NCBI GenBank assembly: GCA_963721805.1
Contig: CAVRJY010000001.1
Location: 1,056,001 to 1,120,000, forward strand
DNA from: Nitrospirota bacterium
GTDB taxonomy: Bacteria > Nitrospirota > Thermodesulfovibrionia > Thermodesulfovibrionales > JdFR-86
Reading direction: 5' to 3'
Length of the DNA stretch: 64,000 nt
Shown: positions 1 through 64,000 of the stretch, in pieces
How positions within the stretch are numbered: the first letter of the stretch is position 1
Layout: each line of letters begins with the position of its first letter
Notes under the pieces: generated by a model
What the model was told of the DNA's origin: nothing
The model's database searches: none
The model's input: only the letters and a program-made list of their open reading frames with translations
Position numbers and translations under genes: made by a program

Positions 1-238
1 CGGTGAACAGGCGGTTAGGCCGGATATTGCTTGACTGCTTCAATCCGCCCGTGGAGAAATCCTCATCACCAAGGCCGATGGAGTATGAGTCGTTAACTGT
101 TTTGCTTGTGATCTGGCAGAGTATAAGGTCATCTCCGCCCGGCGTTGCTATGACAAGGGCAGGGCGGCGTTTTGATTGCGTGAGGTCAGAAAATGGAAAT
201 GGCACGACTACGACATCGCCCTTTACAAACTTACCCAT
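1..238 (-). CDS. PemK/MazF-family toxin, 3'-truncated by the window edge (absent from the ORF track)
   Basis: Manual translation gives MGKFVKGDVVVVPFPFSDLTQSKRRPALVIA...LCQITS, with the typical GDVV..PFP..D..K.RPALV motif. It overlaps the end of the upstream antitoxin. Confidence 0.9.
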   Translation of the reverse strand, partial: MGKFVKGDVVVVPFPFSDLTQSKRRPALVIATPGGDDLILCQITSKTVNDSYSIGLGDEDFSTGGLKQSSNIRPNRLFT

Positions 239-420
239 GCCTCGTCCTCTTCGGGCCTAAGCCAATCCTTCTTAAGCGACGACTCGCTGGCCCCTGCGAT
301 AGCCACGCCTTCCCTGACGACCTTGGCTTTAATGAAATGTACGAAATCCAAGACCTCGTCAAGGTATGGTTCAGGAACCTGCTCGATCTCGTGCATAAGG
401 GCTTCTTTCTTTCCCATCAC
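223..420 (-). CDS. DUF2281-like antitoxin
   Basis: 65 aa with EVLDFVHFIK and a C-terminal SESSLKKDWLRPEEDEAW. GGAGG RBS, directly upstream of the PemK toxin. Confidence 0.8.
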   Translation of the reverse strand: MMGKKEALMHEIEQVPEPYLDEVLDFVHFIKAKVVREGVAIAGASESSLKKDWLRPEEDEAWVSL

Positions 421-465
421 CGCACCTCCTTTGTTCTAATATTATAGCTCATCCTTTCCCTTCCA

Positions 466-582
466 CTATGGCAATCCCGCGCAGACGAGGGAGCCTCCAT
501 ATTATATCCGAGCAATGGCGGTTTAGGATAATTATATCGTGCGAGCGGTCAACGGCATTGATTTGGAGCGCGCTTTCGGGGG
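466..582 (+). repeat. TA-spacer repeat copy 1; 479-549 is identical to 1867-1937 (71 bp)
   Basis: Direct sequence comparison. The 3' part GCGGTCAACGGCATTGATTTGGAGCGCGCTTTCGGGGG recurs near 1247 and 1300. Confidence 0.9.
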
Positions 583-629
583 TGCTATCCTCGACGGCTT
601 CTGTTATAATTTCGCATGAGGCTACGTAT

Positions 630-914
630 ATGACGTTAGTGGATACTATCAAGCGGGATGCTGAGGCACTCAAAGCCAGGTTTCACCTAAAGCGCATCGG
701 GATATTCGGCTCGTATGTGCGCGGAGAAGAAACGCCCGAAAGCGATCTCGACATCCTTGTTGAATTCGAGACTGATTATGAGACTTTCAATAATTATACT
801 GACCTGAAGTTTTACCTCGAAGACCGTTTTGGCAAGAATGTCGATGTCGTTACCGTTGATGCCCTTAAACCACAGCTGCGGGATATTATTTTAAACGAAG
901 TATCCTATGCCTAG
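630..914 (+). CDS. Minimal nucleotidyltransferase (MNT) antitoxin
   Basis: [24 protein letters not shown] motif. The ATG at 630 is preferred because the ORF-track extension from 468 runs through the repeat. Confidence 0.9.
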
Positions 915-1248
915 ACATTACAAGCTCTACCTTGAGGATATGCTTGTTTCGGCTGAGAGCATACTTGAGTATGTGAGCGGATTATCCAAGGACGCATTGC
1001 TTGCGGATAAAATGAGAGTCGATGCCGTAGTGAGGAACTATGAAATTATTGGCGAAGCAGCAGGCCGTATCCCTCAGGAGATTAGGGAGAAATACCCAAA
1101 GGTTGAGTGGAGGCGGATTACAGACCTTAGGAATATCCTGATACATGAATACTTCGGCATTAATCGCAATATCCTGTGGGATATCACTGCCAATCACCTG
1201 CCCCAGCTTGCAGCAGAGTTGAAGGCCATTGTTCCCAACGAGGGTTAG
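907..1248 (+). CDS. HEPN/DUF86 ribonuclease toxin (HepT-like)
   Basis: [13 protein letters not shown] and the RNILIHEY (Rx4H) HEPN motif; overlaps the MNT stop. Confidence 0.9.
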
Positions 1249-1366
1249 CGGTCAACGGCATTGATATGGTTCTCGCGCTTTAACGTGGCCTGTGCATAAT
1301 CGTGCGAGCGGTCAACGGCATTGATATGGAGCGCGCTTTCGGGGGGGACGCGGTCGTGCGCTGCCA
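1247..1366 (+). repeat. Two short tandem copies of the TA-spacer repeat core
   Basis: AGCGGTCAACGGCATTGATATGG..CGCGCTTT at about 1247-1280 and 1300-1348. Confidence 0.85.
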
Positions 1367-1384
1367 CCAATTAGGCCGTGGCTG

Positions 1385-1573
1385 TTATGCAATCCCCAAT
1401 TTCTTTTTCATGTCATCATTTGTCGTCCATTTTTTCGTCTTTGCCTTAACCTCGACAGCGGAGGCGTAATCCTTGTTGTCTTCCTCGGCCTCCTTGAGGC
1501 GCTTATACTCCTCGTAATCGAGGATAACCGCGATGGGCTTATTGTTTTCCTTGATGATCTGTGTCTTAATCAC
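1385..1573 (-). CDS. Phd/RelB-like antitoxin
   Basis: IIKENNKPIAVILDYEEYKRL. The GTG start with GGAGG RBS overlaps the RelE stop. Confidence 0.75.
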   Translation of the reverse strand: MIKTQIIKENNKPIAVILDYEEYKRLKEAEEDNKDYASAVEVKAKTKKWTTNDDMKKKLGIA

Positions 1574-1829
1574 GATACGCCTCCTGTCTGTGCTTGACCT
1601 CATAAACGCTCAATGTGTTCTCCTCGATTCCGAAGATCACCCGATAGTCACCGATACGGAGCCTGAGAAACCCTCCATGTTTGCCTCGAAGGGTTTTAAT
1701 GTCGAAGCCCCCCGAAGGGTTGTCCGCGAATGACTCGATGGTTTTCACGATCCTGGCCGCATCGCTTCGATTGCCCTTCGCCAAGCGTTGCAATTGCTTG
1801 TCCGCATGTTCGGAGTACCGTATTTCCAT
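1566..1829 (-). CDS. RelE/ParE-family toxin
   Basis: IRYSEHADKQL...IKTLRG...LRLRIGDYRVIF...VKHRQEAY. Confidence 0.9.
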   Translation of the reverse strand: MEIRYSEHADKQLQRLAKGNRSDAARIVKTIESFADNPSGGFDIKTLRGKHGGFLRLRIGDYRVIFGIEENTLSVYEVKHRQEAYRD

Positions 1830-1847
1830 TTTACCCTTTCTACCCCG

Positions 1848-1968
1848 CTATGGCAATCTCGCCTTTGCGCAGACGAGGGAGCCTCCATATTATATCCGAG
1901 CAATGGCGGTTTAGGATAATTATATCGTGCGAGCGGTAAAGGGTATTGACTGGAGTTCTCGCGCTTTC
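1848..1968 (+). repeat. TA-spacer repeat copy 4
   Basis: Contains the 71-bp block identical to 479-549. Confidence 0.9.
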
Positions 1969-2422
1969 GTTGGTGCCACTGGCATCCCAAAGGAAAAGGC
2001 TGCAATTTCGGTAATGCGTCAATTTAAAGTTTAAGGGTAATCGTACAAGTTTAATAAAGGATTAATAAGAAGAAGCCTACGAGAGAAGCTGACGTGAATA
2101 TGCTTGACGCTGCCATTGCAATGATGCATTGCACAATAACGGTTGATTATGTCCAAAACGTGGACGTTAATAGCAACACCATATTCAATGCAAATGTGAA
2201 ATAGCCCACAGCTATTTATTAATATAATCATATTTTAATAGCGGTAAGGATCGATTTGAGAACCTATCATCCGAGGAAGCAAAAGGTTTCTCATGCAAGT
2301 GCGACGATGTAAATTGGGGGAAATAGCCCTAACGACGCAAGTCTTGTTCAATCAATATAGCCTTGACATGCAAGCCTTCGAAATGTTAAATTTAGGAAGA
2401 AAAATTTTAGGGGGTAATTAGC

Positions 2423-2866
2423 ATGAGCGATAAGGCCGATAAGCTGCTTGACCTGATTAAGCATTACCAGGAAATAATCGACTTATACGAACCCTTGGTA
2501 CTTGAGGCACGCGAGAATTTGAGCACTATTCGTAAGGCTATTGATCTTGTGTTGAGGGATGCTCACCCGACAGACCAAGAGTCACTGTTTGATGATAACG
2601 CCCAAAGAAGTCCCGGTATTGGAAGATACGCCGATAAGACGCTCGCCGAAGCTATCAAAGACATTTTAACTAATAATCCGAGGCCGCTAACGGCCGCTGA
2701 AATTACGCGTCGTGCTATCGATGGAGGCTTTACGAGCAATTCAGCTGATAAACGCCGCGACGTTTCAGTATGTTTAAGTCGGCTTAAAAAACGCAGCGAG
2801 ATCGGATCAGATATGACTGATGAGGGTATGGTTTATAGATTGGCGAAGGGAGGTGAGCAAACTTGA
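2423..2866 (+). CDS. Hypothetical protein with an N-terminal coiled coil and C-terminal winged HTH
   Basis: TLAEAIKDILTNNPRPLTAAEITRRAIDGG...VSVCLSRL resembles a wHTH. It sits in an AT-rich patch. Confidence 0.6.
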   Translation: MSDKADKLLDLIKHYQEIIDLYEPLVLEARENLSTIRKAIDLVLRDAHPTDQESLFDDNAQRSPGIGRYADKTLAEAIKDILTNNPRPLTAAEITRRAIDGGFTSNSADKRRDVSVCLSRLKKRSEIGSDMTDEGMVYRLAKGGEQT

Positions 2867-3375
2867 GAAGAATTGAAGGGCTGCTAATCGATGGATCGCC
2901 GTTAGCAGTTCCGCTAAAAATGAAGACTCGCTATCTGGTGTAGTTGGCACTGGGCCGGATAGCGAGTCGTTAGGCGATCCCCGCCTTTGGCGGAGGGTAA
3001 AACATTTTCGTGAGGATTAACACTTAAAAGGCTTGATCTTACAAGCTAATTATAGTGCCTTCCTTTGCGCATTGTCAAGCCCAAACTTAAAAACAGGAAA
3101 GGTCCTCCATGACTAAGAAACCTGGCTATAAGCTTGTATTCACAGCCTATATCACCACGCGAAACGGTACGCGGATTTACGCGTATCAACGGGGCCTCAA
3201 GGCTTTCCCAATATGGGTTAAAGACAAGAAGTAAAGGGTGAGTTGATGGTGGGGGGAGAAACATATCCCTCACCATCAACCTCTTTCCACTAACTATAGT
3301 TAGTCGTAAGTTAATAGAAAACGCACGGTTTTGAATTTTTCCTATAACCTTCGGTTTATATATAAACCGTAGTAT

Positions 3376-3820
3376 ATCGCTTTTTTCATTTAGTTGTGAT
3401 TCAATACAGGATGACTATGATAGGCTCATTTTTGAGGGTGCTGAAAGCAGGGTCGGAGGCCGATGGACAGCGCGAAAAACGTATCCGAACATCCGAACAC
3501 GGGAGAGGTCAAATTATCGATGTTTTTCGTTACCTTGGACTGTTTTTTGTCTGTTCATTCGAACGCAATAAAAAACGCGCGCACGTGCGCGCGCGATATT
3601 CCTAACTATGCCTAAGCGCGAGCATCAGAACATGCTTTTTCCGATCAAGTCTTTGACCGTGAGGCGCGGAGGCAGCGGCTGGGCCGCGCACTTCGCAAAG
3701 CGCGATAAATCGCGTCAGACTAGGAACGGCGAGGAAAACGTCCGCAAGTGTACTGAGACGTACTCTGGAGGACGGATTTCCGAAGCCGTGACAACGTATC
3801 ACGCGACTTTAGCGCGCTTT
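3376..3820 (+). repeat. Dispersed ~440-bp structured non-coding element, copy A (hairpin 3697-3820)
   Basis: Colinear homology to the reverse complement of 24359-24787, with compensatory stem changes. Confidence 0.8.
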
Positions 3821-3855
3821 CACAGAAGCCCCCGTATGCCGTATAATGGTGCCCT

Positions 3856-4944
3856 ATGAAAATCGCGATAACTGGCCTAGCTAATTCAGGTAAGACTACT
3901 ATCTTTAACGCTTTGACGGGCCTCCGGGTCGAGACGACGATCTACCCGACGACCGGCGGCGAGCCGAACCTCGGCATCGTCAAGGTGCCGGACGAGCGCA
4001 TCGACAGGCTCTCGGCGATCTTCAAGCCCAAGAAGACCACGCACTCGACGGTGCAGTACGTGGACTATCTGGGGCTCACGAAGGGCGACATGAAGCAGAA
4101 CCGGAGCGTGTTTGAGTTCGTCAAGGACTCGGATGCGCTAGTGCACGTCGTGCGCGCCTTCGAGGACCCCTCTGTGATGCATCCGCTCGACAGCGTGGAC
4201 GCGGTCAGGGACGTGGCCACGGTCGAGACCGAGCTGCTATTTGGGGACATCGAGCTTATCGACCGCAGGCTTGAGGGCATGGAACTCGGGCTAAAGCGGG
4301 GCAAGAAGCCGAACGAGGACGAGAAGCGCGTGCTCCTGAAGTGCAAGGAGGCCCTCGATGCCGAGCGGCCGCTTCGGGACGTGGAGTTCACGGAGGACGA
4401 GGACAAGGCGGTCAGCCACCTGCAGTTCATGTCCATCCTGCCCGAGACCGTGGTGCTGAACATCGGCGAGGCCGACCTGAACACCGAACGCGCCGCGAAG
4501 CTCCAGGCCGAGGTCGAGGCGTACTACGCCGGGAGGCGCGGGGTGACGGTCGTGACGCTATCGGGGAAGGTCGAGATGGACATCGCGGAGCTCGCGCCTG
4601 ATGAGGCCCGCGCGTTCCTGGACGACCTTGGGATCAAGGAGCCCGCTCTGCACCGGCTCATAAAGCTCTCATACGCCAACGTGGGGCTTATCTCGTTCAT
4701 CACCGCGGGCGAGGACGAGGTGCGCGCATGGGCCTTAAGGAAGGGCACCGACGCCCTGCACGCGGCCGGAAAAATACACTCAGACATACAGCGCGGGTTC
4801 ATACGCGCGGAGGTCGTCTCGTGCGAGGACTTCTTCAGGCTCGGCGGCTTCAGCGAGGCCCGCGACAAGGGGCTGCTCAGGCTTGAGGGCAAGACCTACG
4901 AGGTGAGGGACGGCGACATCATCAACTTCAGGTTCAACGTCTAG
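3856..4944 (+). CDS. ychF: Redox-regulated ribosome-binding ATPase YchF
   Basis: P-loop GLANSGKTT, IHSDIQRGFIRAEV, and C-terminal LRLEGKTYEVRDGDIINFRFNV. Confidence 0.95.
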   Translation: MKIAITGLANSGKTTIFNALTGLRVETTIYPTTGGEPNLGIVKVPDERIDRLSAIFKPKKTTHSTVQYVDYLGLTKGDMKQNRSVFEFVKDSDALVHVVRAFEDPSVMHPLDSVDAVRDVATVETELLFGDIELIDRRLEGMELGLKRGKKPNEDEKRVLLKCKEALDAERPLRDVEFTEDEDKAVSHLQFMSILPETVVLNIGEADLNTERAAKLQAEVEAYYAGRRGVTVVTLSGKVEMDIAELAPDEARAFLDDLGIKEPALHRLIKLSYANVGLISFITAGEDEVRAWALRKGTDALHAAGKIHSDIQRGFIRAEVVSCEDFFRLGGFSEARDKGLLRLEGKTYEVRDGDIINFRFNV

Positions 4945-6128
4945 GAATTCATCGTCTGGCGCCAGATAGTGGCGGGATCGTGCATCAGCGGCAGCGAGAC
5001 GACGACCTTGTTGCCCGTGCCGCCCTTGCTTTCGAGCCATATCTCGCCGCCGTGGCGCTCGGCGATCCGGCGGCAGAGCGTGAGGATCAGCGTGGTGCGC
5101 TTGATGCGGTCCGACGCGGTGCCCTCGGTGTGCTTCGCGCGGCCGAAGACCGCGTCCTGCATGTAGCCCGGGATCGCCCAGCCGGTGTCGTCGACCTCGA
5201 AGAGTAGCTTGCCGGCCTCTTTTCTGAGGCCGTACCTGATGCCGCCCGCATCGGTGAGCGCGACGGCGTTGTTGAAGAGGTTGTTCACGAGAGTCTGGAG
5301 CCTCGCATGGTCGCCCCGGACTTGGAATCCCGAGCCCTGCACCTCTTCTTTGAGGGAGAGCCCGCGCTCTTTCATTACCGGCAGGTACTGCGAGGCGGCG
5401 CTGCGCATGGTATCGACGAAGTCCACCTCCTCGTCGTTCCACTCAGAGACGCCGGTGTCGATGTCCGCGAGTTCGACGACCACGTTGAGGATGCTCGCCA
5501 GCCGGCTGCCGGTCATGAGCATCATGTCGACGGTATCCCTGGCGTTCTCGATGATCTCGGCGCGCTTGCCCCTGGCGATCCGGGCGATCTGGTCCGTGCG
5601 CGATTCGGTCGAGGATGCGGCCCTGCCGCCGCGGTCGTCGGCCTTGAGCGTGTCATCGGCCAGCAGGGCCTTGAGCTTGTTGGTGCTCAGGATGATGGCC
5701 GAGAGCGGCGAGCTGAGCTCTCCGCTCAGGGTGCCGAAGAAGTCGGCGCGCAGGCGCTCGAGTTCCTGCACCTTCTCCTCGGCGTCGTGGAGTTTTTTTG
5801 CGGCCAGCTGAGAGGCGTCCTTGGCCTTGGCCATCGTGAGCTCGGCCTGGGCGGTCAGGTAGCGGACCTTCTCGCGCTCCTCGTTGAAGAGGTAGACCAC
5901 GAACGGGGCGATGATGACCGGCACGACCATCGCGTCCAGCGCGCCGATGACGAGGTAGTCGTAGCTGATGCCGCCGAGCGTCACGTAGCTTATGACCGCG
6001 TTTAGGATCACGATGAGGACGTCGGAGAGCAGGGCGACCGCGATGACCAGCTCCCACTTCTTCATCCGGGTGGCCTTATCCTTTAGCGCCGCGTCAGCCA
6101 TGCGTTTCTCACTTTCATATGCGGACAT
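4941..6128 (-). CDS. Membrane sensor histidine-kinase-like protein, catalytically degenerate
   Basis: Two TM helices, a HisKA-like box lacking His (LSGELSSPL), and a HATPase fold with eroded G boxes. Confidence 0.75.
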   Translation of the reverse strand: MSAYESEKRMADAALKDKATRMKKWELVIAVALLSDVLIVILNAVISYVTLGGISYDYLVIGALDAMVVPVIIAPFVVYLFNEEREKVRYLTAQAELTMAKAKDASQLAAKKLHDAEEKVQELERLRADFFGTLSGELSSPLSAIILSTNKLKALLADDTLKADDRGGRAASSTESRTDQIARIARGKRAEIIENARDTVDMMLMTGSRLASILNVVVELADIDTGVSEWNDEEVDFVDTMRSAASQYLPVMKERGLSLKEEVQGSGFQVRGDHARLQTLVNNLFNNAVALTDAGGIRYGLRKEAGKLLFEVDDTGWAIPGYMQDAVFGRAKHTEGTASDRIKRTTLILTLCRRIAERHGGEIWLESKGGTGNKVVVSLPLMHDPATIWRQTMNS

Positions 6129-6216
6129 TATACCAGTTCGCCTGAGCGAATTGGCCGCGGCCGGTATGTGGTATATTTAGATTGCAAATTTATTTTGAAA
6201 GCCGGGAGGTGGCCAG

Positions 6217-6969
6217 ATGCCAGAGCTCATGCTTGAAGGACTTCGCCCGGAGGTGCTCGGGCGGATCGGGCCTTTTCTTGAAGACGCGTTGAGGGACCGG
6301 GGCCGCGAGATCCACTCGGCCTATGTCGTGGGCAGCGCGCTCACCGCCGACTACGTCGACGGCCGCTCGGACGTCAATACAGTGATATTGCTCCGGGACA
6401 TGGACCTTGGATACCTCGAATACCTCGCCCCGCTCGGCAAGAAGTACGGCAAGCGCCATGTCGCCGCCCCGCACGTCCTGACGAGGGACTATGTCATGCA
6501 GTCGGCCGACGTATTCCCGATTGAGTACCTTGAGATCAAGCTCGTGCACCGCACGGTGTACGGCGAGGATGTCTTCGCGCCTATTGAGATCCCTCGCGCC
6601 GCCCTGCGCCTGCAGTGCGAACGCGAGGCGCGGGTCAGGCTGATCGGGCTCGGGCAGGCCTACGTGCGCCTGATGGGGCACCCGGCAGACCTCGAACGCT
6701 ACCTCGTCGAGGCCGTATCGGATGCGATGCACCTGATGCGCGCTCTCGTGCGGCTCGTGCGCGATACCGATCCCCCGGTCTTGAAGCGCGAAGCGCTCGG
6801 TGCGTTTTGCGAGATCACGGGTGCTGACTGCGAGGCGCTGCACGAGCTCCTGCTGCACCGGCCGTCGCGCTGGTCTTCGATGTCCAGAGACGAGGTCAAC
6901 GCGCGTTTTATGAAATTATACGCAGCGATGGACAGTGCCGGAAAGATCGCGAATGACATCCAGATATAG
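6217..6969 (+). CDS. Nucleotidyltransferase-like protein (LemA/TPM-associated)
   Basis: YVVGSALTADY..GRSDVN and DVFPIEYLEI. Confidence 0.7.
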   Translation: MPELMLEGLRPEVLGRIGPFLEDALRDRGREIHSAYVVGSALTADYVDGRSDVNTVILLRDMDLGYLEYLAPLGKKYGKRHVAAPHVLTRDYVMQSADVFPIEYLEIKLVHRTVYGEDVFAPIEIPRAALRLQCEREARVRLIGLGQAYVRLMGHPADLERYLVEAVSDAMHLMRALVRLVRDTDPPVLKREALGAFCEITGADCEALHELLLHRPSRWSSMSRDEVNARFMKLYAAMDSAGKIANDIQI

Positions 6970-7726
6970 GATCGTCGCCCTCGCTGTCCTCGTTTTCATG
7001 CTGGCGGCGGCCTCCGCGTTCGCGGCTGCGATACCGGAGACGCCTCCGGACTATGTCGTTGACCTCGCGGGCGTCATCAACGCCAATACGAAAGCCAGCC
7101 TCGATGGCTACCTAGCCGAGCTTGAGCGCAAGACGAGTGCGCAGGTCATCGTGCTTACGGTCGATACGATAGAGGGACAGGATATCGACGGGTACAGCCT
7201 GCAGGTGGCGGAGCGCTGGAAGCTTGGGCAGAAGGGCAAGGACAACGGCCTCCTGATACTCTTTGCGATGAAGGAGCGCAAGTACCGCTTCGAGGTCGGC
7301 TATGGATTGGAGGGCATCCTGCCTGACAGCGCGGTCGGGAGCATAGGCCGCGAGTACATCGTCCCGGCGTTTCGGCGCGGCGATTACTCGGCCGGGGTAG
7401 CGCAGGCAACGCTGGCCGTAGCGACGATCATAGCCAAGTCCGCCGGGGTCGAGATCACAGGGATGCCCGTGCGCGAGATATCGCGGCAGCAGCAGGTCTC
7501 GGGCAGGCGCGCAGGGCCCGGACAGCTGATCTTCATGGTCTTGATGGGTATCGTCATGCTATATTTGTTCATCCGCCACCCGAGGCTGTTCATACTCATG
7601 CTGCTGATGTCCGGCGGGGGCCGGCGCGGCGGCTGGGGTGACGGCGGGGGCGGCGGCGGGTTTGGAGGCTTCGGCGGCGGAGGCGGTGGAGGCTTCGGCG
7701 GCGGCGGGGCCTCGGGCGGCTGGTAG
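6953..7726 (+). CDS. TPM-domain (YgcG-like) membrane protein
   Basis: YVVDLAGVI, KDNGLLIL, EVGYGLEGILPD and a Gly-rich GGGGASGGW tail. Confidence 0.9.
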   Translation: MTSRYRIVALAVLVFMLAAASAFAAAIPETPPDYVVDLAGVINANTKASLDGYLAELERKTSAQVIVLTVDTIEGQDIDGYSLQVAERWKLGQKGKDNGLLILFAMKERKYRFEVGYGLEGILPDSAVGSIGREYIVPAFRRGDYSAGVAQATLAVATIIAKSAGVEITGMPVREISRQQQVSGRRAGPGQLIFMVLMGIVMLYLFIRHPRLFILMLLMSGGGRRGGWGDGGGGGGFGGFGGGGGGGFGGGGASGGW

Positions 7727-7754
7727 CACAGAACTCTAACGGAGGTCATATATC

Positions 7755-8336
7755 GTGTCCAAGGGATTAAAGATTACGCTCATAGTGGTAGCGGTCATCG
7801 CGGTTTTAGTGCTTATGACCGCAAGCTGGCTCATGAAGGGCTATAACACGGTCGTCACGATGGACGAGGAGGTCAAGAACCGCTGGGCTCAGGTCGACAA
7901 CCAGCTCAAGCGGCGGTATGACCTGATCCCGAACCTCGTCGAGACCGTAAAGGGCTATGCCACCCACGAGCGCGAGACCTTCGAGCAGATCGCGCAGTAC
8001 CGTACGCAGTATTTTCAGCAGAAGGACATCGGAGGGAAGATCAAGGCCTCAAACCAGCTCGAGGGCGTGCTTTCGCGCCTCCTGATGCTGCAGGAGTCCT
8101 ACCCGCAGCTCAAGGCGAATGAGTCGTTCCTCAAGCTCCAGGACAGCCTGGAGGGAACGGAGAACCGCATTGCCGTGGAGCGCATGCGGTATAACGAGTC
8201 GGTCAAGGCGCTAAATGCCTATATCCGAACCGTATTCGGCAGGATATTCGCTACCGTCGCCGGAGTGCATGAGGCGGCTTATTACGAGGTGCCCGAGGCA
8301 CAGAAGGAAGCGCCCAAGGTCAATTTCGGCAAATAG
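7755..8336 (+). CDS. lemA: LemA family protein
   Basis: QLKRRYDLIPNLVETVKGYA, YPQLKANE, ENRIAVER. Confidence 0.95.
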   Translation: MSKGLKITLIVVAVIAVLVLMTASWLMKGYNTVVTMDEEVKNRWAQVDNQLKRRYDLIPNLVETVKGYATHERETFEQIAQYRTQYFQQKDIGGKIKASNQLEGVLSRLLMLQESYPQLKANESFLKLQDSLEGTENRIAVERMRYNESVKALNAYIRTVFGRIFATVAGVHEAAYYEVPEAQKEAPKVNFGK

Positions 8337-8501
8337 GGGCGCAGCCCCTGTCGCGGATGACTAAGAAGGGTTTTCGGGCCTGTTGGCCTGGAGACCCTTC
8401 TTCTTTGTATGTTCGTTCTCCCTCCCGTGGCGCGCTGGTTTGACAGGGCGCGGCTCTCGTGATACAAGGAGATATAACCATATGGGGCCGGAGGGCGCTT
8501 G

Positions 8502-9563
8502 ATGAACGATCATATCAGCCGGAGGGATTTCTTCAGGACCGCTGCCGCGGGGGCTATCGGACTGGGCCTCGGCGGCCCGCTCGCAGGCGGGGTCAAAAAT
8601 TATGCAGATGCCGCTTTGGAGGACGACAAGCACTCGCTCCTTATGAAGGGATCGGTGAACTTCATGGGGTTCGTGGCCAAGGAGATCACGCCCAATGACG
8701 AGTTTTACATCACGACCTACTCTGACGACGTCCCTTCGATCGACCCCAGGAGGTTCACGCTCAGCGTCGATGGGCTCGTCGACCGGCCATATGTCCTGAG
8801 CCTCGCGGAGCTCGAGGCCATGAAGGACCGCTCGGAGTTCGTGACGCTTCAGTGCATAGGCAACCCCATCGGGGGCGACGCGATAAGCAACGCGCTGTGG
8901 GACGGCGTGTCGCTCAAAAAGATCATCGAGCGAGCCGGGCCGCGCGCGGGGCTCGTGAAGACCGCGTTTCACGCCGGGGACGGGTATACCGACAGCATTC
9001 CCTACGACCTCTCGATGAGCGAAGAGGTGTTTTTGGCCTTCGCGATGAACGGCAAGCCCCTGCCGCCCGTGCACGGCTATCCTCTAAGGGTGATAGTGCC
9101 GGGCATCTACGGAATGAAGAACGTGAAATGGCTCTCGAGGATCGAGCTGGTCAACTACGACTTCCAGGGCTACTGGGAGAAGCGCGGCTGGTCGGACAAC
9201 GCCGAGATACCGCTCAGGTCCCAGATCCTGATGCCTATGGAGGGCAAGGCCGTCCCGATGGGCGAGTATACGGTCGGAGGGGTCGCGTTCGGCGGCAGGC
9301 ACGGCGTCAGCCGGGTGCAGGTCTCGACCGACGGCATGAAGACGTGGGGGGAGGCCTCGGTAAAGCCTCCGCTTTCCAAGTGGGCATGGTCGCTCTGGAG
9401 CTATAAATGGAGGCCATCGCGCACCGGCAAACATAAGCTCACGGTGCGCGCCTTCGACCGCTCCGGCAACGTCCAGGAATCGAAACCCCTGCTGGAAGAG
9501 TTTTTGAGGACTTTCCCTGCCGGGGCCAAGGGCCTGCACTCGGTCGAGGTCAGGGTCGCCTGA
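8502..9563 (+). CDS. Tat-exported sulfite-oxidase-family molybdopterin oxidoreductase
   Basis: SRRDFF Tat motif, TLQCIGN Mo-binding Cys, HGYPLRVIVPGIYGMKNVKWL. Confidence 0.9.
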   Translation: MNDHISRRDFFRTAAAGAIGLGLGGPLAGGVKNYADAALEDDKHSLLMKGSVNFMGFVAKEITPNDEFYITTYSDDVPSIDPRRFTLSVDGLVDRPYVLSLAELEAMKDRSEFVTLQCIGNPIGGDAISNALWDGVSLKKIIERAGPRAGLVKTAFHAGDGYTDSIPYDLSMSEEVFLAFAMNGKPLPPVHGYPLRVIVPGIYGMKNVKWLSRIELVNYDFQGYWEKRGWSDNAEIPLRSQILMPMEGKAVPMGEYTVGGVAFGGRHGVSRVQVSTDGMKTWGEASVKPPLSKWAWSLWSYKWRPSRTGKHKLTVRAFDRSGNVQESKPLLEEFLRTFPAGAKGLHSVEVRVA

Positions 9564-9601
9564 ATTGGTGAGCCCATCCGGTGCAGAGCCCAGCCCTTGA
9601 T

Positions 9602-10309
9602 ATGACGCCCACGGATGGCCGCCTGGCAAGGAAGGCCGCGGTCGCGGCCGCCATGGCGCTGCTCGTTATCGCATTTCTGGCGTTCGGGCTTGGCCGGTAT
9701 TTCTCGCTGGATTACCTGAAGGCATCCCTGGCCGGATTTAACGAACTGTATGCGGGGCACAGGATTGCGGTCATTGCCGCGTACATGGCGGTGTATATCG
9801 TGATGGCCGCGCTCTCGCTTCCGGGGGCCGCGATAATGACCATCGCGGCAGGGGCGATGTTCGGGCTCGCAGCCGGTACGATAGCGGTCTCTTTCGCGAG
9901 CTCGATAGGGGCCACTCTTGCGTGTGCGGCATCGAGGTTCGTGCTCCGCGACTGGGTGCAGCGGAGGTTCTCCGGCAGGCTTATGGAGGTCAACGCCGGG
10001 ATCGCCAGGGAGGGCAATTTCTACCTCTTCAGCCTGAGGCTCATACCGGTATTCCCGTTTTGGCTCATCAACCTCGTGATGGGGCTGACGCCTATGCCGC
10101 TTGGGAGCTTCTATTGGGTCTCGCAGGCCGGGATGCTCGCCGGGACTATCGTATACGTTAACGCGGGCCGCCAGCTGGCCTCGCTTAATTCGTTATCCGG
10201 AATCCTTTCGCCGGGGCTGATAGCCTCATTCGTCCTGATAGGGGTATTCCCGATAGCCGCAAAGAGGCTTCTTGGCTGGTACAGGTCGCATTGGAGGACA
10301 GATGGCTGA
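9602..10309 (+). CDS. TVP38/TMEM64 (VTT/DedA) membrane protein
   Basis: ALSLPGAAIMTIAAGAMFG and LRLIPVFPFWLIN. Confidence 0.9.
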   Translation: MTPTDGRLARKAAVAAAMALLVIAFLAFGLGRYFSLDYLKASLAGFNELYAGHRIAVIAAYMAVYIVMAALSLPGAAIMTIAAGAMFGLAAGTIAVSFASSIGATLACAASRFVLRDWVQRRFSGRLMEVNAGIAREGNFYLFSLRLIPVFPFWLINLVMGLTPMPLGSFYWVSQAGMLAGTIVYVNAGRQLASLNSLSGILSPGLIASFVLIGVFPIAAKRLLGWYRSHWRTDG

Positions 10310-11753
10310 TTATGATTTCGATATAGGGATCATCGGCGGGGGCGCGGCCGGGCTGACCGTGGCCTCGGGCGCGGCCAGATTCGGCGCGAAGGCCCTGCTT
10401 ATAGAGAAAGAGCCCGCCTTGGGCGGCGACTGCCTGCACTACGGATGCGTGCCGAGCAAGACTCTGATCAAGACAGCACACGTCCGCCACCTGATGGCAG
10501 AGGCAGCGAGGTTCGGGCTTCCCGCACCTGAGCTGCGGCCCGTTGAGTTTAAATCCGTCGCCGAGAGGATACGCTCTGTCATCGGAAGGATTCAGGAATA
10601 CGACAGCGTCGAGCGGTTCTGCGCGCTCGGGGCGAGGGTCGAGTTCGGCGACGCCTCTTTCGTGGACGAGCACTCGGTATCGCTTGGCGGAGATCGTTAC
10701 TCGGCCCGAAACTGGGTGATCGCCACGGGTTCATCGCCCGCGGTGCCGCCTATCGAGGGCATCGACCGGACTCCATATATAACTAACCGCGAGCTGTTCT
10801 CGCTGGAATCTCTGCCTACCTCTATGATCGCAATCGGGGGAGGGCCGGTCTCGATAGAGATGGCACAGGCGTTCAGCAGGCTCGGCACGAAGGTCACGGT
10901 CGTCGAGCTCGGCAGCCAGATCCTCGGCGCGGAGGACAGGGACATGGCCGACGAGGTCATGGCCACGCTCGAGGCCGAGGGCGTTACGTTTCACCTCGGA
11001 GCGGCCGCGCTTAAGATGGAAGACCTCGGGTACGAGCGCGAGCTACAGATCAAGGCCGCCTCGGGCGAGACCGTCAGCCTGAGGGCCGAGACTATACTGG
11101 TGGCGGCCGGCAGGCGGCACAACCTCGCGGGCCTGGGGCTTGAGGGGATATCGCTGGAAATGGATAAGCGAGGTCTCAAGCTCGACAGCCGCCTGAGGAC
11201 CAGCCACAGGCACATTTATGGCGCGGGGGACGCGACCGGCGCGTACATGTTCACGCACGCGGCCGGGTACGAGGGCGGCATAGTGCTTGCAAACGCGGTC
11301 CTGCACCTGCCGCGCAGGGCCGACTATACCTACCTTCCGTGGTGCACGTATACCGACCCGGAACTCGCGAGCATCGGGATGAACGAGAAGCGCGCGAAGG
11401 CCGCTGGCATCGGCTACACGGTATGGACCGAGCGGTTCAGGGACAACGACCGCGCGCTTGCAGAGGGCGAGGATTCAGGGAAGATCAAGCTGCTCGTGGG
11501 TGATATGGACCGGCCGATAGGCATACAGATCCTGGGCCCGAGGGCCGGAGAGCTCATCGGCCAGTGGGTAACGGTGATGAACGCCAGGACGAGGCTCTCG
11601 AGCGTGGCTTCGAGCGTGAGCCCGTATCCGACGCTCGGGGAGATCAACAAGAGGGTGGCAGGGACGTTTTTGAGCGAGAAGGTATTTTCCGACAAGGTCA
11701 GGGGGGCGCTCAAGTTTTTCTTCGGCCTGAAGGGCAGGGCCTGCGGGCGATAA
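10302..11753 (+). CDS. Pyridine nucleotide-disulfide oxidoreductase (dihydrolipoyl dehydrogenase/MerA-like family)
   Basis: GGGAAG FAD motif and the GGDCLHYGCVPSK redox disulfide; no MerA C-terminal Cys-Cys. Confidence 0.9.
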   Translation: MADYDFDIGIIGGGAAGLTVASGAARFGAKALLIEKEPALGGDCLHYGCVPSKTLIKTAHVRHLMAEAARFGLPAPELRPVEFKSVAERIRSVIGRIQEYDSVERFCALGARVEFGDASFVDEHSVSLGGDRYSARNWVIATGSSPAVPPIEGIDRTPYITNRELFSLESLPTSMIAIGGGPVSIEMAQAFSRLGTKVTVVELGSQILGAEDRDMADEVMATLEAEGVTFHLGAAALKMEDLGYERELQIKAASGETVSLRAETILVAAGRRHNLAGLGLEGISLEMDKRGLKLDSRLRTSHRHIYGAGDATGAYMFTHAAGYEGGIVLANAVLHLPRRADYTYLPWCTYTDPELASIGMNEKRAKAAGIGYTVWTERFRDNDRALAEGEDSGKIKLLVGDMDRPIGIQILGPRAGELIGQWVTVMNARTRLSSVASSVSPYPTLGEINKRVAGTFLSEKVFSDKVRGALKFFFGLKGRACGR

Positions 11754-11754
11754 C

Positions 11755-12735
11755 ATGGAGTTTCAGCGAAGGATAGAGGACGAGCTCGGAGGGCCGCTTC
11801 GGGCAGGCGCGGTCGAGGTCATGCAAGTCAACCTCGGCTACCGCTGTAACATGTCATGCAGCCACTGCCATCTCAATGCAGGCCCGGCAAGCCAGAATGC
11901 GATGGACAGCGCGACGGCCGACGCGGTGCTCGATGCCCTCATCGCATCCAGCGCTGCATGCCTTGACGTCACGGGAGGCGCGCCGGAGCTGAACCCGGTA
12001 TTCAGGCGGATGGTCGCGAGCGCCAGGGCCGCCGGAAGGCACGTGATCGCCCGGAGCAACCTGACCGTGTTTTTCGAGGACGGGCAGCAAGACCTGCCGG
12101 AGTTCTATGCAAGCCATTCGGTGGAGGTCATCGCCTCGCTGCCGGCCTATACCGCGGGCGAACTCGACCGCGTGAGGGGCAGGGGGACGTTTGAAAAGAG
12201 CATCCTTGCGCTTAAGAGATTAAACGCGCTGGGCTACGGGGATGAAGGATCAGGCTTGGCCCTCAACCTCGTGCATAACCCGCCTGGCAATATGCTGGCC
12301 GCAAGGCAGGAGGCGCTCGAGGCCGATTACAGGGCCGAGCTCGGGCGCAGGCATGGGATCAGGTTTAACAGCCTCTACGCGTTTTCGAACTCGCCGATAG
12401 GCAGGTTCAAAGAGCAGCTCGTCCGCTCGGGGCAGCTCGAAGATTACATGGGAATGATCGAGGGCGCATTCAACCCCTCGAACGTCGACGGCCTGATGTG
12501 CAAGCGGATGATAAGCGTCGCGCCGGACGGCGGGCTATATGACTGCGACTTCAACCAGGCGCTCGGGCTCGGGCTCGACGGGGCCGCATCGGTCCGGGAC
12601 GTCAAGGCGGACGGGCTCTCAGGCAGGCGGATAAACGTTGGCGAGCACTGCTATGCCTGCACGGCGGGGCAGGGCTCTACCTGAATTGGCGCGATGTCAC
12701 CCCGGCCGGTCGGCCTGGGAACGGGAAGGAGATAG
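11755..12735 (+). CDS. ArsS-like radical SAM/Cys-rich protein, probable selenoprotein (UGA at 12682-12684; the ORF track stops there)
   Basis: CNMSCSHCH cluster motif, YDCDFNQ, and HCYACTAGQGST-UGA-IGA followed by a hairpin. Confidence 0.8.
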
Positions 12736-12738
12736 GGA

Positions 12739-13758
12739 ATGGATCAGAAATCATCCGAGGAGGCGCGGCTGGAGATCGCGACGTTCGCGGGCGGCTGCTT
12801 TTGGTGCATCGTCTCGCCGTTTGAGGTCTTGGACGGCGTCAAGGATGTCCTGGCCGGGTATACCGGCGGGCAGACGGACAACTCGGGCTACGAGGAGGTC
12901 TCATCCGGCACGACCGGACACTTCGAGGCCGTGCAGGTCAGTTTTGATCCCTCGGTGGTATCTTATGGCAAGCTGCTCGATACCTTCTGGCGCCAGATTG
13001 ACCCGACCGACCCTGACGGCCAGTTCGCCGACCGCGGGACGCAGTACCGCACCGCGATCTTTTATCACTCGCCCGAACAAAAGGCCCTGGCCGAGAAATC
13101 CAGGGCCGAGCTTGAGGCCTCGGGCAGGTTCAAAAATCCTGTGGTCACCGAGATACTGCCAGCCGCGAAGTTCTATCCTGCCGAGGACCGCCATCAGGAC
13201 TACCACAAGCGCCACTCGCTCAGGTACAAATACTACCGGATGCATTCAGGGCGCGACGGGTATCTCAGGCAGGTCTGGGGCGGCGAGCCGCAGAGGACGC
13301 GGCCGCTGAGGAAGTGGATGCTCGAGGACAGGCCCTCAAAAGAGGAACTCAGAGGGCGGCTCACGGAGCTGCAATACAAGGTCACGCAGGGGCACGACAC
13401 CGAGCCGGCGTTTGATAACGAATACGCGGATAACAAGCGCGAGGGCATATACGTCGACATCGTCTCGGGGGAGCCACTGTTCAGCTCGCTGGACAAGTAC
13501 GACTCCGGCACCGGCTGGCCGAGCTTCACAGAGCCCCTGGAGCCTGAGAACATCGTCCTGCGCGATGATTCGGCATTCTTTACTGACCGTACGGAGGTGA
13601 GCAGCAAATATGCGGGCTCGCACCTGGGCCACGTATTCGACGACGGCCCCCCTCCCATCAGATACAGGTTCTGCATGAACTCGGCCGCGATGAGGTTCAT
13701 CCCCAAGGAGGACCTCGAAAAGGAAGGCTACGGGGAGTATCTGGCGCTCTTCCGGTAA
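12739..13758 (+). CDS. msrAB: Bifunctional methionine sulfoxide reductase MsrA/MsrB
   Basis: FAGGCFWC (MsrA); GTGWPSF, HLGHVF and RFCMNS (MsrB). Confidence 0.95.
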
Positions 13759-13764
13759 GGGCGC

Positions 13765-14364
13765 TCAGGCCTTGCGGATGAGCCTGAGGTAATCCTCGTA
13801 AGTATCGAGGTCAGAGAGCGTATCGACCGTGGCGTGGCTCAGGCCTGCCCGCACGATCAATCCGATCGTCTCGCTGCATACAGTGGGCGCGCCCCACTCG
13901 ATGCCCTGAAATATCTCAGGGTGCGGCGCGGTCATGCCTATGAGGTAATACCCCCCGTCGGACGCCGGGCCCAGGACTACATCCGAATTCCCAAGCGCGA
14001 CGAACGCGCGCATGATCACCTCGCGGCCGAGCCCCGGGATGTCCGCGCCGGTAATTATCGCCTTGGCGGCCCCCGAACTTAACAGCGCCGCAAGCGCGTT
14101 AGACATGATCTCTCCGAGCCCGCAGCCTGTTTGAGGCAATAGTTCCTCACCCGGAAGCCACCCGCTGAACTCACCCAGCTTCCCGGCTGGCGAGTAAAAC
14201 ACGCGCCTTTCGTAGCCCGCGTTTTGAGGGCTGGTATTAAGCATCACCCTTTCGGCCACTTCGCGGTATGCGTCCGCGGCCTCGGCCTCGCCAATTGCGT
14301 TAGCGAGGCGCGTCTTGACCGCTCCGGGCTCGGGGAACTTCATCATTATCCCGTAGAGGTTCAA
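13765..14364 (-). CDS. rSAM/selenodomain-associated transferase 1 (DUF2064/TIGR04282-like)
   Basis: KFPEPGAVKTRL, GADIP, VLGPASDGGYYLIG, DLDT. The TTG start overlaps the upstream stop. Confidence 0.85.
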   Translation of the reverse strand: MNLYGIMMKFPEPGAVKTRLANAIGEAEAADAYREVAERVMLNTSPQNAGYERRVFYSPAGKLGEFSGWLPGEELLPQTGCGLGEIMSNALAALLSSGAAKAIITGADIPGLGREVIMRAFVALGNSDVVLGPASDGGYYLIGMTAPHPEIFQGIEWGAPTVCSETIGLIVRAGLSHATVDTLSDLDTYEDYLRLIRKA

Positions 14365-15035
14365 CTGTAATATTTCCCTGCCAGCCATGCGGGGCTCACC
14401 CCCAGGCGGTATAGCAGCATCGTCATCTGGTTTTGGAGCACCGTGCCGAGGAATCCCCTCTTGGCCCACCTGCGTTCGGACGTGCAGGCCTCGGTCCTCA
14501 GAATGACGAGCCTTCCGGCCTTCTTCATGCGCCCTGCCAGCTCCACGTCTTCCATCAGGGGAATGTCGCTGTAGCCGCCGATTTCTTCAAACGTATTCCG
14601 CCTGATGAAGATACCCTGATCCCCGTAAGGCAGCCTGAATGCGGAGCACCTGAACCTGACCCAGCCCTCGACGAGCCTGTATCTGAACGCGGGATCGCCG
14701 ACCCTCAGGCTGAAGGCCCCGCCCGCCACCGAGCGGTCAGCGAGCGCCGAGGTAATGGCCCCTGCCCATCCGTCCGCGAGCACGGTATCGGCGTGCAGGA
14801 ACAGCAGGGCGCCGCCCATACCGCGCGAAGCGCCTGCGTTCATCTGGTGGCCCCGCCCGCGTCCGGCGTTTATCACTGTCACCTTGGGCAACCCGGCCGC
14901 GATGCGGACCGTTGCGTCCGTGCTCCCGCCGTCAGCGACGATTATATCGGCGACTTCCGGCACCCCGGCCAGCGGCCTGATGCACCGCTCTATATGGCCT
15001 TGCTCGTTCAATGCCGGGATTATCACGGATATCAT
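14361..15035 (-). CDS. rSAM/selenodomain-associated GT2 glycosyltransferase (TIGR04283-like)
   Basis: ISVIIPALNE, LLFLHADT, LPYGDQGIF, PLMED, TSERRW. Confidence 0.9.
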   Translation of the reverse strand: MISVIIPALNEQGHIERCIRPLAGVPEVADIIVADGGSTDATVRIAAGLPKVTVINAGRGRGHQMNAGASRGMGGALLFLHADTVLADGWAGAITSALADRSVAGGAFSLRVGDPAFRYRLVEGWVRFRCSAFRLPYGDQGIFIRRNTFEEIGGYSDIPLMEDVELAGRMKKAGRLVILRTEACTSERRWAKRGFLGTVLQNQMTMLLYRLGVSPAWLAGKYYS

Positions 15036-15218
15036 GCACATATTTTACACCTCAACCCCCGTTCCCGGCCCCCGGAATGCACAGATCTTTTTTCTTGACA
15101 GAGTCCGGATGCCTCAGATACTCTTACTCTAATGCTATTTCTATTTCCGGCGCGGGCGGGGACGACCTTATCGTATTTAGGGGATGCAGTAAATAAACAT
15201 TCGCGAGGAAGGGATCCG

Positions 15219-15590
15219 ATGAAATATATACTTGTGGTCTTGCTGGGCTTTATCCTGTGCCTGGCCGGGTGCGCCTCGGAGCATAAGGCAAGCGGCTCGG
15301 GGAGTAGCTCCGCCTCATATGGGCTGCTCTATGAGGCTGCCAAGCAGTCCGCGCCCGAGAACAACTTTAAAATCACTTCTGCCGACCTGGCCACCGGGCA
15401 TATCAGCGCCGAGCACGGCTCGGGAAAGGGCTGGGAGCTTCTGGACATCACAGTCTTAAAGGGCAGCCCTAACACGGTCAAGTTATACGTCGAGGCCGCG
15501 CCCGGCACAAAGGGCAAGGCCAGGGCCGCCCTGCAGGATATCATCAAGTCGATAAAATCCCGAGTGTTGGACTTTAAGCTGGCAAAATAG
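15219..15590 (+). CDS. Hypothetical lipoprotein
   Basis: Signal peptide with lipobox LAGC. Confidence 0.7.
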   Translation: MKYILVVLLGFILCLAGCASEHKASGSGSSSASYGLLYEAAKQSAPENNFKITSADLATGHISAEHGSGKGWELLDITVLKGSPNTVKLYVEAAPGTKGKARAALQDIIKSIKSRVLDFKLAK

Positions 15591-15602
15591 TATATCTGCC
15601 GG

Positions 15603-18600
15603 TCAGTCGTACTCTGGCGGGGCAGGCGGGACCGAGCCGCCGCCGTTAGCGTTATTGCGGCTGTACATGACGTAATACAGCACCGGCACCGCGACGAGCG
15701 TAAGGCCGGTCGCGGCCACCGCCCCGAACATCATCGAGATCGCGAGGCCCTGGAATATCGGGTCGAAGATCATCACGAACGAGCCCACGACCACCGCGGC
15801 GGCCGTAAGCACTATCGGCCTGAGCCTCACCGAGCCCGCGGTTATTACGGCCTCGGCCACCGGGGTGCCGCGCTCCAGCTCCATCTCGATGAAGTCCACC
15901 AGCAGGATCGAGTTTCGCACTATGATGCCCGCAAGGGCGATGAACCCGATCATCGAGGTCGCGGTGAAGAACGCCCCGAATATCCAGTGGCCGGGCAGTA
16001 TGCCCACGAGCGTAAGCGGTATCGGCGACATGATCACCAGCGGCGTCAGGAAGTTCCTGAACCACGCCAGCACCAGTATGTAGATCAGCACCAGCACCGC
16101 AGCAAACGCGATGCCCAGGTCGCGGAAGACCTCGTACGTTATCTGCCACTCGCCGTCCCATTTCATCGAATAGCGGTCGGCGAGCCACGGCTGCTCCGAC
16201 GAGTACTGCTTAAGCGGATAGCCCTCGGGCAGCTTCATCTCCTTGATGCGGTCGCTCATCTTCATGATCGCGTACAGCGGGCTTTCCTCGGTGCCGGCGA
16301 CGTCGCCGGTGACGTAGGTCACGCGGCGGAGGTTCTTGTGGTATATGGCCTTGTCCACGATGTCCTGCCGAGTGGTTATAAGGGATGCCAGCGGCACGAG
16401 CGCCCCCGAGGCCGACCGCACCTTCATGGCCGTAAGCGCGGCGGCGGACGTGCGCTCGGCCTGCGGCATGCGGAGGAATATGTCCACCGGCTCCTCGTCG
16501 CGCGCGACGTGCATCAGCCCGGCGTCAGCGCCCGAGAGCGCGACTTGCAGCGCGCTTGCGGCGTCTTGGACGCTCACGCCGCTTAAGGCGGCCTTCTCGG
16601 CGTCCACGTGCATATCGAGCCTCGGCCTGTCCGCCTCATGCATCCAGTCCGTATCGACCACGCCGTCCGTCGTCTCGAAGATCTTTTTTATGTCGCGCGC
16701 GATCTCGACCTGCCGCGAGGTCTCGGGGCCGTAGACCTCGGCCACGAGAGTCGATTGCACGGGGGGGCCGGGGGGGATCTCAGCGACCTTCACGACGCGC
16801 GCCGTAGCGGTCCGCGAGCGCCTTCAGCGCAGGGCGCACGCGCTTCGCTATCTCGTGGCTCTGGGCCTTGCGCTCGTCCTTCGGTGCGAGGTTCACCTGT
16901 ATGTCAGCGGACTCCGGCCCGCGCCTGAGGAAGTAGTGGCGCACCAGGCCGTTGAAGTTATATGGGGCGGAAGTCCCGACGTATAGCTGGGTGTTTCGGA
17001 CCTCCGGCACCGAGCGCAGGTAGGCCGACATCTCCTTGCCGAGCGCGGCGCTCTGCTGGAGCGTGCTGCCCTCAGGCATGTCGATTATGACCTGAAACTC
17101 GCTCTTGTTGTCGAAGGGCAGCATCTTGACCGTGACCGCCTTAAGCGGCAGCAGCATGACCGCGAGCCCCAGCAGCACCGTGATTATCCCGAGCGCGACG
17201 TACCGCCTGCGGGGGCTCTGTATCAGCGTCCGCATGATGCGCTCGTACCTCGGGTGGTGCTCGAGGTTGTCATGGGACTGTCCGCCCTCGCCGGGGCCCT
17301 TAGTGCGCTTAAGCACGATGTACCCAAGCCAGGGGCTTACGATGAACGCCACGGCGAGCGAAAACAGCATCGCGGCCGACGCGCCCACCGGGATCGGCTT
17401 CATGTACGGCCCCATCAGGCCGCGCACGAACGCCATCGGCAGCAGCGCGGCGATGACCGTGAAGGTCGCGAGTATCGTGGGGTTGCCGACCTCGTCCACG
17501 GCGAGTATGGCCGTGAGCGTGTTGGCCCCCTTCATCTTGAAGTGGCGGTGGATGTTTTCGACCACCACGATGGCGTCGTCCACCAGGATGCCTATCGAGA
17601 ATATCAGCGCGAATAGCGTCACGCGGTTCAGGGTATAGCCGACGAGGTAATTGATCAGCAGCGTCAGGGCGAGCGTCACCGGCACCGCGACCGCCACGAC
17701 GATTGATTCCTTCCAGCCGAGCGTTATCGCGATCAGGATGATTACAGATATCGTTGCAAGGAGCATGTGCTTTAAAAGTTCGTTGGACTTGTCCTTGGCC
17801 GTCTCGCCGTAGTTGCGCGTGACCGTGACCTGCACGTCCCGGGGGATGATCGAGCCCCGCATCGCGTCGACTTTCTTTATCGCGTCCTCGGTCACGAGAG
17901 TGGCGTTCTCGCCCTTTTTCTTCGATACCGCCACCGTCACGGCCTCGTCGACCGCGCTGCTGTTTGAGATATTCATAAATACGTAGCTTGAGGGCTCCTC
18001 GGGGCCGTCCGTGATGTGAGAGACGTCGCCGAGGTACACGGCCCTGCCGGACTGCACGCCCACGACCACGCGGCCCACGTCGTCGGCGTCCTTCAGGAAC
18101 CCTCCCACGTCGACCGTGAAAGTGCGGTTGCCTGACTGCAGGTCTCCGGCCGTGAGCGCGAAATTAGTTTTTTTCAGCGCGCCCATGACCTCCAGCGCCG
18201 TAGTGCCGTAAGCCGCGAGCCTTGCGGGGTCGAGCTCGACTCGCAGCTGGCGGCGCTGGCCTCCCGTAACCGTGATCTCAGAGACCGCGGGGTTTTTCTT
18301 GAGGTGGTCGGCCATCTGCGTGGCCACGCGCCGAAGCTCGTAGCCGTTATAGCCCTTGCCCCAGAGCGTGAGCGCGAGCACCGGGACGTCGTCTATCGAG
18401 CGGGCCTTCACGAGGGGCTGCGAGACGCCGGGCGGGATGATGTCGTAGTTAGCCATGAGCTTGGTGTAGAGCTTCACCATGCTCTGCTCCATGTCCTCGC
18501 CCACGTAAAACCGCACGATAGTCAGGTTCTCGCCCGGACGTGCGATGGAATAGACGTACTCTACGCCCTTGAGCTCCCAAAGCAGGCGCTCCAACGGCTT

Positions 18601-18810
18601 GGTCACGCGGCTTTCGACCTCGGCCGCGCTCGCTCCGGGGTAGCTGACCATCACGTCAACCATCGGCACGACGATCTGCGGCTCCTCCTCGCGCGGGGTG
18701 ACATAAGTGGCGAATATGCCCAGCAGCAGCGAGGCCCCGACGATGACCGGCGTGAGCTTGTTGCGGATGAACGCCTTGGCTATCGTGCCCGATATGCCTG
18801 TGACCGTCAT
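15603..18810 (-). pseudogene. AcrB/CusA-type RND permease split by a +1 frameshift near 16794
   Basis: The 676-aa and 396-aa ORFs join as ...[16 protein letters not shown]... if one base is removed. Confidence 0.8.
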
Positions 18811-19907
18811 CGCCGGGCTTCCATGCGCCCGCCCTCGACCGCGCGCTCCGCGCCTTCGACTATCACGCGGTCGCCGGGATTGATTCCGCTTACGGCCTCG
18901 GTCCCTTCCGGGTACTCGCGTCCGGTTTTGATAAGCCTGTATGAGATGACGCCATCTGCTCCGGCGATGTATACGCCGGTGAGCTGCCCCTTGGTGATGA
19001 TTGCCGAGGCGGGTACGAGGATCGCCTTGCGGGTCCCGGCCTTAAACGAGACCCTCCCGAACATCCCGCCGCGCACGCCGGGGTCAGTGAGCGCGACCTT
19101 CACCCTGAAGGTGCGCGTTGCCGGATCGACGTGCCCGACCGCCTCGGTCACGCGGCCCTCGAGCTCGCGGCCTATGGAATCTATTCGCACGCGGGCCTCG
19201 GTGCCGACGCCAACGGTATTGATGAGCGACTCGTCGAGGTCGGCCTCGATATGATAGCCCCCGCCGCCCTCGACCGTCATAAGAGGCATGCCGGGCGCCG
19301 CCATCGTGCCGGGGTCCACAGAGCGAGAGGTCACGATCCCGTCCATGGGCGATGCGATGCGGCTGAACCCTGCATATACGCTGGCCTCGCTGCGCCCGGC
19401 CTCTGCGCGCGCCACGGCCGCGCGGGCGCGGCTGAGCTCGTTTTCGGCCACGGCGCGAGAGGTTTCGACCGTATCCATCTCCTGCCTGGAGAGGGCCTTG
19501 CCCTCATAGAGCGCCTTATACCGCGTGTATGTCGCATCGGCCAGCTCTTTCTGCTTTGTCGCCGAGGCCAGCGCGGCCTGCGCCTCCGCCGCGCCCTCGG
19601 TGGCCGCTGTGACGCGGTCGCTCAGGTCGCGGCTGTCTATGCTGATGAGCGGCTGGCCGCGCCTGACGCGGTCGCCTTCCATGACGTAAACCACCGTGAC
19701 CGCACCCATCACCCGGCTGGATAGGACGCTAATGTCTTTGGCCCTCACGGAGCCCGCGGCCTCGCGCAGATCATCGACCTCGACCGGAGCGGCCGCCTGT
19801 GCCGTGAGGCCGGTTATCGTAACTGGCGCGGCGCGTTCGGGCTCGTGCTGCCTCTGGCAGGCGGCGAGGGCGGCGATGACCACTATTGCGGCGATAATCT
19901 TGTTCAT
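18807..19907 (-). CDS. RND efflux periplasmic adaptor (MFP)
   Basis: Lipobox [32 protein letters not shown]. Confidence 0.92.
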
Positions 19908-19939
19908 TTATCCTCCGGGTATCTGCTTAACGTATCCAT

Positions 19940-21325
19940 TTATCTACCTAGCGTATCCATGCTGGTAGAGCTTTCGAGCATGAGCCGCGCTATCGCCACG
20001 AGGCGTTCGGCTTGCTTTGAGGCCACGGATGCGCGCGCGCCATCGAGCGCGGCCTGCGCATCGAGGAGTTCCGAGAGCGTCGAGAGCCCGTTTTCGTACC
20101 GGGTCATCACGAGCCTGCGCGCCTCGGCCGAGAGGGCCTCCCGGCTCTGCTCGAGCTCGACCGCGCTCGCCGATACATTGACGTTCGAGTATGCCTCTCT
20201 CACGCGGAACTCCGCCTCGTGCTGCGCCGAGTCGAGCCTCGATGCCGCCTCGGCGGCCCGCTCGCGCGCGGCCTTCAGCTCGCCAAGACGGGAGCCACCG
20301 TTTAAGAGGTCCCACCTCAGCGCGACCCCGACCATGAAACTCTTGCCCTCGTCCCCGAATGCGGTCTCGTGGTCATTCATCTGGTACGTGCCGCTTAAGC
20401 CCAGGGTCGGCAGGAACCTGGAGCGCGCGAGACCCGTTGAGAGCTCGGCGCCCTTAACCCTGATTGCTTCGGCCTTGAGGTCCGGCCTCTGCGCTACCTG
20501 CGCGACATATGCGTCGAGCTTGTCGACAGGGTGGGGCGCAACCGGGCCAGCTATGTCCACCGGGCCGTCCAGCCCCAGGGCGAGCCCCAGCGCCAACTTC
20601 GCGTTTGAGTTCATCGCGCTTGCCCGGACCATGCGCTCCTCGGCGTCCTTTATCGCGGCATCGGTGCGAAGCACGTCGGCCTGCAGCCCCATGCCGGTAT
20701 CGAGCCTGAGCCCGGCGACCCTGCGCGCCTCCCTTGCGTCGTCGAGTGCCTGCCCCGCGGCGTTGATGAACGCGGCCGAGGCCTGCACCCCGACATACGC
20801 CTCCACCGCGCGGTATGCCGCCTCGTCCCGGCTGCGGGCGAGGTCCGAGCCGCGGGCCTCGGTCTCGTTATTGGCTATCCGGAGCCCTATGACGGCCTGC
20901 GGGGCGAACAGGACCTGTTCCACGCCGAGCGAGGTCTGGTAATCGTTTATGGGGCTTGGATGGTTGAGCGAGCCTATCGCGAAGTCCGCTGCCGTGAAAC
21001 GGCCCTCGGAGAGCTTCGACGCAAACACGTAAGAGGGGTTGTCGGTGCGCATGAACCGCTCTTCCATATACACGCGGGGCAGGAGCGCTCCGCGCGCCGC
21101 GGCAGCCTCCCCGACCCCGGCCTCGCGCGCATGCTCCATCGCACGCACGAGCGGGCCCTGAGTCCGCGCCAGCCCCACCGCCTCTTCGACCGTCACCCGG
21201 CGCATGGCGGTCTCGGCTGAGGCCGAATGAGGGTCCATGCCGAAAAACGCCAGCGCCAACGCTATCGTGGCCGAAAGCGCACACCAGTGCGACCAGCTCG
21301 CTTGCTTAAATCCCGTGCCCTTCAT
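19940..21325 (-). CDS. TolC-family outer membrane efflux protein
   Basis: OEP repeats (RPDLKA, RYENGLSTLSELLDAQ); first gene of the RND operon. Confidence 0.9.
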   Translation of the reverse strand: MKGTGFKQASWSHWCALSATIALALAFFGMDPHSASAETAMRRVTVEEAVGLARTQGPLVRAMEHAREAGVGEAAAARGALLPRVYMEERFMRTDNPSYVFASKLSEGRFTAADFAIGSLNHPSPINDYQTSLGVEQVLFAPQAVIGLRIANNETEARGSDLARSRDEAAYRAVEAYVGVQASAAFINAAGQALDDAREARRVAGLRLDTGMGLQADVLRTDAAIKDAEERMVRASAMNSNAKLALGLALGLDGPVDIAGPVAPHPVDKLDAYVAQVAQRPDLKAEAIRVKGAELSTGLARSRFLPTLGLSGTYQMNDHETAFGDEGKSFMVGVALRWDLLNGGSRLGELKAARERAAEAASRLDSAQHEAEFRVREAYSNVNVSASAVELEQSREALSAEARRLVMTRYENGLSTLSELLDAQAALDGARASVASKQAERLVAIARLMLESSTSMDTLGR

Positions 21326-21529
21326 TTCGCCTCCGCGGAAATCATATAAACAAATTGTAATATGATTATCCTAAAAAGTCAAGTGCCCCTCCCGCAAAGC
21401 CGCCGGGGCCGGTCATTGTATTGAGCTGCATCGGCGGGGGGAAGGCATCTCCGGGGGCGGCGGGCGCAGGTGTGGCGGCCTCATAAGACGAGGCTCGCAA
21501 CCGGCTGGATGCAAGCAGCAATGAAGGGC

Positions 21530-21988
21530 CTAGCGTCTCCTCCATCCGGCCCATGCCGGAAATCCGTTTTCGTCCCTGAGCCTCAGCGTCTCAGCGCCCT
21601 TCTTGATCTCGGAGGCGATTATTGCAGGTTTCCCCTCAAAGCTCACCCTCGAGCCCTTGACCTCGATCTTGTCACCGTGCTCGATCTTGACGTCCTGGTT
21701 TCCGAGGTACCACTCCGGGCCGAGGTGCACGGATATCGTCTCGTTCGCGGTCCTGAGCGTGAGGTGCACGCCGTAATGCATGCCCTTCATCGGCCTGACC
21801 TTGTCTATGCTTACGACCTCCCCGCTGACCGTCTCGACGGTCTTCGGATCGTACATGCGGTTAAACTGTCCGTTAGCGCCCCAGCCTCCGCTGCCCCTCC
21901 ACATCATCCCGTTCTGGGCATAGGAATCGGCAGCTATGCAAAGTCCCAAGATAAGCGCAAACGCCAATAAAGTTGAAATCCTTCTCAT
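21530..21988 (-). CDS. Periplasmic OB-fold-like hypothetical protein
   Basis: Signal peptide, then YDPKTVETVSGEV...VHLGPEWY...IEVKGS. Confidence 0.7.
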   Translation of the reverse strand: MRRISTLLAFALILGLCIAADSYAQNGMMWRGSGGWGANGQFNRMYDPKTVETVSGEVVSIDKVRPMKGMHYGVHLTLRTANETISVHLGPEWYLGNQDVKIEHGDKIEVKGSRVSFEGKPAIIASEIKKGAETLRLRDENGFPAWAGWRRR

Positions 21989-22160
21989 GATGTCTCCTTT
22001 CGGTCTGTTGCTGTTATAGCGAATTCCTCATGCTAAAGAGGTTCGGAGGTTCTAAAGTTATAATTATCACACTTCAGAGGTGGTGTCAATGGAAGGGCAT
22101 GTTCTCAGAGAATACGGCGGGAGTCCCTGGGCATATGTGTTCTGCGTATTCCGGGACAAT

Positions 22161-22195
22161 AAAAAAAGGGGCCGCGATATCCTCGCAACCCCTTC
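22161..22195 (-). terminator. Rho-independent terminator after the tRNA pair
   Basis: GGGGTTGCGA-loop-TCGCGGCCCC followed by T7. Confidence 0.85.
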
Positions 22196-22203
22196 AATTT
22201 AAG

Positions 22204-22276
<73 letters not shown>

Positions 22277-22358
22277 TGCGTGAACATTGTAAACCACCGC
22301 GGTGCATCTATTCAACCAGCATGGCGCGGTCACCCGGTGCTCATGCCCAGCGTGCATA

Positions 22359-22434
22359 TGGCGCGCCTGAGAGGGTTCGAACCTCCGACCCTTGGCTTCG
22401 GAGGCCAATGCTCTATCCACTGAGCTACAGGCGC
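22359..22434 (-). tRNA. tRNA-Arg(CCG)
   Basis: GCGCCTGTAGCTCAGTGGATAGAGC, TTGGCCT-CCG-AAGCCAA, GTTCGAACC, ends in CCA. Confidence 0.95.
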
Positions 22435-22487
22435 ATCAGACCCCTATATTCCCATATCAAGGGCCTAAAAATCAAACCGCGCGCGAC

Positions 22488-24296
22488 CTACGATTCCCGC
22501 ACCTTCGGGCGCTTGCCGGCCTCGAGGATTTTCTTCCTGAGCCGGATGGAATTCGGCGTGACCTCGACGAGTTCGTCTTCCTTTATGAACTCCATCGCGT
22601 TCTCCAGGCTCATGGCGCGCGGCGGCACGAGCTGCAGTGCCTCGTCGGTGCCGGAGGCGCGCATGTTGGTGAGCTTCTTTTCCTTCGTCACGTTGACGTC
22701 GAGGTCGTTCTCGCGCGAGTTCTCGCCTACGACCATGCCCTCGTAGACCGGGACGGTCTCGGCGACGAAGAGCGTGCCGCGCGGCTGCAGATGAAACAGC
22801 GCGTACATCGTGGTCTTGCCCGAGCGGTCGGATACGAGCGCGCCGTTTTTGCGCTTGCTCATCGCGCCGTGCCAGGGTTCGTAGCCGTCGAACATGTGGT
22901 TTAATAGTCCCGTCCCGCGCGTGTCGGTCAGGAACTGCGACCTGAATCCTATAAGCCCGCGCGAGGGGATGCGGAATTCGAGCCTCACCCTGCCGTGGCC
23001 GTGGTTCATCATCTTCATCATCTTGCCCTTGCGCATACCGACCTGCTGAGTCACGACGCCCACGTAGTCCTCGGGCACGTCGATCACGAGCAGCTCCATC
23101 GGCTCGTTCACCACTCCGTTTATCGTCTTGGTGATCGTCTCGGGCATGGCTATGGACATCTCATAGCCCTCGCGCCTCATCATGTCGATCAGGATCGCAA
23201 GCTGTAGCTCGCCGCGCCCCATGACCTTAAACGAGTCCATGCTCTCGAAGTCCACTCGGATCGAGACGTTATAGAGCAGCTCCTTCTCGAGCCTGTCGCG
23301 CAAATTGCGTGAGGTCACGAACTTTCCGTCGCGGCCTGAAAAAGGCGAGGAGTTCACGGAAAACACTATCGAGATCGTGGGCTCGTCCACCGTGATGCGC
23401 GGCAGCGGCTTCGGGGTCTCGGCGCTCGTGATCGTATCGCCTATCGTGACGTCCTCCATCCCGGAGAGCGCGACAATCTCGCCCATCGAGGCCTCTTTGA
23501 CCGACTCGCGCTCGAGGCCCTTGAATATATAGAGCGACGAGATCTTGGTCTTTACGAGCTCGCCCTCGGCGTGTATGTACGCGGCCTGGTCCCCTACGCG
23601 CACCGTGCCCGAAAAAATGCGCCCGATCGCGAGGCGTCCTACGTATTCGCTGTAGTCGATGTTCGTCACCAATATCTGGAGCGTGTCGTCCGGGTCGCCC
23701 TCGGGCGGCGCGACCTTCGCGATGATCACGTCAAAAAGCGGGGTGAGATTAGTCATCGGCTCATCAGGCGTAAGCCCTGCGATGCCGGCCTTGGCGTTCG
23801 TGTATACGATCGGGAAATCGAGCTGCGACTCGTTCGCGTCGAGGTCGATGAACAGGTCATAGACCTCGTTTAAGACCTCCTGTATGCGCGCGTCCGGACG
23901 GTCGATCTTGTTGATGACGAGTATCGGCGGAAGCCCGAGCTCCAGCGCCTTTTTAAGCACGAAGCGGGTCTGGGGCAGGGGGCCCTCCGAGGCGTCCACC
24001 ATCAGGAGCACGCCGTCGACCATCTTGAGCGTGCGCTCGACCTCGCCACCGAAGTCGGCGTGGCCCGGCGTGTCGACGATGTTGATCTTGACGCCGCCGT
24101 ATACGACCGCGGCGTTCTTGGCCATGATCGTAATGCCGCGCTCGCGCTCGAGGTCGATGTTGTCCATTACGCGCTCTTGAACGCGCTCGTTGGCGCGGAA
24201 CGTGCCGGCCTGTCGCAAGAGCCCGTCTACGAGGGTTGTCTTGCCGTGGTCTACGTGGGCTATAATCGCTATGTTACGAATATCGGTTCTTTTCAC
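22488..24296 (-). CDS. typA: Translational GTPase TypA/BipA
   Basis: [44 protein letters not shown]. The GTG start at 24296 is inferred. Confidence 0.95.
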
Positions 24297-24358
24297 AACC
24301 GGTAGAATAACCTTTCCGGGGTATATATTACAAATGGCACGATTTCCATGCATATTTC

Positions 24359-24787
24359 AAAGCGCGCCAAATCGCTTGATACGTCGTTGGGCATCGAAGA
24401 CTCGCCCTCTATGTACGTCACAGTACACCATCGGGCGGTCTTCTTGCCCTGCCTTGTCTGAAGCCGATTTGGACGCGCTTTCGGGGGGCACGGACGACGG
24501 ACGCCCCCCGCGCCCCACAAGGTCAACGGCATGATTGGAGGGCCGGTCATAGGTATAGTTATGCATAACGCGCGCGTGTGCGCGCATTTTTTTAGAGCGT
24601 TCGAATGAACAGAGAAAAAACAGTTTAACCTCGCGGATTTCATCGTTTTTTAACGGCTTTCCGTGTTCGGGTGTTCGGATCTGCTATTCGTGCTCTCAAC
24701 TGGCCTCCAGCCTCGTTTCCGCGTCCTCAAATACGACCATATTGGCCTCATGCCGTATTGAAGCACAAATCAAATGAAAAATCGATA
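24359..24787 (-). repeat. Dispersed ~430-bp structured non-coding element, copy B (hairpin 24359-24481)
   Basis: Homologous to 3376-3820. Confidence 0.8.
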
Positions 24788-24919
24788 GTAATTAAAAACA
24801 ATGATTTATAAAAAGTTGAGGCCACGAAAATATTTTTAAACAGTAGTTAATTGATAAGCTATCCGAAGTAAATAAATTAATAAATGTGCAAAGAAAGGGT
24901 GCAAAACTGTTAATGAAGC

Positions 24920-25001
24920 CTACGTCTTCTTGACTTCCGCTCCGGTTTTTGCCGATAGATCGGCGATCAACCCTACGTGCACCGACTCGACCTCGTAATC
25001 C
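24920..25001 (-). repeat. Degenerate copy 3 of the pheT 3' end
   Basis: Translates as EVESVHVGLIADLSAKTGAEVKKT*. Confidence 0.85.
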
Positions 25002-25048
25002 ATAGGCACGCGTATCATCTTTTTGGCGGCCGCATGATATAATTATTA

Positions 25049-25535
<487 letters not shown>

Positions 25536-25551
25536 CGGCGAGAGAAAAACC

Positions 25552-25709
25552 CTACGCTTTTCTTACTTCCGCTCCAGTTTTGGCCGACAGATCAGCAATC
25601 AACCCCGCGTGCACCGACTCGACCTCGTCGTCCGTGAGCGTGCGTTCTGCAAAGCGGTAGCCGATATTAAACCAAGGCTCTTCCTGACCTGCGGGATGAT
25701 TTATGCCCT
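25552..25709 (-). repeat. Degenerate copy 2 of the pheT 3' end
   Basis: Translates as YRFAERTLTDDEVESVHAGLIADLSAKTGAEVRKA*; homology continues upstream with indels. Confidence 0.9.
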
Positions 25710-25781
25710 CTCCTTATTGTGTGATAAGATTAGCCATAAGTGATAAATATGCGATGTTAAACGGAAACTTCAAGATAGAAC

Positions 25782-27074
25782 GTGTTGCCGAGCCTGTGTC
25801 CTTGGCTGCTGCGCGCGCAGAAACGGATGCGAATGATGCCGGATAACGAACAGCCTGAATTCCCTCCAAGGCATGAGCGGCACCGGGTGATTCGCTTCGA
25901 GCCGTCCGTCGGCACCATAATCATCTTGGTCCTCCTGGCCCCCGCGCTATGGGTGCTGAACCGGCTGTTGCCGGTGGTTATGGTGCTCGTGGCGGCCCTC
26001 ATCATCGTCGGCACCGTAAGCCCCGCTGTCCGGTGGCTCGAAAGGCGGCGCATGCGCCGGGGATATGGCATCGCGATCGTCTTCACCGGAATCCTTTTGC
26101 TCACCGTCCTGTTCGTCACGATGACGATCCCCTCGCTTATGGCGCAGGTGACGAACCTTCTGGCCCAGGAACCCGCCTTGCGGGAACGCCTGGCTAACTG
26201 GCTGTCGGGCTACCCCATGACCACCCAACTGGCCGACTTGCTTCGCGACCTGCAGCCCGGCTATCTGATGACGGCGGCCATCTCGAACGCCCTCGAGTTC
26301 TCCCGACGCGTCATCATGGTCTTCGCGTATATAATGAGTTCCGTATTCCTCGCCCTGTATATGATGATCGACCGCGATAGGCTGCGCGGAGGACTCTTTC
26401 TGGTGGTCCCCAGAAGCCACCACATCCGGCTTTCCAGGATCATGATGAACCTTGAAACCATCGTCGGCGGTTATATCCGGGGGCAGGTTATCACCTCCGC
26501 CTTAATGGTCATTTTCGTGTTTTTTCTCCTGAAGGCCTGCGGCATTTCAAACGCCTTGGCCATTGCGGCGTTCGCGGGTGTCGCTGACGTCCTGCCCTAT
26601 GTCGGAGCCCTGCTGTCGGTCGGGGCCACGATGATAGCGGCTATATCCAGCGACCCCGGAGTCATTTTCATAGTGCTGGTGCTGATGCTCGCATATGAGG
26701 AACTGGAGAGCCGCCTGATCATTCCCCGCATCTATGGACGCGAGCTGCGGCTCCCGTCATCCGTGATCCTGTTGTCGCTATTGACCGGGACAGTATTATT
26801 CGGCATCCCCGGGGCGCTTCTCGCGCTTCCGGTGGCGGCCGCGCTGCGGATGCTTATCGAGGAGCTGCGCGTCGAGCTGCCGGGCCAGCAGAAGCAGGCA
26901 GAGGATCTGGAGGTCATGCAACGTGACGTCCTCGGTGAACGGGAATATGAGCGCCGGGCCGAGGGCATGCCAGCCGAGCAGGCCGCCGCCATCGCCATAG
27001 AGATCGCGGTCGGCCGCGATAAGGAAGAGCATAGGCCGCCGCCAACGAAGACGGATGAGCCGCCAATCGAATAG
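25782..27074 (+). CDS. AI-2E (PerM/UPF0118) family transporter; true start probably a downstream Met
   Basis: GGYIRGQ, LPYVG, LIIPRIYG, GALLALPVAA. Confidence 0.9.
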   Translation: MLPSLCPWLLRAQKRMRMMPDNEQPEFPPRHERHRVIRFEPSVGTIIILVLLAPALWVLNRLLPVVMVLVAALIIVGTVSPAVRWLERRRMRRGYGIAIVFTGILLLTVLFVTMTIPSLMAQVTNLLAQEPALRERLANWLSGYPMTTQLADLLRDLQPGYLMTAAISNALEFSRRVIMVFAYIMSSVFLALYMMIDRDRLRGGLFLVVPRSHHIRLSRIMMNLETIVGGYIRGQVITSALMVIFVFFLLKACGISNALAIAAFAGVADVLPYVGALLSVGATMIAAISSDPGVIFIVLVLMLAYEELESRLIIPRIYGRELRLPSSVILLSLLTGTVLFGIPGALLALPVAAALRMLIEELRVELPGQQKQAEDLEVMQRDVLGEREYERRAEGMPAEQAAAIAIEIAVGRDKEEHRPPPTKTDEPPIE

Positions 27075-27115
27075 TTGGTAGCGTCTTCCATGCGCGGTGC
27101 TGTAAAAAGCCCCGA

Positions 27116-29167
27116 CTACGCTTTCCTGACTTCAGCCCCTGTCTTCGCTGAGAGGTCAGCTATCAACCCCGCGTGCACCGTCTCGACCTCGTCGTCCGTA
27201 AGCGTGCGCTCCGCCGAGCGATACCGGATATTAAACGCGAGGCTCTTCTTGCCCTGCGGGATGTTCTTGCCCTTGTATGAGTCAAAGACGTGCGCTCCAG
27301 CAATAAACTCCGACGGATAGGCGCGTATCATGCGCTCGATATCACCTGCGCGCGCGGTCTCGTCGATCAGAAGCGCGATGTCACGCTCTATCGCCGGATA
27401 GCGCGGGATTGGCGTGTATTTCCTGATGCCCCCAAGCGCGAAGCGCAGCGCGTCGATCTCCAGCTCGAACACGAAGACATCCGAGCGCGCCTTCACGTCA
27501 AACGCAGCGACCACGTCGGGGCGGAGCGCGCCTATAAACCCGGCCCTGCGGGGGTCGATCATCACGTCAGCGGCCTTGCCGGGCTGCAAGAAGGGCTCGA
27601 GCGTCGGCGTGAAATCGACCCCGCCGATCTTCATACCAGCGAGCATACCCTCCAGAGCGCCCTTCATCAGGTAGAACTCTTCGGTCGTATCTTTGTACAG
27701 CGAAGGGACCTTCTCGCGGTACAACAGTCCGCCGATGAGCGGGACCTCGTCCGCCTGTATGCCGCCGTTTTTGTAAAACGCCTTCGCGGTCTCAAAGAGA
27801 CGGATATCGCGCATGCCGCGCGAGAAGTTATGGCTGAACGCGCCTATCAGCGCCGGGACGAGTGTGGTGCGTAAGAGTCCGTCTTCCTGCCTTAGCGGGT
27901 TTTGGATAGGCACGCACTCGCGCCGGCGGTCATTGGCCGCGAGCCTCAGCAGATCGAGGTGCGCCGGGTTTAAAAAGCTCAGCGTGATCTGCTCGCTGAA
28001 GCCCTCCTTGCGAAGCAGGGTCTTAACGTCCGAGATAAACGCGCGCTCCGTGAGGTCGGCCTCGGACGCAATGCTCGTCATCGGCATCGCGGAGGGGATG
28101 TTGTTATACCCGTAGAGCCGCGCGACCTCCTCGATCACGTCCGCGTCCATCGTGATATCCGGCCTCGACGAGGGCGGGACGACCTCGAAGCTCTCGCCCA
28201 TTGCCTTAACGCTGTCAGCGACCTTATTAACTATCGCGACGATCTCGTCGTCAGTGAGTTTTATCCCGAGCATCCGGTTGACCTTCTCGAACTTGACGTT
28301 GATCTTAAGCGGCTCGTACTTGGCTGGGTATGCATCGACGAGCGCCCCGGCCATGCCCCCTGCGGTCCCGATGATCAGGCGCGTCACGCGGTCGAGCGCC
28401 GTGGCGACTATCTGTATGTCCGTGCCGCGCTCAAATCTGTATGACGACTCGGTCTTTAGCCCGAGGGCCTTGGAGGTCTTTCTTACGGATTCCGGCCTGA
28501 ACCATGCGCTTTCGATGAACAGGTCGGTCGTCTCTTGGCGGACCTCGCTGTTTAGGCCGCCCATCACGCCCGCGACCGCCACCGGCCGCTCCGCGTCCCA
28601 TATCAGGAGGCTGTCTTCGGGGATCGCGCGCTCGACCTTATCGAGCGTGGCCATCTTGAGTCCGGCCCCCGCGCGGGCAACGCGGATCTTCTGGCCCTTG
28701 AGGTACGCGAGGTCAAACGCGTGCAGCGGGTGGCCGAACTCTAAAAGCACATAGTTGGTGCAGTCCACGACGTTGTTGATCGGCCTGATGCCGCAGATCT
28801 CAAGCCTCTGGCGCATCCACTCGGGGGATTCGCCGATAGTGACGCCGTGTATCACGCGCCCGGTGTATCTGGCGCAGAGGTCGGGGTCGGCTATCTCGAT
28901 TGGGAAGCTTTCATCGCTCTGCTCGGCGACCGCGTGCTCCGGCATCGTGATTGCCGCGCCAGTCAGCGCGTGCACCTCGCGGGCGATTCCCAGTATGCTC
29001 AGGCAGTCAGGGCGGTTCGGGGTGACGTTGACTTCTATCGCCAGATCATCGCCAACCCGCTCCATGCCCTCGACCTCCAGCCCGGCCATCGTGAGGCGCG
29101 CGTCGAGCTCCTCGGGCGTGAGCCCTGCGTCGATGAGTTCCCTCAGCCAGTTATACGATATGCGCAT
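27116..29167 (-). CDS. pheT: Phenylalanine-tRNA ligase beta subunit, short form lacking the B2 OB domain
   Basis: SYNWL..LTMAGLEVE, TPNRPDCLS, SSYRFERG, EEVARLYGY, RTLTDDEV. Confidence 0.95.
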   Translation of the reverse strand: MRISYNWLRELIDAGLTPEELDARLTMAGLEVEGMERVGDDLAIEVNVTPNRPDCLSILGIAREVHALTGAAITMPEHAVAEQSDESFPIEIADPDLCARYTGRVIHGVTIGESPEWMRQRLEICGIRPINNVVDCTNYVLLEFGHPLHAFDLAYLKGQKIRVARAGAGLKMATLDKVERAIPEDSLLIWDAERPVAVAGVMGGLNSEVRQETTDLFIESAWFRPESVRKTSKALGLKTESSYRFERGTDIQIVATALDRVTRLIIGTAGGMAGALVDAYPAKYEPLKINVKFEKVNRMLGIKLTDDEIVAIVNKVADSVKAMGESFEVVPPSSRPDITMDADVIEEVARLYGYNNIPSAMPMTSIASEADLTERAFISDVKTLLRKEGFSEQITLSFLNPAHLDLLRLAANDRRRECVPIQNPLRQEDGLLRTTLVPALIGAFSHNFSRGMRDIRLFETAKAFYKNGGIQADEVPLIGGLLYREKVPSLYKDTTEEFYLMKGALEGMLAGMKIGGVDFTPTLEPFLQPGKAADVMIDPRRAGFIGALRPDVVAAFDVKARSDVFVFELEIDALRFALGGIRKYTPIPRYPAIERDIALLIDETARAGDIERMIRAYPSEFIAGAHVFDSYKGKNIPQGKKSLAFNIRYRSAERTLTDDEVETVHAGLIADLSAKTGAEVRKA

Positions 29168-29254
29168 AGCCGCTATTATATCCGTCCTTGGTGGATTCTC
29201 TCAAGGTGGAGGGGCTGACACAGGCCGGATTTGTGTCATAATAATACGACAGAT

Positions 29255-29461
29255 ATGAGACAGCACCGAGACAGAAGGCTGTATTCCGAGCGGACCGGCA
29301 AGTTCCACGTCCTGTGCCCGCACGCCGAAAAATCCGGCGTCACGACGCACGTCGTGGTCAAGGACGAGATCTGCTACCGCTGCACGGAATGCATGGTCTT
29401 TACATGCCGTTTCCACGCCAAAAACGGTGACGTCGAGACGATACTCTCCGTGGCGTGGTAG
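29255..29461 (+). CDS. Small Cys/His-rich hypothetical protein
   Basis: CPH...CYRCTEC...CRFH; precedes the PPC gene. Confidence 0.5.
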   Translation: MRQHRDRRLYSERTGKFHVLCPHAEKSGVTTHVVVKDEICYRCTECMVFTCRFHAKNGDVETILSVAW

Positions 29462-29486
29462 TCAATTTTATTATGCTGGAGGCGCG

Positions 29487-29924
29487 ATGAATTACAGGAC
29501 AGGCAGACCGGGCAGGGTTATAGTGGCGAGGTTCGAAGACCGTGACGACGTGCTCGGCGGGCTGGTAGATATCGCCCGCAGGGAGAACGTCCGCTGCGGC
29601 GTGGCATACCTGGTGGGCGGGATGAGGGCGGGCAGGTTCGTCGTCGGCCCGCTGGACGAGACGATGCCTCCGAAGCCGGACTGGCGCGAGCTTACAGAGT
29701 CTCACGAGATCATCGGCATAGGCACGATATTCTGGGACGGCGAGACGCCGAAGGTCCACCTGCACGCCGGGTTCGGCAAGCGCGACGAGGTGCGGCTCGG
29801 CTGCATCAGGGAGGGCTCAGAGACGTTCCTCGTGCTCGAGGCCGTGATAATCGAGATCGAGGGGATGGACGGGGCCGTACGCGCAATCGACCCCGCGACC
29901 GGGCTCTCGCTGCTTAAGCTCTAG
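29487..29924 (+). CDS. PPC-domain (DUF296) protein
   Basis: VARFE...HEIIGIGTI...KVHLHAGFG; GGAGG RBS. Confidence 0.85.
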   Translation: MNYRTGRPGRVIVARFEDRDDVLGGLVDIARRENVRCGVAYLVGGMRAGRFVVGPLDETMPPKPDWRELTESHEIIGIGTIFWDGETPKVHLHAGFGKRDEVRLGCIREGSETFLVLEAVIIEIEGMDGAVRAIDPATGLSLLKL

Positions 29925-29994
29925 AGGACTGCGTTCGATAAAAAGCTACGGGATGAGGTGATTAAGCCTCATCCCGTATATTATCGAAGATTGA

Positions 29995-30366
29995 TTATTT
30001 CGATGCCGGTGCTGCAGGAGCTGCCTTCGGTGCTGCTGCCGGTGCTGCCTTGGGGGCAGCCGCCGGAGCCGCTGCCGCTGCCTTCTTCACCACGATCTTC
30101 TTTGCGACCTTCACGCCGCTAGACTCGGTGAACTTCATCGTGACGGTCGAGCCGACCTTCACCTCGCCGGTGATCTTGGTCTTCTTGACGGCGTCAGCGG
30201 TGACCTCTGCGTCCTTGCTCTTGACGGTGATGCTCTTGCCCGCCTCGAACGCGGTCACGTCGCCGGTGATCTGGCCCTTGGGGGCCTTGGTGCTGGTGGC
30301 AAACGATACGGATGCGAACGCGACGAGCATGACTACCGCCGCGAACAACGCTATTGCCTTCTTCAT
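29995..30366 (-). CDS. Secreted Lys/Ala-rich protein with an Ala-Pro-Lys repeat tail
   Basis: Signal peptide, small beta domain, and (AAPAAAPK)n C-terminus. Confidence 0.75.
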   Translation of the reverse strand: MKKAIALFAAVVMLVAFASVSFATSTKAPKGQITGDVTAFEAGKSITVKSKDAEVTADAVKKTKITGEVKVGSTVTMKFTESSGVKVAKKIVVKKAAAAAPAAAPKAAPAAAPKAAPAAPASK

Positions 30367-30451
30367 TGTGTTTCACCTCCTTTCATCAGGAATTATAGGA
30401 TTGGATGTCTTTCGGGTTAGTATTATAGTACAAAGCCTTGAATTTAGGGTG

Positions 30452-31564
30452 CTACTGAAAAATTATCCCGGCGACGGTCTCCCGCCTTCGATCCGAGGCC
30501 GGGGGCGCGATCCCCAGCGAGCCCATCATCATGCGGGTGCGGTCCCCAAGCAGGGCGTCGGATACGATTCTCGCAGGGTTCACCGGGCCGTCCATGATCC
30601 CGCCGGATTTCATCAGCCGGATGAGCGCCTCTCCCGAGCTCTTGTACGGGTACGGGTCGAAACCGGCGCGGCCCGCCTCAAGCGCCTCGCGCACCTGATC
30701 GACCGGGAGCTTTGCCGGGTCGTTTAGCAGCGCGGCAAACGCGTCGTCGCGCTGCGCTCCGGCCTCGCGCAGCCTCGCGCCGGCCTGCAGCGTGGCCGAA
30801 TAGAAGGCCTCGGCCTTCGAGGCGTTAACGAGCATCGTCTCCCTGCGCACGGCGATATAGCAGCACGGATGGCCGTGCCAGAGCTGCGCGCTTGCCGATA
30901 TAACCCGCCCCGCGCCCGAATCAATCGCGGACGTCGCATAGGGCTCAAGCGCCATGCATGCGTCGGCCTCCCCGCGCATAAGCGCCGCAGGGAGATCGGC
31001 CATATCCATCTCGGCCAGCTCGAGGTCCTTCTCGGGATCGAGCCCGGCGCGCATAAGCGCCTCCCTAAGCAGCAGCGTCTGGACGAGATGGGTCCCTCCG
31101 GTCGCGACCTTCCTGCCCTTGAGCCTGCCGGCAGACTGGATCTCGGTGCGCGCCGAGGCCAGCAGGGCGCCGCCTTCGATGCCCGCGACCTGCATCGAGA
31201 CCAGCGGGGTGCGGTTATCCTTATACGGCCCGGTGCCCTGATGGAGCGCGAAAAACAGCGGGCCCGCAAGCTGCGCGGCATGCACGTCTCCCTGCTGAAG
31301 CGAATCGGCCGCATCCGTGTGGGAAGCCATCGGCACCAGTTCGACGTCGATCCCCTGCCGCTCGTAAATCCCCGCCGCCCGCGCGAGCACCAGCGGCAAT
31401 GCGCAGTGCGAGGGCAGGACGACCGCCACCTTAAACGCGCCGGGTCTCGAAGGGGTGGGCCTCCTGGGTGCCTGCCGGGCCGATGGGGTGTTCGATATCG
31501 CCCCGATGGAGGCGGCCGATGCCACGGCCGCGGCCATCACGGCCAGGAATTCACGCCTTGTCAT
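30452..31564 (-). CDS. Tat-exported NrtA/CmpA/SsuA-like ABC substrate-binding protein
   Basis: TRREFL, LKGRKVA, EPYA, WHGHPCC, FDPYPY. Confidence 0.8.
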   Translation of the reverse strand: MTRREFLAVMAAAVASAASIGAISNTPSARQAPRRPTPSRPGAFKVAVVLPSHCALPLVLARAAGIYERQGIDVELVPMASHTDAADSLQQGDVHAAQLAGPLFFALHQGTGPYKDNRTPLVSMQVAGIEGGALLASARTEIQSAGRLKGRKVATGGTHLVQTLLLREALMRAGLDPEKDLELAEMDMADLPAALMRGEADACMALEPYATSAIDSGAGRVISASAQLWHGHPCCYIAVRRETMLVNASKAEAFYSATLQAGARLREAGAQRDDAFAALLNDPAKLPVDQVREALEAGRAGFDPYPYKSSGEALIRLMKSGGIMDGPVNPARIVSDALLGDRTRMMMGSLGIAPPASDRRRETVAGIIFQ

Positions 31565-31742
31565 TGTATCGCAGAGATATGATTGAGGGTCTGTTCACCA
31601 TGGTATGTGTTCTACTATAAAATATAAGTGCACAATGCAGTCAAGGCGCGGGCCCTGGGGGCGTCGGGCGGACTCCGAACTTGACAATTCCGTATCTACT
31701 GAATATAATTAAGAAAATCGGGGGGCCGAAGGGGATTCGACT

Positions 31743-32021
31743 ATGACAAAGGCAGATCTCGTTGAGATAGTGTTTGAGAAAGTCGGGCTTTCCAAGAAGG
31801 AGGCCCACGACATTATCGAGATCATTTTCGATAGCGTCAAGGACTCTTTCAAGGCCGGAGAGTCTGTGAAGATACCCGGATTCGGCACCTTCAACGTCCG
31901 CAGCAAGCAGGCGCGGCGGGGCCGTAACCCTCAGACCGGTGAGGAGCTGGAGATAACGCCGAGGAGGGTGCTGACCTTCAAGGCCAGCAACCAGCTCAAG
32001 GCCGCGGTAGAGAAGAAGTAA
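31743..32021 (+). CDS. ihfA: Integration host factor alpha
   Basis: MTKADLVE, VKIPGFGTF, GRNPQTGE; upstream of merR and tRNA-Pro. Confidence 0.9.
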   Translation: MTKADLVEIVFEKVGLSKKEAHDIIEIIFDSVKDSFKAGESVKIPGFGTFNVRSKQARRGRNPQTGEELEITPRRVLTFKASNQLKAAVEKK

Positions 32022-32024
32022 GCG

Positions 32025-32408
32025 ATGCAGCGCGCTGCCTCGGACGAGAAAAGGGACAGGCAGCAGGGCCAGTTCCCTGACAAGCTCTTTTACAAGATCG
32101 GCGAAGTAAGCAGGCTCACCGGGGTCGAATCCTACGTGCTCCGATACTGGGAGACGGAGTTTCAGTTCCTGAGGCCCCGCAAGAGCAAGTCCGGGCAGCG
32201 CATTTACGTCAAGAAGGATCTCGAAGTGATCATGATGATAAAAGAGCTGCTCTACGGCGAGAGGCTCACGCTGGAGGGGGTCAGGCGCAGGCTCGGCGAA
32301 TCAGGCACGGCCCACCCGAGCAGACCGGAGACCGCCCCGGCCCCGGCCGCTGACCCGATTGAACGCGTAAAACAAAGGCTCCGTGATATACTAGCCCGGA
32401 TGTCCTGA
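32025..32408 (+). CDS. MerR-family transcriptional regulator
   Basis: PDKLFYKIGEVS...VLRYWETEF. Confidence 0.9.
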   Translation: MQRAASDEKRDRQQGQFPDKLFYKIGEVSRLTGVESYVLRYWETEFQFLRPRKSKSGQRIYVKKDLEVIMMIKELLYGERLTLEGVRRRLGESGTAHPSRPETAPAPAADPIERVKQRLRDILARMS

Positions 32409-32415
32409 TCAAGTA

Positions 32416-32493
32416 CGGGGCGTAGCGCAGCCTGGATAGCGCACTCGCTTGGGGTGCGAGAGGTCGACCGTTCGAATCGGTTCGCCCCGACCA
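32416..32493 (+). tRNA. tRNA-Pro(GGG)
   Basis: CGGGGCGTAGCGCAGCCTGG, CTCGCTT-GGG-GTGCGAG, ends in CCA. Confidence 0.95.
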
Positions 32494-32502
32494 TTGACAG
32501 AG

Positions 32503-32537
32503 AGAAGGGGTTGCGGTGACAAGCCGCAACCCCTTTT
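32503..32537 (+). terminator. Terminator after tRNA-Pro
   Basis: AAGGGGTTGCGG-loop-CCGCAACCCCTTTT. Confidence 0.85.
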
Positions 32538-32568
32538 GCTTGTCCGGCTGGATTTGTCCGGCCTTCGG

Positions 32569-32964
32569 TCAGGAATGATATTGTTCGTCGCTGACCTTCT
32601 CCAGCCAGTCGACGGCTTTGCCGTCAAGTTGCTCCTGGATGGCGATGTGCGTCATGGACGTCGTGGCTGCGGCGCCATGCCAGTGCTTCTCTCCGGGTGC
32701 GATCCAGACTACGTCACCCGGCCGGATTTCCTCGATCGGGCCGCCCCAGCGTTGTACCCGGCCGGCGCCGGCCGTCACGATCAGGGTCTGCCCCAACGGG
32801 TGGGAGTGCCATGCCGTGCGTGCGCCGGGCTCGAACGTGACCGCAGCCCCAAAGGCGCGCGTCGGCTCAGGCGGGTTAAACAGCGGATCGAGACGCACCG
32901 TGCCTGTAAACCAATCCTCCGGTCCCTTGATCGATGCCTGTGAGCCGCTTCGTTTTATCTCCAC
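32569..32964 (-). CDS. Cupin-domain protein
   Basis: [20 protein letters not shown]...[11 protein letters not shown] start with GGAGG RBS. Confidence 0.9.
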
Positions 32965-33041
32965 CGTAGCGCCTCCTCTGCTGTCAAATGGTACACCTGA
33001 AAAACAAGGCGCGCAAGGTCGGTTCGCCACGACGATACCAC

Positions 33042-33083
33042 AAATAAAAAGGGACGCGGCAGATGCCGCGTCCCTTTTTATTT
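33042..33083. terminator. Symmetric intrinsic terminator
   Basis: AAATAAAAAGGGACGCGGCA-GA-TGCCGCGTCCCTTTTTATTT. Confidence 0.9.
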
Positions 33084-33096
33084 AGCTTAAACTAAC

Positions 33097-34047
33097 TTAT
33101 ACGTCTGGCCCGCTGTAGAGGAGCTCCTCATAGAACTTCCCGAGGTCCGGAAGCTCAGGCATGTCCATGATCTTCATGCCGCTTCTGGGGTGCTCGTTCA
33201 GTATCCCGGTGATCATGTAAGGGATGTGGTAGCCCCACTCGATCTTCGCCTTAAGCGGTATGAACTGCTCCTGTATGATCTCGATTACCGGCTTGATGTC
33301 GAACTTCGGGTTCTGCAGGAAGGAGAGCAGCAGCTCGAGGGGGCAGTTGCCGGCGCCGCGGCCCATGCCGTATATCGTCGCGTCGAGGCGGTTGATGCCG
33401 CATATGACGGCCTCGATCGTGTTGGCGAAGGCGAGCTGCTGGTTGTTGTGGGTGTGGATGCCCACCTGCTTGCCCGGCAGCGCGGCGATGTATTTCCTGG
33501 CCAGGGCCGCGATCTGCTCGGAGTACAGCGAGCCGAAGCTGTCGACGAGGTAGATCGTCTCTACGTTGCTCTTCGAGAGGTCGTCGAGCGCCTCGTCGAG
33601 GTCCCGCTCGATGACCTTCGAGACCGCCATAAGGTTGATCGTCGTCTCGTAGCCCTTGTCCTGGCAGTGGTGGGCGAGGTCGATGGCCTTGTCTACCTGC
33701 TTAACGTAGCACGCGACCCTGATCATGTCCAGCGGGCTCTGGCTTTTGGGGCTGATGTCCTCGTGCTCGATGCGGCCTATGTCGGCCATGGCCGAGAGCT
33801 TCATCGTGGTATCGACGCCATCGACGATCGCCCTGATCTCGTCGTCCTTGCAGAACTTCCACTTGCCGTTCTCTACCCGCGAGAAGTACTTCTCGGAGCT
33901 CTTGTATCCGATCTCCATGTAGTCCACGCCGGCCTTCACAAGGCACAGGAAGACCTTTCTGACGAACTCGTCGCTGAACTGCCAGCCGTTTATCAGCCCG
34001 CCGTCGCGTACGGTGCAGTCTAAAACCTTGATCTCAGGCCTGTACAT
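33097..34047 (-). CDS. HMGL-like (DRE-TIM) aldolase catalytic-domain protein
   Basis: LDCTVRDGG, GIHTHNN, GMGRGAGN. Confidence 0.85.
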   Translation of the reverse strand: MYRPEIKVLDCTVRDGGLINGWQFSDEFVRKVFLCLVKAGVDYMEIGYKSSEKYFSRVENGKWKFCKDDEIRAIVDGVDTTMKLSAMADIGRIEHEDISPKSQSPLDMIRVACYVKQVDKAIDLAHHCQDKGYETTINLMAVSKVIERDLDEALDDLSKSNVETIYLVDSFGSLYSEQIAALARKYIAALPGKQVGIHTHNNQQLAFANTIEAVICGINRLDATIYGMGRGAGNCPLELLLSFLQNPKFDIKPVIEIIQEQFIPLKAKIEWGYHIPYMITGILNEHPRSGMKIMDMPELPDLGKFYEELLYSGPDV

Positions 34048-34075
34048 TTTCTCTGTGCCCTCCGGTATGTGTTAT

Positions 34076-34711
34076 TTATCTGTTGTCGGAATTCGGCGCA
34101 AGCCGCGCGAATTTGCTCGCAAGGTCACGGACCGCCTGCCAGTCGCCCGCCTTGACCAGCTCGCGGCGGATGATGGCCGACCCCACTATTATGCCAGAGA
34201 CTCCGGCCGCGAGGTAATCCCTGAAGTTCTCGGCCGTCACGCCGCCGCTCGGCATGTATTTGATGAAGGGCAGCGGACCCCTGATAGTCTTCAGGAACTT
34301 AAGCCCCCCCATCTCCACAAACGGGAACAGCTTTACGATGTCAGCACCGGCGCGGTGGGCGCGCAGTATCTCGGTAGGGCTTGCCGCGCCGGGTATCGAG
34401 ACCGCCCCGTTATCCTTCGTATATCTCACGATCTCCTCGTCGAGGTGGGGGCTTACGATGTACGCGGCCCCGGCCCGAAGCGCGAGTGCGGCGTCCGCTA
34501 TCGTAAGCACGGTACCGGCCCCGAGCGTCACGCCTTCCGTTGGGCTCAGGCGGCTTATCACCTCGTGCGCATCCGGCACCGAGAAAGTGATCTCGACAAG
34601 CTTCACCCCGCCCTCGATGCACGCGCGGGCGGCCATGTATGCCTCCTCGGGCGTATCGGTGCGGATGACCACGACGAGCTGGTGTTTCTCTATGTCCTCT
34701 ATGGTTCCCAT
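34076..34711 (-). CDS. eda: KDPG/KHG aldolase
   Basis: VEIT, GAGTVL, YIVSP, VKLFP, MPSGGV. Confidence 0.85.
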   Translation of the reverse strand: MGTIEDIEKHQLVVVIRTDTPEEAYMAARACIEGGVKLVEITFSVPDAHEVISRLSPTEGVTLGAGTVLTIADAALALRAGAAYIVSPHLDEEIVRYTKDNGAVSIPGAASPTEILRAHRAGADIVKLFPFVEMGGLKFLKTIRGPLPFIKYMPSGGVTAENFRDYLAAGVSGIIVGSAIIRRELVKAGDWQAVRDLASKFARLAPNSDNR

Positions 34712-34875
34712 ATCCGGTTGTCCCCGGCCGCGCATTAAAACTCGCCCGGCCGAACCGTTATTTTACCAGACCCGCAAACCAAAAAACCTCCTGCCCGTGG
34801 AGTTCTGATTCTTGCTGACGCTCCGGGATTATCGTGATACAATCGAATTATTAAGAGCCCGACAGGAGGAAATCT

Positions 34876-35301
34876 ATGAAGCGTAAAGGTTCGGCGGTAT
34901 GGAAGGGCGGGATAAAGGACGGAAGCGGTACGGTTTCGACCGAGAGCGGAGTGCTCAAGGACGTGCAGTATTCGTTCAGCTCGCGGTTTGAGGACGGCAA
35001 GGGCACGAACCCCGAGGAGCTGATCGCGGCCGCGCACGCCGGCTGCTTCGCGATGGCGCTCTCCGGCCAGCTGGGCGAGGTGGGCTTGACGGCAGCGAGC
35101 CTGAACGTCACCGCGACCGTCGAGATCGAGAAATCAGGCGGGGGATTCACGGTCACGGCCTCGCACCTGGACCTGAAGGCGAAGATCCCCGGCGCTGACC
35201 AGAATACATTCGAGAAGGCGGCGCTCGCGGCCAAGGAGGGCTGCCCGATCTCGAAGCTCCTTAACGCGAAGATCACGCTGGTGGCCAGGCTCGAGGATTA
35301 G
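34876..35301 (+). CDS. osmC: OsmC peroxiredoxin
   Basis: GTNPEELIAAAHAGCF...CPIS. Confidence 0.93.
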   Translation: MKRKGSAVWKGGIKDGSGTVSTESGVLKDVQYSFSSRFEDGKGTNPEELIAAAHAGCFAMALSGQLGEVGLTAASLNVTATVEIEKSGGGFTVTASHLDLKAKIPGADQNTFEKAALAAKEGCPISKLLNAKITLVARLED

Positions 35302-35394
35302 ATGACGTCTTAAAATCCGCCGCGCCTATCCTGCTCCCGGCAGGGCCGGATCCCTTTGCGCTGAAGGCGCTTCAGGGGGTATAATGCCCACTCG

Positions 35395-36741
35395 ATGAGA
35401 AAGAAGGTCATCGAGGAGTCGGTCCTCTTCGTAAGCATACTTAAGTGGGTCCTGCTCGCGTCTTGCGCGGGGGCGCTCGTAGGCGTATCGACCGCGATGT
35501 TCCTCAAACTCCTCGAATACGCCAACAGGCTGAACCCCGACAACAGGTTTTTCTATCTCATGCCAGCGGCTTTTTTCCTGAGCGTGGTCTTAATCAAATA
35601 CCTTGCCCCCGAGGCCGAGGGCCACGGCACCGAGAAGGTGATAGAGGCCGTGCACCGCAGGGCCGGGAAGATAAACCCCCTGGTCGTGCCTGTCAAGCTC
35701 GCGGCCACTATCGTCACGATAGCTACGGGCGGCTCGGCAGGCAAGGAAGGCCCTTGCGCCCAGATCGGCGCGGGCGTATCCTCGATCTTCGCCGACATAC
35801 TCAGGTTCGACGACCGCGACCGCAGGAAGCTGGTCATCTGCGGCATCAGCGCGGGGTTCGCGGCCGTATTCGGCACGCCGATCGCGGGCGCGCTCTTCGG
35901 GGTCGAGGTCCTGACGGTCGGCAGCCTTCTGTATGACGTGCTCCTGCCGTCGTTCATCTCGGGGATCGTCGGGTTCCAGGTAGCCTCGTCGCTCGGGATC
36001 ACCTATTTCCATTCGCAGATCAATTTCATCCCGGTCTTCACCAGCGGATTTTTCCTTAAGGTCTGCATAAGCGGCATCTTCTTCGGCCTGTGCTCTTTAC
36101 TGCTTATAGAATCCATGAAACTCGCCGAGAAGGGCGCGGCGCTGTTGCATATCTGGAAGCCCCTGAAGGGGATCGTCGGAGGCGCCGCCCTGGCGCTGCT
36201 GGTCCCGTTCGTATCGGCCAGCTATCTGGGGCTCGGGCTCGATACGATCAAGACCAGCCTCGAGGGCGGGGTGGTGCCGGGCGTAGCGTTTCTGATGAAG
36301 ATGGTCTTTACGTCGGTAACTCTCAGCTTCGGCGGAAGCGGCGGCATCGTGACGCCTATATTCTTCATCGGGGCCACCGCCGGGAGCGCCTTCGGCAGGA
36401 CGCTCGGGTTCGACCCCTCGGTGTTTGCCGCTATAGGGATGGTGAGCCTTCTGTCGGGGGCGGCCAATACGCCGATCTCCGCGAGCATCATGGCCGTGGA
36501 GCTGTTCGGCCCGGCCGTCGCCCCATATGCCGCCGTTGCGTGTATAATAAGCTTTCTAATGACCGGACATAGGAGCATATACCCCAGCCAGGTGCTGGCG
36601 ATGGCTAAATCATCCTCGCTCTCGGTCTCCAAAGGCAGGGAGATGAGACACCTCGACGAAGTGGATTACGAGGGGCGCGAGGGCAGCATGGTCTCTCGCG
36701 CAAAGAGGATTAACCCGTTCGGGAGGCATCCTCATGAGTGA
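35395..36741 (+). CDS. CLC-family chloride channel/antiporter
   Basis: GGSAGKEGP, AAVFGTPIAG, GGIVTP, ANTPI. Confidence 0.92.
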   Translation: MRKKVIEESVLFVSILKWVLLASCAGALVGVSTAMFLKLLEYANRLNPDNRFFYLMPAAFFLSVVLIKYLAPEAEGHGTEKVIEAVHRRAGKINPLVVPVKLAATIVTIATGGSAGKEGPCAQIGAGVSSIFADILRFDDRDRRKLVICGISAGFAAVFGTPIAGALFGVEVLTVGSLLYDVLLPSFISGIVGFQVASSLGITYFHSQINFIPVFTSGFFLKVCISGIFFGLCSLLLIESMKLAEKGAALLHIWKPLKGIVGGAALALLVPFVSASYLGLGLDTIKTSLEGGVVPGVAFLMKMVFTSVTLSFGGSGGIVTPIFFIGATAGSAFGRTLGFDPSVFAAIGMVSLLSGAANTPISASIMAVELFGPAVAPYAAVACIISFLMTGHRSIYPSQVLAMAKSSSLSVSKGREMRHLDEVDYEGREGSMVSRAKRINPFGRHPHE

Positions 36742-37168
36742 CAGCAGACAGCGCGGTATGATGCATCCGGGCCTCGCCCGGGCCGCGACCTCCCTGTTTC
36801 TGTGCTATTTCCTGGTATACGCGTTTTCTCCCCTCTCGGCCGCGTACTGCCAGGATTGTTCCTACGACACCCCGCACATATACATCCTTGAACTCGTACT
36901 AGGCGCGCTTAATCGACAGCCTGACACCGCTGGCCACGCGAGCGACGAGAGGGCCCTGCTCAGGAAGTTTCGCGCCCTCGCCGCGGGCGGCTCGGGCAGG
37001 GACAATATCGCCCAGCAGATGACCCATTCGGGAGTGGGCAGCCGCCCTATGCCCGAATCGATGCGCCGCTGCGCGCCAACCGAAGACGTCCGCATCGCGG
37101 CCTTTGCATTCGACGAGATTTATGCCGGACATTCGCCGCCCGAAGCAGCCCCCGCTGCACAGGCATGA
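36734..37168 (+). CDS. Hypothetical protein with an N-terminal hydrophobic segment
   Basis: Overlaps the CLC stop and fills the gap to pal; no recognised domain. Confidence 0.45.
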   Translation: MSDSRQRGMMHPGLARAATSLFLCYFLVYAFSPLSAAYCQDCSYDTPHIYILELVLGALNRQPDTAGHASDERALLRKFRALAAGGSGRDNIAQQMTHSGVGSRPMPESMRRCAPTEDVRIAAFAFDEIYAGHSPPEAAPAAQA

Positions 37169-37221
37169 GCCTGCCCCTTAGGGGCGGCGAATATCGATTT
37201 TATCGCAAGGGAGATACATCC

Positions 37222-37776
37222 ATGAAGGCTTCAGCGTTAATCATAACGATCCTGTTCGCGTTCGCTCTCGGATGCGCCCATAAAGAGACTGTCAAGCCGG
37301 CCGATACCTCCAAGGCCGCCTCCGCCACGGCAGCGCAGGCCAGCGCCACGGGCGCCGCTAATGCAGCGGCGGCAGCTAACAATGCCTCATCCAAGTCCGG
37401 AGCTTCGGCCGACCAGCAGGCGGCCGCGGCGCTCCAGGGCAAGCTCCACGACATCCACTTCGACTACAACAAGTCCGTTATACAGAACTCCGACAAGCCC
37501 GTGCTGAAGGACCTCGCCGCAACGCTGAAGGCCAAGAAGGCTCTGGGCGTCAGGGTCGAGGGCAACTGCGACGAACGCGGCACTACGGAATATAACCTCG
37601 CGCTCGGGGACCGCAGGGCGCGCGCCGCAAAGGACTTTCTGGTCGCGCAGGGCGTCCGGGCCAAGCGGATCAAGGCAGCGAGCAACGGCAAGGAAAAGCC
37701 GCTCTGTGCCGAGCATAACGAGGAGTGCTGGGCAAAAAACCGCCGCGACGCGTTCGTGCTTGCAGAGCATAAGTAA
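37222..37776 (+). CDS. pal: Peptidoglycan-associated lipoprotein (OmpA family)
   Basis: Lipobox ALGC, IHFDY, EGNCDERGTTEYNLALGDRRA, NRR. Confidence 0.9.
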   Translation: MKASALIITILFAFALGCAHKETVKPADTSKAASATAAQASATGAANAAAAANNASSKSGASADQQAAAALQGKLHDIHFDYNKSVIQNSDKPVLKDLAATLKAKKALGVRVEGNCDERGTTEYNLALGDRRARAAKDFLVAQGVRAKRIKAASNGKEKPLCAEHNEECWAKNRRDAFVLAEHK

Positions 37777-37789
37777 TTTTTGCGGATTC

Positions 37790-37827
37790 CGTGGGGCTCC
37801 CGGCTTATGCCGGGAGCCCCACGTTTA
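37790..37827 (+). terminator. Terminator after pal
   Basis: CGTGGGGCTCCCGGC-TTAT-GCCGGGAGCCCCACG-TTT. Confidence 0.8.
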
Positions 37828-37936
37828 TCTGCATCAGGCAGTAAATATTGACCGTTCATATGCATTCGAGTTACATTAATAAGTTCACTTCAAATATATA
37901 GGGGAGGATTTTGCATGCCCGGCGGGCCGTTTTAGT

Positions 37937-39583
37937 ATGAACTGCAGCGACAGATACAAACGGCTCATCGACCGCGGGCTCGTAAGCCCCGAGGAGCTCG
38001 GGAGGCTGTCTGAGGAATCACGCTCAAGCGGTGCGTGCATCGAGCAGGCCCTCCTCGACAGGGGGATACCGAAGCACGAGCTCCTGTTCAGCCTCGCGGA
38101 GTGCTACGGCCGCCCATTCGTTGAGTACGAGGAGTCCGTCGTCGTCTCGCATACGCTTGCGCGCACGCTGGACCTGCAGCGCCTCAAGCACGAGCTCTGG
38201 GTCCCGCTCTCGGCCGGGAAGGGCCGTGCCGAGGTCATCGCCTGCGACCCTTCCGACCCGCCGATGCTCGAGGAGATCCGGCGGCTGTTCCCCGGCGCAG
38301 AGGTCGATTTCTCGGTCGCGCTGCCGCGCGACATCGTGCGCATCATAGAGCACAACCAGGACCTGAACCCGAACTTCACGCCCACCGGGGGGCGCACCCC
38401 TTTGGCGAAGGTCAGGACGTTCCTCGCCGACAGGCGCTCGCTGATGTCGTGGTTTAGGACGTCGCTCGCCAAGGGCCGCACCGGGCTTGCGATGTTCCGC
38501 ACGGGCATATCGTTCACCGCGATTGCGCTGGCGCTGTTTCGGGTGTTCGGCTACGGGTGGCACAATATCATCGAGGCCGCGCTCATAGCCCTCGGCGCGG
38601 TGCTATTCTATGAGGGCGCCAAGTGGTATCACCCGGCGCGCAGCATCGGGAAGCAGGCCATAAGCTGCCGCGACACCGGAGCGACCGGGGGCACGACCGT
38701 GCTCGAACTGATCAATCCGGGCAACACCCCGGGCTTCGTCCGGTCTGCGCCGATCCCGGGCGCTGCCGGGCTCAGGGCCCTATGGGAGCGCCTCTCTCCG
38801 GTGATGCGCAGGAGGTTTCTGGCCTCGGACCGCACGGACTTCGCCGAGGAGCGCACGCTCCTGGCCTGCTACCGCACGGTGATGGCCAAGGCCCGCACCG
38901 GGCTTGCGTTCACGCGCTCCGGCATAGCGATGATCGGCCTCGGGGTCGCGTTTCTCCGCGCGTTTCCGGCTGGCGGGCCGTGGACGGTCTTTGACTTCGC
39001 GCTCATCACGGTAGGCCTTCTTATGACCGCCGAGGGGTTTTACTGGTATCTGCCGGGGCGCACCGCGGGCCGGACCTGCATGGTATTCATCAATGCGGCC
39101 GACTGCGCCCCATCGTTTTGGGACACTATCGTGCCGCCATCGCATAAGGGCGTGGACCTCGAGACGTTCCGCCACGGCCGCCCCCCGGTGCATGCCGGCC
39201 AGACGCCCGGGATATGGGCCACAACAGGCCACGCGCTCGAGCGCACGCTGCTTGCCGAGCGCAGAAACGTGATGGCCCGCCTGCGCACGGTCATGGCCCG
39301 CTCGCGCACCGGGCTCGCGCTGATCCGCACAGGGCTGAGCATCGCCTCGGTCGGCCTCGGCCTTCAGGTATATTTCGGCCTGGGCAACCCCTACTGGACC
39401 GCGTTTAACTCGGCCCTCATGATCACCGGACTCGTGTTTGCGGCAGACGGGCTTTACTGGCATGTCCCGGCCAACCGCATCCGCCGGCAGCTCCCCTACT
39501 GCTTCGGGGACATCGAGATCACGGTGCCGAATTACGGCGTTCCGTCCAACGAGTGGAAGAGGGCGGTCTTCAGGCATGGCTGA
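37937..39583 (+). CDS. Membrane protein: GspE/PilB N-terminal (MshEN-like) domain plus three DUF202-like repeats
   Basis: LIDRGLVSPEEL...LAECYGRPFV...WVPL...DP, then three (RTxLAxx)n plus 2-TM units. Confidence 0.75.
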   Translation: MNCSDRYKRLIDRGLVSPEELGRLSEESRSSGACIEQALLDRGIPKHELLFSLAECYGRPFVEYEESVVVSHTLARTLDLQRLKHELWVPLSAGKGRAEVIACDPSDPPMLEEIRRLFPGAEVDFSVALPRDIVRIIEHNQDLNPNFTPTGGRTPLAKVRTFLADRRSLMSWFRTSLAKGRTGLAMFRTGISFTAIALALFRVFGYGWHNIIEAALIALGAVLFYEGAKWYHPARSIGKQAISCRDTGATGGTTVLELINPGNTPGFVRSAPIPGAAGLRALWERLSPVMRRRFLASDRTDFAEERTLLACYRTVMAKARTGLAFTRSGIAMIGLGVAFLRAFPAGGPWTVFDFALITVGLLMTAEGFYWYLPGRTAGRTCMVFINAADCAPSFWDTIVPPSHKGVDLETFRHGRPPVHAGQTPGIWATTGHALERTLLAERRNVMARLRTVMARSRTGLALIRTGLSIASVGLGLQVYFGLGNPYWTAFNSALMITGLVFAADGLYWHVPANRIRRQLPYCFGDIEITVPNYGVPSNEWKRAVFRHG

Positions 39584-40769
39584 GATGGAGGCATACAGAA
39601 GCCTCGTCACATGGGGCGCGGTAAGCGAGGAGGCGCTCAGAGAGGCCGATATCGGTGCGAGGGCACGGGGCATAAGCCTCGAGCGCGCCATCATCACCGA
39701 ACTCGGCGTGCCCAAGCGCACGATCGTCAAGGCCCTGGCGATACACTACGGCGTCCCTTATGTCGAATACGACGAGCGCATCCCCGTGCCCCCGAAACTC
39801 ATCGCGCACCTCGAGGCCGACCGCCTCTCGTCGGACAACTGGTTTCCGTTTTCGGAGGAAGGCGGCTCCGCCGTCGCCGTCGCGGCAGCCGACCCGCTCG
39901 ACGAGGCCATGAGGCAGGAGGTCCGCGAGAGCTTCCCTGACGCCAGCGAGATAAGGTTTCACGTCGCGCTCGAAGAGGACATCCAGTGGTACATACTCGA
40001 CTTCATGCACGCCCGTCCCGGCAAACTCGTCGGGACCGAGCGCACGGGGCTCGCGTACTGGCGCAACACTATGGCCCACTGGCGGACGCGTATGGCCTGC
40101 TACCGCACGGACCTCGCTCTGGCGCGGACCTGGCTTGCCGCGATGCGCGGCGGGCTCGGGCTGGTCGTCATCACGGACGCCCTGATACGCGCTGGCAAGT
40201 TTTCTTCGCGCGGCCCGCTGCTTGCGCTTCTGGGCCTGGGCGCGCTGATGGCTCTCTACGGGATATGGCAGTACCTCAAGATCAGAAAGACAAGCCTTAC
40301 GCCCCCTGGGGACCAGACGCTGGTCGAGGTGACGACGGCGACGGTGCATTTTCTGGAGAACTACGACAGGCTCGAGCACGCGTACAGGCCGCCCCTGAAG
40401 GGCACGATGCTGCACCGGCTGGTCGATTTCATCGAGCCGTACTGCATGATCCTCTATCCGCACCCAGGCAGCGTCGAGCGCACCCACCTCGCGCGCGAAC
40501 GCAACGTGCTCGCCGCCCAGCGCACCATTGCAGGCTGCTACAGGACGCTATACGCCCGCGCCCGCACCGGCCTTTCGTTCATACGCTCGGGGGTCGCGTT
40601 CTCCGCGGCCGGGCTGAGCCTGCTGCACTACTTCAAGGTCTCGGCCTTCTCCGCGGTCGAGGCCTCGCTGTTCGTGATCGGGGTTTTCATGATAATTGAC
40701 GGTATACTATGGTATCTGCCCGCGCGGGGCGAGCAGTCCGAGCTTACGCGCTGCCCGATACCGGAGTGA
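39576..40769 (+). CDS. Paralogous membrane protein: MshEN-like domain plus two DUF202-like repeats
   Basis: ATG at 39576 overlaps the previous stop; LAIHYGVPYV...WFPF...AADP, then two (RTxLAxx)n plus 2-TM units. Confidence 0.75.
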   Translation: MAEMEAYRSLVTWGAVSEEALREADIGARARGISLERAIITELGVPKRTIVKALAIHYGVPYVEYDERIPVPPKLIAHLEADRLSSDNWFPFSEEGGSAVAVAAADPLDEAMRQEVRESFPDASEIRFHVALEEDIQWYILDFMHARPGKLVGTERTGLAYWRNTMAHWRTRMACYRTDLALARTWLAAMRGGLGLVVITDALIRAGKFSSRGPLLALLGLGALMALYGIWQYLKIRKTSLTPPGDQTLVEVTTATVHFLENYDRLEHAYRPPLKGTMLHRLVDFIEPYCMILYPHPGSVERTHLARERNVLAAQRTIAGCYRTLYARARTGLSFIRSGVAFSAAGLSLLHYFKVSAFSAVEASLFVIGVFMIIDGILWYLPARGEQSELTRCPIPE

Positions 40770-40778
40770 GACTATTTC

Positions 40779-42179
40779 ATGAAAATAGAAAACAAGATCC
40801 TCCTTTCGAACACCCTGAGCCTGGTGCTCATCGCCGTGATCGGCCTGTTTGCGATCAGGGAGACGAACCTCGTGCTGACGAAGCTCCACTTCGTCGAGAT
40901 CGCGGACGACCTTAACGCCTCGTTTCTCGAGATGCGGCTCTCGGAGAAGAACTATTTCCTCTATAAAGAAGCCGTGGACCTCAGGGACATCCTCGACAAG
41001 CTCGACTCGACCTACGGCACTATAATGTCCGAGCGCGAGAGCATCGAGCTGGCGGTCGGCCGCGATACCATCGACGAGCTTGTCATGCGCCTCAGCGAAT
41101 ACCGCAACGTCGTGGACAAGGTGCTCAAGTCCCAGGGCGACATCAGCGGAGCGCAGGAGCTTGTGCGCGAGAAGGGCAAGGCCCTCAGGACGTTTTCCGA
41201 CGACATCACCAGGGCCGAGCGTGATAACGTAAACCGCCTCGTATATAACGCCGCAAAGCTGATGCTGTTCGGTACGATGGCGGTCATAGTGATCTCGTTC
41301 GTGATCCTCCGGGTCATATCCCGCAAGGTATCGCGCTCGCTCCGCACGGTCGAGACCCTGGCCGAGACGATCTCGCAGGGGGACTTTCACCTCAAGGGCC
41401 TTGACGCCCCGTCAAACGACGAGGTCGGCTCGGTCATCCGCGCGATCAACCAGATGTCCGAGCGGCTGGCCGAGCGCGAGGACGAACTCGTGCAGGCCAA
41501 GAAGCTCTCGTCGCTGGGCATCCTCACGGCGGGCGTGGCCCACGAGCTCACCAACCCGTTAAACAACATCTCGATGACCGCGCAGACATATCAGGAGCTT
41601 TACGCCAAGCTCAGCGAGGCCCAGCGCATATCGTTCATGGCTACGATAGAGTCCGAGACCGACCGCATAAGGGACATAGTGCGCAACCTCCTGGATTTCG
41701 CGAAGCCCAAGGAGCTCGCGCTCCAGCCGATTGACATCAACGAGGTGATACGCCACACGCTCCCGCTCGTGCGGAACATGCTGGAGATATCGAACCTGGA
41801 CCTGGACCTCGACCTCCGGCCCGGCCTTCCGCGCGTGGTGATCGATGAGGGCCAGATACGTCAGGTGCTCGTAAACCTTATAACGAACGCGGCGCAGGCC
41901 TCCTCGCCCCGGATGAGCATCTCGATCTCCTCGAGGCGCGCCGCCGCGGGCGGCGTGGAGGCGTCCGTCTCGGACACCGGCAAGGGCATCCCCCAGGAGC
42001 AGGTCCCGCACCTCTTCGACCCGTTCTTCACGACCAAGGGCGAGGGCGGCACCGGCCTCGGACTTTCGATCAGTTATGGCATAATCAAAAAGCACGGCGG
42101 CGAGATCAGGGTATCGAGCACCGTGGGCAAGGGGTCTACCTTTACGGTAGTCCTGCCCTCGACGCCTGCAGTTAAATGA
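40779..42179 (+). CDS. HAMP sensor histidine kinase (NtrB-like)
   Basis: AGVAHELTNPL, QVLVNLITNA, DTGKG, FDPFFTTK, GTGLGL. Confidence 0.95.
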   Translation: MKIENKILLSNTLSLVLIAVIGLFAIRETNLVLTKLHFVEIADDLNASFLEMRLSEKNYFLYKEAVDLRDILDKLDSTYGTIMSERESIELAVGRDTIDELVMRLSEYRNVVDKVLKSQGDISGAQELVREKGKALRTFSDDITRAERDNVNRLVYNAAKLMLFGTMAVIVISFVILRVISRKVSRSLRTVETLAETISQGDFHLKGLDAPSNDEVGSVIRAINQMSERLAEREDELVQAKKLSSLGILTAGVAHELTNPLNNISMTAQTYQELYAKLSEAQRISFMATIESETDRIRDIVRNLLDFAKPKELALQPIDINEVIRHTLPLVRNMLEISNLDLDLDLRPGLPRVVIDEGQIRQVLVNLITNAAQASSPRMSISISSRRAAAGGVEASVSDTGKGIPQEQVPHLFDPFFTTKGEGGTGLGLSISYGIIKKHGGEIRVSSTVGKGSTFTVVLPSTPAVK

Positions 42180-42190
42180 TGGAGGGAAAC

Positions 42191-42550
42191 ATGAACAGCG
42201 TAATGATCATCGACGACGAGAAGATTGTGGGCGACATGGCCAAGCTCTCGCTCGAACAGGAAGGCTACGAGGTCGAGACGTTCACGAACGCAGAGCCCGC
42301 GCTTAAGCGGCTCGGCGAGCGCGCCTTTGACATCGTGGTCACGGACTACAAGATGAAGGGCATCGACGGCATGGAGGTGCTGAGGACGATCAAGCGGCTC
42401 TACCCTGGGACCAAGGTCATAATGATCACGGCGTTTGCGAACCTCGACACCGCTATCGAGGCCCTGCGCGCCGACGTCTTCGATTTCTTCCCGAAGCCGG
42501 TCAAGATCAAGGAACTCAAGGAATCGATCAAAAAAGCGCTCGCGGCCTGA
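42191..42550 (+). CDS. Single-domain response regulator
   Basis: IIDDE, VVTDYKM, MITA, KP. Confidence 0.92.
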   Translation: MNSVMIIDDEKIVGDMAKLSLEQEGYEVETFTNAEPALKRLGERAFDIVVTDYKMKGIDGMEVLRTIKRLYPGTKVIMITAFANLDTAIEALRADVFDFFPKPVKIKELKESIKKALAA

Positions 42551-42556
42551 TCCGGC

Positions 42557-45088
42557 ATGGACCACGCCTCGCCGTTTCGCGATGCCGTCGGGAAGCTCAT
42601 GCGCAAGGTCATGCCCCGGCGCGGCCGCGACGTCTCGGCCGTGTTCGAGGAGTTCCGGCTGGTGCTCGCCGCAAACAGCGAATCGCTTGACGCCATCGCG
42701 GATATGACCGACAAGCTCGGCGGCGAGTACATCTTCGACGCGGTCTACGTGCTTAACGCGAGCGACGCGATAATCTCGAAGGTCGGCCGCTCGGTCGAGG
42801 CCTTCCGCGCACTCACCGAGGGCCGCTACGACCTGGACGGCCCGTTTGCCTCGATCTCCTCCGCCATCGGCCGCATAGCCCGCGAGACTCGCTACGAGGG
42901 CACGCCCTCATACGTGCTCTCTTATCCTGATATAAGCTGGGAGCACTCGCAGGACGTCGGCGGCAAGAACTACCACCTCGCGCGGATGTCCCAGGCTGCC
43001 GGGCTCCACGTACCCGAGGCCTTCGCTATCACGGTCTCCGCGTTCGACCGGTTCATCAGCCATAACCACCTTGAAAATGCCATGGCCTCATGCGCCGGCG
43101 CAGAGGCATGCGCCATAGACGAGCTCAGGCGCGCGATAGCGGACGCCGAGGTCCCGCCCGAGGTCGCGGCGGAGATAACCTCCGCTCTGGCGCGTATGAG
43201 AGCGACCTGCCCCGAACCGTGCTTCCTCGCCGTCCGCAGCAGCGCCGAGGAGGAGGACGGGGAGTTCAGCTTCGCCGGACAGTTCGATACCGCCCTTAAC
43301 GTCCCGGCCGAGCCCGGCCCTGTGATGGACGCTTACAAGCGTGTGCTCGCGAGCCTGTATTCCGAGCGCTCGGTGGCATATCTGCGCGGGCTCGGGTATC
43401 CGCTAGGCTCGCTTCGGATGGCAGTGGCGTGCGTGCGTATGGTAGATGCGCGCTCAAGCGGCGTGGTCTATACCGCGCAGGCCGCGGGCAGGCAGGACCA
43501 GATCGTGGTAAACGCGGTCTGGGGGCTCGGAAACCGCCTCGTGGAGGGTGGGGCAGAGGCCGACCTCTACGTGTTCGAACGCGGGCCGCTCCGCCTTGGC
43601 GAGAGCCGCATAGCGGACAAGCCTATCAGCGTCTCCGCATCCTCTCAGGGCGGCGTCGCGGACGTCGATACCCCGGCCGGGATCAGAAATGCGCCTTGTC
43701 TCACGGACGCAGAGGCGATGGCGCTCGCGCAGGCGAGCCTCGATATCGAGCGCATGTTCCACGGCCCGCAGGACATCGAGTGGGCTATGGGCCAAGACGG
43801 CATGCTTTACATGCTGCAGGCCCGGCCGCTCAAGGTCGAGGAGCGCGCCAACGGAGGCGGGGCGCGGGCGGCCACGGGCGAGGCGCTGCTGCGCGATACC
43901 GGCTCGGTCGTACAGCCGGGCGTCGCGGCCGGGCGCGTCGTCATTCTTACGAACCCCAAGGACCTCGAGCGCGTCGCTCGCGGGAGCATCCTCGTTGCGA
44001 AGGCGGATTCGCCGCAGTTCATCGTAGCGATGCACCGCCTCGCTGCGATCATCACCGACAGCGGCTCGCCGACCGGGCATATGGCCTCGCTCTGCCGCGA
44101 GCTCCGCGTCCCCGCGGTGGTCAACACGCGCGCTGCCACGCACCTGCTTAGGGACGGGGCCGAGGTGACCCTGCACGCTGACACCGAGGGGCATTACGCT
44201 ATTTTCGAGGGCATAGACGAGGCGCTGCTGCGCAGCGCCGGGGGCTCGCGCGCCGAGGTCGAGCGCCTGTACGAATACCGCAGGAAGCGCTCGATCATGC
44301 GCTTCGTGACGCCGCTGAACCTCGTTAACCCTCTAGTGGACGACTTCCGGCCCGAGAGGTGCGAGACCCTGCACGACCTCCTCAGGTTCATCCACGAAAA
44401 AGCCGTGCAGGAGCTGATCGCGGTCTCCTCCCAGGCCGACCGGTCCAACAAGCCCCGCGACCTGAGCCTCCCCGTGCCGATGCGCATGAAGGTCATCGAC
44501 ATAGGCGGGGGCATAGCCCCGTCGTCCCCGGCGCATACCATGGAGGTGGGCGAGATCGTATCGGAGCCGCTTCGGGCCATAGTCGCCGGGATGGTGCGCG
44601 AGGGCGTATGGAAGCTCGGCCCGGCGGCCATGGGCGTGGGGGACTTCATGACGAGCATGATGCGCACCGACGACATTACCCAGCGCGGCGAGGACTACCT
44701 CGTAAACAACGTCGCGGTCGTCTCGGGCGAGTACATGAACCTGAGCCTCAGGCTCGGGTACCACTTCAACCTCATCGACTGCTACGCGAGCGGGCACGCG
44801 GCCCACAACCACATCTACTTCAGGTTCTTCGGCGGCGCGACGGACATGACGAAACGCTCGCGGCGCGTCAGGATGATCGAGACGATACTCAACGAGATAG
44901 GCTTCATATCGGACGTCAAGGGAGACCTGATCGTGGCCCGCATCTCGGGGCTCGAGAAGCCGGAGGTCCTGCGCATCATCGAGAGGCTGGGGTGCCTGGT
45001 GGCGTTCACCAAGCAGCTAGATACAGAGCTCGTAAGCGACGAGTCAGCCGCGGCCCATGCAAGGGAATTTTTGGAGCAGTATCCTTAA
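42557..45088 (+). CDS. PEP-synthase/PPDK-like dikinase: ATP-grasp domain, phospho-His swivel domain and non-canonical C-terminal domain
   Basis: VGGK, AVRSSA..ED..SFAGQF, QDIEWA, LQARP, GSPTGHMASLCRE; no recognisable pyruvate-binding TIM barrel. Confidence 0.85.
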   Translation: MDHASPFRDAVGKLMRKVMPRRGRDVSAVFEEFRLVLAANSESLDAIADMTDKLGGEYIFDAVYVLNASDAIISKVGRSVEAFRALTEGRYDLDGPFASISSAIGRIARETRYEGTPSYVLSYPDISWEHSQDVGGKNYHLARMSQAAGLHVPEAFAITVSAFDRFISHNHLENAMASCAGAEACAIDELRRAIADAEVPPEVAAEITSALARMRATCPEPCFLAVRSSAEEEDGEFSFAGQFDTALNVPAEPGPVMDAYKRVLASLYSERSVAYLRGLGYPLGSLRMAVACVRMVDARSSGVVYTAQAAGRQDQIVVNAVWGLGNRLVEGGAEADLYVFERGPLRLGESRIADKPISVSASSQGGVADVDTPAGIRNAPCLTDAEAMALAQASLDIERMFHGPQDIEWAMGQDGMLYMLQARPLKVEERANGGGARAATGEALLRDTGSVVQPGVAAGRVVILTNPKDLERVARGSILVAKADSPQFIVAMHRLAAIITDSGSPTGHMASLCRELRVPAVVNTRAATHLLRDGAEVTLHADTEGHYAIFEGIDEALLRSAGGSRAEVERLYEYRRKRSIMRFVTPLNLVNPLVDDFRPERCETLHDLLRFIHEKAVQELIAVSSQADRSNKPRDLSLPVPMRMKVIDIGGGIAPSSPAHTMEVGEIVSEPLRAIVAGMVREGVWKLGPAAMGVGDFMTSMMRTDDITQRGEDYLVNNVAVVSGEYMNLSLRLGYHFNLIDCYASGHAAHNHIYFRFFGGATDMTKRSRRVRMIETILNEIGFISDVKGDLIVARISGLEKPEVLRIIERLGCLVAFTKQLDTELVSDESAAAHAREFLEQYP

Positions 45089-45134
45089 AGCGAGGGCATC
45101 GCATCCCTTTGAATAACAGCCGCGGCCGGTGACT

Positions 45135-45656
45135 CTATTCGTCGCCCAGGTTAGCCTCGCCGCCATTGTCGGAGGCTTCACCGGTTTTATCCTTCCGAGC
45201 GCGTTTCTTCTGCTCAAGCTCCTCGCGCCACTGCTCTATGGTGCTGTCGTGGAGCGCCAGCGCCTCTTTCGCCCTGTCCGGCATGACCTTTGAGCAATAG
45301 GCCATAACCTTCGCGGCGAGCTCATCGGGCTCGAAGGGCTTGACGATATACCCGCATATGCCGAGCCTTACGAAGGACATGACGTCGTCGCCTTTCGAGA
45401 GCGAGGTGACCATCACTACCTGCGTGGCCTTGTCGTTGCATACCTTGCGGATCTCCTTCAGCACGCTGTAGCCGGTCATCACCGGCATCACGCTGTCGAG
45501 CAATATCAGCTCGGGGTGGGATTTCTTGTATGACTTGAGCGCGTCCTCGCCGTTTTCGACCATCTCGATATCAAACGCGTGGCCGCTCAGGGACTGCTCG
45601 TACAGGTCCCTTACCAGTGCGTCGTCCTCGGCGATAAGCAGTTTCAGTTTTTCCAT
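45135..45656 (-). CDS. Response regulator (REC plus charged tail)
   Basis: IAEDD, LLDSVMP, KPF. Confidence 0.85.
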   Translation of the reverse strand: MEKLKLLIAEDDALVRDLYEQSLSGHAFDIEMVENGEDALKSYKKSHPELILLDSVMPVMTGYSVLKEIRKVCNDKATQVVMVTSLSKGDDVMSFVRLGICGYIVKPFEPDELAAKVMAYCSKVMPDRAKEALALHDSTIEQWREELEQKKRARKDKTGEASDNGGEANLGDE

Positions 45657-45731
45657 TGTGGCGCGCTCCTCGTTAAGATCATATCATGTATGACAGGTCC
45701 GTTTCCGGGCATGGCCGGTATCTGCCGGGCC

Positions 45732-47363
45732 CTACAGGCCACCGCTTAAAACCACCGCGTTTCTGCCTCCGTGTTTTGCGGCGTAGAGCGCCTTGTCGCT
45801 CTCGGCCATCAGGGTGAGGACGTCATCGAACTGCGGAAACGATGCGATGCCGCAGCTGAAGGTGCACGAAAATTGAGTCTGTCCGGCGGTGTGGACGATC
45901 TGGCCGAAGCTCTTGCGGATGTCGTCGATCACCCTCAGGGCGTCCGCGCCTTTCGTCTCTCCGAGCACTACCGCGAACTCCTCGCCCCCGTAGCGGCCAA
46001 CGACATCGGTGCGCCTGAGCCTTTGCTTAAGGAGCTTCGAGATGCTGACGATCACCTTGTCGCCGACGGGGTGCCCGTAAGTGTCGTTGACCGACTTGAA
46101 CTTGTCGATGTCGATCATCGCGAACGAGACCTCGCCGCCGCTGCGCCGCGCCCTGTCGAGGGCGATGTCGAGCTGTTCCTTGGTCTTCGTGTGGTTTAAG
46201 AGCCCGGTCAGGCTGTCGCAGTCCATCGTGGAGCGGATGTTCCTCATGCGCTCGGCCCTTGCCGTAACGGCCGAGACGAGGTGCTCGGGCTCGATGGGCT
46301 TAGTCAGAAAGTCGTCCCCGCCGGTTTGCATCGCATTTAGCTGGCGCTTCAGGTCGGTTTCGGCCGAGAGAAATACGATGGGGATGCTCAGGTATTGGTT
46401 GTCCTGCCGGATCACCTGAGCGAGCTCGTGCCCCGTGCAGCCGGGCATATACATGTCCATGAGGATGATATCGGGGGCGAAGTCCCCTATGCGCTTAAAG
46501 ACATTCGCGGGGTCGTTTATGACCTCGACTGTCATCGCGGCCTGCCTGAGGACCGCGGCATGGTATTCTGAAAGCTCGACCTCGTCGTCCACGATAAGCA
46601 CGCGGTAAAGCTCTCTTACCTCGGACTGGGTCAGCATGTCGATCTTATCAACGACGGAGAAGACGTTTATGGGCTTCAGGAAATACGCGTCGGCCCCCGC
46701 GCGCACCGCCTTCAGGCGGGACTCGAACTCGTCCATCGCCGAGATGAATATTATCGGTATCTCGTGCTTCGCGCGTATCACGACGGCCGTCTGCGCCCCC
46801 CCGAATATCCCCTCAGGAAACATCATGTCAATGACTATCACCGACGGCGGGGCCTCGTCTACCGCATCCCTCAGGGCCTTGAGCGCCGAGAACCCGCGCA
46901 CCTCATACCCATACTGCGATATCTGGACCGAGAGGCTGTTGAGCAGCTCTGTATCATCCTCCGCGATATAGACGGTCCGGGCGTTCGTGCTATCCACGGA
47001 TTTTATTTGCGTAGGCGAGGCTGAGGGAGAGACGGCAGCCGTCTCAGGCTTGGCGCACACCGGTGGAGTTTCCTGAGCTGGCTCGTCAGGGAATATGACG
47101 GCCTTGAGGGCCGCCGGTATCTCGCCACGGTCGTTGTCCCCGCTCTCGATGCCTTTGAGCACGCGCTCGAGGGCCCTGGCGCGGAGGCCCAGCTCCTTAA
47201 GCCCGAACGTGGCCGATGAGCCCGCGATAGTGTGCGCGGCCCTTATGGCATCGGCAAGGGATTGCGCATCGCCCGCGCTCAGGCAGAGCGATTCAAGCTC
47301 CCGAAGCCGCTCGGGCAGGCTGTCCGTATAGCGTTTTTTCAGCGCCTCAAGCGGGCTGGCCAT
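45732..47363 (-). CDS. Diguanylate cyclase, Hpt-REC-REC-GGDEF
   Basis: AHTIAGSS, two REC domains, DSLTGL, RRTD I-site, GRYGGEEF. Confidence 0.93.
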   Translation of the reverse strand: MASPLEALKKRYTDSLPERLRELESLCLSAGDAQSLADAIRAAHTIAGSSATFGLKELGLRARALERVLKGIESGDNDRGEIPAALKAVIFPDEPAQETPPVCAKPETAAVSPSASPTQIKSVDSTNARTVYIAEDDTELLNSLSVQISQYGYEVRGFSALKALRDAVDEAPPSVIVIDMMFPEGIFGGAQTAVVIRAKHEIPIIFISAMDEFESRLKAVRAGADAYFLKPINVFSVVDKIDMLTQSEVRELYRVLIVDDEVELSEYHAAVLRQAAMTVEVINDPANVFKRIGDFAPDIILMDMYMPGCTGHELAQVIRQDNQYLSIPIVFLSAETDLKRQLNAMQTGGDDFLTKPIEPEHLVSAVTARAERMRNIRSTMDCDSLTGLLNHTKTKEQLDIALDRARRSGGEVSFAMIDIDKFKSVNDTYGHPVGDKVIVSISKLLKQRLRRTDVVGRYGGEEFAVVLGETKGADALRVIDDIRKSFGQIVHTAGQTQFSCTFSCGIASFPQFDDVLTLMAESDKALYAAKHGGRNAVVLSGGL

Positions 47364-47401
47364 GATCCCCTTTCACGGAGTACGGAATATCTGGCAGAGT
47401 G

Positions 47402-47857
47402 CTATGCACGGTCTCTCTCCATGGCCGCCTTCAGGTCTTGCAGTTCCTCTTCGAGCTGGATGTTCCGAAGCTTCATACTGTGGTGCTCGAGCACCCGCCC
47501 GGCCCAGAATATGACCGTGTCCTGGATGTTCTCGTCCTTTACGAGGTAATCGTCCGCGCCGCTTCGGATCGCCTCCATGGCCGAGGATACCTCGCTGTTG
47601 CCAGTTAGCATGATGACCGGGGTGTCGATGCCGTCGGCGCGTAGCTTCCTTACCAGCTCGATGCCGCCCATGCCCGGCATGTTCATGTCCGTGACGATCA
47701 GCCCAAACGCCGCGCCCCCGGAGACCTTCCTGTATGCGTCCTCGCCGGTTGCGGCCATCTCGGTGGCGAAGCCCGCGCCTTCCAGTATCATCGCGAGCAT
47801 CTCGCAGACAAACGGGTCGTCGTCGACGATCAGCGTCCTCGTGCCCTGCTCGATCAT
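47402..47857 (-). CDS. Response regulator (REC plus coiled coil)
   Basis: IVDDD, VTDMNMP, GADDYLVK. Confidence 0.9.
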   Translation of the reverse strand: MIEQGTRTLIVDDDPFVCEMLAMILEGAGFATEMAATGEDAYRKVSGGAAFGLIVTDMNMPGMGGIELVRKLRADGIDTPVIMLTGNSEVSSAMEAIRSGADDYLVKDENIQDTVIFWAGRVLEHHSMKLRNIQLEEELQDLKAAMERDRA

Positions 47858-47876
47858 CTAGGTCTTTCCCCTCTCC

Positions 47877-50165
47877 TCATCCGGCCAGGTTGCGTATCGT
47901 GTCTATGAGGTTGCCCTTGTCAAAAGCCCCCTTTACGATGTACGCGTCCGCCCCGACGGCTATGCCCCTGCGCTTGTCCTCTTCCTTCTCGCGCGAGGTC
48001 ACTATAATGATCGGAGTCGCCTTATACGCATCGTCGTCGCGGAGCTTCTTCGTGAGCGAGAAGCCGTCCATGCGCGGCATGTCGACGTCCGTCACGACCA
48101 GGTCGAACTTCGTCCCCGCCGCTTTCTCTATAGCGTCGAGGCCGTCCTCGGCCACCGTGACGTGATAGCCGTATGCCTCAAGGATGCTTTTTTCGATCTC
48201 GCGCGTGTTGATCGAGTCGTCGACCACGAGGATGCGGATGGGCTTGATCCCGACCCCCTCGCCGGGGGCGGCCTGCTCAGTGCGCGCGTCCCTGAGATGC
48301 TTCGATGCCTCTATCAGTGCGGGCACGTGCAGGACGTTTATGATCTCGTTGTTCGCGGCTATGATGACGCCCGAGACCTTCATGATGGCGTTGAGGTGCC
48401 GGGGCAGCGGCTTTATCACGACGTCTTTCTCGTCTACGAGGCTGTCGGCTATAAGCCCGAGCCTCTCGCCGCCCGTGCTCACTATGACCGCTATCGCGTT
48501 GCCGTCCCCCCTGCCGCGCGCGGGCATATCCAGCAGGGACTCTATATGCGTTACCGGGATGAGCTCGCTCCGCACGCGGATGGCTTTTTTGTTGACCACG
48601 TCGATCAGCGAGCCGTCGGTTACGTCCCTGATCTCCTCGATGTAGTGCGTCGGAATCGCGATGGTCGACCCGCCGATGCCGAGCATCAGTATGCGCACGA
48701 CCGCGAGGCTCAGCGGCAGCCGCATCGTCACCGCGATGCCCTTGCCCTCGTCGGAGCTGAGCGTGATCGAGCCCTTGAGGTCTTCGACTATGTTTTTCTT
48801 CACGACGTCCATGCCGACGCCCCGGCCCGAGACGTCGGTGATGATCTCGTTCGTGCTGAACCCTGGCGTGAAGATCAGGTTCGTGATCTCGGCCTCAGAC
48901 ATCGAGGCCAGCTGGGCCTCGCTGAACATCCGGCGCTTGACGGCCTTCTCCCTGATCCTCTGGAGGTTGAGCCCGCGGCCGTCGTCTGTCAGGCGTATGA
49001 CCGCATGGCCGCCCTCGCAGACGGCCGTGAGCACGAGCCGCCCGGCTCGCGGCTTGCCGGCGGCGGCCCGCTCCTGCGGGGACTCGATGCCGTGGTCAAT
49101 GGAGTTTCGTATCATATGCACGAGAGGGTCCGCGATCTTCTCGACGATCTTTTTGTCCAGCTCGATCTCGCTGCCCTCGATGAAGAGGTCGACCTCCTTG
49201 CCCAGGGCGCGCGCGAGGTCGCGCGGTATCCTGTGCAGGGCGTCGAAGACCAGCGAGAGCGGGACCATGCGCAGCATCAGGGCGCGCTCCTGAAGCTCGT
49301 TATTTAATAACTCGCTCGTGTTGACGTCGTCTTTGAACCCCAGGGTCACGGCAGCGGCCTTTTGATGCATGGCGGCAGAGGCTTTGTGCAGCTCCGAGGC
49401 TGCCGACTGAAGATCCCGCCTCGCGGGGGATTCCGGGATCTCCGCAAGTTGCGCGATGAGCCCGTCCAGGGCGCCGGTCATGCGCTTGCTAATGCGCCTG
49501 ATCTCGTGGAGTTCCTGCATGCGGTACTTCAGGCGACCCTCATTGGAGATGATCTCGCCCATAAGCTTTATGAGTTCGTCCAGCTTATCGGTGCTTACGC
49601 GGATCGTATCCGCAGGACGCGCCTTGTGCTCGGCCATCTGAGCCTGCGGTTGCACGGGCGCTGCCGCGGCGGGCCCGGCCGGAGGCGCAGGCGCTTTCGC
49701 TGCCGGTTCGGCGGATGCCGGAGCTGGCTCGGAAGCCTGAGCAATTGCATCGGATGGCGCGGGTGCGGGGGCTGACGGGCCGCCCTCGGATGCGGCCTTC
49801 AGTTCGTCGCAAAGCGCGGCGTTATCCGTCTCGATGGCGGAGCCGGACGCGATATTTTCGACCATTGCCGAGACCGCGTCCACCCCCCTGAAGAGGACGT
49901 CTCCGAGCTCGCGCGTGAAGGGGAGGGTGTTTTCCCTGACCGCGCCGAGCACGTCTTCCATCCGGTGGGCGACCTCGGCTATCTGGGTGAACTTCATCAT
50001 CCGCGACGAGCCCTTGATCGTGTGGGCCGCGCGGAATACCGAGTTTATCGTCTCGCCGTCGGCCGGGTTTTTCTCGATCAGGACGATGCCCTCGTTGATC
50101 TTCTGTATCAGGTCGCGCGCCTCCTCGACGAACCGCGCGATGAACTTTGTCATGTCAAGCGCCAT
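47877..50165 (-). CDS. cheA: Hybrid CheA kinase (Hpt-HATPase-CheW-REC)
   Basis: FRAAHTIKG, HMIRNSIDHGIE, SGRGVGMDVV, C-terminal REC. Confidence 0.95.
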   Translation of the reverse strand: MALDMTKFIARFVEEARDLIQKINEGIVLIEKNPADGETINSVFRAAHTIKGSSRMMKFTQIAEVAHRMEDVLGAVRENTLPFTRELGDVLFRGVDAVSAMVENIASGSAIETDNAALCDELKAASEGGPSAPAPAPSDAIAQASEPAPASAEPAAKAPAPPAGPAAAAPVQPQAQMAEHKARPADTIRVSTDKLDELIKLMGEIISNEGRLKYRMQELHEIRRISKRMTGALDGLIAQLAEIPESPARRDLQSAASELHKASAAMHQKAAAVTLGFKDDVNTSELLNNELQERALMLRMVPLSLVFDALHRIPRDLARALGKEVDLFIEGSEIELDKKIVEKIADPLVHMIRNSIDHGIESPQERAAAGKPRAGRLVLTAVCEGGHAVIRLTDDGRGLNLQRIREKAVKRRMFSEAQLASMSEAEITNLIFTPGFSTNEIITDVSGRGVGMDVVKKNIVEDLKGSITLSSDEGKGIAVTMRLPLSLAVVRILMLGIGGSTIAIPTHYIEEIRDVTDGSLIDVVNKKAIRVRSELIPVTHIESLLDMPARGRGDGNAIAVIVSTGGERLGLIADSLVDEKDVVIKPLPRHLNAIMKVSGVIIAANNEIINVLHVPALIEASKHLRDARTEQAAPGEGVGIKPIRILVVDDSINTREIEKSILEAYGYHVTVAEDGLDAIEKAAGTKFDLVVTDVDMPRMDGFSLTKKLRDDDAYKATPIIIVTSREKEEDKRRGIAVGADAYIVKGAFDKGNLIDTIRNLAG

Positions 50166-50166
50166 A

Positions 50167-51633
50167 TCAAGCCCCCCTGAGCCCGCCCAGCAGCGACAGG
50201 TTGTGCTCGCAGAGGTGCACTATCTGCTCCGTTGAGAACGCAAGCGGAAAGTAGGTGAGGCCGTGCCCGGCCCCGCCTTGCCTCTTAAGCCGGTTGATCA
50301 CGATCGAGTACTCCCTCGCCGCGCTCGGGCCGTCGCCGTCCGCGCGCAGTATGTCGGCCAGATAGAAGTGCGCGAGCCAGCACGAGGGCTCGATATACAG
50401 GGCCTCCTTGAAGCGCCTGAGCGCCAAATCATGGTCCTCCCTGGCATGCGCTGCCAGGGCCAGCAGGATGTGGCTTTCGAGGTGCCAGCGGTCTTTCGCG
50501 ATGGCGGCCGCGCAGATGGCCTCGGCCTCGTCAAAGCGCCTCAGGTTCAGCAGGACGCTCGCCTTGAGCATCATCGCGTTCAGCGCGGGCTCAGCCGCGA
50601 GGAGCTCGTCGATGATCTCAAGCGCCCGGTCATACCGCTTCTGCATCGCGCACTCGATGGCCGCGTCGAACGAGGCGCCGCTGGCCGGACGCGCTTGAGA
50701 GGCCTCGGCGGGTTTTGGTTTCCTCTTCTCCGCAGCCGGAGCGGCAGCCGGTTTATTGCGTTTCATGGCAGGGCTCGGCGGGCTTGGCTGCCTTCGGTCA
50801 CGGATCTCGACTATCGGCCCCTTTTGAAAGAGGAACACGCCCTCGATCTCCCTCTGCGTCAGGACGCCGATGTCATGCGCGAGCGTTTCGCTTGAGCTCA
50901 TCAGAAGGTATCCGTCATCGTTTAGTATCCCGGCAAGCTTGTGAAATATCCTGCCCTGCGTGTCGGAGTCGAAATATATCGAGACGTTGCGGTAGAGGAT
51001 GATGTCGGTGTTGTTCAGGGCGATGGGGTATGTCTCGGTCATGAAGTTGAGCTTGATGAAATTGACCTTCGCCTTGACGGTATCCTTGATTGCGTAGTGG
51101 TTATCGTCGAGCCGGTCGAAATACCTCTCGATGAGCTCCGGGGCGACGCCCCTGAATGAATGGTTCGAATAAATGCCGTTTTGAGCGGCCTGCAGTGCCT
51201 GGCTGTCGATGTCGAACCCGGTGATATCGAAGCTCCAGGCCGAACCCCTGGCCGCGCGGTCCATCAGGGCCATCGCGACCGAGTATGCCTCTTCGCCCGA
51301 GGAGCACCCGGCGCTTACTATGCGGATCCGCGCTCCGGGCGACCGTTTCGAGGCGATAAGCGGCACGAGGCGGTCCGCGATGAGCTCGATGTGCGACGGC
51401 TCGCGCATGAAGTAGGTCTCGTTTATCGTGAGCATGTTTACGAGCTCGGTGAATTCCTGCGGGTCCGAGCTCAGGAGCGCGCAGTATGCGTCATGCTCCG
51501 TGATCCCGGCCTTAAGCATCCGGGCCGCGAGCGCGTCTTTGAGCCTCTCGATCTTCGTCTCCTCGAAGACCAGGCCGCACCTCTCGCGCACTAGGCCCTG
51601 AAGCTGCTTATACCCCAGGAGGTCCGTATCCAA
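50167..51633 (-). CDS. cheR: CheR methyltransferase with TPR repeats
   Basis: TINETYFMRE, SAGCSSGEEAYS, RNVSIYF, TPR tail. Confidence 0.93.
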   Translation of the reverse strand: MDTDLLGYKQLQGLVRERCGLVFEETKIERLKDALAARMLKAGITEHDAYCALLSSDPQEFTELVNMLTINETYFMREPSHIELIADRLVPLIASKRSPGARIRIVSAGCSSGEEAYSVAMALMDRAARGSAWSFDITGFDIDSQALQAAQNGIYSNHSFRGVAPELIERYFDRLDDNHYAIKDTVKAKVNFIKLNFMTETYPIALNNTDIILYRNVSIYFDSDTQGRIFHKLAGILNDDGYLLMSSSETLAHDIGVLTQREIEGVFLFQKGPIVEIRDRRQPSPPSPAMKRNKPAAAPAAEKRKPKPAEASQARPASGASFDAAIECAMQKRYDRALEIIDELLAAEPALNAMMLKASVLLNLRRFDEAEAICAAAIAKDRWHLESHILLALAAHAREDHDLALRRFKEALYIEPSCWLAHFYLADILRADGDGPSAAREYSIVINRLKRQGGAGHGLTYFPLAFSTEQIVHLCEHNLSLLGGLRGA

Positions 51634-51644
51634 TGTGACGGTCC

Positions 51645-52706
51645 TTAAGCGGTCCTCTGACCGCTTTGCGCCGAGACGATCTCGATGAGCGTCCTGCCTA
51701 TCTCCTGTATCGGCAGGACCCTGTCGATGCAGCCGGTCTCTATCGCGACCCTCGGCATCCCGAAGACGACCGAGGTCCTCTCGTCCTGGGCGACTGTGAT
51801 GCCCCCGGCCTGCTTGATCTTCTGCATCCCGTAGACGCCGTCATTGCCCATGCCGGTGAGGATGACGCCGAGGCTGCGGCTTCCGAAGACGTCGGCCACG
51901 GACAGCAGCAGCCTGTCGCACGAAGGGCGGAAGATGTCCGAGGGCTGGCGCTCAACCAGTGCGATCCTTCCGTCGCCGCCCACGGTCATGTGCATCTCGG
52001 ATGGCGAGACATACGCATGACCCGGCCTCAGTTCGGCACCGTTTGCGCCCATCTGCACTTGCAGCCGCGTGAGCTTCCGAAACCAGTCGACCATGCCGGG
52101 GACGAACCCGTCGGAGATGTGCTGCGATATCAGGATAGGGCAGGGGAAGGTCTCGGGAAGGCTTGAGATTATGACCGAGAGTGCGTCCGGCCCTCCGGTC
52201 GATGACGCGATGGCGACCACCTTGTCGCTCTGCGGTGCGGCGTCAGCGCGCACAGCCGCGATATCCGGCGGCGGGGACGGCTGTTTATCGGCCTTCAGGT
52301 GCCTGCCCTTGAGGTGCGTCAGGACCTGCACGCGCGCGAGCAGCTTGACCTTCGAGATGAACTCGGCCGCGACTTGCAGGTTCACGTCCGGCTTCTCTAT
52401 CAGGTCCAGCGCCCCGCGCGAGATCGCGGAATACGCGGTATGCGCGTCTCCGAGCGAGGTCACGACCAGTATCGGCCTCGCGTTGTTGGCCATGATCTGC
52501 TCGATCGCGTCGAGGCCGTTCATCACAGGCATCTCGATGTCCATCGTGATGATGTCGGGCTTGAGGACCGCGGCCATGGCTATCGCCTCGGCGCCGTTTT
52601 TGGCCTCGCCCACGATGACGATCTGGCCGTCGCTAGAGAGTATGGCCTTGATAAGGTCCCGCGCCAGGACGCTGTCGTCGGCTATGAGCACCTTGATCTC
52701 GGGCAT
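51645..52706 (-). CDS. cheB: CheB methylesterase
   Basis: REC domain plus ASSTGGP, QH, TGMGNDG. Confidence 0.95.
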   Translation of the reverse strand: MPEIKVLIADDSVLARDLIKAILSSDGQIVIVGEAKNGAEAIAMAAVLKPDIITMDIEMPVMNGLDAIEQIMANNARPILVVTSLGDAHTAYSAISRGALDLIEKPDVNLQVAAEFISKVKLLARVQVLTHLKGRHLKADKQPSPPPDIAAVRADAAPQSDKVVAIASSTGGPDALSVIISSLPETFPCPILISQHISDGFVPGMVDWFRKLTRLQVQMGANGAELRPGHAYVSPSEMHMTVGGDGRIALVERQPSDIFRPSCDRLLLSVADVFGSRSLGVILTGMGNDGVYGMQKIKQAGGITVAQDERTSVVFGMPRVAIETGCIDRVLPIQEIGRTLIEIVSAQSGQRTA

Positions 52707-52743
52707 TTCTAGCGCGTCCCCGATACTTCCGCTTGCCTGCGCA

Positions 52744-54441
52744 TCAGCTTCTGAGGTCTTCCACCGACTGCTCGAGCATCGCGGCCTTCTGCATTAGGTC
52801 CCTGCTTATGACGTCGATGCGGGCTATGGCGCTCGATGTCTGCGTGGCGCCCGAGACAATGTCCCGCAGGGCCATGACCACCTGGTTGCTGGCAGTCTTC
52901 TGCTGCTGGGTCGAAAGCGAGATCTGTTTTGCGGCGTCGGTCGTGGACTGGGCCGCGGAGACGACGTTTATGAGCACCTCGGCCGTCTCGTTGGAATGCC
53001 GCATCCCCTCGTTGACGACCTTGGCGCTCTTCTCCGACGAGATGACCAGGCGGTTGATCGCCTCCTGTATCTCGCTGACCTTGGCCTCGATCTCGTCGGT
53101 GGATTCCATGACGCTGTCGGCCAGGCGCCGGATCTCGACCGCGACGACCCCGAAGCGCTTGCCGTACTCCCCCGCGCTCGAGGCCTCCAGCGCCGCGTTA
53201 AACGCGATGAGCTTCGTCTGGTCCGCGATCGTGTTTATGATCTCCATGATCGAGGTAATCTCCTTGGACTTGCGCCCAAGCTCGATGATCTCGCTTATGT
53301 TCGTCTCGGTATCGCTCTTGATATCCGCGATCTGCGATATGACGGTCTCGATGGACTCGGCCCCCTTCGTGGTGTTCTGCCACGTGTCGGAGGCTATCTG
53401 CACGACCGACTTGGAGTGGTCCGCGATCTGGGACGAGGACGACGAGAGCTCCTCGACCGTGGAGGTGATCTCCGCTATCGCGGCCGACTGCTGGGCCGAG
53501 ATCGCGGCCTGCGCGGAGAGCGCGGAGGATATCTCGGCTATCGCGGCGTTCAGGCCCTTGATGGTGGCCGTGATGTCCGCAAGCGTGCGCTTGAGCCGCT
53601 CGTTGGACTGGTTTATGAACGTCGCTATCCGGCCGATCTCGTTGTCCGTGACCACGGGGATCGGGGACTGGTCGTTGCTGTTGAGGCGCCTGCTGATCTC
53701 GTCTACCTGCCTTCCGACATACCTGTTTGTAAGCCTCACCGAGATGAAGATGACGAGCGCCGAAAGCATGACAAAGAGCGCGGCGACCTTGGTCGAGAGC
53801 GACGTGATATCGCGCTTGATCGTGGCCCGCTCGGCGCTGACGAGGGCCTGGATATCGTCGATGTACACCCCTGTGCCTATCACCCAGCCGAAGGGCTCAT
53901 AGAGCCTGACGTACGAGAGCTTGGGTTTGTCTTCGGTCAGGCCGGCGGCTGTGGGCTTAGGCCACATGTAGTCCACGTAGCCCTCGCCGCTGGCCTTGCA
54001 CGTCTGTACGAAGGCCTGAAACAGGTTCTCGTTCCTGCCGAGCGCGCAATTGAACTTGGGCGAGTCCAGCACCGTGTTGTCGAGGGCCGGTATGGTGGGG
54101 TGCATTATCATCCTGGGGTAGGGCTGCCCCATGTCGTTGATCCAGAGGTACCCGCTGTCGCCGTAGCGCATGCTCTTTATTATCGCCTTGGCCTCGGACA
54201 TCGGGCGGCCCTCGATGGCCTTGATCGCGATATCGACGTAGTTTTTGAGTTCGTTCTTTTTCTGGGCCATGAGTTCGGCCTCGTAGAGCCTGACCTTCCG
54301 CTCGCCCTGCTCGGCATTCCAGAGCATGATGCCCCCGAAGATGAAGATAGAGGCCAGGATCGGGAGCGCGGCCACCAGGAGCATCTGCGCCTTTATGGAC
54401 TGTCTGAAGTTCAGGTAATCCTTCCACTCGAATCTGCTCAT
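52744..54441 (-). CDS. Methyl-accepting chemotaxis protein with Cache domain
   Basis: YLWIND...MHP...GWVIGTGVY and IADQTKLIAFNAALEA; the ATG overlaps the cheW stop. Confidence 0.93.
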   Translation of the reverse strand: MSRFEWKDYLNFRQSIKAQMLLVAALPILASIFIFGGIMLWNAEQGERKVRLYEAELMAQKKNELKNYVDIAIKAIEGRPMSEAKAIIKSMRYGDSGYLWINDMGQPYPRMIMHPTIPALDNTVLDSPKFNCALGRNENLFQAFVQTCKASGEGYVDYMWPKPTAAGLTEDKPKLSYVRLYEPFGWVIGTGVYIDDIQALVSAERATIKRDITSLSTKVAALFVMLSALVIFISVRLTNRYVGRQVDEISRRLNSNDQSPIPVVTDNEIGRIATFINQSNERLKRTLADITATIKGLNAAIAEISSALSAQAAISAQQSAAIAEITSTVEELSSSSSQIADHSKSVVQIASDTWQNTTKGAESIETVISQIADIKSDTETNISEIIELGRKSKEITSIMEIINTIADQTKLIAFNAALEASSAGEYGKRFGVVAVEIRRLADSVMESTDEIEAKVSEIQEAINRLVISSEKSAKVVNEGMRHSNETAEVLINVVSAAQSTTDAAKQISLSTQQQKTASNQVVMALRDIVSGATQTSSAIARIDVISRDLMQKAAMLEQSVEDLRS

Positions 54442-54866
54442 TAAGCGGTCTCCTTGACAGCGGCTATTTTTTGCATGTCCAGAATCAGTATGATCTCGTC
54501 GTACCTCACGATGCCGCCGATATAAGGGGCCAGCCCCTCGCACCGCAGGACGGAGCGCGGCAGGGGCAGGATCCCGGCGGGCTCGACCTCGGCCATCTCT
54601 TCAAGCGAGTCTATCAGTATCCCGAGCGCGGGATCGCTGTTTTTTATCACGAGGACATTCGATCCCCGCTCACCCGGCGCGGCCTCGCTTTCGCTCTCCG
54701 TGCCCAGCAGCCCGGAGAGCGGGATAAGTTTTATGCCGCGCCCGCGGGCCGTGGCCGGATCGATCACGGCCGAGACATTCCCGGCGTATGTCCCCATCTT
54801 CAGGCGGCCGAACGAAAAGACCAGCACCTTCACCGCCCCGGTCGGGGCATTGCATAAAGCTGTCAT
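54441..54866 (-). CDS. CheW-like protein (divergent)
   Basis: LIPLSGLLG, GILIDSLEE, ILILD; operon context. Confidence 0.75.
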   Translation of the reverse strand: MTALCNAPTGAVKVLVFSFGRLKMGTYAGNVSAVIDPATARGRGIKLIPLSGLLGTESESEAAPGERGSNVLVIKNSDPALGILIDSLEEMAEVEPAGILPLPRSVLRCEGLAPYIGGIVRYDEIILILDMQKIAAVKETA

Positions 54867-54888
54867 AAGAGCCTGGCCTCGTGCGTCG

Positions 54889-55350
54889 TCATGAGCAGGC
54901 CATCCTGAAGATGTTCGCGGCGTTCAGAAGCGTGATGTTCCTGTCGCCCACCAGGACCTCGCCGGTAACGAAATCCCTTATCATGTCGTCGAGGGTCGAT
55001 AGCGGCGGCGATATCGCGCTTTCGGGGACGTCGACCACGTCCTCGATGGCGTCGACCAGAACTCCGGTGCGTATCCCGCCGTCCTCGGCGATGATGACGC
55101 GGTTGTCCTTACCGGGCTTTGCCTCGGGGTATCCGAGCAGCCTGTTGATGTCGATCACGGACTCGATGTCGCCGCGCACGTTTATAATGCCGAGCACGGT
55201 TTCGGGCGCGCCGGGTACGGGGAATATGCTGGGACGGTAGAGGATCTCCTTGACGACCGAGCCGTGCATCGCGAAGTGTACATGCGCTATGCTCAATACC
55301 ACCATCATCACACGTTTTTCATCAACCTCGACCAGTTGCTCGTCCTTCAC
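54889..55350 (-). CDS. cheW: CheW adaptor
   Basis: PVPGAPETVLGIINVRGDI, GVLVDAIEDV. Confidence 0.92.
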   Translation of the reverse strand: MKDEQLVEVDEKRVMMVVLSIAHVHFAMHGSVVKEILYRPSIFPVPGAPETVLGIINVRGDIESVIDINRLLGYPEAKPGKDNRVIIAEDGGIRTGVLVDAIEDVVDVPESAISPPLSTLDDMIRDFVTGEVLVGDRNITLLNAANIFRMACS

Positions 55351-55445
55351 GCTATTTCACGCCCCTCCTGATAGTTTGTTTATAATATTGCTTACTGTAT
55401 TGTATGTCAAGGCTGATAACATAATAACAACCTATACACTTAATC

Positions 55446-58400
55446 TCAAACCCTCACATCGACCCAGTGTTCCCGGTGGTCGTCAACCAGCGGGATAACC
55501 GATTCGGGCTGCACAACGCCATCGACCGTTACGCCTTTTCTGCCGCCCACTTGCACGGTGATATGGTAAATTGTTTCCCTGTGGCGGTAGTGGATCTTGA
55601 ACGTCTCCCAATCCTCAGGCAGGCATGGCGCAATGCGCAGCTTGTCCTTTTCGAGCCTCAGACCGAGGAGGGATTCCAGGATGAGCCTGTACATCCAGCC
55701 TGCTGAGCCAGTATACCAAGTCCAGCCTCCCCGGCCGATATGTGGCGAGACTGCATATACGTCGGCCGCGACAACGTACGGTTCGACCTTATAGGTTTCC
55801 GTATCTTCAAGCGATATGGCATGGTTTACGGGGTTTATCATCCTCAGCAGTTCCCATGCCCGCCGTCCGTCGCCTAACCGGGCGAAGGCCATCGCAGCCC
55901 ATATTGCGCCATGGGTGTATTGCCCTCCGTTTTCCCTCACGCCCGGCACATAGCCCTTTATATAGCCGGGGTTCAGGTCGGATTTATCGAACGGAGGGTC
56001 GAGCAGCTGTATAAGGCCATGCTCGCGCCTTACGAGGCGCTTATCCACGGCCTCCATAGCCGTTGCCGAACGATCCGCATCGCCGGCGCCGGAGAGTACG
56101 GACCAGCTTTGCGAGATGGAATCAATCTGGCATTCTGCATTGCCCGCAGAACCAAGCGGCATGCCGTCGTCAAAGTATGCGCGGCGGTACCAGCCGCCGT
56201 CCCAGCCATGCTTTTCGATGTTCACCTTCAGCTGGGCCGCCTCGTCATTGCAGCGCTCGACAAAAGGCCGATCCCCGCGCATGTTCGCTATCTTGGCAAA
56301 CTCAATGAGGACATCGTAAAGGAAGAATCCCAGCCATACGCTCTCGCCCTTGCCCTGCGCGCCGACCATGTTCATTCCGTCATTCCAGTCTCCCGTGCCG
56401 ATAAGAGGCAGGCCATGCTCCCCGTGGGTGATGCCCTTAGTGATGGCGCGCACGCAGTGTTCGTACAGAGTGGCCGTCTGCTCGGACTGGCCGGGAAGGT
56501 CGTAATACGAATCCTCGCCCGCGTTTACCTGTCTGCTGTCGAGGAAGCGGACAGGTTCATCCAGCACCCCGGTATCCCCCGTGCTCGCGACATACCGTGA
56601 TGCGGCCAGCGGCAGCCAGAGCAGGTCATCTGAGCAGTGGGTGCGGACGCCCTGGCCCAGCGGAGGATGCCACCAGTGCTGGACATCCCCCTCGATAAAC
56701 TGTCGAGACGCGGCCAGGAGCAGGTGCTCGCGCACGAGACCCGGTTTCGTATGGACGAGCGCCATCATGTCCTGCAGCTGGTCGCGGAAACCGAAAGCGC
56801 CCCCCGACTGGTAGTATCCGCTGCGGGCCCACATACGGCATGCCAGGGTCTGATATACCAGCCAGCCATTGGCCATTATGTCTACGGATCGGTCGGGTGT
56901 CTCGACCTGAACCGCGCCGAGCGTTTGGTTCCAATGATTCCAGAGCGACTCCAACGCCTTGCGCGCGGCAGCCGCCCCTCGGAACCGGCGCACCAGTCCG
57001 CTGGTGTCGTTTGCGTCCCGGCCCGCGCCCAGCCTGAAAATCACCTCGCGCTCCTGTCCGTCGGCAAGCTCAAAGGGGACCTGTATGGCGGCGCACGGAT
57101 CCAGGGCGGCGCCGACCCTGCCTGATAGCCTCGAGCGGGTCATCGCCGCCGGGTTTTGAAGCGTGCCGTTACGGCCGATGAACTCCGTCCGGTCGCAGCT
57201 GACGGTGCGGGCCGACTCATCCACGTCGAAGAAGGCGGTCCGGTCAGCGAACATAGTATTGTATGGGTTCCGCGCAAACAGCGCACCGCTTTCGAGGTCA
57301 ATTTCGGTGATAACGTGCATCGCGGTTTTTGAGCGCAGATCACCCAATACCCATTCCACATAACCCGTAGCGGACAGCCGTCTTGATCTTCCTGACTCGT
57401 TCTTAACCTTTAAGGCCGTAAACTTTACCGATGCATCAAGGGCCACATAGACCCACATCTCGATCCTTATGCCGTCCTCAGTGTGCTCAAACACGCTGTA
57501 GCCGAACCCGTGGCGGCTGGCGTAATGGCCTGCCCCACGGCTTGGCAGAGGGGAGGGGGACCAATAGTGACCGCTCTCTTCGTCTCGCATGTAGAAGGCC
57601 TCTCCGCTTGAGTCGCTCACCGGGTCGTTGTGCCATGGGGTGAGGCGGAATTCGTGGGCGTTGTCTATCCAGGTGTACGCGAGCCCGCTCTCGGATATGA
57701 CAGATCCGAAGTTCGGGTTTGCCAGGACATTCACCCAGGGGGCCGGAGTCACCTGCCCGTGCGTCGTCGTGATTACGTACTCGCGGCCATCGGGAGTGAA
57801 GCCTCCGATCCCGTTGGAAAAGAGCAGATCCCCGCGAGGCGACGTCGCGACATTCGTGGATTCCTCCCGGTAAGCACGAGTCGGTATGAGGCGCGGCATG
57901 CCTGGCTCGGAATTACGGTTAGTCGGCCAGATGGTCTGGTTCACCAGCGTTCCGCGGCTGTCGGTGATGATGGCGCGTGCCACGGTATTAAACAGGATGC
58001 GGTCCTCGTTCGATATCTGATCCGCGGGTCTCACAAAAATGCCGCCCGGCCGGTCCAGCACGTTCACTTCGAGGTCAGCGGCAATGATCCCCAATATCTC
58101 CTCTTGCAGGATTTGCCGGTAACCGGCGTGGTCTTCGTTCCAGATCACCAAATCCACTTCAAGACCTTTTAAGCGCCAGTAGGCGTGGGCCTTGACGAGC
58201 TGCCGAACCAGTTCTATATTGGCCGAGCTTTCGATCTGTAGCAGCACGATAGGCAGGTCGCCCGAAACAGAGTAGCCCCACAGGCCGGATTGACCCCGGC
58301 GGTTGCTGACAATGACGCCCGACTCGGCGCGCATAGAGGAATTGGCATAGATGACCGAGCTCGCCAGACGCCCGTATATCTGCGCCTCGGTCTCCGTGGC

Positions 58401-61400
58401 GTTGATCTGCCGCAGGAGCACCTGGGAGTGCGTCCACGCCAGGTTAAAGACGCGGTCCGCGAGCAGCCTGTCCTGGTATTTTTCAATAAGCCCCATGCAG
58501 GCGTCACGGTTATCCGCGATGCCTGTAACTATATTGACAGTGGCCGATTTCTCCGGCTCGATCGTTACCCTGTAGCGCACAGCGACGATGGGATCGAGAA
58601 CGGAGCCCTGACTGTTCGAGAGGTTTCCCGTCGCCTGATCGCTCATGGCCTGTGGGTCGGCGACCGTGTTGCCCCGTCCTATGAACTTAAGGCGGTCGGT
58701 CTCGTATGAAGCCTCCTCCGCATCCGCCCCGTGCACGGCCACCAGATGAAACATCCACGGCGACCGGTCTTCAACGGAGCGGGGACGGCGTGTGCAGAGT
58801 ATGGCGCCCTGATGGCGGATGATCTCGGTCTGGACAAAGAGGTTGCTGAACGCAGGGTGCAGCGCATCGGACGCGGGAGACGCCAGTACCACTTCGGCGT
58901 AACTCGTTACGTCGATCTCCCTGGCAGTCCGCGAGCGGTTGGTGATCGTGATGCGGCGCAGTTCAATGTCATCCTCGGGCGAAACGGTAATCTCGGTATG
59001 CATATCGATGTTATTGTCCGTGCGGCGGAACTCCACGCGCGCCTCAGAGAAAATCGCCTCGTACTTCTTCGGCGTTTTAAGCGTAGGCTGGTACGCGGCA
59101 GACCAGAACTCTCCGGACGCCACGTCCTTTACGTAACAAAACGTGCCCCAGTTGTCGCAGGTGGTGTCTTCGCGCCAGCGCGTGACAGCTATGTCTTTCC
59201 ATCGGCTGTAACCGCCCCCGGCGTTCGTGACCATCACGTGGTATCTGCCGTTTGAGAGCAGCTGCACTTCCGGGACAGGCGTGTTGGGGCTCCCCAGTAC
59301 GCGTACCGGCATCTCCGTATCCGCGGACGCAGCGCGGACCTCCGAGATCTCTTCTGTGTGCGAGTAAAATGCAGTGGCCTTAGGCACCCGTTCCTGGAGC
59401 AGCAGCATGGTTGCCTGCAACTCAGGGTCAGACTCGAACCTCTTTTGCATACGTCCGTCCAGGAGCAACCAGGCCAGCGAGAGAAGGCTCATGCCTTGAT
59501 GGTGCGCCATGAAGGACCGGATTATCGCGTGCTGCTGCCCGCGCTGCAGGCGGGAAGGCGTGTAGTCTATAGCTTCATAAAAGCCGTATCGGGTCTCGAG
59601 CCCTTCGGCGGAGAGCCGCTGCAGGTTCATGCATGCCTCTTCTGGCGACACTGTCAGGGCAAGCGCCGAGGCGTATGGCGCCACCACCAGGTCCTCGGCG
59701 AGACCGCGCTTGAGCCCAAGGCCTGGCACGCCGAACGCGCGGTACTGGTAGCTAAGATGAACGTCTATAGTGTTGAAGCCTGACTCGGATATGCCCCACG
59801 GCACCCTGCGCTTGTTTCCGTATTCGATCTGCCTGGCCACGGCCGCCTTGCAGGTCTGGTCGAGCAGCGTGTTTTCATAGTTCGGCATAACCAGCAGAGG
59901 CATCAGGTACTCAAACATCGAGCCGCTCCATGAAAGCAGGACAGGGTCGCCTCCGGTGGTGGTAAGCAGGCGCCCCAGCGCGAACCAGCTCTCCTGCGGA
60001 AGTTGTCCCTGAGCAATCCCCACGAAACAGCTCAGCCTCGCCTCAGAGGCCAGCAAATCGTAATAACTCTCGTCCAGGCGCCGCTCGCCTACGTTATATC
60101 CGATGGATAGGAGATGACGGGTCTTGTCGAACAGGAAATCGTATTCCATCCGGCTGAGTTCGCCGGCCTCCCGGGCCAGCCGTTCGATCGTACTGATTCT
60201 CAGCATTGCACGCTCCGCTGCCTCTTTGACAAGGAGTTTTTGGGCGGACGGTGAATTCTGCTCAAGGCCGGCCAGTTGCCGCAGAGTCGGGATCTCCAGC
60301 AGGGCCGGGAACTCACGGATGGTCTCAGGGGAATCCGCGAGCATTATCCATGGGGTGAGCAGTGCCAGTTCGTCGAGGGCTGCCTTGCATTGCGCGGCGA
60401 AGGCCTGCGCCCACATCAGGGCTTGTTTATCGGTGGCAGTTAAGCCCGCGACCAGTTCCTCGGCGGCCGAAGCCATTCGCTCGAGGCAGAGCCGCGCCGT
60501 CATTAAGGTATCTGGAGTGGAATTACGCGCCGCCTCCATTGCCAGCCGAAGGCGGTCGAGCTTGGCAGGAGCGGTTCCCTCTGCAGCGTCAACGAGGATC
60601 AGGAAGGTATCGTAGAGACCGTCAAACGCCTGCGCTCCAAGAATATTTTGATCAGGAAGCTCCAGCAGGCCGGGCCGCAGCGTAAGGAGATCGCCCGCTA
60701 GGTTGCCGCTGTCCACCGACGATATATAGGTGGGCATCAGCGGCTTTAATGATTGCGTATCGTACCAGTTATAAAAATGGCCGCGGTATCGCTCCAGGGC
60801 ACTCATCGTATGGAGCGCGTTTGACGTGCGTTCTATCAGCTGTCCCGTCGAGATGTAGCCAAAATCATGAGCGGACAAGTTCGACAGCAGCGCGAGCCCC
60901 ATGTTAGTGGGCGATGTGCGGTGCGCAATGATCGAGACCGGATGCTCCTGATAGTTATCAGGTGGCAGCCAGTTGTCGTCAGGTCCGACGAATGTCTCAA
61001 AAAACGCCCACGTCTTTCTGGAAACCTTCCTGAGATATACGGTCTGCTCGGCAGTCAGTCTTGATTTGCGGCGTGCGAGCGGCAGGCTGATCCACCAGGC
61101 GATAGCCGGGGATGCGAACCAGAGGCCCAACAGCGGGGCCGCCAATGCCAGCGTCCCGGGCCTCGAAAGTGCCAACTGGATCGCGGCGGCGACCGCGATC
61201 GCTGGGGCGATCCACATCGACCGAATGAAGGTGCCAAGACCGGTGTGCCTGATATTGCTCGATGCGTTCCACTCAAGAAGCCGTCTATGTGCGAATATCA
61301 TCCTCCATGCGGTGCGCGCGATGGCGTCCAGGCTGTAAAGAGCCTCGTAAGGCAGGCAGGCCAGCGTAAACGCAGCCTGGGCAACACGCATGCCGGTAGA

Positions 61401-64000
61401 GCGGCCCGTGGCAGCCAGATGCTGGTTGATAAGCACATCGCCGGGCTTTGTAATCAGATCAAGGGTAGAGAGTATCAGGGAAGGGATCAGCATGATCCCG
61501 AGCACCGCCAACGTCCAAAACACTGGCGATGCCATGATAGTCCAGCCCGTCAGGAGCAGGAGCGTAAGCGCAACTGGCACGAGGCTGCGGCGAAGGTTGT
61601 CCATGATCTTCCATCTCGACAGCAGCGAGAGCGGGTTTCTCTGAAAGCGGGCATGGGCCCCGGGGACTCCGGGCAGCAGCCACCTAAGAAGCTGCCAATC
61701 TCCGCGAATCCAGCGGTGCCGGCGGCTCACATCGGTGCTGTAGCTGGACGGATATTCCTCGTACACCATTACATCGCTCATCAGCCCCGCGCGCGCGTAG
61801 CATCCTTCCAGCAGGTCATGGCTGAGTATCCGGTTCTCGGGGAAGCGCCCGCCCAGCGCCAGCTCGAACGCGTCAACGTCATATATGCCCTTGCCTATGA
61901 ACGACCCTTCCTGGAACAGGTCCTGATAGACATCGGAGACAACTCGCGTATAGGGATCGATCCCCGGCTCGCTGCCGAATAAGCGCGCATACCGCGACCG
62001 GTTCGTTCCGGGCAGGCTTACGGCCACGCGTGGCTGCAAGATGCCGTATCCCTCGGTTACCCGCTGCTTGTCTTTATCGTACCGGGCACGGTTCAGCGGA
62101 TGAGCCATCGCGCCTACGAGCTGCCATGCACAGTCGCGCGGCAGCTGCGTGTCGGTATCGAGTGTGATCACATATTTCACGCTCGATAACACGGAAGTGT
62201 CGCCGACTACGAGCGAGAAGCGGTCTCTCTCGGCTCCGTCCAAACCGGCGCGAAGTAAGGCGTTCAGATCCGAAAGCTTGCCGCGCTTGCGTTCGTACCC
62301 CATCCATATCTCATCCCCCGGGTTCCATCGGCGAGGGCGATGGAAAAGGTAAAACGTAGTGCCTTTTAATGCCGTATACTTTTCATTCAGCTCCTCGATC
62401 CTCTTGCGTGCCAGCGTCAGAAGCGGTTCGTCCTCGGGCAGCGTCTCGCGGTCCGCATCGCGAAAATCGGTCAGCAGGCCGAAGTGAAGGTTATCGTCAC
62501 GGTTCGCCAGGAACCTGACCTCAAGGGCCTCGACAAGGTCCTCGATGTTTTGAGCGCTTGTAATCATAGTCGGGACGACCGCCATCGTCCGCGATTCAGG
62601 AGGTATGCCCTTGGAGAAATCCAGTCTCGGCAGAGGGTTGGGTCTTGCCATCAGTGTGGCCAGCCAGTTCACCAGGGCCACGGCCAGATGGCTGGCGCAC
62701 AGAATCGAGATGAAACCCGTCAGGCTGAGCGCCCAGCCATGAATCCCGGCGGCATGCGCCTTTAATATTATGCCCGCCGTGATGGCCGCGGTAATCAACG
62801 TGATAGCGCCCATATACATAAGCAGAGGAGACCTTGAAGCCCATTTTCGAAAGGACTCAAAGACGGCCAGGCGCACTTCAGCCGCCTGCTCAAGCCGAGC
62901 CAGCCCCTTGTCTATCAGGTAGTAGCCCACATGAGAGCTGTGATCGCAGTGGACTTGTTCTCCTGCATTGCCGGCCGCACTTTCACGCGCAAGCCTGATG
63001 GCATGGGCCGCCACCTCGCCCTCAGAAAGCCGGGATTCCTTTGCAATTGTCTCAACGGCATGGCGGTAACGGTCACGGGTGGAAAAATCCATCTTGCCGT
63101 ATACGCCGCCGATGTCCTCGCGCAGGGTCAGCTCGACTATGCTCATCGTCTCGACGAACGCGCGCCAGTCCATCGCCCCAAGAAAGCGGAGGCTGCCGAT
63201 GCTGTTGCTCATCGAGACTTGATCAGCGGCCTGTTGCTGGTTCTGAGACTGCACCAGTTGCTTGATCGTCAGGCCGGATTCGGACAAACGTTGCTCGATC
63301 CAGGTGAGCGGCAACGCAAGGGCAGGGCCTTTGCCCTGAAGCCTGCGCGTGAGTTCCGCAACGAATGAGCTGACCATCGGAGGGCCCGACCGCGCCATGT
63401 CGGCAATCACGAGGATCAGGCTCTTGGGGTCCTCTTCGGCGGTTTCCGTCATCAGGTCAGCCCAATAATCCGCGCTGTTTCGGTCCAGCCTGTCTGTGAT
63501 GATGCTGGCCGCGACCCGCCGGAGATTCTCGATCAGCGCCAGCCGCAACATGATGGGAATAGCCCACAATTCACCCAACTTCAGGCTCGTGACGCTCTGG
63601 TAGGAGGATACGAAACCGCTGAGGTTCTCAGGGTCAACCCGCCCGTCGCCATGCGAGATCGTCTCAAGAGCAATGTCGTATACACGCGGCAGGCCGGCCG
63701 AAGGGCCACCTTGAAGGCGGGGCAGTTCCCGGCTGTATCCCTTTGGCAGATGCCGCTTGGCCGTGCGGATCTGCTCTTCGATCAGATAGAAATTGTCGAG
63801 CAGCCATTCTCCGGCCGGCGTGATCCTGCGGTTTGACTTGACCGCCTCTGTCAGCAGGTCGCGAGCGTCAAGCAGTATTCCTTCATTCTCGGCAAGCCGC
63901 GTAAGCAGCAATTCCGGGCCATGGTCTCGGCTCAGCTTGTGAATGTCAGCGAGGGCCCTGCCGTGCTGCTCCATCTGGTAGGCGCTGAACAGCTCCGAGC
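55446..64000 (-). CDS. cgs: Cyclic beta-1,2-glucan synthase (GT84 plus C-terminal GH94 phosphorylase), 5'-truncated by the window edge
   Basis: WLLDNFYLI, ERKRGK, SHDLLEG, RWIRGDWQ, QSGGAFGFRDQLQD, GDWNDG, ENGGQYTH. The frame stays open to the window end (SELFSAYQM). Confidence 0.93.
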   Translation of the reverse strand, partial: SELFSAYQMEQHGRALADIHKLSRDHGPELLLTRLAENEGILLDARDLLTEAVKSNRRITPAGEWLLDNFYLIEEQIRTAKRHLPKGYSRELPRLQGGPSAGLPRVYDIALETISHGDGRVDPENLSGFVSSYQSVTSLKLGELWAIPIMLRLALIENLRRVAASIITDRLDRNSADYWADLMTETAEEDPKSLILVIADMARSGPPMVSSFVAELTRRLQGKGPALALPLTWIEQRLSESGLTIKQLVQSQNQQQAADQVSMSNSIGSLRFLGAMDWRAFVETMSIVELTLREDIGGVYGKMDFSTRDRYRHAVETIAKESRLSEGEVAAHAIRLARESAAGNAGEQVHCDHSSHVGYYLIDKGLARLEQAAEVRLAVFESFRKWASRSPLLMYMGAITLITAAITAGIILKAHAAGIHGWALSLTGFISILCASHLAVALVNWLATLMARPNPLPRLDFSKGIPPESRTMAVVPTMITSAQNIEDLVEALEVRFLANRDDNLHFGLLTDFRDADRETLPEDEPLLTLARKRIEELNEKYTALKGTTFYLFHRPRRWNPGDEIWMGYERKRGKLSDLNALLRAGLDGAERDRFSLVVGDTSVLSSVKYVITLDTDTQLPRDCAWQLVGAMAHPLNRARYDKDKQRVTEGYGILQPRVAVSLPGTNRSRYARLFGSEPGIDPYTRVVSDVYQDLFQEGSFIGKGIYDVDAFELALGGRFPENRILSHDLLEGCYARAGLMSDVMVYEEYPSSYSTDVSRRHRWIRGDWQLLRWLLPGVPGAHARFQRNPLSLLSRWKIMDNLRRSLVPVALTLLLLTGWTIMASPVFWTLAVLGIMLIPSLILSTLDLITKPGDVLINQHLAATGRSTGMRVAQAAFTLACLPYEALYSLDAIARTAWRMIFAHRRLLEWNASSNIRHTGLGTFIRSMWIAPAIAVAAAIQLALSRPGTLALAAPLLGLWFASPAIAWWISLPLARRKSRLTAEQTVYLRKVSRKTWAFFETFVGPDDNWLPPDNYQEHPVSIIAHRTSPTNMGLALLSNLSAHDFGYISTGQLIERTSNALHTMSALERYRGHFYNWYDTQSLKPLMPTYISSVDSGNLAGDLLTLRPGLLELPDQNILGAQAFDGLYDTFLILVDAAEGTAPAKLDRLRLAMEAARNSTPDTLMTARLCLERMASAAEELVAGLTATDKQALMWAQAFAAQCKAALDELALLTPWIMLADSPETIREFPALLEIPTLRQLAGLEQNSPSAQKLLVKEAAERAMLRISTIERLAREAGELSRMEYDFLFDKTRHLLSIGYNVGERRLDESYYDLLASEARLSCFVGIAQGQLPQESWFALGRLLTTTGGDPVLLSWSGSMFEYLMPLLVMPNYENTLLDQTCKAAVARQIEYGNKRRVPWGISESGFNTIDVHLSYQYRAFGVPGLGLKRGLAEDLVVAPYASALALTVSPEEACMNLQRLSAEGLETRYGFYEAIDYTPSRLQRGQQHAIIRSFMAHHQGMSLLSLAWLLLDGRMQKRFESDPELQATMLLLQERVPKATAFYSHTEEISEVRAASADTEMPVRVLGSPNTPVPEVQLLSNGRYHVMVTNAGGGYSRWKDIAVTRWREDTTCDNWGTFCYVKDVASGEFWSAAYQPTLKTPKKYEAIFSEARVEFRRTDNNIDMHTEITVSPEDDIELRRITITNRSRTAREIDVTSYAEVVLASPASDALHPAFSNLFVQTEIIRHQGAILCTRRPRSVEDRSPWMFHLVAVHGADAEEASYETDRLKFIGRGNTVADPQAMSDQATGNLSNSQGSVLDPIVAVRYRVTIEPEKSATVNIVTGIADNRDACMGLIEKYQDRLLADRVFNLAWTHSQVLLRQINATETEAQIYGRLASSVIYANSSMRAESGVIVSNRRGQSGLWGYSVSGDLPIVLLQIESSANIELVRQLVKAHAYWRLKGLEVDLVIWNEDHAGYRQILQEEILGIIAADLEVNVLDRPGGIFVRPADQISNEDRILFNTVARAIITDSRGTLVNQTIWPTNRNSEPGMPRLIPTRAYREESTNVATSPRGDLLFSNGIGGFTPDGREYVITTTHGQVTPAPWVNVLANPNFGSVISESGLAYTWIDNAHEFRLTPWHNDPVSDSSGEAFYMRDEESGHYWSPSPLPSRGAGHYASRHGFGYSVFEHTEDGIRIEMWVYVALDASVKFTALKVKNESGRSRRLSATGYVEWVLGDLRSKTAMHVITEIDLESGALFARNPYNTMFADRTAFFDVDESARTVSCDRTEFIGRNGTLQNPAAMTRSRLSGRVGAALDPCAAIQVPFELADGQEREVIFRLGAGRDANDTSGLVRRFRGAAAARKALESLWNHWNQTLGAVQVETPDRSVDIMANGWLVYQTLACRMWARSGYYQSGGAFGFRDQLQDMMALVHTKPGLVREHLLLAASRQFIEGDVQHWWHPPLGQGVRTHCSDDLLWLPLAASRYVASTGDTGVLDEPVRFLDSRQVNAGEDSYYDLPGQSEQTATLYEHCVRAITKGITHGEHGLPLIGTGDWNDGMNMVGAQGKGESVWLGFFLYDVLIEFAKIANMRGDRPFVERCNDEAAQLKVNIEKHGWDGGWYRRAYFDDGMPLGSAGNAECQIDSISQSWSVLSGAGDADRSATAMEAVDKRLVRREHGLIQLLDPPFDKSDLNPGYIKGYVPGVRENGGQYTHGAIWAAMAFARLGDGRRAWELLRMINPVNHAISLEDTETYKVEPYVVAADVYAVSPHIGRGGWTWYTGSAGWMYRLILESLLGLRLEKDKLRIAPCLPEDWETFKIHYRHRETIYHITVQVGGRKGVTVDGVVQPESVIPLVDDHREHWVDVRV

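Follow-up and report, generated by a model that had tools for sequence, protein, structure and literature searches.

The window, by which we mean the whole stretch of 64,000 nt that was analysed, carries two long non-coding stretches that resemble each other and that each point towards the start of a GTPase gene. The first, copy A, abuts with its tail the core gene ychF (3856..4944, +; Pfam YchF-GTPase_C, E = 7.4e-34), and the second, copy B, lies before typA/bipA (maximal ORF 22488..24353, -, with a probable start at GTG 24296; Pfam GTP_EFTU and BipA_C). The head side of copy A is occupied by a low-GC cargo islet (1..3290, not assigned to a strand), delimited by Pfam matches and by a GC content of 0.375-0.53 versus 0.62-0.66 in core genes. 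It contains a PemK/MazF-type toxin gene that is cut by the window start, so that its 3' part alone is included (ORF 2-238, -; the Pfam match was obtained with the complete gene, C1:1055906-1056238), a small ORF (223-420, -), the Pfam-matched genes MNT (468-914, +), HepT (907-1248, +), a Phd-like gene (1385-1603, -) and ParE (1566-1829, -), and three ORFs without a family (2031-2231, -; 2423-2866, +; 3046-3279, -). Copy A is the right arm of this islet, which measures 4.4 kb in total; an inverted partner hairpin is found in the host genome at C1:1055444-1055589 (-), 412-556 nt before the window start. At the head side of copy B lies a DUF4160/DUF2442 gene pair (25049..25535, +; Pfam E = 6.3e-18 and 8.8e-16), of a type that recurs in other islets of the family described below.

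An earlier note on this DNA had aligned 3376-3820 (+) with 24787-24359 (-) and described the two stretches as a two-copy element of about 440 bp. The alignment was reproduced; it spans about 620 columns, with a mean identity of 79% per column, and the shared blocks TTTTCATTT, TTCAATAC, ATCCGAACAyCCGAACACGG, CTGTTCATTCGAACGC, the GCGCGCAC..GCGCGCG palindrome and TAACTAT were all found in both stretches. The extent proved too short, the element having a sharp 5' end at ~3291 as judged from 15 full-length copies, and the copy number far too low. The two stretches belong, as long arms, to a structured-repeat family found throughout the genome, in which an arm comprises, from 5' to 3', an AT-rich module of ~360 nt, the junction box GCCGTTGACC, a small GC-rich hairpin, and a 124-nt hairpin with an A-rich tail (SAAAAARG). 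In copy A, the long module (module X, 3291..3648, +), whose 5' boundary is common to the 15 full-length copies, contains a terminal palindrome CTAACTATAGTTAG (~3290-3303), an AT palindrome CGGTTTATATATAAACCG (3352-3369), ATCCGAACA repeats (3483-3499 and others) and a GC palindrome (3575-3595). It is followed by the junction box, here GTCTTTGACC, and the small GC-rich hairpin (3649..3696, +), and then by the 124-nt hairpin (3697..3820, +; covariance model R1, 97.7 bits, E = 4.8e-25), which ends in a GTAC-N6-GTAC apex and comprises, besides an outer stem and a variable middle stem, a conserved internal loop (TCAGACTAGG / GACAACGTATCA). Copy B, on the minus strand, has a shorter version of the long module without the AT palindrome end (24531..24787), the consensus junction box (24521-24530), a small GC hairpin (24482-24520) and the 124-nt hairpin (24359..24481; R1 91.3 bits, E = 2.8e-23). 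Hairpin A ends 35 nt 5' of the ychF ATG (3856) and hairpin B 63 nt 5' of the probable typA GTG (24296, a start read from the sequence), distances that agree with those first reported.

The search for further copies by iterated nhmmer in the 2.78-Mb host genome yielded 227 non-overlapping hairpin loci of unambiguous strand instead of two, spread over 6 contigs (125 on the minus strand, 102 on the plus) and situated outside strong ORFs in 216 cases. The long form is rarer: 30 loci cover at least 300 nt of it, and the 15 full-length ones share the common 5' end. The copy number climbs stepwise along both window copies, from 22-43 along module X to 44-55 at the junction box and small hairpin of copy A, and in copy B from 10-48 in the long module to ~117 at the box and small hairpin and 154-184 at the hairpin itself, which represents the most frequent subfamily of this genome. 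Of the 185 full-length hairpin copies, 157 measure 120-125 nt, and near-identical twins occur, such as C2:66636-66759, with 99.2% identity to hairpin A. The sequence GCCKTTGACC occurs 169 times in the genome; it precedes most hairpins and is then followed by one of several hairpin types. The ends of the 5' homology coincide with module boundaries and are not random, and retroposition was therefore rejected as the source of the copies.

The distal 124 nt of the two window copies fold into the same rod, as had been claimed. Hairpin A reaches -55.5 kcal/mol (z = -4.3) and hairpin B -64.7 kcal/mol (z = -7.3), with none of 200 shuffles as good in either case. The compensatory differences between the stems of A and B, first noticed in these two sequences, extend to the whole family in the covariation alignment. 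In the model-guided family alignment, 91.1% of all cells are paired versus 69.7% in shuffles, a value that 0/500 shuffles reach; slid controls pair at 28-43% only. Double-sided changes number 785 versus 226 in shuffles, and changes on both sides are seen at 28 of the 35 pairs of the hairpin model. The full fold requires this model-guided alignment, RNAalifold on a sequence-only alignment recovering the apex alone. Selection thus acts on the hairpin fold, as the earlier note had supposed from two copies, and across the family the loops are conserved and the stems free to vary. Two details had to be qualified. The pairing, described as purely Watson-Crick, is so approximately, with G-U accounting for 446 of 8056 pairs in single folds and for 190 of 3858 cells in the model alignment; and the small TCGG-agg-CCGA hairpin, also said to covary, is fully paired by eye in about 3 of the 7 long copies with that version of the module and is not consistently kept. 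Neither is the full rod, since 27 long variants lack the middle-stem pairing.

The same data bear on the strand of the fold. Among the 3858 cells of the alignment, which is fitted to the model, G-U exceeds A-C by 190 to 81; 65 of 113 sequences have G-U as the pair that adjoins the invariant GTAC/GTAC apex stem on its outer side, and the excess is modest (125 versus 81) once this one conserved pair is excluded. The plus strand is the more stable in 156 of the 184 copies whose strands differ. Because G-U outnumbers A-C and the plus strand folds better, we infer that only one strand has a fold of consequence, the one designated '+' in the earlier note. In the internal loop, an AGUA opposite GA(C) bears a suggestive likeness, by eye, to kink-turn and loop-E/sarcin-ricin motifs.

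The position of the copies also follows a rule. The tail abuts a core-gene boundary, and the head faces an intergenic space that collects low-GC accessory genes and insertion sequences. On the tail side, the next strong gene is convergent for 123 copies, with its stop at a median of 15 nt, and co-directional for 64, its start then lying at a median of 71 nt; the upstream gap of the hairpin loci is ~500 nt. The same is seen in other phyla, where a convergent stop lies at the tail of 27/42 hairpins versus a stop at the head of 6/42, and where the copies adjoin upp-, guaA-, pyrB-like, hydrogenase and ABC-transporter genes (assigned by eye on the translations). Neighbouring hairpins within 1.5 kb are arranged head-to-head in 32 cases, tail-to-tail in 1 and in tandem in 17; within 6 kb, 59 head-to-head pairs are found, including dimers with only 69-147 nt between them. 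The gaps inside head-to-head pairs have a GC content of 0.467 versus 0.618 outside, and are lower in 47 of 51. A Pfam family was obtained for 20 of the 28 cargo proteins sent (out of 59 distinct cargo ORFs), and nearly all are toxin-antitoxin proteins; many hairpin copies are without any cargo. An IS30-like element is inserted at the identical hairpin position in 5 of its 6 copies. No clear bias in orientation relative to replication was apparent for the hairpin loci, the skew being weak.

These positions bear directly on the idea, put forward when only the window copies were known, that ychF and typA specifically are served by the 440-nt element, either as a cis-regulatory leader or as the gene of a small RNA. 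It was prompted by the fact that both copies point at the gene of a ribosome-associated GTPase and end 35-63 nt before it, and it would agree with the conserved fold. The link to ribosome-associated NTPases nevertheless fails, the 227 loci adjoining unrelated genes, an outcome that the earlier note itself had named as refuting; in addition, most copies face the 3' end of a gene (123 versus 64). Among ychF loci from metagenomes, 0 of the 10 closest carry the hairpin, these being only 55-72% identical; at the best of them ychF overlaps a gene of 902 aa, the orthologue of which lies 330 kb away in the host genome. Immediately downstream of hairpin A, a promoter-like site in its tail (TTCACA-17-TATAAT, 3819..3847, +; 11 of 12 consensus matches), the first hexamer of which overlaps the hairpin end, would, if real, place the hairpin outside the ychF leader. 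No Rfam family was matched either: a covariance-model search of the window at gathering scores gave two tRNAs only, and with E up to 10 copies A and B remained at chance level (best mir-327, E = 0.94, and Leu_leader, E = 1.4). The comparison with 6S RNA is left without support because there is no such match. Full-text literature searches found no description of the ~125-nt hairpin family. A leader or small RNA dedicated to these two genes is accordingly hardly credible, and the riboregulator proposed earlier does not exist as such, which removes a false lead.

A more general role as an outward promoter was also considered and rejected. A -35-like hexamer is present at the junction of hairpin and tail in 117/187 copies, but a suitably spaced -10 is rare: it follows in only 5 of the 40 copies directed at a nearby gene start and in 2 of the 109 directed at a gene end, and hybrid sites like that of copy A number 3 among 40 copies of the former kind. 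Tested as an intrinsic terminator, the 124-nt hairpin ends in TTT followed by the A-rich tail, without a run of at least 5 T. The calls of a terminator scan fell on two parts of the long module read on the opposite strand, its GC palindrome and its ATCCGAACA repeat, and not on the 124-nt hairpin. On that strand of copy A, both the GC palindrome and the ATCCGAACA repeat run into a T-run, and the GC palindrome of copy B (24569-24585) is followed by one on the + strand, antisense to the element; they are therefore terminator-like on the strand opposite the element.

The family extends well beyond the host. One hairpin, with the same loops and covarying stems, is spread across phyla, in Nitrospirota-like bacteria, gut Clostridia, Desulfovibrionaceae and others: a scan of genome contigs with the hairpin pattern gave at least 45 stretches, from Clostridia, Desulfovibrionaceae, Berkiella and others, and five such carrier genomes contain 21, 25, 73, 112 and 12 matches to R1. 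Within the host phylum, R1 matches 32 of 151 genomes, and its distribution follows families (11/11, 5/6 and 3/3 versus 0/27), which fits long vertical retention as well as transfer. Closer to the host, BLAST found it in 0/40 relatives and the exact pattern in 0/200 genomes of the order, and five genomes belonging to the same family or order gave weak matches to the covariance model (E 1e-7 to 1e-5). The genome-specific pattern retrieved 0 stretches from metagenome contigs, and 2.9 million viral contigs contained 1 match. No empty site was found at ychF among the relatives compared, because all of these are too distant. Given the 227 loci in this genome and the presence of the hairpin in several other phyla, the position beside ychF and typA is therefore incidental: the two are simply core genes adjoining two such arms, and we regard it as very likely that the element is a dispersed repeat unrelated to their function.

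How the copies were dispersed can be approached through the enzymes that might have moved them. No target-site duplication beyond that of controls was detected around 55 head-to-head pairs (longest common word 4-8 nt, as in controls), and a composite transposon was rejected, the head-to-head pairs being without such a duplication. By reading, neither the hairpin arms nor the element ends resemble the ends of IS30-, IS481- or IS200-like elements. The only Y1 transposase in the host genome is that of a six-copy IS200-like element, whose six identical genes lie in a 602-bp unit with its own unrelated CCCCGTGG..CCACGGGG end hairpins, and no RAYT gene flanked by the repeats was found there. As a specific partner, the Y1 transposase was rejected, for it is present in 105/151 genomes of the phylum, including hairpin-free families, and absent from the carrier genome G212.

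The hairpin might also provide a mobile-element enzyme with its scaffold or template RNA, be it the guide scaffold of TnpB/IscB or the template of a retron or UG27 reverse transcriptase. The UG27 preprint describes sequence-diverse hairpins with short conserved motifs in an asymmetric internal loop, which the family, as a sequence-diverse unit of ~125 nt with its motifs in such a loop, resembles, and gut Bacillota and Bacteroidota are among the carriers of both (bioRxiv 10.64898/2026.09.22.753630). UG27 units are 135-167 nt long, form arrays beside the reverse transcriptase in prophages and carry other motifs, AUCN7UANAG and UUYA, which by eye are absent from the loop here (bioRxiv 10.64898/2026.09.22.753630). 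In further contrast to that description, the hairpin copies are dispersed on the chromosome and met once only in the viral contigs; RVT_1 is absent from four of the five carrier genomes, host included (G000, G201, G202 and G203), with one match in G204, and a reverse transcriptase was rejected as partner. The abutment of the 3' end on variable flanking DNA would suit a guide-RNA scaffold, but the TnpB domains PF07282 and PF01385 have no match in the host genome (94% complete), and a TnpB/IscB effector was likewise rejected. This possibility is thus very improbable, if marginally less so than the dedicated leader.

A further comparison is with integrons. Their attC sites, 60-140 nt long, fold in a strand-specific way into hairpins whose structure is conserved and whose sequence varies, with an unpaired spacer at the centre; they immediately follow a stop codon, have toxin-antitoxin genes in the vicinity, and are bounded by R''/R' boxes, RYYYAAC ... 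GTTRRRY. The hairpin family shares the size range, the structure kept while sequence varies, the conserved unpaired spacer, the favoured strand, the direct contact with a stop codon and the toxin-antitoxin neighbours. It may thus be asked whether it is an attC-like single-stranded DNA recombination site, at which a site-specific recombinase docks toxin-antitoxin cassettes at core-gene ends, the junction box being the cassette boundary. The low-GC, toxin-antitoxin-rich cargo between heads would agree with this, the head-to-head dimers 69-147 nt apart resemble unoccupied sites, and the IS30-like transposase, a DNA-level enzyme, recognises the hairpin (5/6 copies at one position). However, by reading, the hairpin base shows AAAGCGCG...CGCGCTTT in the host and AAACCGCG...CGCGGTTT in gut genomes, and no R''/R' boxes. 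The copies are dispersed in mixed orientation, with mostly inverted neighbours and no one-way arrays, many are without cargo, and the stop-codon contact is with the core genes on the tail side whereas the cargo is on the head side. Among the partner enzymes surveyed (TnpB, reverse transcriptase and Y1 transposase), no recombinase was identified and no integrase was linked to the hairpin. We therefore consider this reading unlikely. A bolder version, in which the hairpin would be the recognition site of an undescribed cross-phylum, chromosome-wide and integron-like capture system without a known integrase, acting on one folded DNA strand and docking small cassettes, mainly of toxin-antitoxin pairs, at core-gene ends, is a little less likely again; in it, exchange would take place at the junction box, and the head-to-head dimers would represent empty docks.

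The closest likeness is to the catalogued families of structured repeats. Correia elements have 26-bp terminal inverted repeats, duplicate a TA and undergo RNase III processing. They and the NEMIS of Neisseria resemble the present family as hairpin-forming repeats that measure ~100-155 bp, lie at the boundaries of genes and can contribute to promoters, as copy A does with a -35-like box, and a role in transcripts is assumed for both; they differ from it in that no duplication surrounds the head-to-head pairs here, and in that the stems here are freely variable and the loops conserved. To our knowledge no transposase is known for ERIC sequences, and the same applies to the hairpin family. ERIC/IRU are 127-bp enterobacterial imperfect palindromes of nearly the same length as the hairpin, likened to it by size, fold and placement only: a long imperfect hairpin, intergenic and near genes, with size variants due to internal insertions, as in the 27 long variants here (PMC2759123). 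ERIC is confined to one bacterial family, whereas the hairpin family spans phyla, has a strict orientation to the adjoining gene and carries a fixed 5' junction box and a small hairpin. With REP, BIME and REPIN sequences it has in common the high copy number of extragenic palindromes, the mosaic modular build, the inverted doublets and the use as an insertion-sequence target, here by the IS30-like element (PMC3116915, PMC1525189, PMC2817692). It differs from REP units, which measure 20-40 nt, in the 124 nt of its hairpin, and from the REP/RAYT pair in that no cognate Y1 gene tracks the hairpin within the host phylum.

On balance, we favour the reading, taken as a whole, that the ychF and typA stretches are copies of an uncatalogued REP/ERIC/Correia-like structured repeat with a placement rule relative to gene ends. 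The alternative first offered for the window copies, a single-strand hairpin of a non-autonomous repeat, is compatible with the data. Transposition-like mobility is the probable means of spread, and we propose that the family would have spread as a non-autonomous element mobilised by a separate enzyme. Copies may then have persisted because the folded strand acts as a boundary element that separates core genes from foreign islets. More tentatively, the retained role can be hypothesised to be that of an RNA boundary or processing hairpin: transcripts that leave the islet could be stopped at the folded strand, or be processed or stabilised by it, while the opposite strand of the long module would carry ordinary terminator-like hairpins. 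The three T only after the stem and the absence of a call in the terminator scan count against such a role. That two loop sequences are conserved from phylum to phylum implies that they have a partner molecule, conserved as well, which, if found, would explain how bacterial gene ends are marked or insulated, or how such repeats move. The family brackets sites where foreign genes settle and is strictly placed against gene ends, and its covariance model would annotate ~1% of the host genome (227 copies of ~124 nt).

The two copies of the element in the window, copy A (3291-3820, +) and copy B (24787-24359, -), align between 3300-3900(+) and 24870-24280(-) over 623 columns with a mean column identity of 79%, and all the shared blocks named in the earlier note are recovered in both. 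Their distal 124 nt, 3697-3820 in copy A, form the same rod, as claimed: the fold energies are -55.5 kcal/mol for copy A (z = -4.3) and -64.7 kcal/mol for copy B (z = -7.3), and none of 200 shuffles folds equally well in either case. Copy A is flanked by ychF (3856-4944) and copy B by typA (22488-24353 as a maximal ORF, with a probable GTG start at 24296). Two tRNA genes lie directly 3' of typA, at 22204-22276 and 22362-22434 (-), with Rfam tRNA scores of 73.5 and 71 bits. Searching Rfam at gathering scores returned two tRNAs and nothing else in the whole window, and at E up to 10 only chance-level matches in copies A and B. On these grounds, the original observation stands.

A two-copy element is ruled out by the 227 hairpin loci present in the host genome (2.78 Mb in 9 contigs, 94% complete). 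The 445 nt described initially gave 50 BLAST matches in this genome, and iterated nhmmer with the hairpin rose from 161 to 223 and then 228 hits, which correspond to 227 non-overlapping loci. The strand is unambiguous at every one of them (median between-strand score difference 99 bits, n = 227), 185 are full-length with a modal length of 123 nt, and 216 lie outside strong ORFs, as called with our own crude ORF model. Copy number climbs stepwise along both window copies; in copy A it passes from 22-43 over 3291-3648 to 44-55 in the junction box and small hairpin, and to 121-133 in the 124-nt hairpin. The long form, with at least 300 nt covered, occurs at 30 loci, and 15 full-length long copies share a sharp 5' end that falls between ...CAY and TAACNATAGTTA. 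The element is therefore modular: a long module rich in AT is followed by a junction box (GCCKTTGACC, 169 occurrences in the genome), a small GC hairpin that is one of several types in each copy, the hairpin of 124 nt and, last, a tail rich in A (SAAAAARG), which is found beside gene ends and gene starts alike. There are also 27 long variants of 134-161 nt, for example C1:17997-18146 and C1:1055444-1055589 on the contig that carries the window; in most of them two small GC hairpins replace the 5' arm of the middle stem and the 3' arm is retained, so that the rod is broken, and they look like recombinant or mosaic forms. At three hairpins (C1:107492-, C5:24315- and C2:487551-) the last 11-16 nt are present again just 3', with 5-9 nt of flank also repeated in at least two, and these look like short tandem duplications of the hairpin 3' end.

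The hairpin family was modelled with a covariance model (R1) whose seed comprised 18 diverse copies from the host genome and 42 from other genomes on a rod structure drawn by hand; 123 matches from the loci under study were realigned, and statistics were taken on 114 distinct rows. In an alignment fitted to R1, and thus biased in favour of pairing, standard pairs occupy 91.1% of cells against 69.7% in column shuffles, a value reached by 0 of 500 shuffles, and changes on both sides number 785 cells against 226. These figures bear out the proposal of a structure under selection. At least one double change is seen in 28 of the 35 pairs, sliding the 3' partner by 1-3 columns lowers pairing to 28-43%, and an alignment made on sequence only already contains covarying pairs (e.g. 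AU 25, GC 16, CG 11). Two parts are invariant, the internal loop (TCAGAC.AGG facing GAC..AGTATCA) and the GTAC-N6-GTAC apex. G-U cells outnumber A-C cells by 190 to 81 (125 to 81 without one conserved G-U pair), and among the 184 copies whose two strands differ in stability, 156 fold more stably as the '+' strand. This asymmetry points to a predicted fold of one strand, as RNA or ssDNA, and speaks against paired double-stranded ends that a transposase would bind.

The exact loop-and-apex pattern occurs in at least 45 stretches of genome contigs, with carriers among the matches listed in Clostridia, Christensenellaceae, Desulfovibrionaceae, Anaeroplasmataceae, a Bacteroidaceae MAG, Berkiella and a deltaproteobacterial MAG, and in viral contigs it was hit only once. 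In five pattern-bearing genomes, with at most 150 candidates scored in each, R1 matched at least 21, 25, 73, 112 and 12 times. Within the host phylum, where at most 22 candidates were scored per genome, 32 of 151 sampled genomes were positive, all or most members in some families (11/11, 5/6, 3/3) and none in others (0/27, 0/9). The exact pattern was not found in 200 other genomes of the order, BLAST gave no match in 40 relatives, and R1 gave weak matches in five genomes from the host's own family or order. Unlike the dispersed copies of other carriers, the family hairpins of a Berkiella MAG contig (4024-4273) form a head-to-tail tandem that repeats every ~124 nt.

The placement of the hairpin is strongly oriented. 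On its tail (3') side, the nearest strong gene in the host genome is convergent for 123 copies, with the stop codon a median of 15 nt from the hairpin end, and co-directional for 64, with the start a median of 71 nt away; on the head (5') side it is ~500 nt off. The same rule holds in other phyla: of the 42 foreign hairpins whose flank was long enough, 27 have at the tail a convergent ORF (70 codons or more) with its stop between -8 and +30 relative to the hairpin end, and in 23 of these it overlaps the last 1-5 nt. A stop at the head is found in only 6 of the 42. As read from their translations, the genes next to the foreign hairpins are housekeeping genes of unrelated kinds (upp, guaA, pyrB, a hydrogenase, an ABC transporter). 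Given these counts, ychF and typA are two ordinary cases of the minority class, whose tail points toward a gene start. Of the earlier interpretation, the selected structure is retained and a mobile hairpin remains plausible, and the tie to ychF and typA is refuted, as family copies adjoin unrelated genes.

Neighbouring hairpins of the host genome are mostly arranged head-to-head (32 pairs within 1.5 kb, against 1 tail-to-tail and 17 tandem; 50, 5 and 22 within 3 kb). GC content is 0.467 between heads and 0.618 outside, and lower in 47 of 51 segments. A Pfam sample of 28 of the 59 distinct ORFs between heads, chiefly small ones, gave a family match for 20, nearly all toxin-antitoxin (DUF4160/DUF2442, MazE/PemK, HicA/HicB, Gp49/HTH, MNT/HepT, Phd/ParE); one protein is a methylase-Mrr fusion. 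One such islet has copy A as its right arm and, as the partner, the hairpin at C1:1055444-1055589(-), just ahead of the window start; the 4.1 kb between the two carry PemK, MNT/HepT and Phd/ParE genes at a GC of 0.375-0.53. Copy B stands as a single arm, and its head side is occupied by a DUF4160/DUF2442 pair. No direct repeats beyond chance were found around the head-to-head pairs, which are therefore not single transposons; they arise because each arm is fixed at a core gene of its own.

None of the candidate movers or binders that we examined fits the hairpin. TnpB domains are absent from the host genome, RVT_1 is absent from four of five carrier genomes, and Y1 transposases, present in 105 of 151 genomes of the phylum, are distributed without regard to the hairpin. 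In the host, the six Y1 genes are identical and are carried by a separate 602-bp IS200-like element (C1:42256-42687 and five further positions), which has unrelated hairpins of its own, identical CCCCGTGGCTTGCCACGGGG at both ends; two of these six copies adjoin the AT-palindrome end of the long module. Two other multi-copy transposases, IS481-like (10 copies) and IS30-like (6 copies), are independent elements. The latter (1096 bp, a 326-aa HTH_38 transposase, C1:387255-388350 and five other places) is inserted in 5 of its 6 copies at the identical point of the hairpin middle stem, between ...CAGGGC and GAGAAGACC..., which indicates target specificity for the 124-nt hairpin; a DNA enzyme thus does recognise the hairpin, but as a target. 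The IS481-like element (1200 bp, a 344-aa rve transposase, ten places, e.g. C2:405829-407028) has ends TGTAAAGG...CTTTTACA and duplications of 6-8 bp, and its insertion target is a second repeat family, arrays of GGAACNNGTTCC palindromes adjoining ATCATCGCGCATGAT.

In size, fold and placement the element resembles the ERIC, Correia and REP/BIME repeats. Defining tests set it apart from REP-RAYT systems, integron attC sites, TnpB scaffolds and reverse-transcriptase templates, and it matches no Rfam family. It is probably not an IS-derived MITE either, as its ends, on reading, do not resemble those of the resident insertion sequences. A full-text literature search found no published description. 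UG27 hairpin units, described in a 2026 preprint, are superficially similar and differ in having other motifs, a reverse transcriptase and a prophage context (bioRxiv 10.64898/2026.09.22.753630). What makes the element of interest is the conservation of its loops across phyla and its strict placement at gene ends, rather than any connection with translation factors.

We propose that it may be a non-autonomous repeat, once mobile or still mobile, that would be retained where core genes border on foreign islets. It can be hypothesised that it is kept there because its '+' strand, once folded, acts on transcripts that exit the islet, an RNA role that we consider possible rather than probable. At copy A, a near-consensus promoter-like site, TTCACA-17-TATAAT (3819-3847), overlaps the final bases of the hairpin with its first hexamer and stops 9 nt short of the ychF ATG. 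It suggests a ychF mRNA with a very short leader or none, with the end of the repeat supplying a predicted -35 box; were this promoter real, the ychF transcript would begin downstream of hairpin A. Few copies of the family have a hybrid site of this kind. In a terminator scan the 124-nt hairpin itself was not terminator-like; in both window copies, terminator-like hairpins followed by T-runs lie in the long module, on the strand antisense to the element.

Follow-up and report, generated by a model that had tools for sequence, protein, structure and literature searches.

DUF202 Proteins and Their Closest Described Systems

The DUF202/YidH proteins are a large bacterial and archaeal family without a demonstrated function, and to date the only members understood are those that make up the membrane part of the VTC polyphosphate channel in eukaryotes. 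Canonical members (PF02656) are single units of ~100–160 aa, in which an ERTxLAxxRT signature opens the first membrane helix. YidH itself is not known to have a demonstrated function; it was put forward as a candidate D-alanine exporter, yet it did not lower cellular D-alanine (PMC10299036). The yeast VTC complex is described as a 3:1:1 pentamer with a pore formed from TM1 and lined by rings of K24 and R31 (PMC9911596; bioRxiv 10.1101/2023.01.27.525886), and its subunits are described as having three membrane helices each (PMC9911596).

A second family relevant here is the MshEN or GspE-N1 domain, which belongs to the ATPases of type II secretion and type IV pili and is represented by MshE (5htl), PilF GSPII-B (8pdk), and XpsE-N (2d28). 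The c-di-GMP-binding MshEN motif is described as two 24-residue RLGxx..G..L..L..Q stretches (PMC5013675). In the openly accessible literature covered, no paper was found that combines DUF202/YidH with MshEN/T2SSE_N or that deals with such a family.

A Gene Pair That Joins the Two Families

The window, i.e., the whole 64,000-nt stretch of DNA analyzed, holds two adjacent genes, referred to here as A and B, in which these two kinds of domain are fused:

37937..39583, + strand: gene A, 548 aa, with an N-domain of MshEN type and, after it, three DUF202 hairpin units (ORF, Pfam)
37937..38371, + strand: MshEN / GspE-N-type domain of A, residues 1–145 (PF05157)
39576..40769, + strand: gene B, 397 aa, with an N-domain of MshEN type and, after it, two DUF202 hairpin units (ORF, Pfam)

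Both open reading frames lie where the earlier note had placed a coupled gene pair with MshEN-like N-domains, and A's TGA and B's ATG fall in an overlap of 8 nt. B has a further in-frame ATG at 39585. The Pfam comparison that the note had suggested bears out both domains in both proteins, with all matches exceeding the curated cut-offs. In A, MshEN (PF05157) is matched over residues 57–142 (E 3.4e-11) and DUF202 (PF02656) in three stretches (E 2.1e-11; 44.5 bits against a cut-off of 23.4). In B, MshEN is matched over residues 58–141 (E 2.8e-10) and DUF202 in two stretches (E 1.2e-06; 29.3 bits against the same cut-off). A search in which 8000 candidates were scored yielded 973 homologues of gene A at E ≤ 0.001; the best 120 of these 973 are 512–589 aa long, and 119 of the 120 contain PF05157 together with PF02656. 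While canonical DUF202/YidH proteins are single units, those of A and B are tandem repeats that are joined to an MshEN domain and distributed between two genes.

The Arginine Ladder

The five DUF202 units, with the arginines (the "ladder") and the helices of each in the AF2 models, are as follows:

38384..38644, + strand: unit A1, ladder R153, 160, 167, 174, 181, 188; helices 153–204 and 210–238
38801..39064, + strand: unit A2, ladder R292, 299, 306, 313, 320, 327; helices 288–342 and 350–390
39224..39478, + strand: unit A3, ladder R436, 443, 450, 457, 464; helices 426–480 and 485–518
40023..40289, + strand: unit B1, ladder R156, 163, 170, 177, 184, 191; helices 152–206 and 213–239
40461..40730, + strand: unit B2, ladder R302, 309, 316, 323, 330, 337; helices 300–353 and 359–389

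The heptads listed in the earlier note were each found letter for letter in translation. In the first protein these are RTPLAKV/RTFLADR/RSLMSWF/RTSLAKG/RTGLAMF/RTG, RRFLASD/RTDFAEE/RTLLACY/RTVMAKA/RTGLAFT/RSG, and RTLLAER/RNVMARL/RTVMARS/RTGLALI/RTG. Those of the second protein are RTGLAYW/RNTMAHW/RTRMACY/RTDLALA/RTWLAAM/RGG and RTHLARE/RNVLAAQ/RTIAGCY/RTLYARA/RTGLSFI/RSG. In each unit, a heptad signature of the form RT-x-LA runs into the first membrane helix. The models (A, pLDDT 81.5 and pTM 0.71; B, pLDDT 78.7 and pTM 0.55) give a common anatomy, with one helix of 52–55 residues that has an Arg at each seventh residue, followed by a helix of 27–41 residues. Hydropathy likewise finds two membrane segments in each unit, in agreement with the claim of a heptad Arg run followed by two TM helices.

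In total, the ladder comprises 29 Arg over six levels in five units, with Thr in place of Arg at the sixth level of A3, and four of the six levels lie outside the membrane. The ladder is not a product of chance, since its arginines are 94–100% conserved (46 A and 31 B sequences) in units that share 35–41% pairwise identity with each other. Packed in one bundle, 29 Arg need counter-ions. In unit B1, two g positions are occupied by Trp.

Five Units per Locus

The number of units was compared in 34 loci, comprising 33 fetched loci and the window. The total is five in 29 of them and eight (3+3+2) in two, L009 and L012, each of which has two A genes and one B. Two loci are cut by contig ends, and one (L036) has a truncated A with a single unit left. 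Restricted to the 31 fetched loci that contig ends leave uncut, the tally is five units in 28, eight in two, and one in one. To the question raised in the earlier note, whether homologous loci always total five, the answer is that five is the usual count, with these exceptions. L033 was considered as a locus of single-unit genes, and this was rejected when its reading revealed an ordinary 3+2 pair broken by frameshifts. B directly follows A in 31 of the 33 fetched loci.

The unit positions are also distinct in descent. In a FastTree phylogeny of 200 units, each of the five positions forms its own clade, with support values of 97, 100, 97, 100, and 95. As for the branching order of the positions, the only pairings seen carry support of 65 and 72.

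A Predicted Ring and Its Likeness to VTC

Modeling of A and B as a 1:1 pair, which the earlier note had proposed, gave scores of 0.77, 0.77, and 0.76, against 0.00 for the best control. Of 157 solved complexes, 116 reach the mark used for such scores, as do 2 of 215 mismatched pairs, rates that apply only roughly here because separately built alignments were supplied. The runs share at least 76% of their contacts, and partner pLDDT is at least 63. In the predicted pair, A helix 432–478 (unit A3) touches B helix 153–199 (unit B1), and A helix 153–204 (unit A1) touches B helix 298–351 (unit B2), so that the ring closes on both sides. The predicted contacts follow the heptad pattern, with every Arg included.

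The 3+2 hairpins of A and B thus probably close into a five-part ring like that of the yeast polyphosphate channel. As to the pseudo-pentameric, Arg-lined channel proposed originally, the five units and the ring-closing contacts agree with it in silico, while the lumen-facing arginines and the pore are suggested by the contact lists of the predicted pair. It should be noted that the prediction may echo the solved VTC pentamer already known to the folding model, in which case a passing score would signify likeness rather than binding. When B is modeled by itself, its two hairpins pack as a four-helix bundle.

Relatedness to VTC was traced through profiles. By hhalign, the unit profile matches canonical DUF202 proteins with a probability of 99.5 (E 3.6e-23), and the canonical DUF202 profile in turn matches the Vtc1 chains 9umg_A, 8i6v_A, and 7ytj_A (E 6.6e-4 to 1.4e-3), with values of 1.7–2.0 for Vtc4. 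Compared directly with PDB sequences, the unit profile returned four matches at E ≤ 10, none of them a VTC chain and the best a TetR protein (E 0.15). Homology of the A/B unit to Vtc1 is thus probable by way of the bridging canonical profile. Foldseek with the whole A model against the PDB had no VTC among the 50 matches listed, which consisted of MshEN-type proteins and weak ABC-exporter rows only, and a wide VIA-align search with the B model had none among its 50 matches listed, these being MshE-type proteins and generic helical bundles. The best Z for the membrane part of B in VIA-align is 10.8, to such bundles, as compared with a caution line of ~13 for helical proteins.

R181 of A aligns with Vtc1 R31, and heptad arithmetic would place R174 at the position of K24. 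The levels of R174 and R181 are Arg in all five units. VTC (7ytj, 8i6v, 9umg) and A/B have in common a DUF202 membrane unit, five units about one axis (predicted for A/B), and a first helix that lines the inner ring at the cytoplasmic mouth with basic residues spaced by a single heptad (again predicted for A/B). In both, two of the five positions bear cytoplasmic regulatory domains. There are also differences. VTC is built from five chains (3 Vtc1 + Vtc3 + Vtc4) in a eukaryote, whereas the A/B units are on two chains (3+2) in a bacterial host. A/B units have two membrane helices (models and hydropathy) rather than three, and the ladder has six levels rather than two basic levels. Finally, the A/B N-domains are of MshEN type, whereas VTC has a TTM polymerase and SPX; neither of the latter was found by Pfam in A, B, or the three genes downstream.

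The N-Terminal Domains

By sequence, the N-domain of A matches the GSPII domains of PilF (E 2.8e-13 to 9e-06). With the A model, 11 Foldseek matches fall at E ≤ 0.001 and every one is of MshE/PilF type, including PilF GSPII-B at E 1.7e-05, and the N-domain of the B model aligns with MshE (5htl_B) in VIA-align at Z 14.9 (rmsd 3.3 over 139 residues). While fold and sequence family are thus common to A/B and the secretion and pilus ATPases, no ATPase follows the domain in A or B; instead, it is fused to membrane hairpins. Nor is the c-di-GMP motif kept. The motif model NF053729 scores 12.9 bits in A, against a cut-off of 38, and does not match B. In the A and B alignments, RLG is not kept, Phe/Tyr or Glu takes the place of the motif Gly, and the Gln positions vary. 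Judged from these alignments, the motif is lost in both N-domains. The A proteins of Desulfobulbaceae lack the first ~40 residues.

Genes Downstream of A/B

Three further genes follow B in the window:

40779..42179, + strand: membrane sensor histidine kinase (HAMP, HisKA, HATPase_c; Pfam)
42176..42550, + strand: receiver-only response regulator (Pfam)
42557..45088, + strand: PEP-synthase-like dikinase with ATP-grasp, a mobile His domain, and a C-terminal domain of ~290 aa (Pfam PPDK_N and PEP-utilizers only)

Of the 33 fetched loci, 25 likewise have the sensor kinase downstream of B. The receiver is the best-conserved gene of the cluster, with 73–85% identity across loci, and shares 46% identity (E 5e-35) with the receiver domain of P0148, which is fused to a single DUF202 unit. 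The dikinase follows the receiver in 22 loci, and in L036 it directly follows the truncated A. In four loci (L008, L023, L024, and L026), A and B stand without kinase, receiver, or dikinase, and no common partner was found among the neighbors of A/B in two of these kinase-less loci, L008 and L024.

Like PpsA (2ols, 8a8e), the dikinase has an ATP-grasp and a swivelling His domain, and its profile matches PpsA structures over 116–561 (E 2.8e-98). Unlike PpsA, it has an extra N-terminal region of ~115 aa; the profile matches PpsA structures no further than ~570, and its score against the NCBIfam PEP synthase model (297 bits) falls below the equivalog cut-off of 598. In its C-terminal ~290 aa, which are Arg/His-rich, no PEP/pyruvate-binding domain was matched by Pfam or by profile against structures, and the only clusters obtained from an Atlas look-up were without a name or called "PEP-utilizing enzyme family". 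Of 151 genomes of the class, 86 have the family defined by this C-domain, among them some in which A was not found; hence, the dikinase is not specific to A/B.

Proposed Mechanism and Alternatives

Taken with modest confidence, the favored reading is that A and B make a 1:1 pseudo-pentameric ring with an Arg ladder, a candidate anion conduit or track set by the kinase and receiver. The two proteins would be co-produced from their overlapping genes and would pair 1:1, with their 3 + 2 DUF202 hairpins in the order A1-A2-A3-B1-B2. Five continuous helices of ~52–55 residues each would form the inner ring and the second helices of the hairpins the outer one, for a total of ten membrane helices. The 29 near-invariant Arg would occupy heptad position a of the inner helices at six levels, of which the two at the membrane face would be counterparts of the yeast VTC K24 and R31 rings, and the four others would carry a positive track ~4 nm into the cytoplasm. 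The resulting structure could serve an anionic substrate as a long cation-lined conduit or as a binding track. The sensor kinase would phosphorylate the receiver-only regulator, which would then act on the ring; in related proteins, a receiver of like kind and a DUF202 unit form a single chain. The N-domains, with their c-di-GMP motif lost, would more likely dock or dimerize, and the dikinase would be a frequent but non-obligatory partner.

If this reading is right, two co-translated chains would fix the stoichiometry at five and so provide a direct structural hypothesis, open to testing, for the whole of the large DUF202 family. Each ring position could be mutated separately in the A/B pair, two chains rather than three would be convenient for cryo-EM, and the pair's own regulators suggest how such rings might be gated. 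Should the cargo be a phospho-polymer, the pair would represent PPK-independent polymer handling in sulfur-cycling anaerobes; should it be otherwise, the Arg ladder would still be a candidate for a new kind of long anion track.

The same ladder could instead be a ligand-binding stalk or sensor for a cytoplasmic anion (e.g., a polyanion, lipid head group, or nucleotide), which would transport nothing and would report to, or be set by, the kinase and receiver. The levels beyond the membrane are compatible with such a role, as are the signaling genes that surround A/B, the resemblance of B's membrane part to generic bundles only, and related single-unit proteins whose heptads number up to dozens, far in excess of what any pore would need. 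However, the membrane-face levels align with the VTC pore rings, and a strict count of five fits a ring with a central axis. A stalk or sensor is considered unlikely. That A and B do not form one 1:1 ring at all, being part of separate, larger, or mixed assemblies with, for example, an extra A paralogue or a single-unit DUF202 protein, is improbable. The two loci with a second A gene, one further DUF202 gene on contig 2 of the window's genome, and the bundle formed by B in isolation would suit this arrangement; the near-constant adjacency of B to A, their overlapping frames in the window, the closure of the ring within a single predicted A:B pair, and the separate conservation of the five unit positions argue against it. 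Gating of the ring by c-di-GMP bound to the two MshEN domains is the most doubtful proposal of all. The fold matches are to c-di-GMP-bound MshE and to PilF GSPII-B, the window's genome has 23 GGDEF matches, and the window, like 4 of the 33 loci, has a GGDEF gene no more than 6 kb from A/B, but the loss of the motif, the scores with NF053729, and the shortened Desulfobulbaceae proteins all weigh against binding.

With regard to cargo, the operon might be a machine that handles polyphosphate or another phospho-polymer independently of PPK, in which the dikinase assembles the polymer at the ring's mouth for VTC-like export under kinase/receiver control. The probable homology of the units to the VTC polyphosphate channel is in line with this, as is the presence in the operon, at 22 loci, of an ATP-dependent phosphotransferase with the Arg/His-rich C-domain. 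Furthermore, of 151 genomes of the class, PPK1 was found in just 1 and PPK2 in 2. Against this, A/B occur in four loci without the dikinase, the dikinase family is widespread in genomes in which A was not found, no enzyme of that family is known to make polyphosphate, and periplasmic export of polyphosphate would have no known role here. Complementarity with PPK was dropped as an argument for a polyphosphate role, being uninformative in a class that nearly lacks both enzymes: the lack of PPK extends across the class and takes in those genomes in which gene A was not found (135 of the 151 sampled), and hence forms no complementary pattern with A. A polymer machine of this kind is judged quite unlikely. 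Its fullest version, in which the five genes are a counterpart of VTC assembled from other parts, with a phospho-polymer made by the dikinase without PPK, threaded through the 3+2 ring, and switched by kinase and receiver, is very unlikely. The polyphosphate or phosphate cargo that the earlier note had suggested is only a candidate, in an operon where Pfam found neither TTM nor SPX and in a class so poor in PPK1 and PPK2. Neither PPK was found in the window's genome (94% complete), which leaves no usual source of polyphosphate there.

Hairpin Numbers in a Wider Library

The A/B ring as favored here divides five hairpins between two chains. Among the best 150 matches from a library of 1.84 billion representatives, three hairpins were seen in 11 chains, two in 12, and one in 103, with no chain having four hairpins and none having more than three of A/B type. 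Five units on one chain each do occur in P0205 and its only relative, P0272, which constitute a rare, unrelated single-chain family and are in line with a ring of five units.

Overlapping Genes and Anatomy of the Unit

Two overlapping genes of the window encode proteins in which an MshEN-type N-domain is followed by tandem DUF202 hairpin units, designated A1–A3 in protein A and B1 and B2 in protein B.

37937..39583, plus strand: gene A, ORF of 548 aa
39576 (ATG, likely start), plus strand: gene B, ORF of 397 aa

The longest frame of gene B opens with TTG; the likely start overlaps the TGA of gene A by 8 nt, and a further in-frame ATG occurs at 39585. All heptad strings quoted in the earlier note were found in the two translations, and the domain content proposed there was borne out by Pfam. 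MshEN is matched at residues 57–142 of A (E 3.4e-11) and 58–141 of B (E 2.8e-10), and DUF202 in three stretches of A (E 2.1e-11) and two of B (E 1.2e-06). The paired-gene observation is confirmed and is most unlikely to be due to chance.

AlphaFold2 was run on alignments of 46 A and 31 B sequences and gave models with pLDDT 81.5 and pTM 0.71 for A, and pLDDT 78.7 and pTM 0.55 for B. In both models, a unit opens with a continuous helix of 52–55 residues, which a short turn joins to a second one of 27–41 residues. Hydropathy gives two membrane segments per unit, i.e., six in A and four in B, so that the chain enters and leaves a unit on one side of the membrane and units can be strung in tandem. 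Pairwise identity among the five units is 35–41%. The long helix opens with heptads of the form R-T-x-L/M-A-x-x, and six Arg levels can be counted from the membrane face. Every unit has Arg at all levels except A3, where the outermost is Thr. The resulting 29 Arg are each 94–100% conserved in the aligned sequences. At some outer levels, an acidic residue directly precedes the Arg (E305, D298, E435, E308, E301, and E155).

Distribution and Number of Units

Of 8000 candidates scored against A, 973 were homologues at E ≤ 0.001. Lengths in the 120 listed range from 512 to 589 aa, and 119 of them match both Pfam families. A locus scan limited to one genome per species yielded 33 loci, from Nitrospirota, from Desulfobulbaceae/Desulfobulbia, and from MAGs that are labelled Thiohalomonas, Proteobacteria, or Deltaproteobacteria. 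Occurrence is patchy: of 151 genomes sampled from the class, 16 gave a match to A (11 of 88 genera). Hairpins were counted independently of reading frame in the 33 loci plus the window.

Hairpin units per locus (34 loci)
5 units: 29 loci; standard 3+2 pair
8 units: 2 loci (L009, L012); A gene doubled, B single
4 units: L032; locus cut by contig end
2 units: L025; locus cut by contig end
1 unit: L036; truncated A, dikinase gene directly after

Homologous loci, for which the earlier note asked whether they always total five units, do so in most cases; the exceptions are eight units in two loci and one in L036, next to the two loci cut by contig ends. Five units are still present in the frameshift-broken copies L028, L033, L034, and L037. 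The single B of L009 and L012 is preceded by a tandem of two A paralogues, ~52–55% identical to A of the window. In L036 (5956–9142), a 201-aa A breaks off behind its first unit, and B is absent from the locus. A FastTree phylogeny built from 200 units separates out each of the five unit positions as one side of a branch (support 97, 100, 97, 100, and 95), which indicates that the positions were fixed before the sampled lineages diverged. A separate canonical DUF202 gene (locus L001; 138-aa frame, Pfam E 6.5e-19) lies on contig 2 of the same genome, G000, at 628437–628682 on the minus strand.

A Predicted A:B Ring and Its Relation to VTC

The membrane parts of A (146–548) and B (148–397) were co-folded as a 1:1 pair, as the earlier note had suggested, together with controls. 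Ring-closing contacts were obtained: the pair scored 0.77, 0.77, and 0.76, against 0.00 for the best control. Of 157 solved complexes, 116 reach the score mark, as do two of 215 mismatched pairs; these rates are only a rough guide here, as our own alignments were used. Runs agreed in at least 76% of contacts, with partner pLDDT of at least 63. In the predicted pair, the long helix of A1 (153–204) packs against that of B2 (298–351), and the long helix of A3 (432–478) against that of B1 (153–199). Both open ends are therefore joined within one A:B pair, in the order A1-A2-A3-B1-B2. The contact faces comprise heptad positions a, b, e, and f in A1 and g, a, d, and e in B2; according to the contact lists, Arg occupies position a in both, as expected if the Arg are directed to the axis. 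The predicted 3+2 pseudo-pentamer of A and B is well supported in silico. The pair score may, however, reflect the model's recall of the solved pentamer of VTC, the yeast polyphosphate polymerase/translocase, in which case it would speak for likeness and not for binding.

According to the structural reports, VTC is a 3:1:1 pentamer whose subunits have three membrane helices each, whose pore is formed by five TM1 helices, and whose cytoplasmic mouth carries two basic rings one heptad apart, Vtc1 K24 and R31 (PMC9911596; bioRxiv 10.1101/2023.01.27.525886). The Pfam family accompanying SPX-VTC proteins is given as DUF202 in PMC12388464. Direct search of PDB sequences with the A/B unit profile matched no VTC chain, and VTC was absent among the matches listed by structure searches with the A model (Foldseek) and with the B model (VIA-align). 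The connection runs through canonical single-unit DUF202 proteins, to which the unit profile aligns with an hhalign probability of 99.5 (E 3.6e-23). Vtc1 chains are in turn matched by the profile of these proteins (E 6.6e-4 to 1.4e-3); the match to Vtc4 is weak (E 1.7–2.0). Via these bridging alignments, R181 of A1 is aligned with Vtc1 R31, and by heptad arithmetic R174 would occupy the position of K24. On this correspondence, the two inner Arg levels would match the VTC rings, with the remaining four as an extension. The A/B pair would be a variant of the VTC/DUF202 pentameric ring, with two membrane helices per unit and six Arg levels, whereas VTC has three helices per subunit and two basic rings.

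Other Unit Numbers in Related Proteins

A search of 1.84 billion representative proteins with the unit profile returned 2671 matches at E ≤ 0.001. The best 150 were screened with a hairpin model that demanded a minimum of 35 matched positions. Among these were 11 chains with three hairpins (340–569 aa), 12 with two (eight of 397–411 aa and four shorter), 103 with one, none with four, and 24 hairpin-free hits that are heptad arrays or fragments. For P0205 (476 aa), the full-unit model gives five unit domains, the strict hairpin filter one, and Pfam four DUF202 stretches (E 1.6e-30). Its sole relative, P0272 (487 aa), shares 49% identity with it and likewise carries five units. Each unit comprises two or three RT heptads, which are invariant between the two proteins, and two hydrophobic segments. 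Five units are thus distributed over five chains in VTC and over two (3+2) in A/B, and are united in one chain in P0205 and P0272, a rare family with just these two members, both from short assemblies.

Long heptad arrays are also seen. For example, P0143, P0145, and others are single-unit DUF202 proteins with 10–20 or more RT-x-LA heptads; P0215, P0223, and P0228 are soluble, hairpin-free heptad-repeat proteins matched by the unit profile; and P0264 (489 aa) combines a heptad array and a DUF202 unit with a transporter domain of the SBF (sodium/bile acid symporter) family.

N-Domains, Operon Neighbours, and Possible Cargo

By sequence and fold, the N-domains of A and B group with MshE, PilF GSPII, and XpsE-N. 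The MshEN c-di-GMP site is described as two RLGxx..G..L..L..Q motifs (PMC5013675). Where RLG has its Gly, the alignments of A and B have Phe/Tyr or Glu, and no conservation is seen at the Gln positions; the NCBIfam model of the motif scores 12.9 bits on A, against a cut-off of 38, and does not match B. Since the motif is not kept, and the model score is low or absent, the N-domains are not classed as c-di-GMP receptors. A docking role would be more likely. The A proteins of Desulfobulbaceae are without the first ~40 residues.

Genes downstream of B in the window (Pfam assignments)
First gene after B: HAMP histidine kinase
Downstream: receiver-only regulator
Downstream: PEP-synthase-like protein (dikinase), 843 aa, PPDK_N and PEP-utilizers; C-terminal ~290 aa without domain assignment

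In 25 of the 33 loci, B is followed by kinase and receiver; the dikinase comes after these in 22 loci, and in L036 directly after the truncated A. A and B stand alone in L008, L023, L024, and L026, and L015, L016, and L025 end too early to judge. The receiver is the best-conserved gene (73–85% identity across loci). Its type is linked to DUF202 units by P0148, in which a heptad array and one DUF202 unit are fused to a C-terminal receiver 46% identical to that of the operon (E 5e-35). Both P0148 and P0149 have ~ten heptads ahead of their single unit and a receiver domain behind it. The dikinase C-domain defines a family of ~850–1080-aa PEP-synthase-like proteins in 86 of 151 genomes of the class, with several paralogues and up to six matches per genome. 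This family is present also where A was not found, and the dikinase is therefore a frequent, not exclusive, partner.

PPK1 and PPK2 had no match in this genome (94% complete) and were found in one and two, respectively, of 151 genomes of the class. Their near-absence makes a channel supplied by the usual polyphosphate kinases less likely, and, because PPK is lacking class-wide, there is no complementary pattern of PPK. The boldest reading would have the dikinase itself make a phospho-polymer for the ring. Among the papers listed by literature searches, none joins DUF202/YidH with MshEN/T2SSE_N terms. YidH has only been a candidate D-alanine exporter, which failed the transport test (PMC10299036).

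Other genes flanking the pair
35395..37776, plus strand: ClC-type chloride channel, 144-aa ORF, OmpA-family lipoprotein-like protein
45135..45656, minus strand: convergent receiver-only gene, 173 aa
45732..47363, minus strand: convergent gene, 543 aa; Hpt-like N-terminus, two receiver regions, GGDEF domain

The 144-aa ORF has no family match, and the three upstream genes gave no tblastn match above 60 bits in the other loci. GGDEF genes lie <6 kb from A/B in L023, L026, L008, and L031. The G+C content is 0.46–0.50 at 1..4000 of the window and 0.52 at 24001..26000, and ~0.60–0.65 elsewhere.
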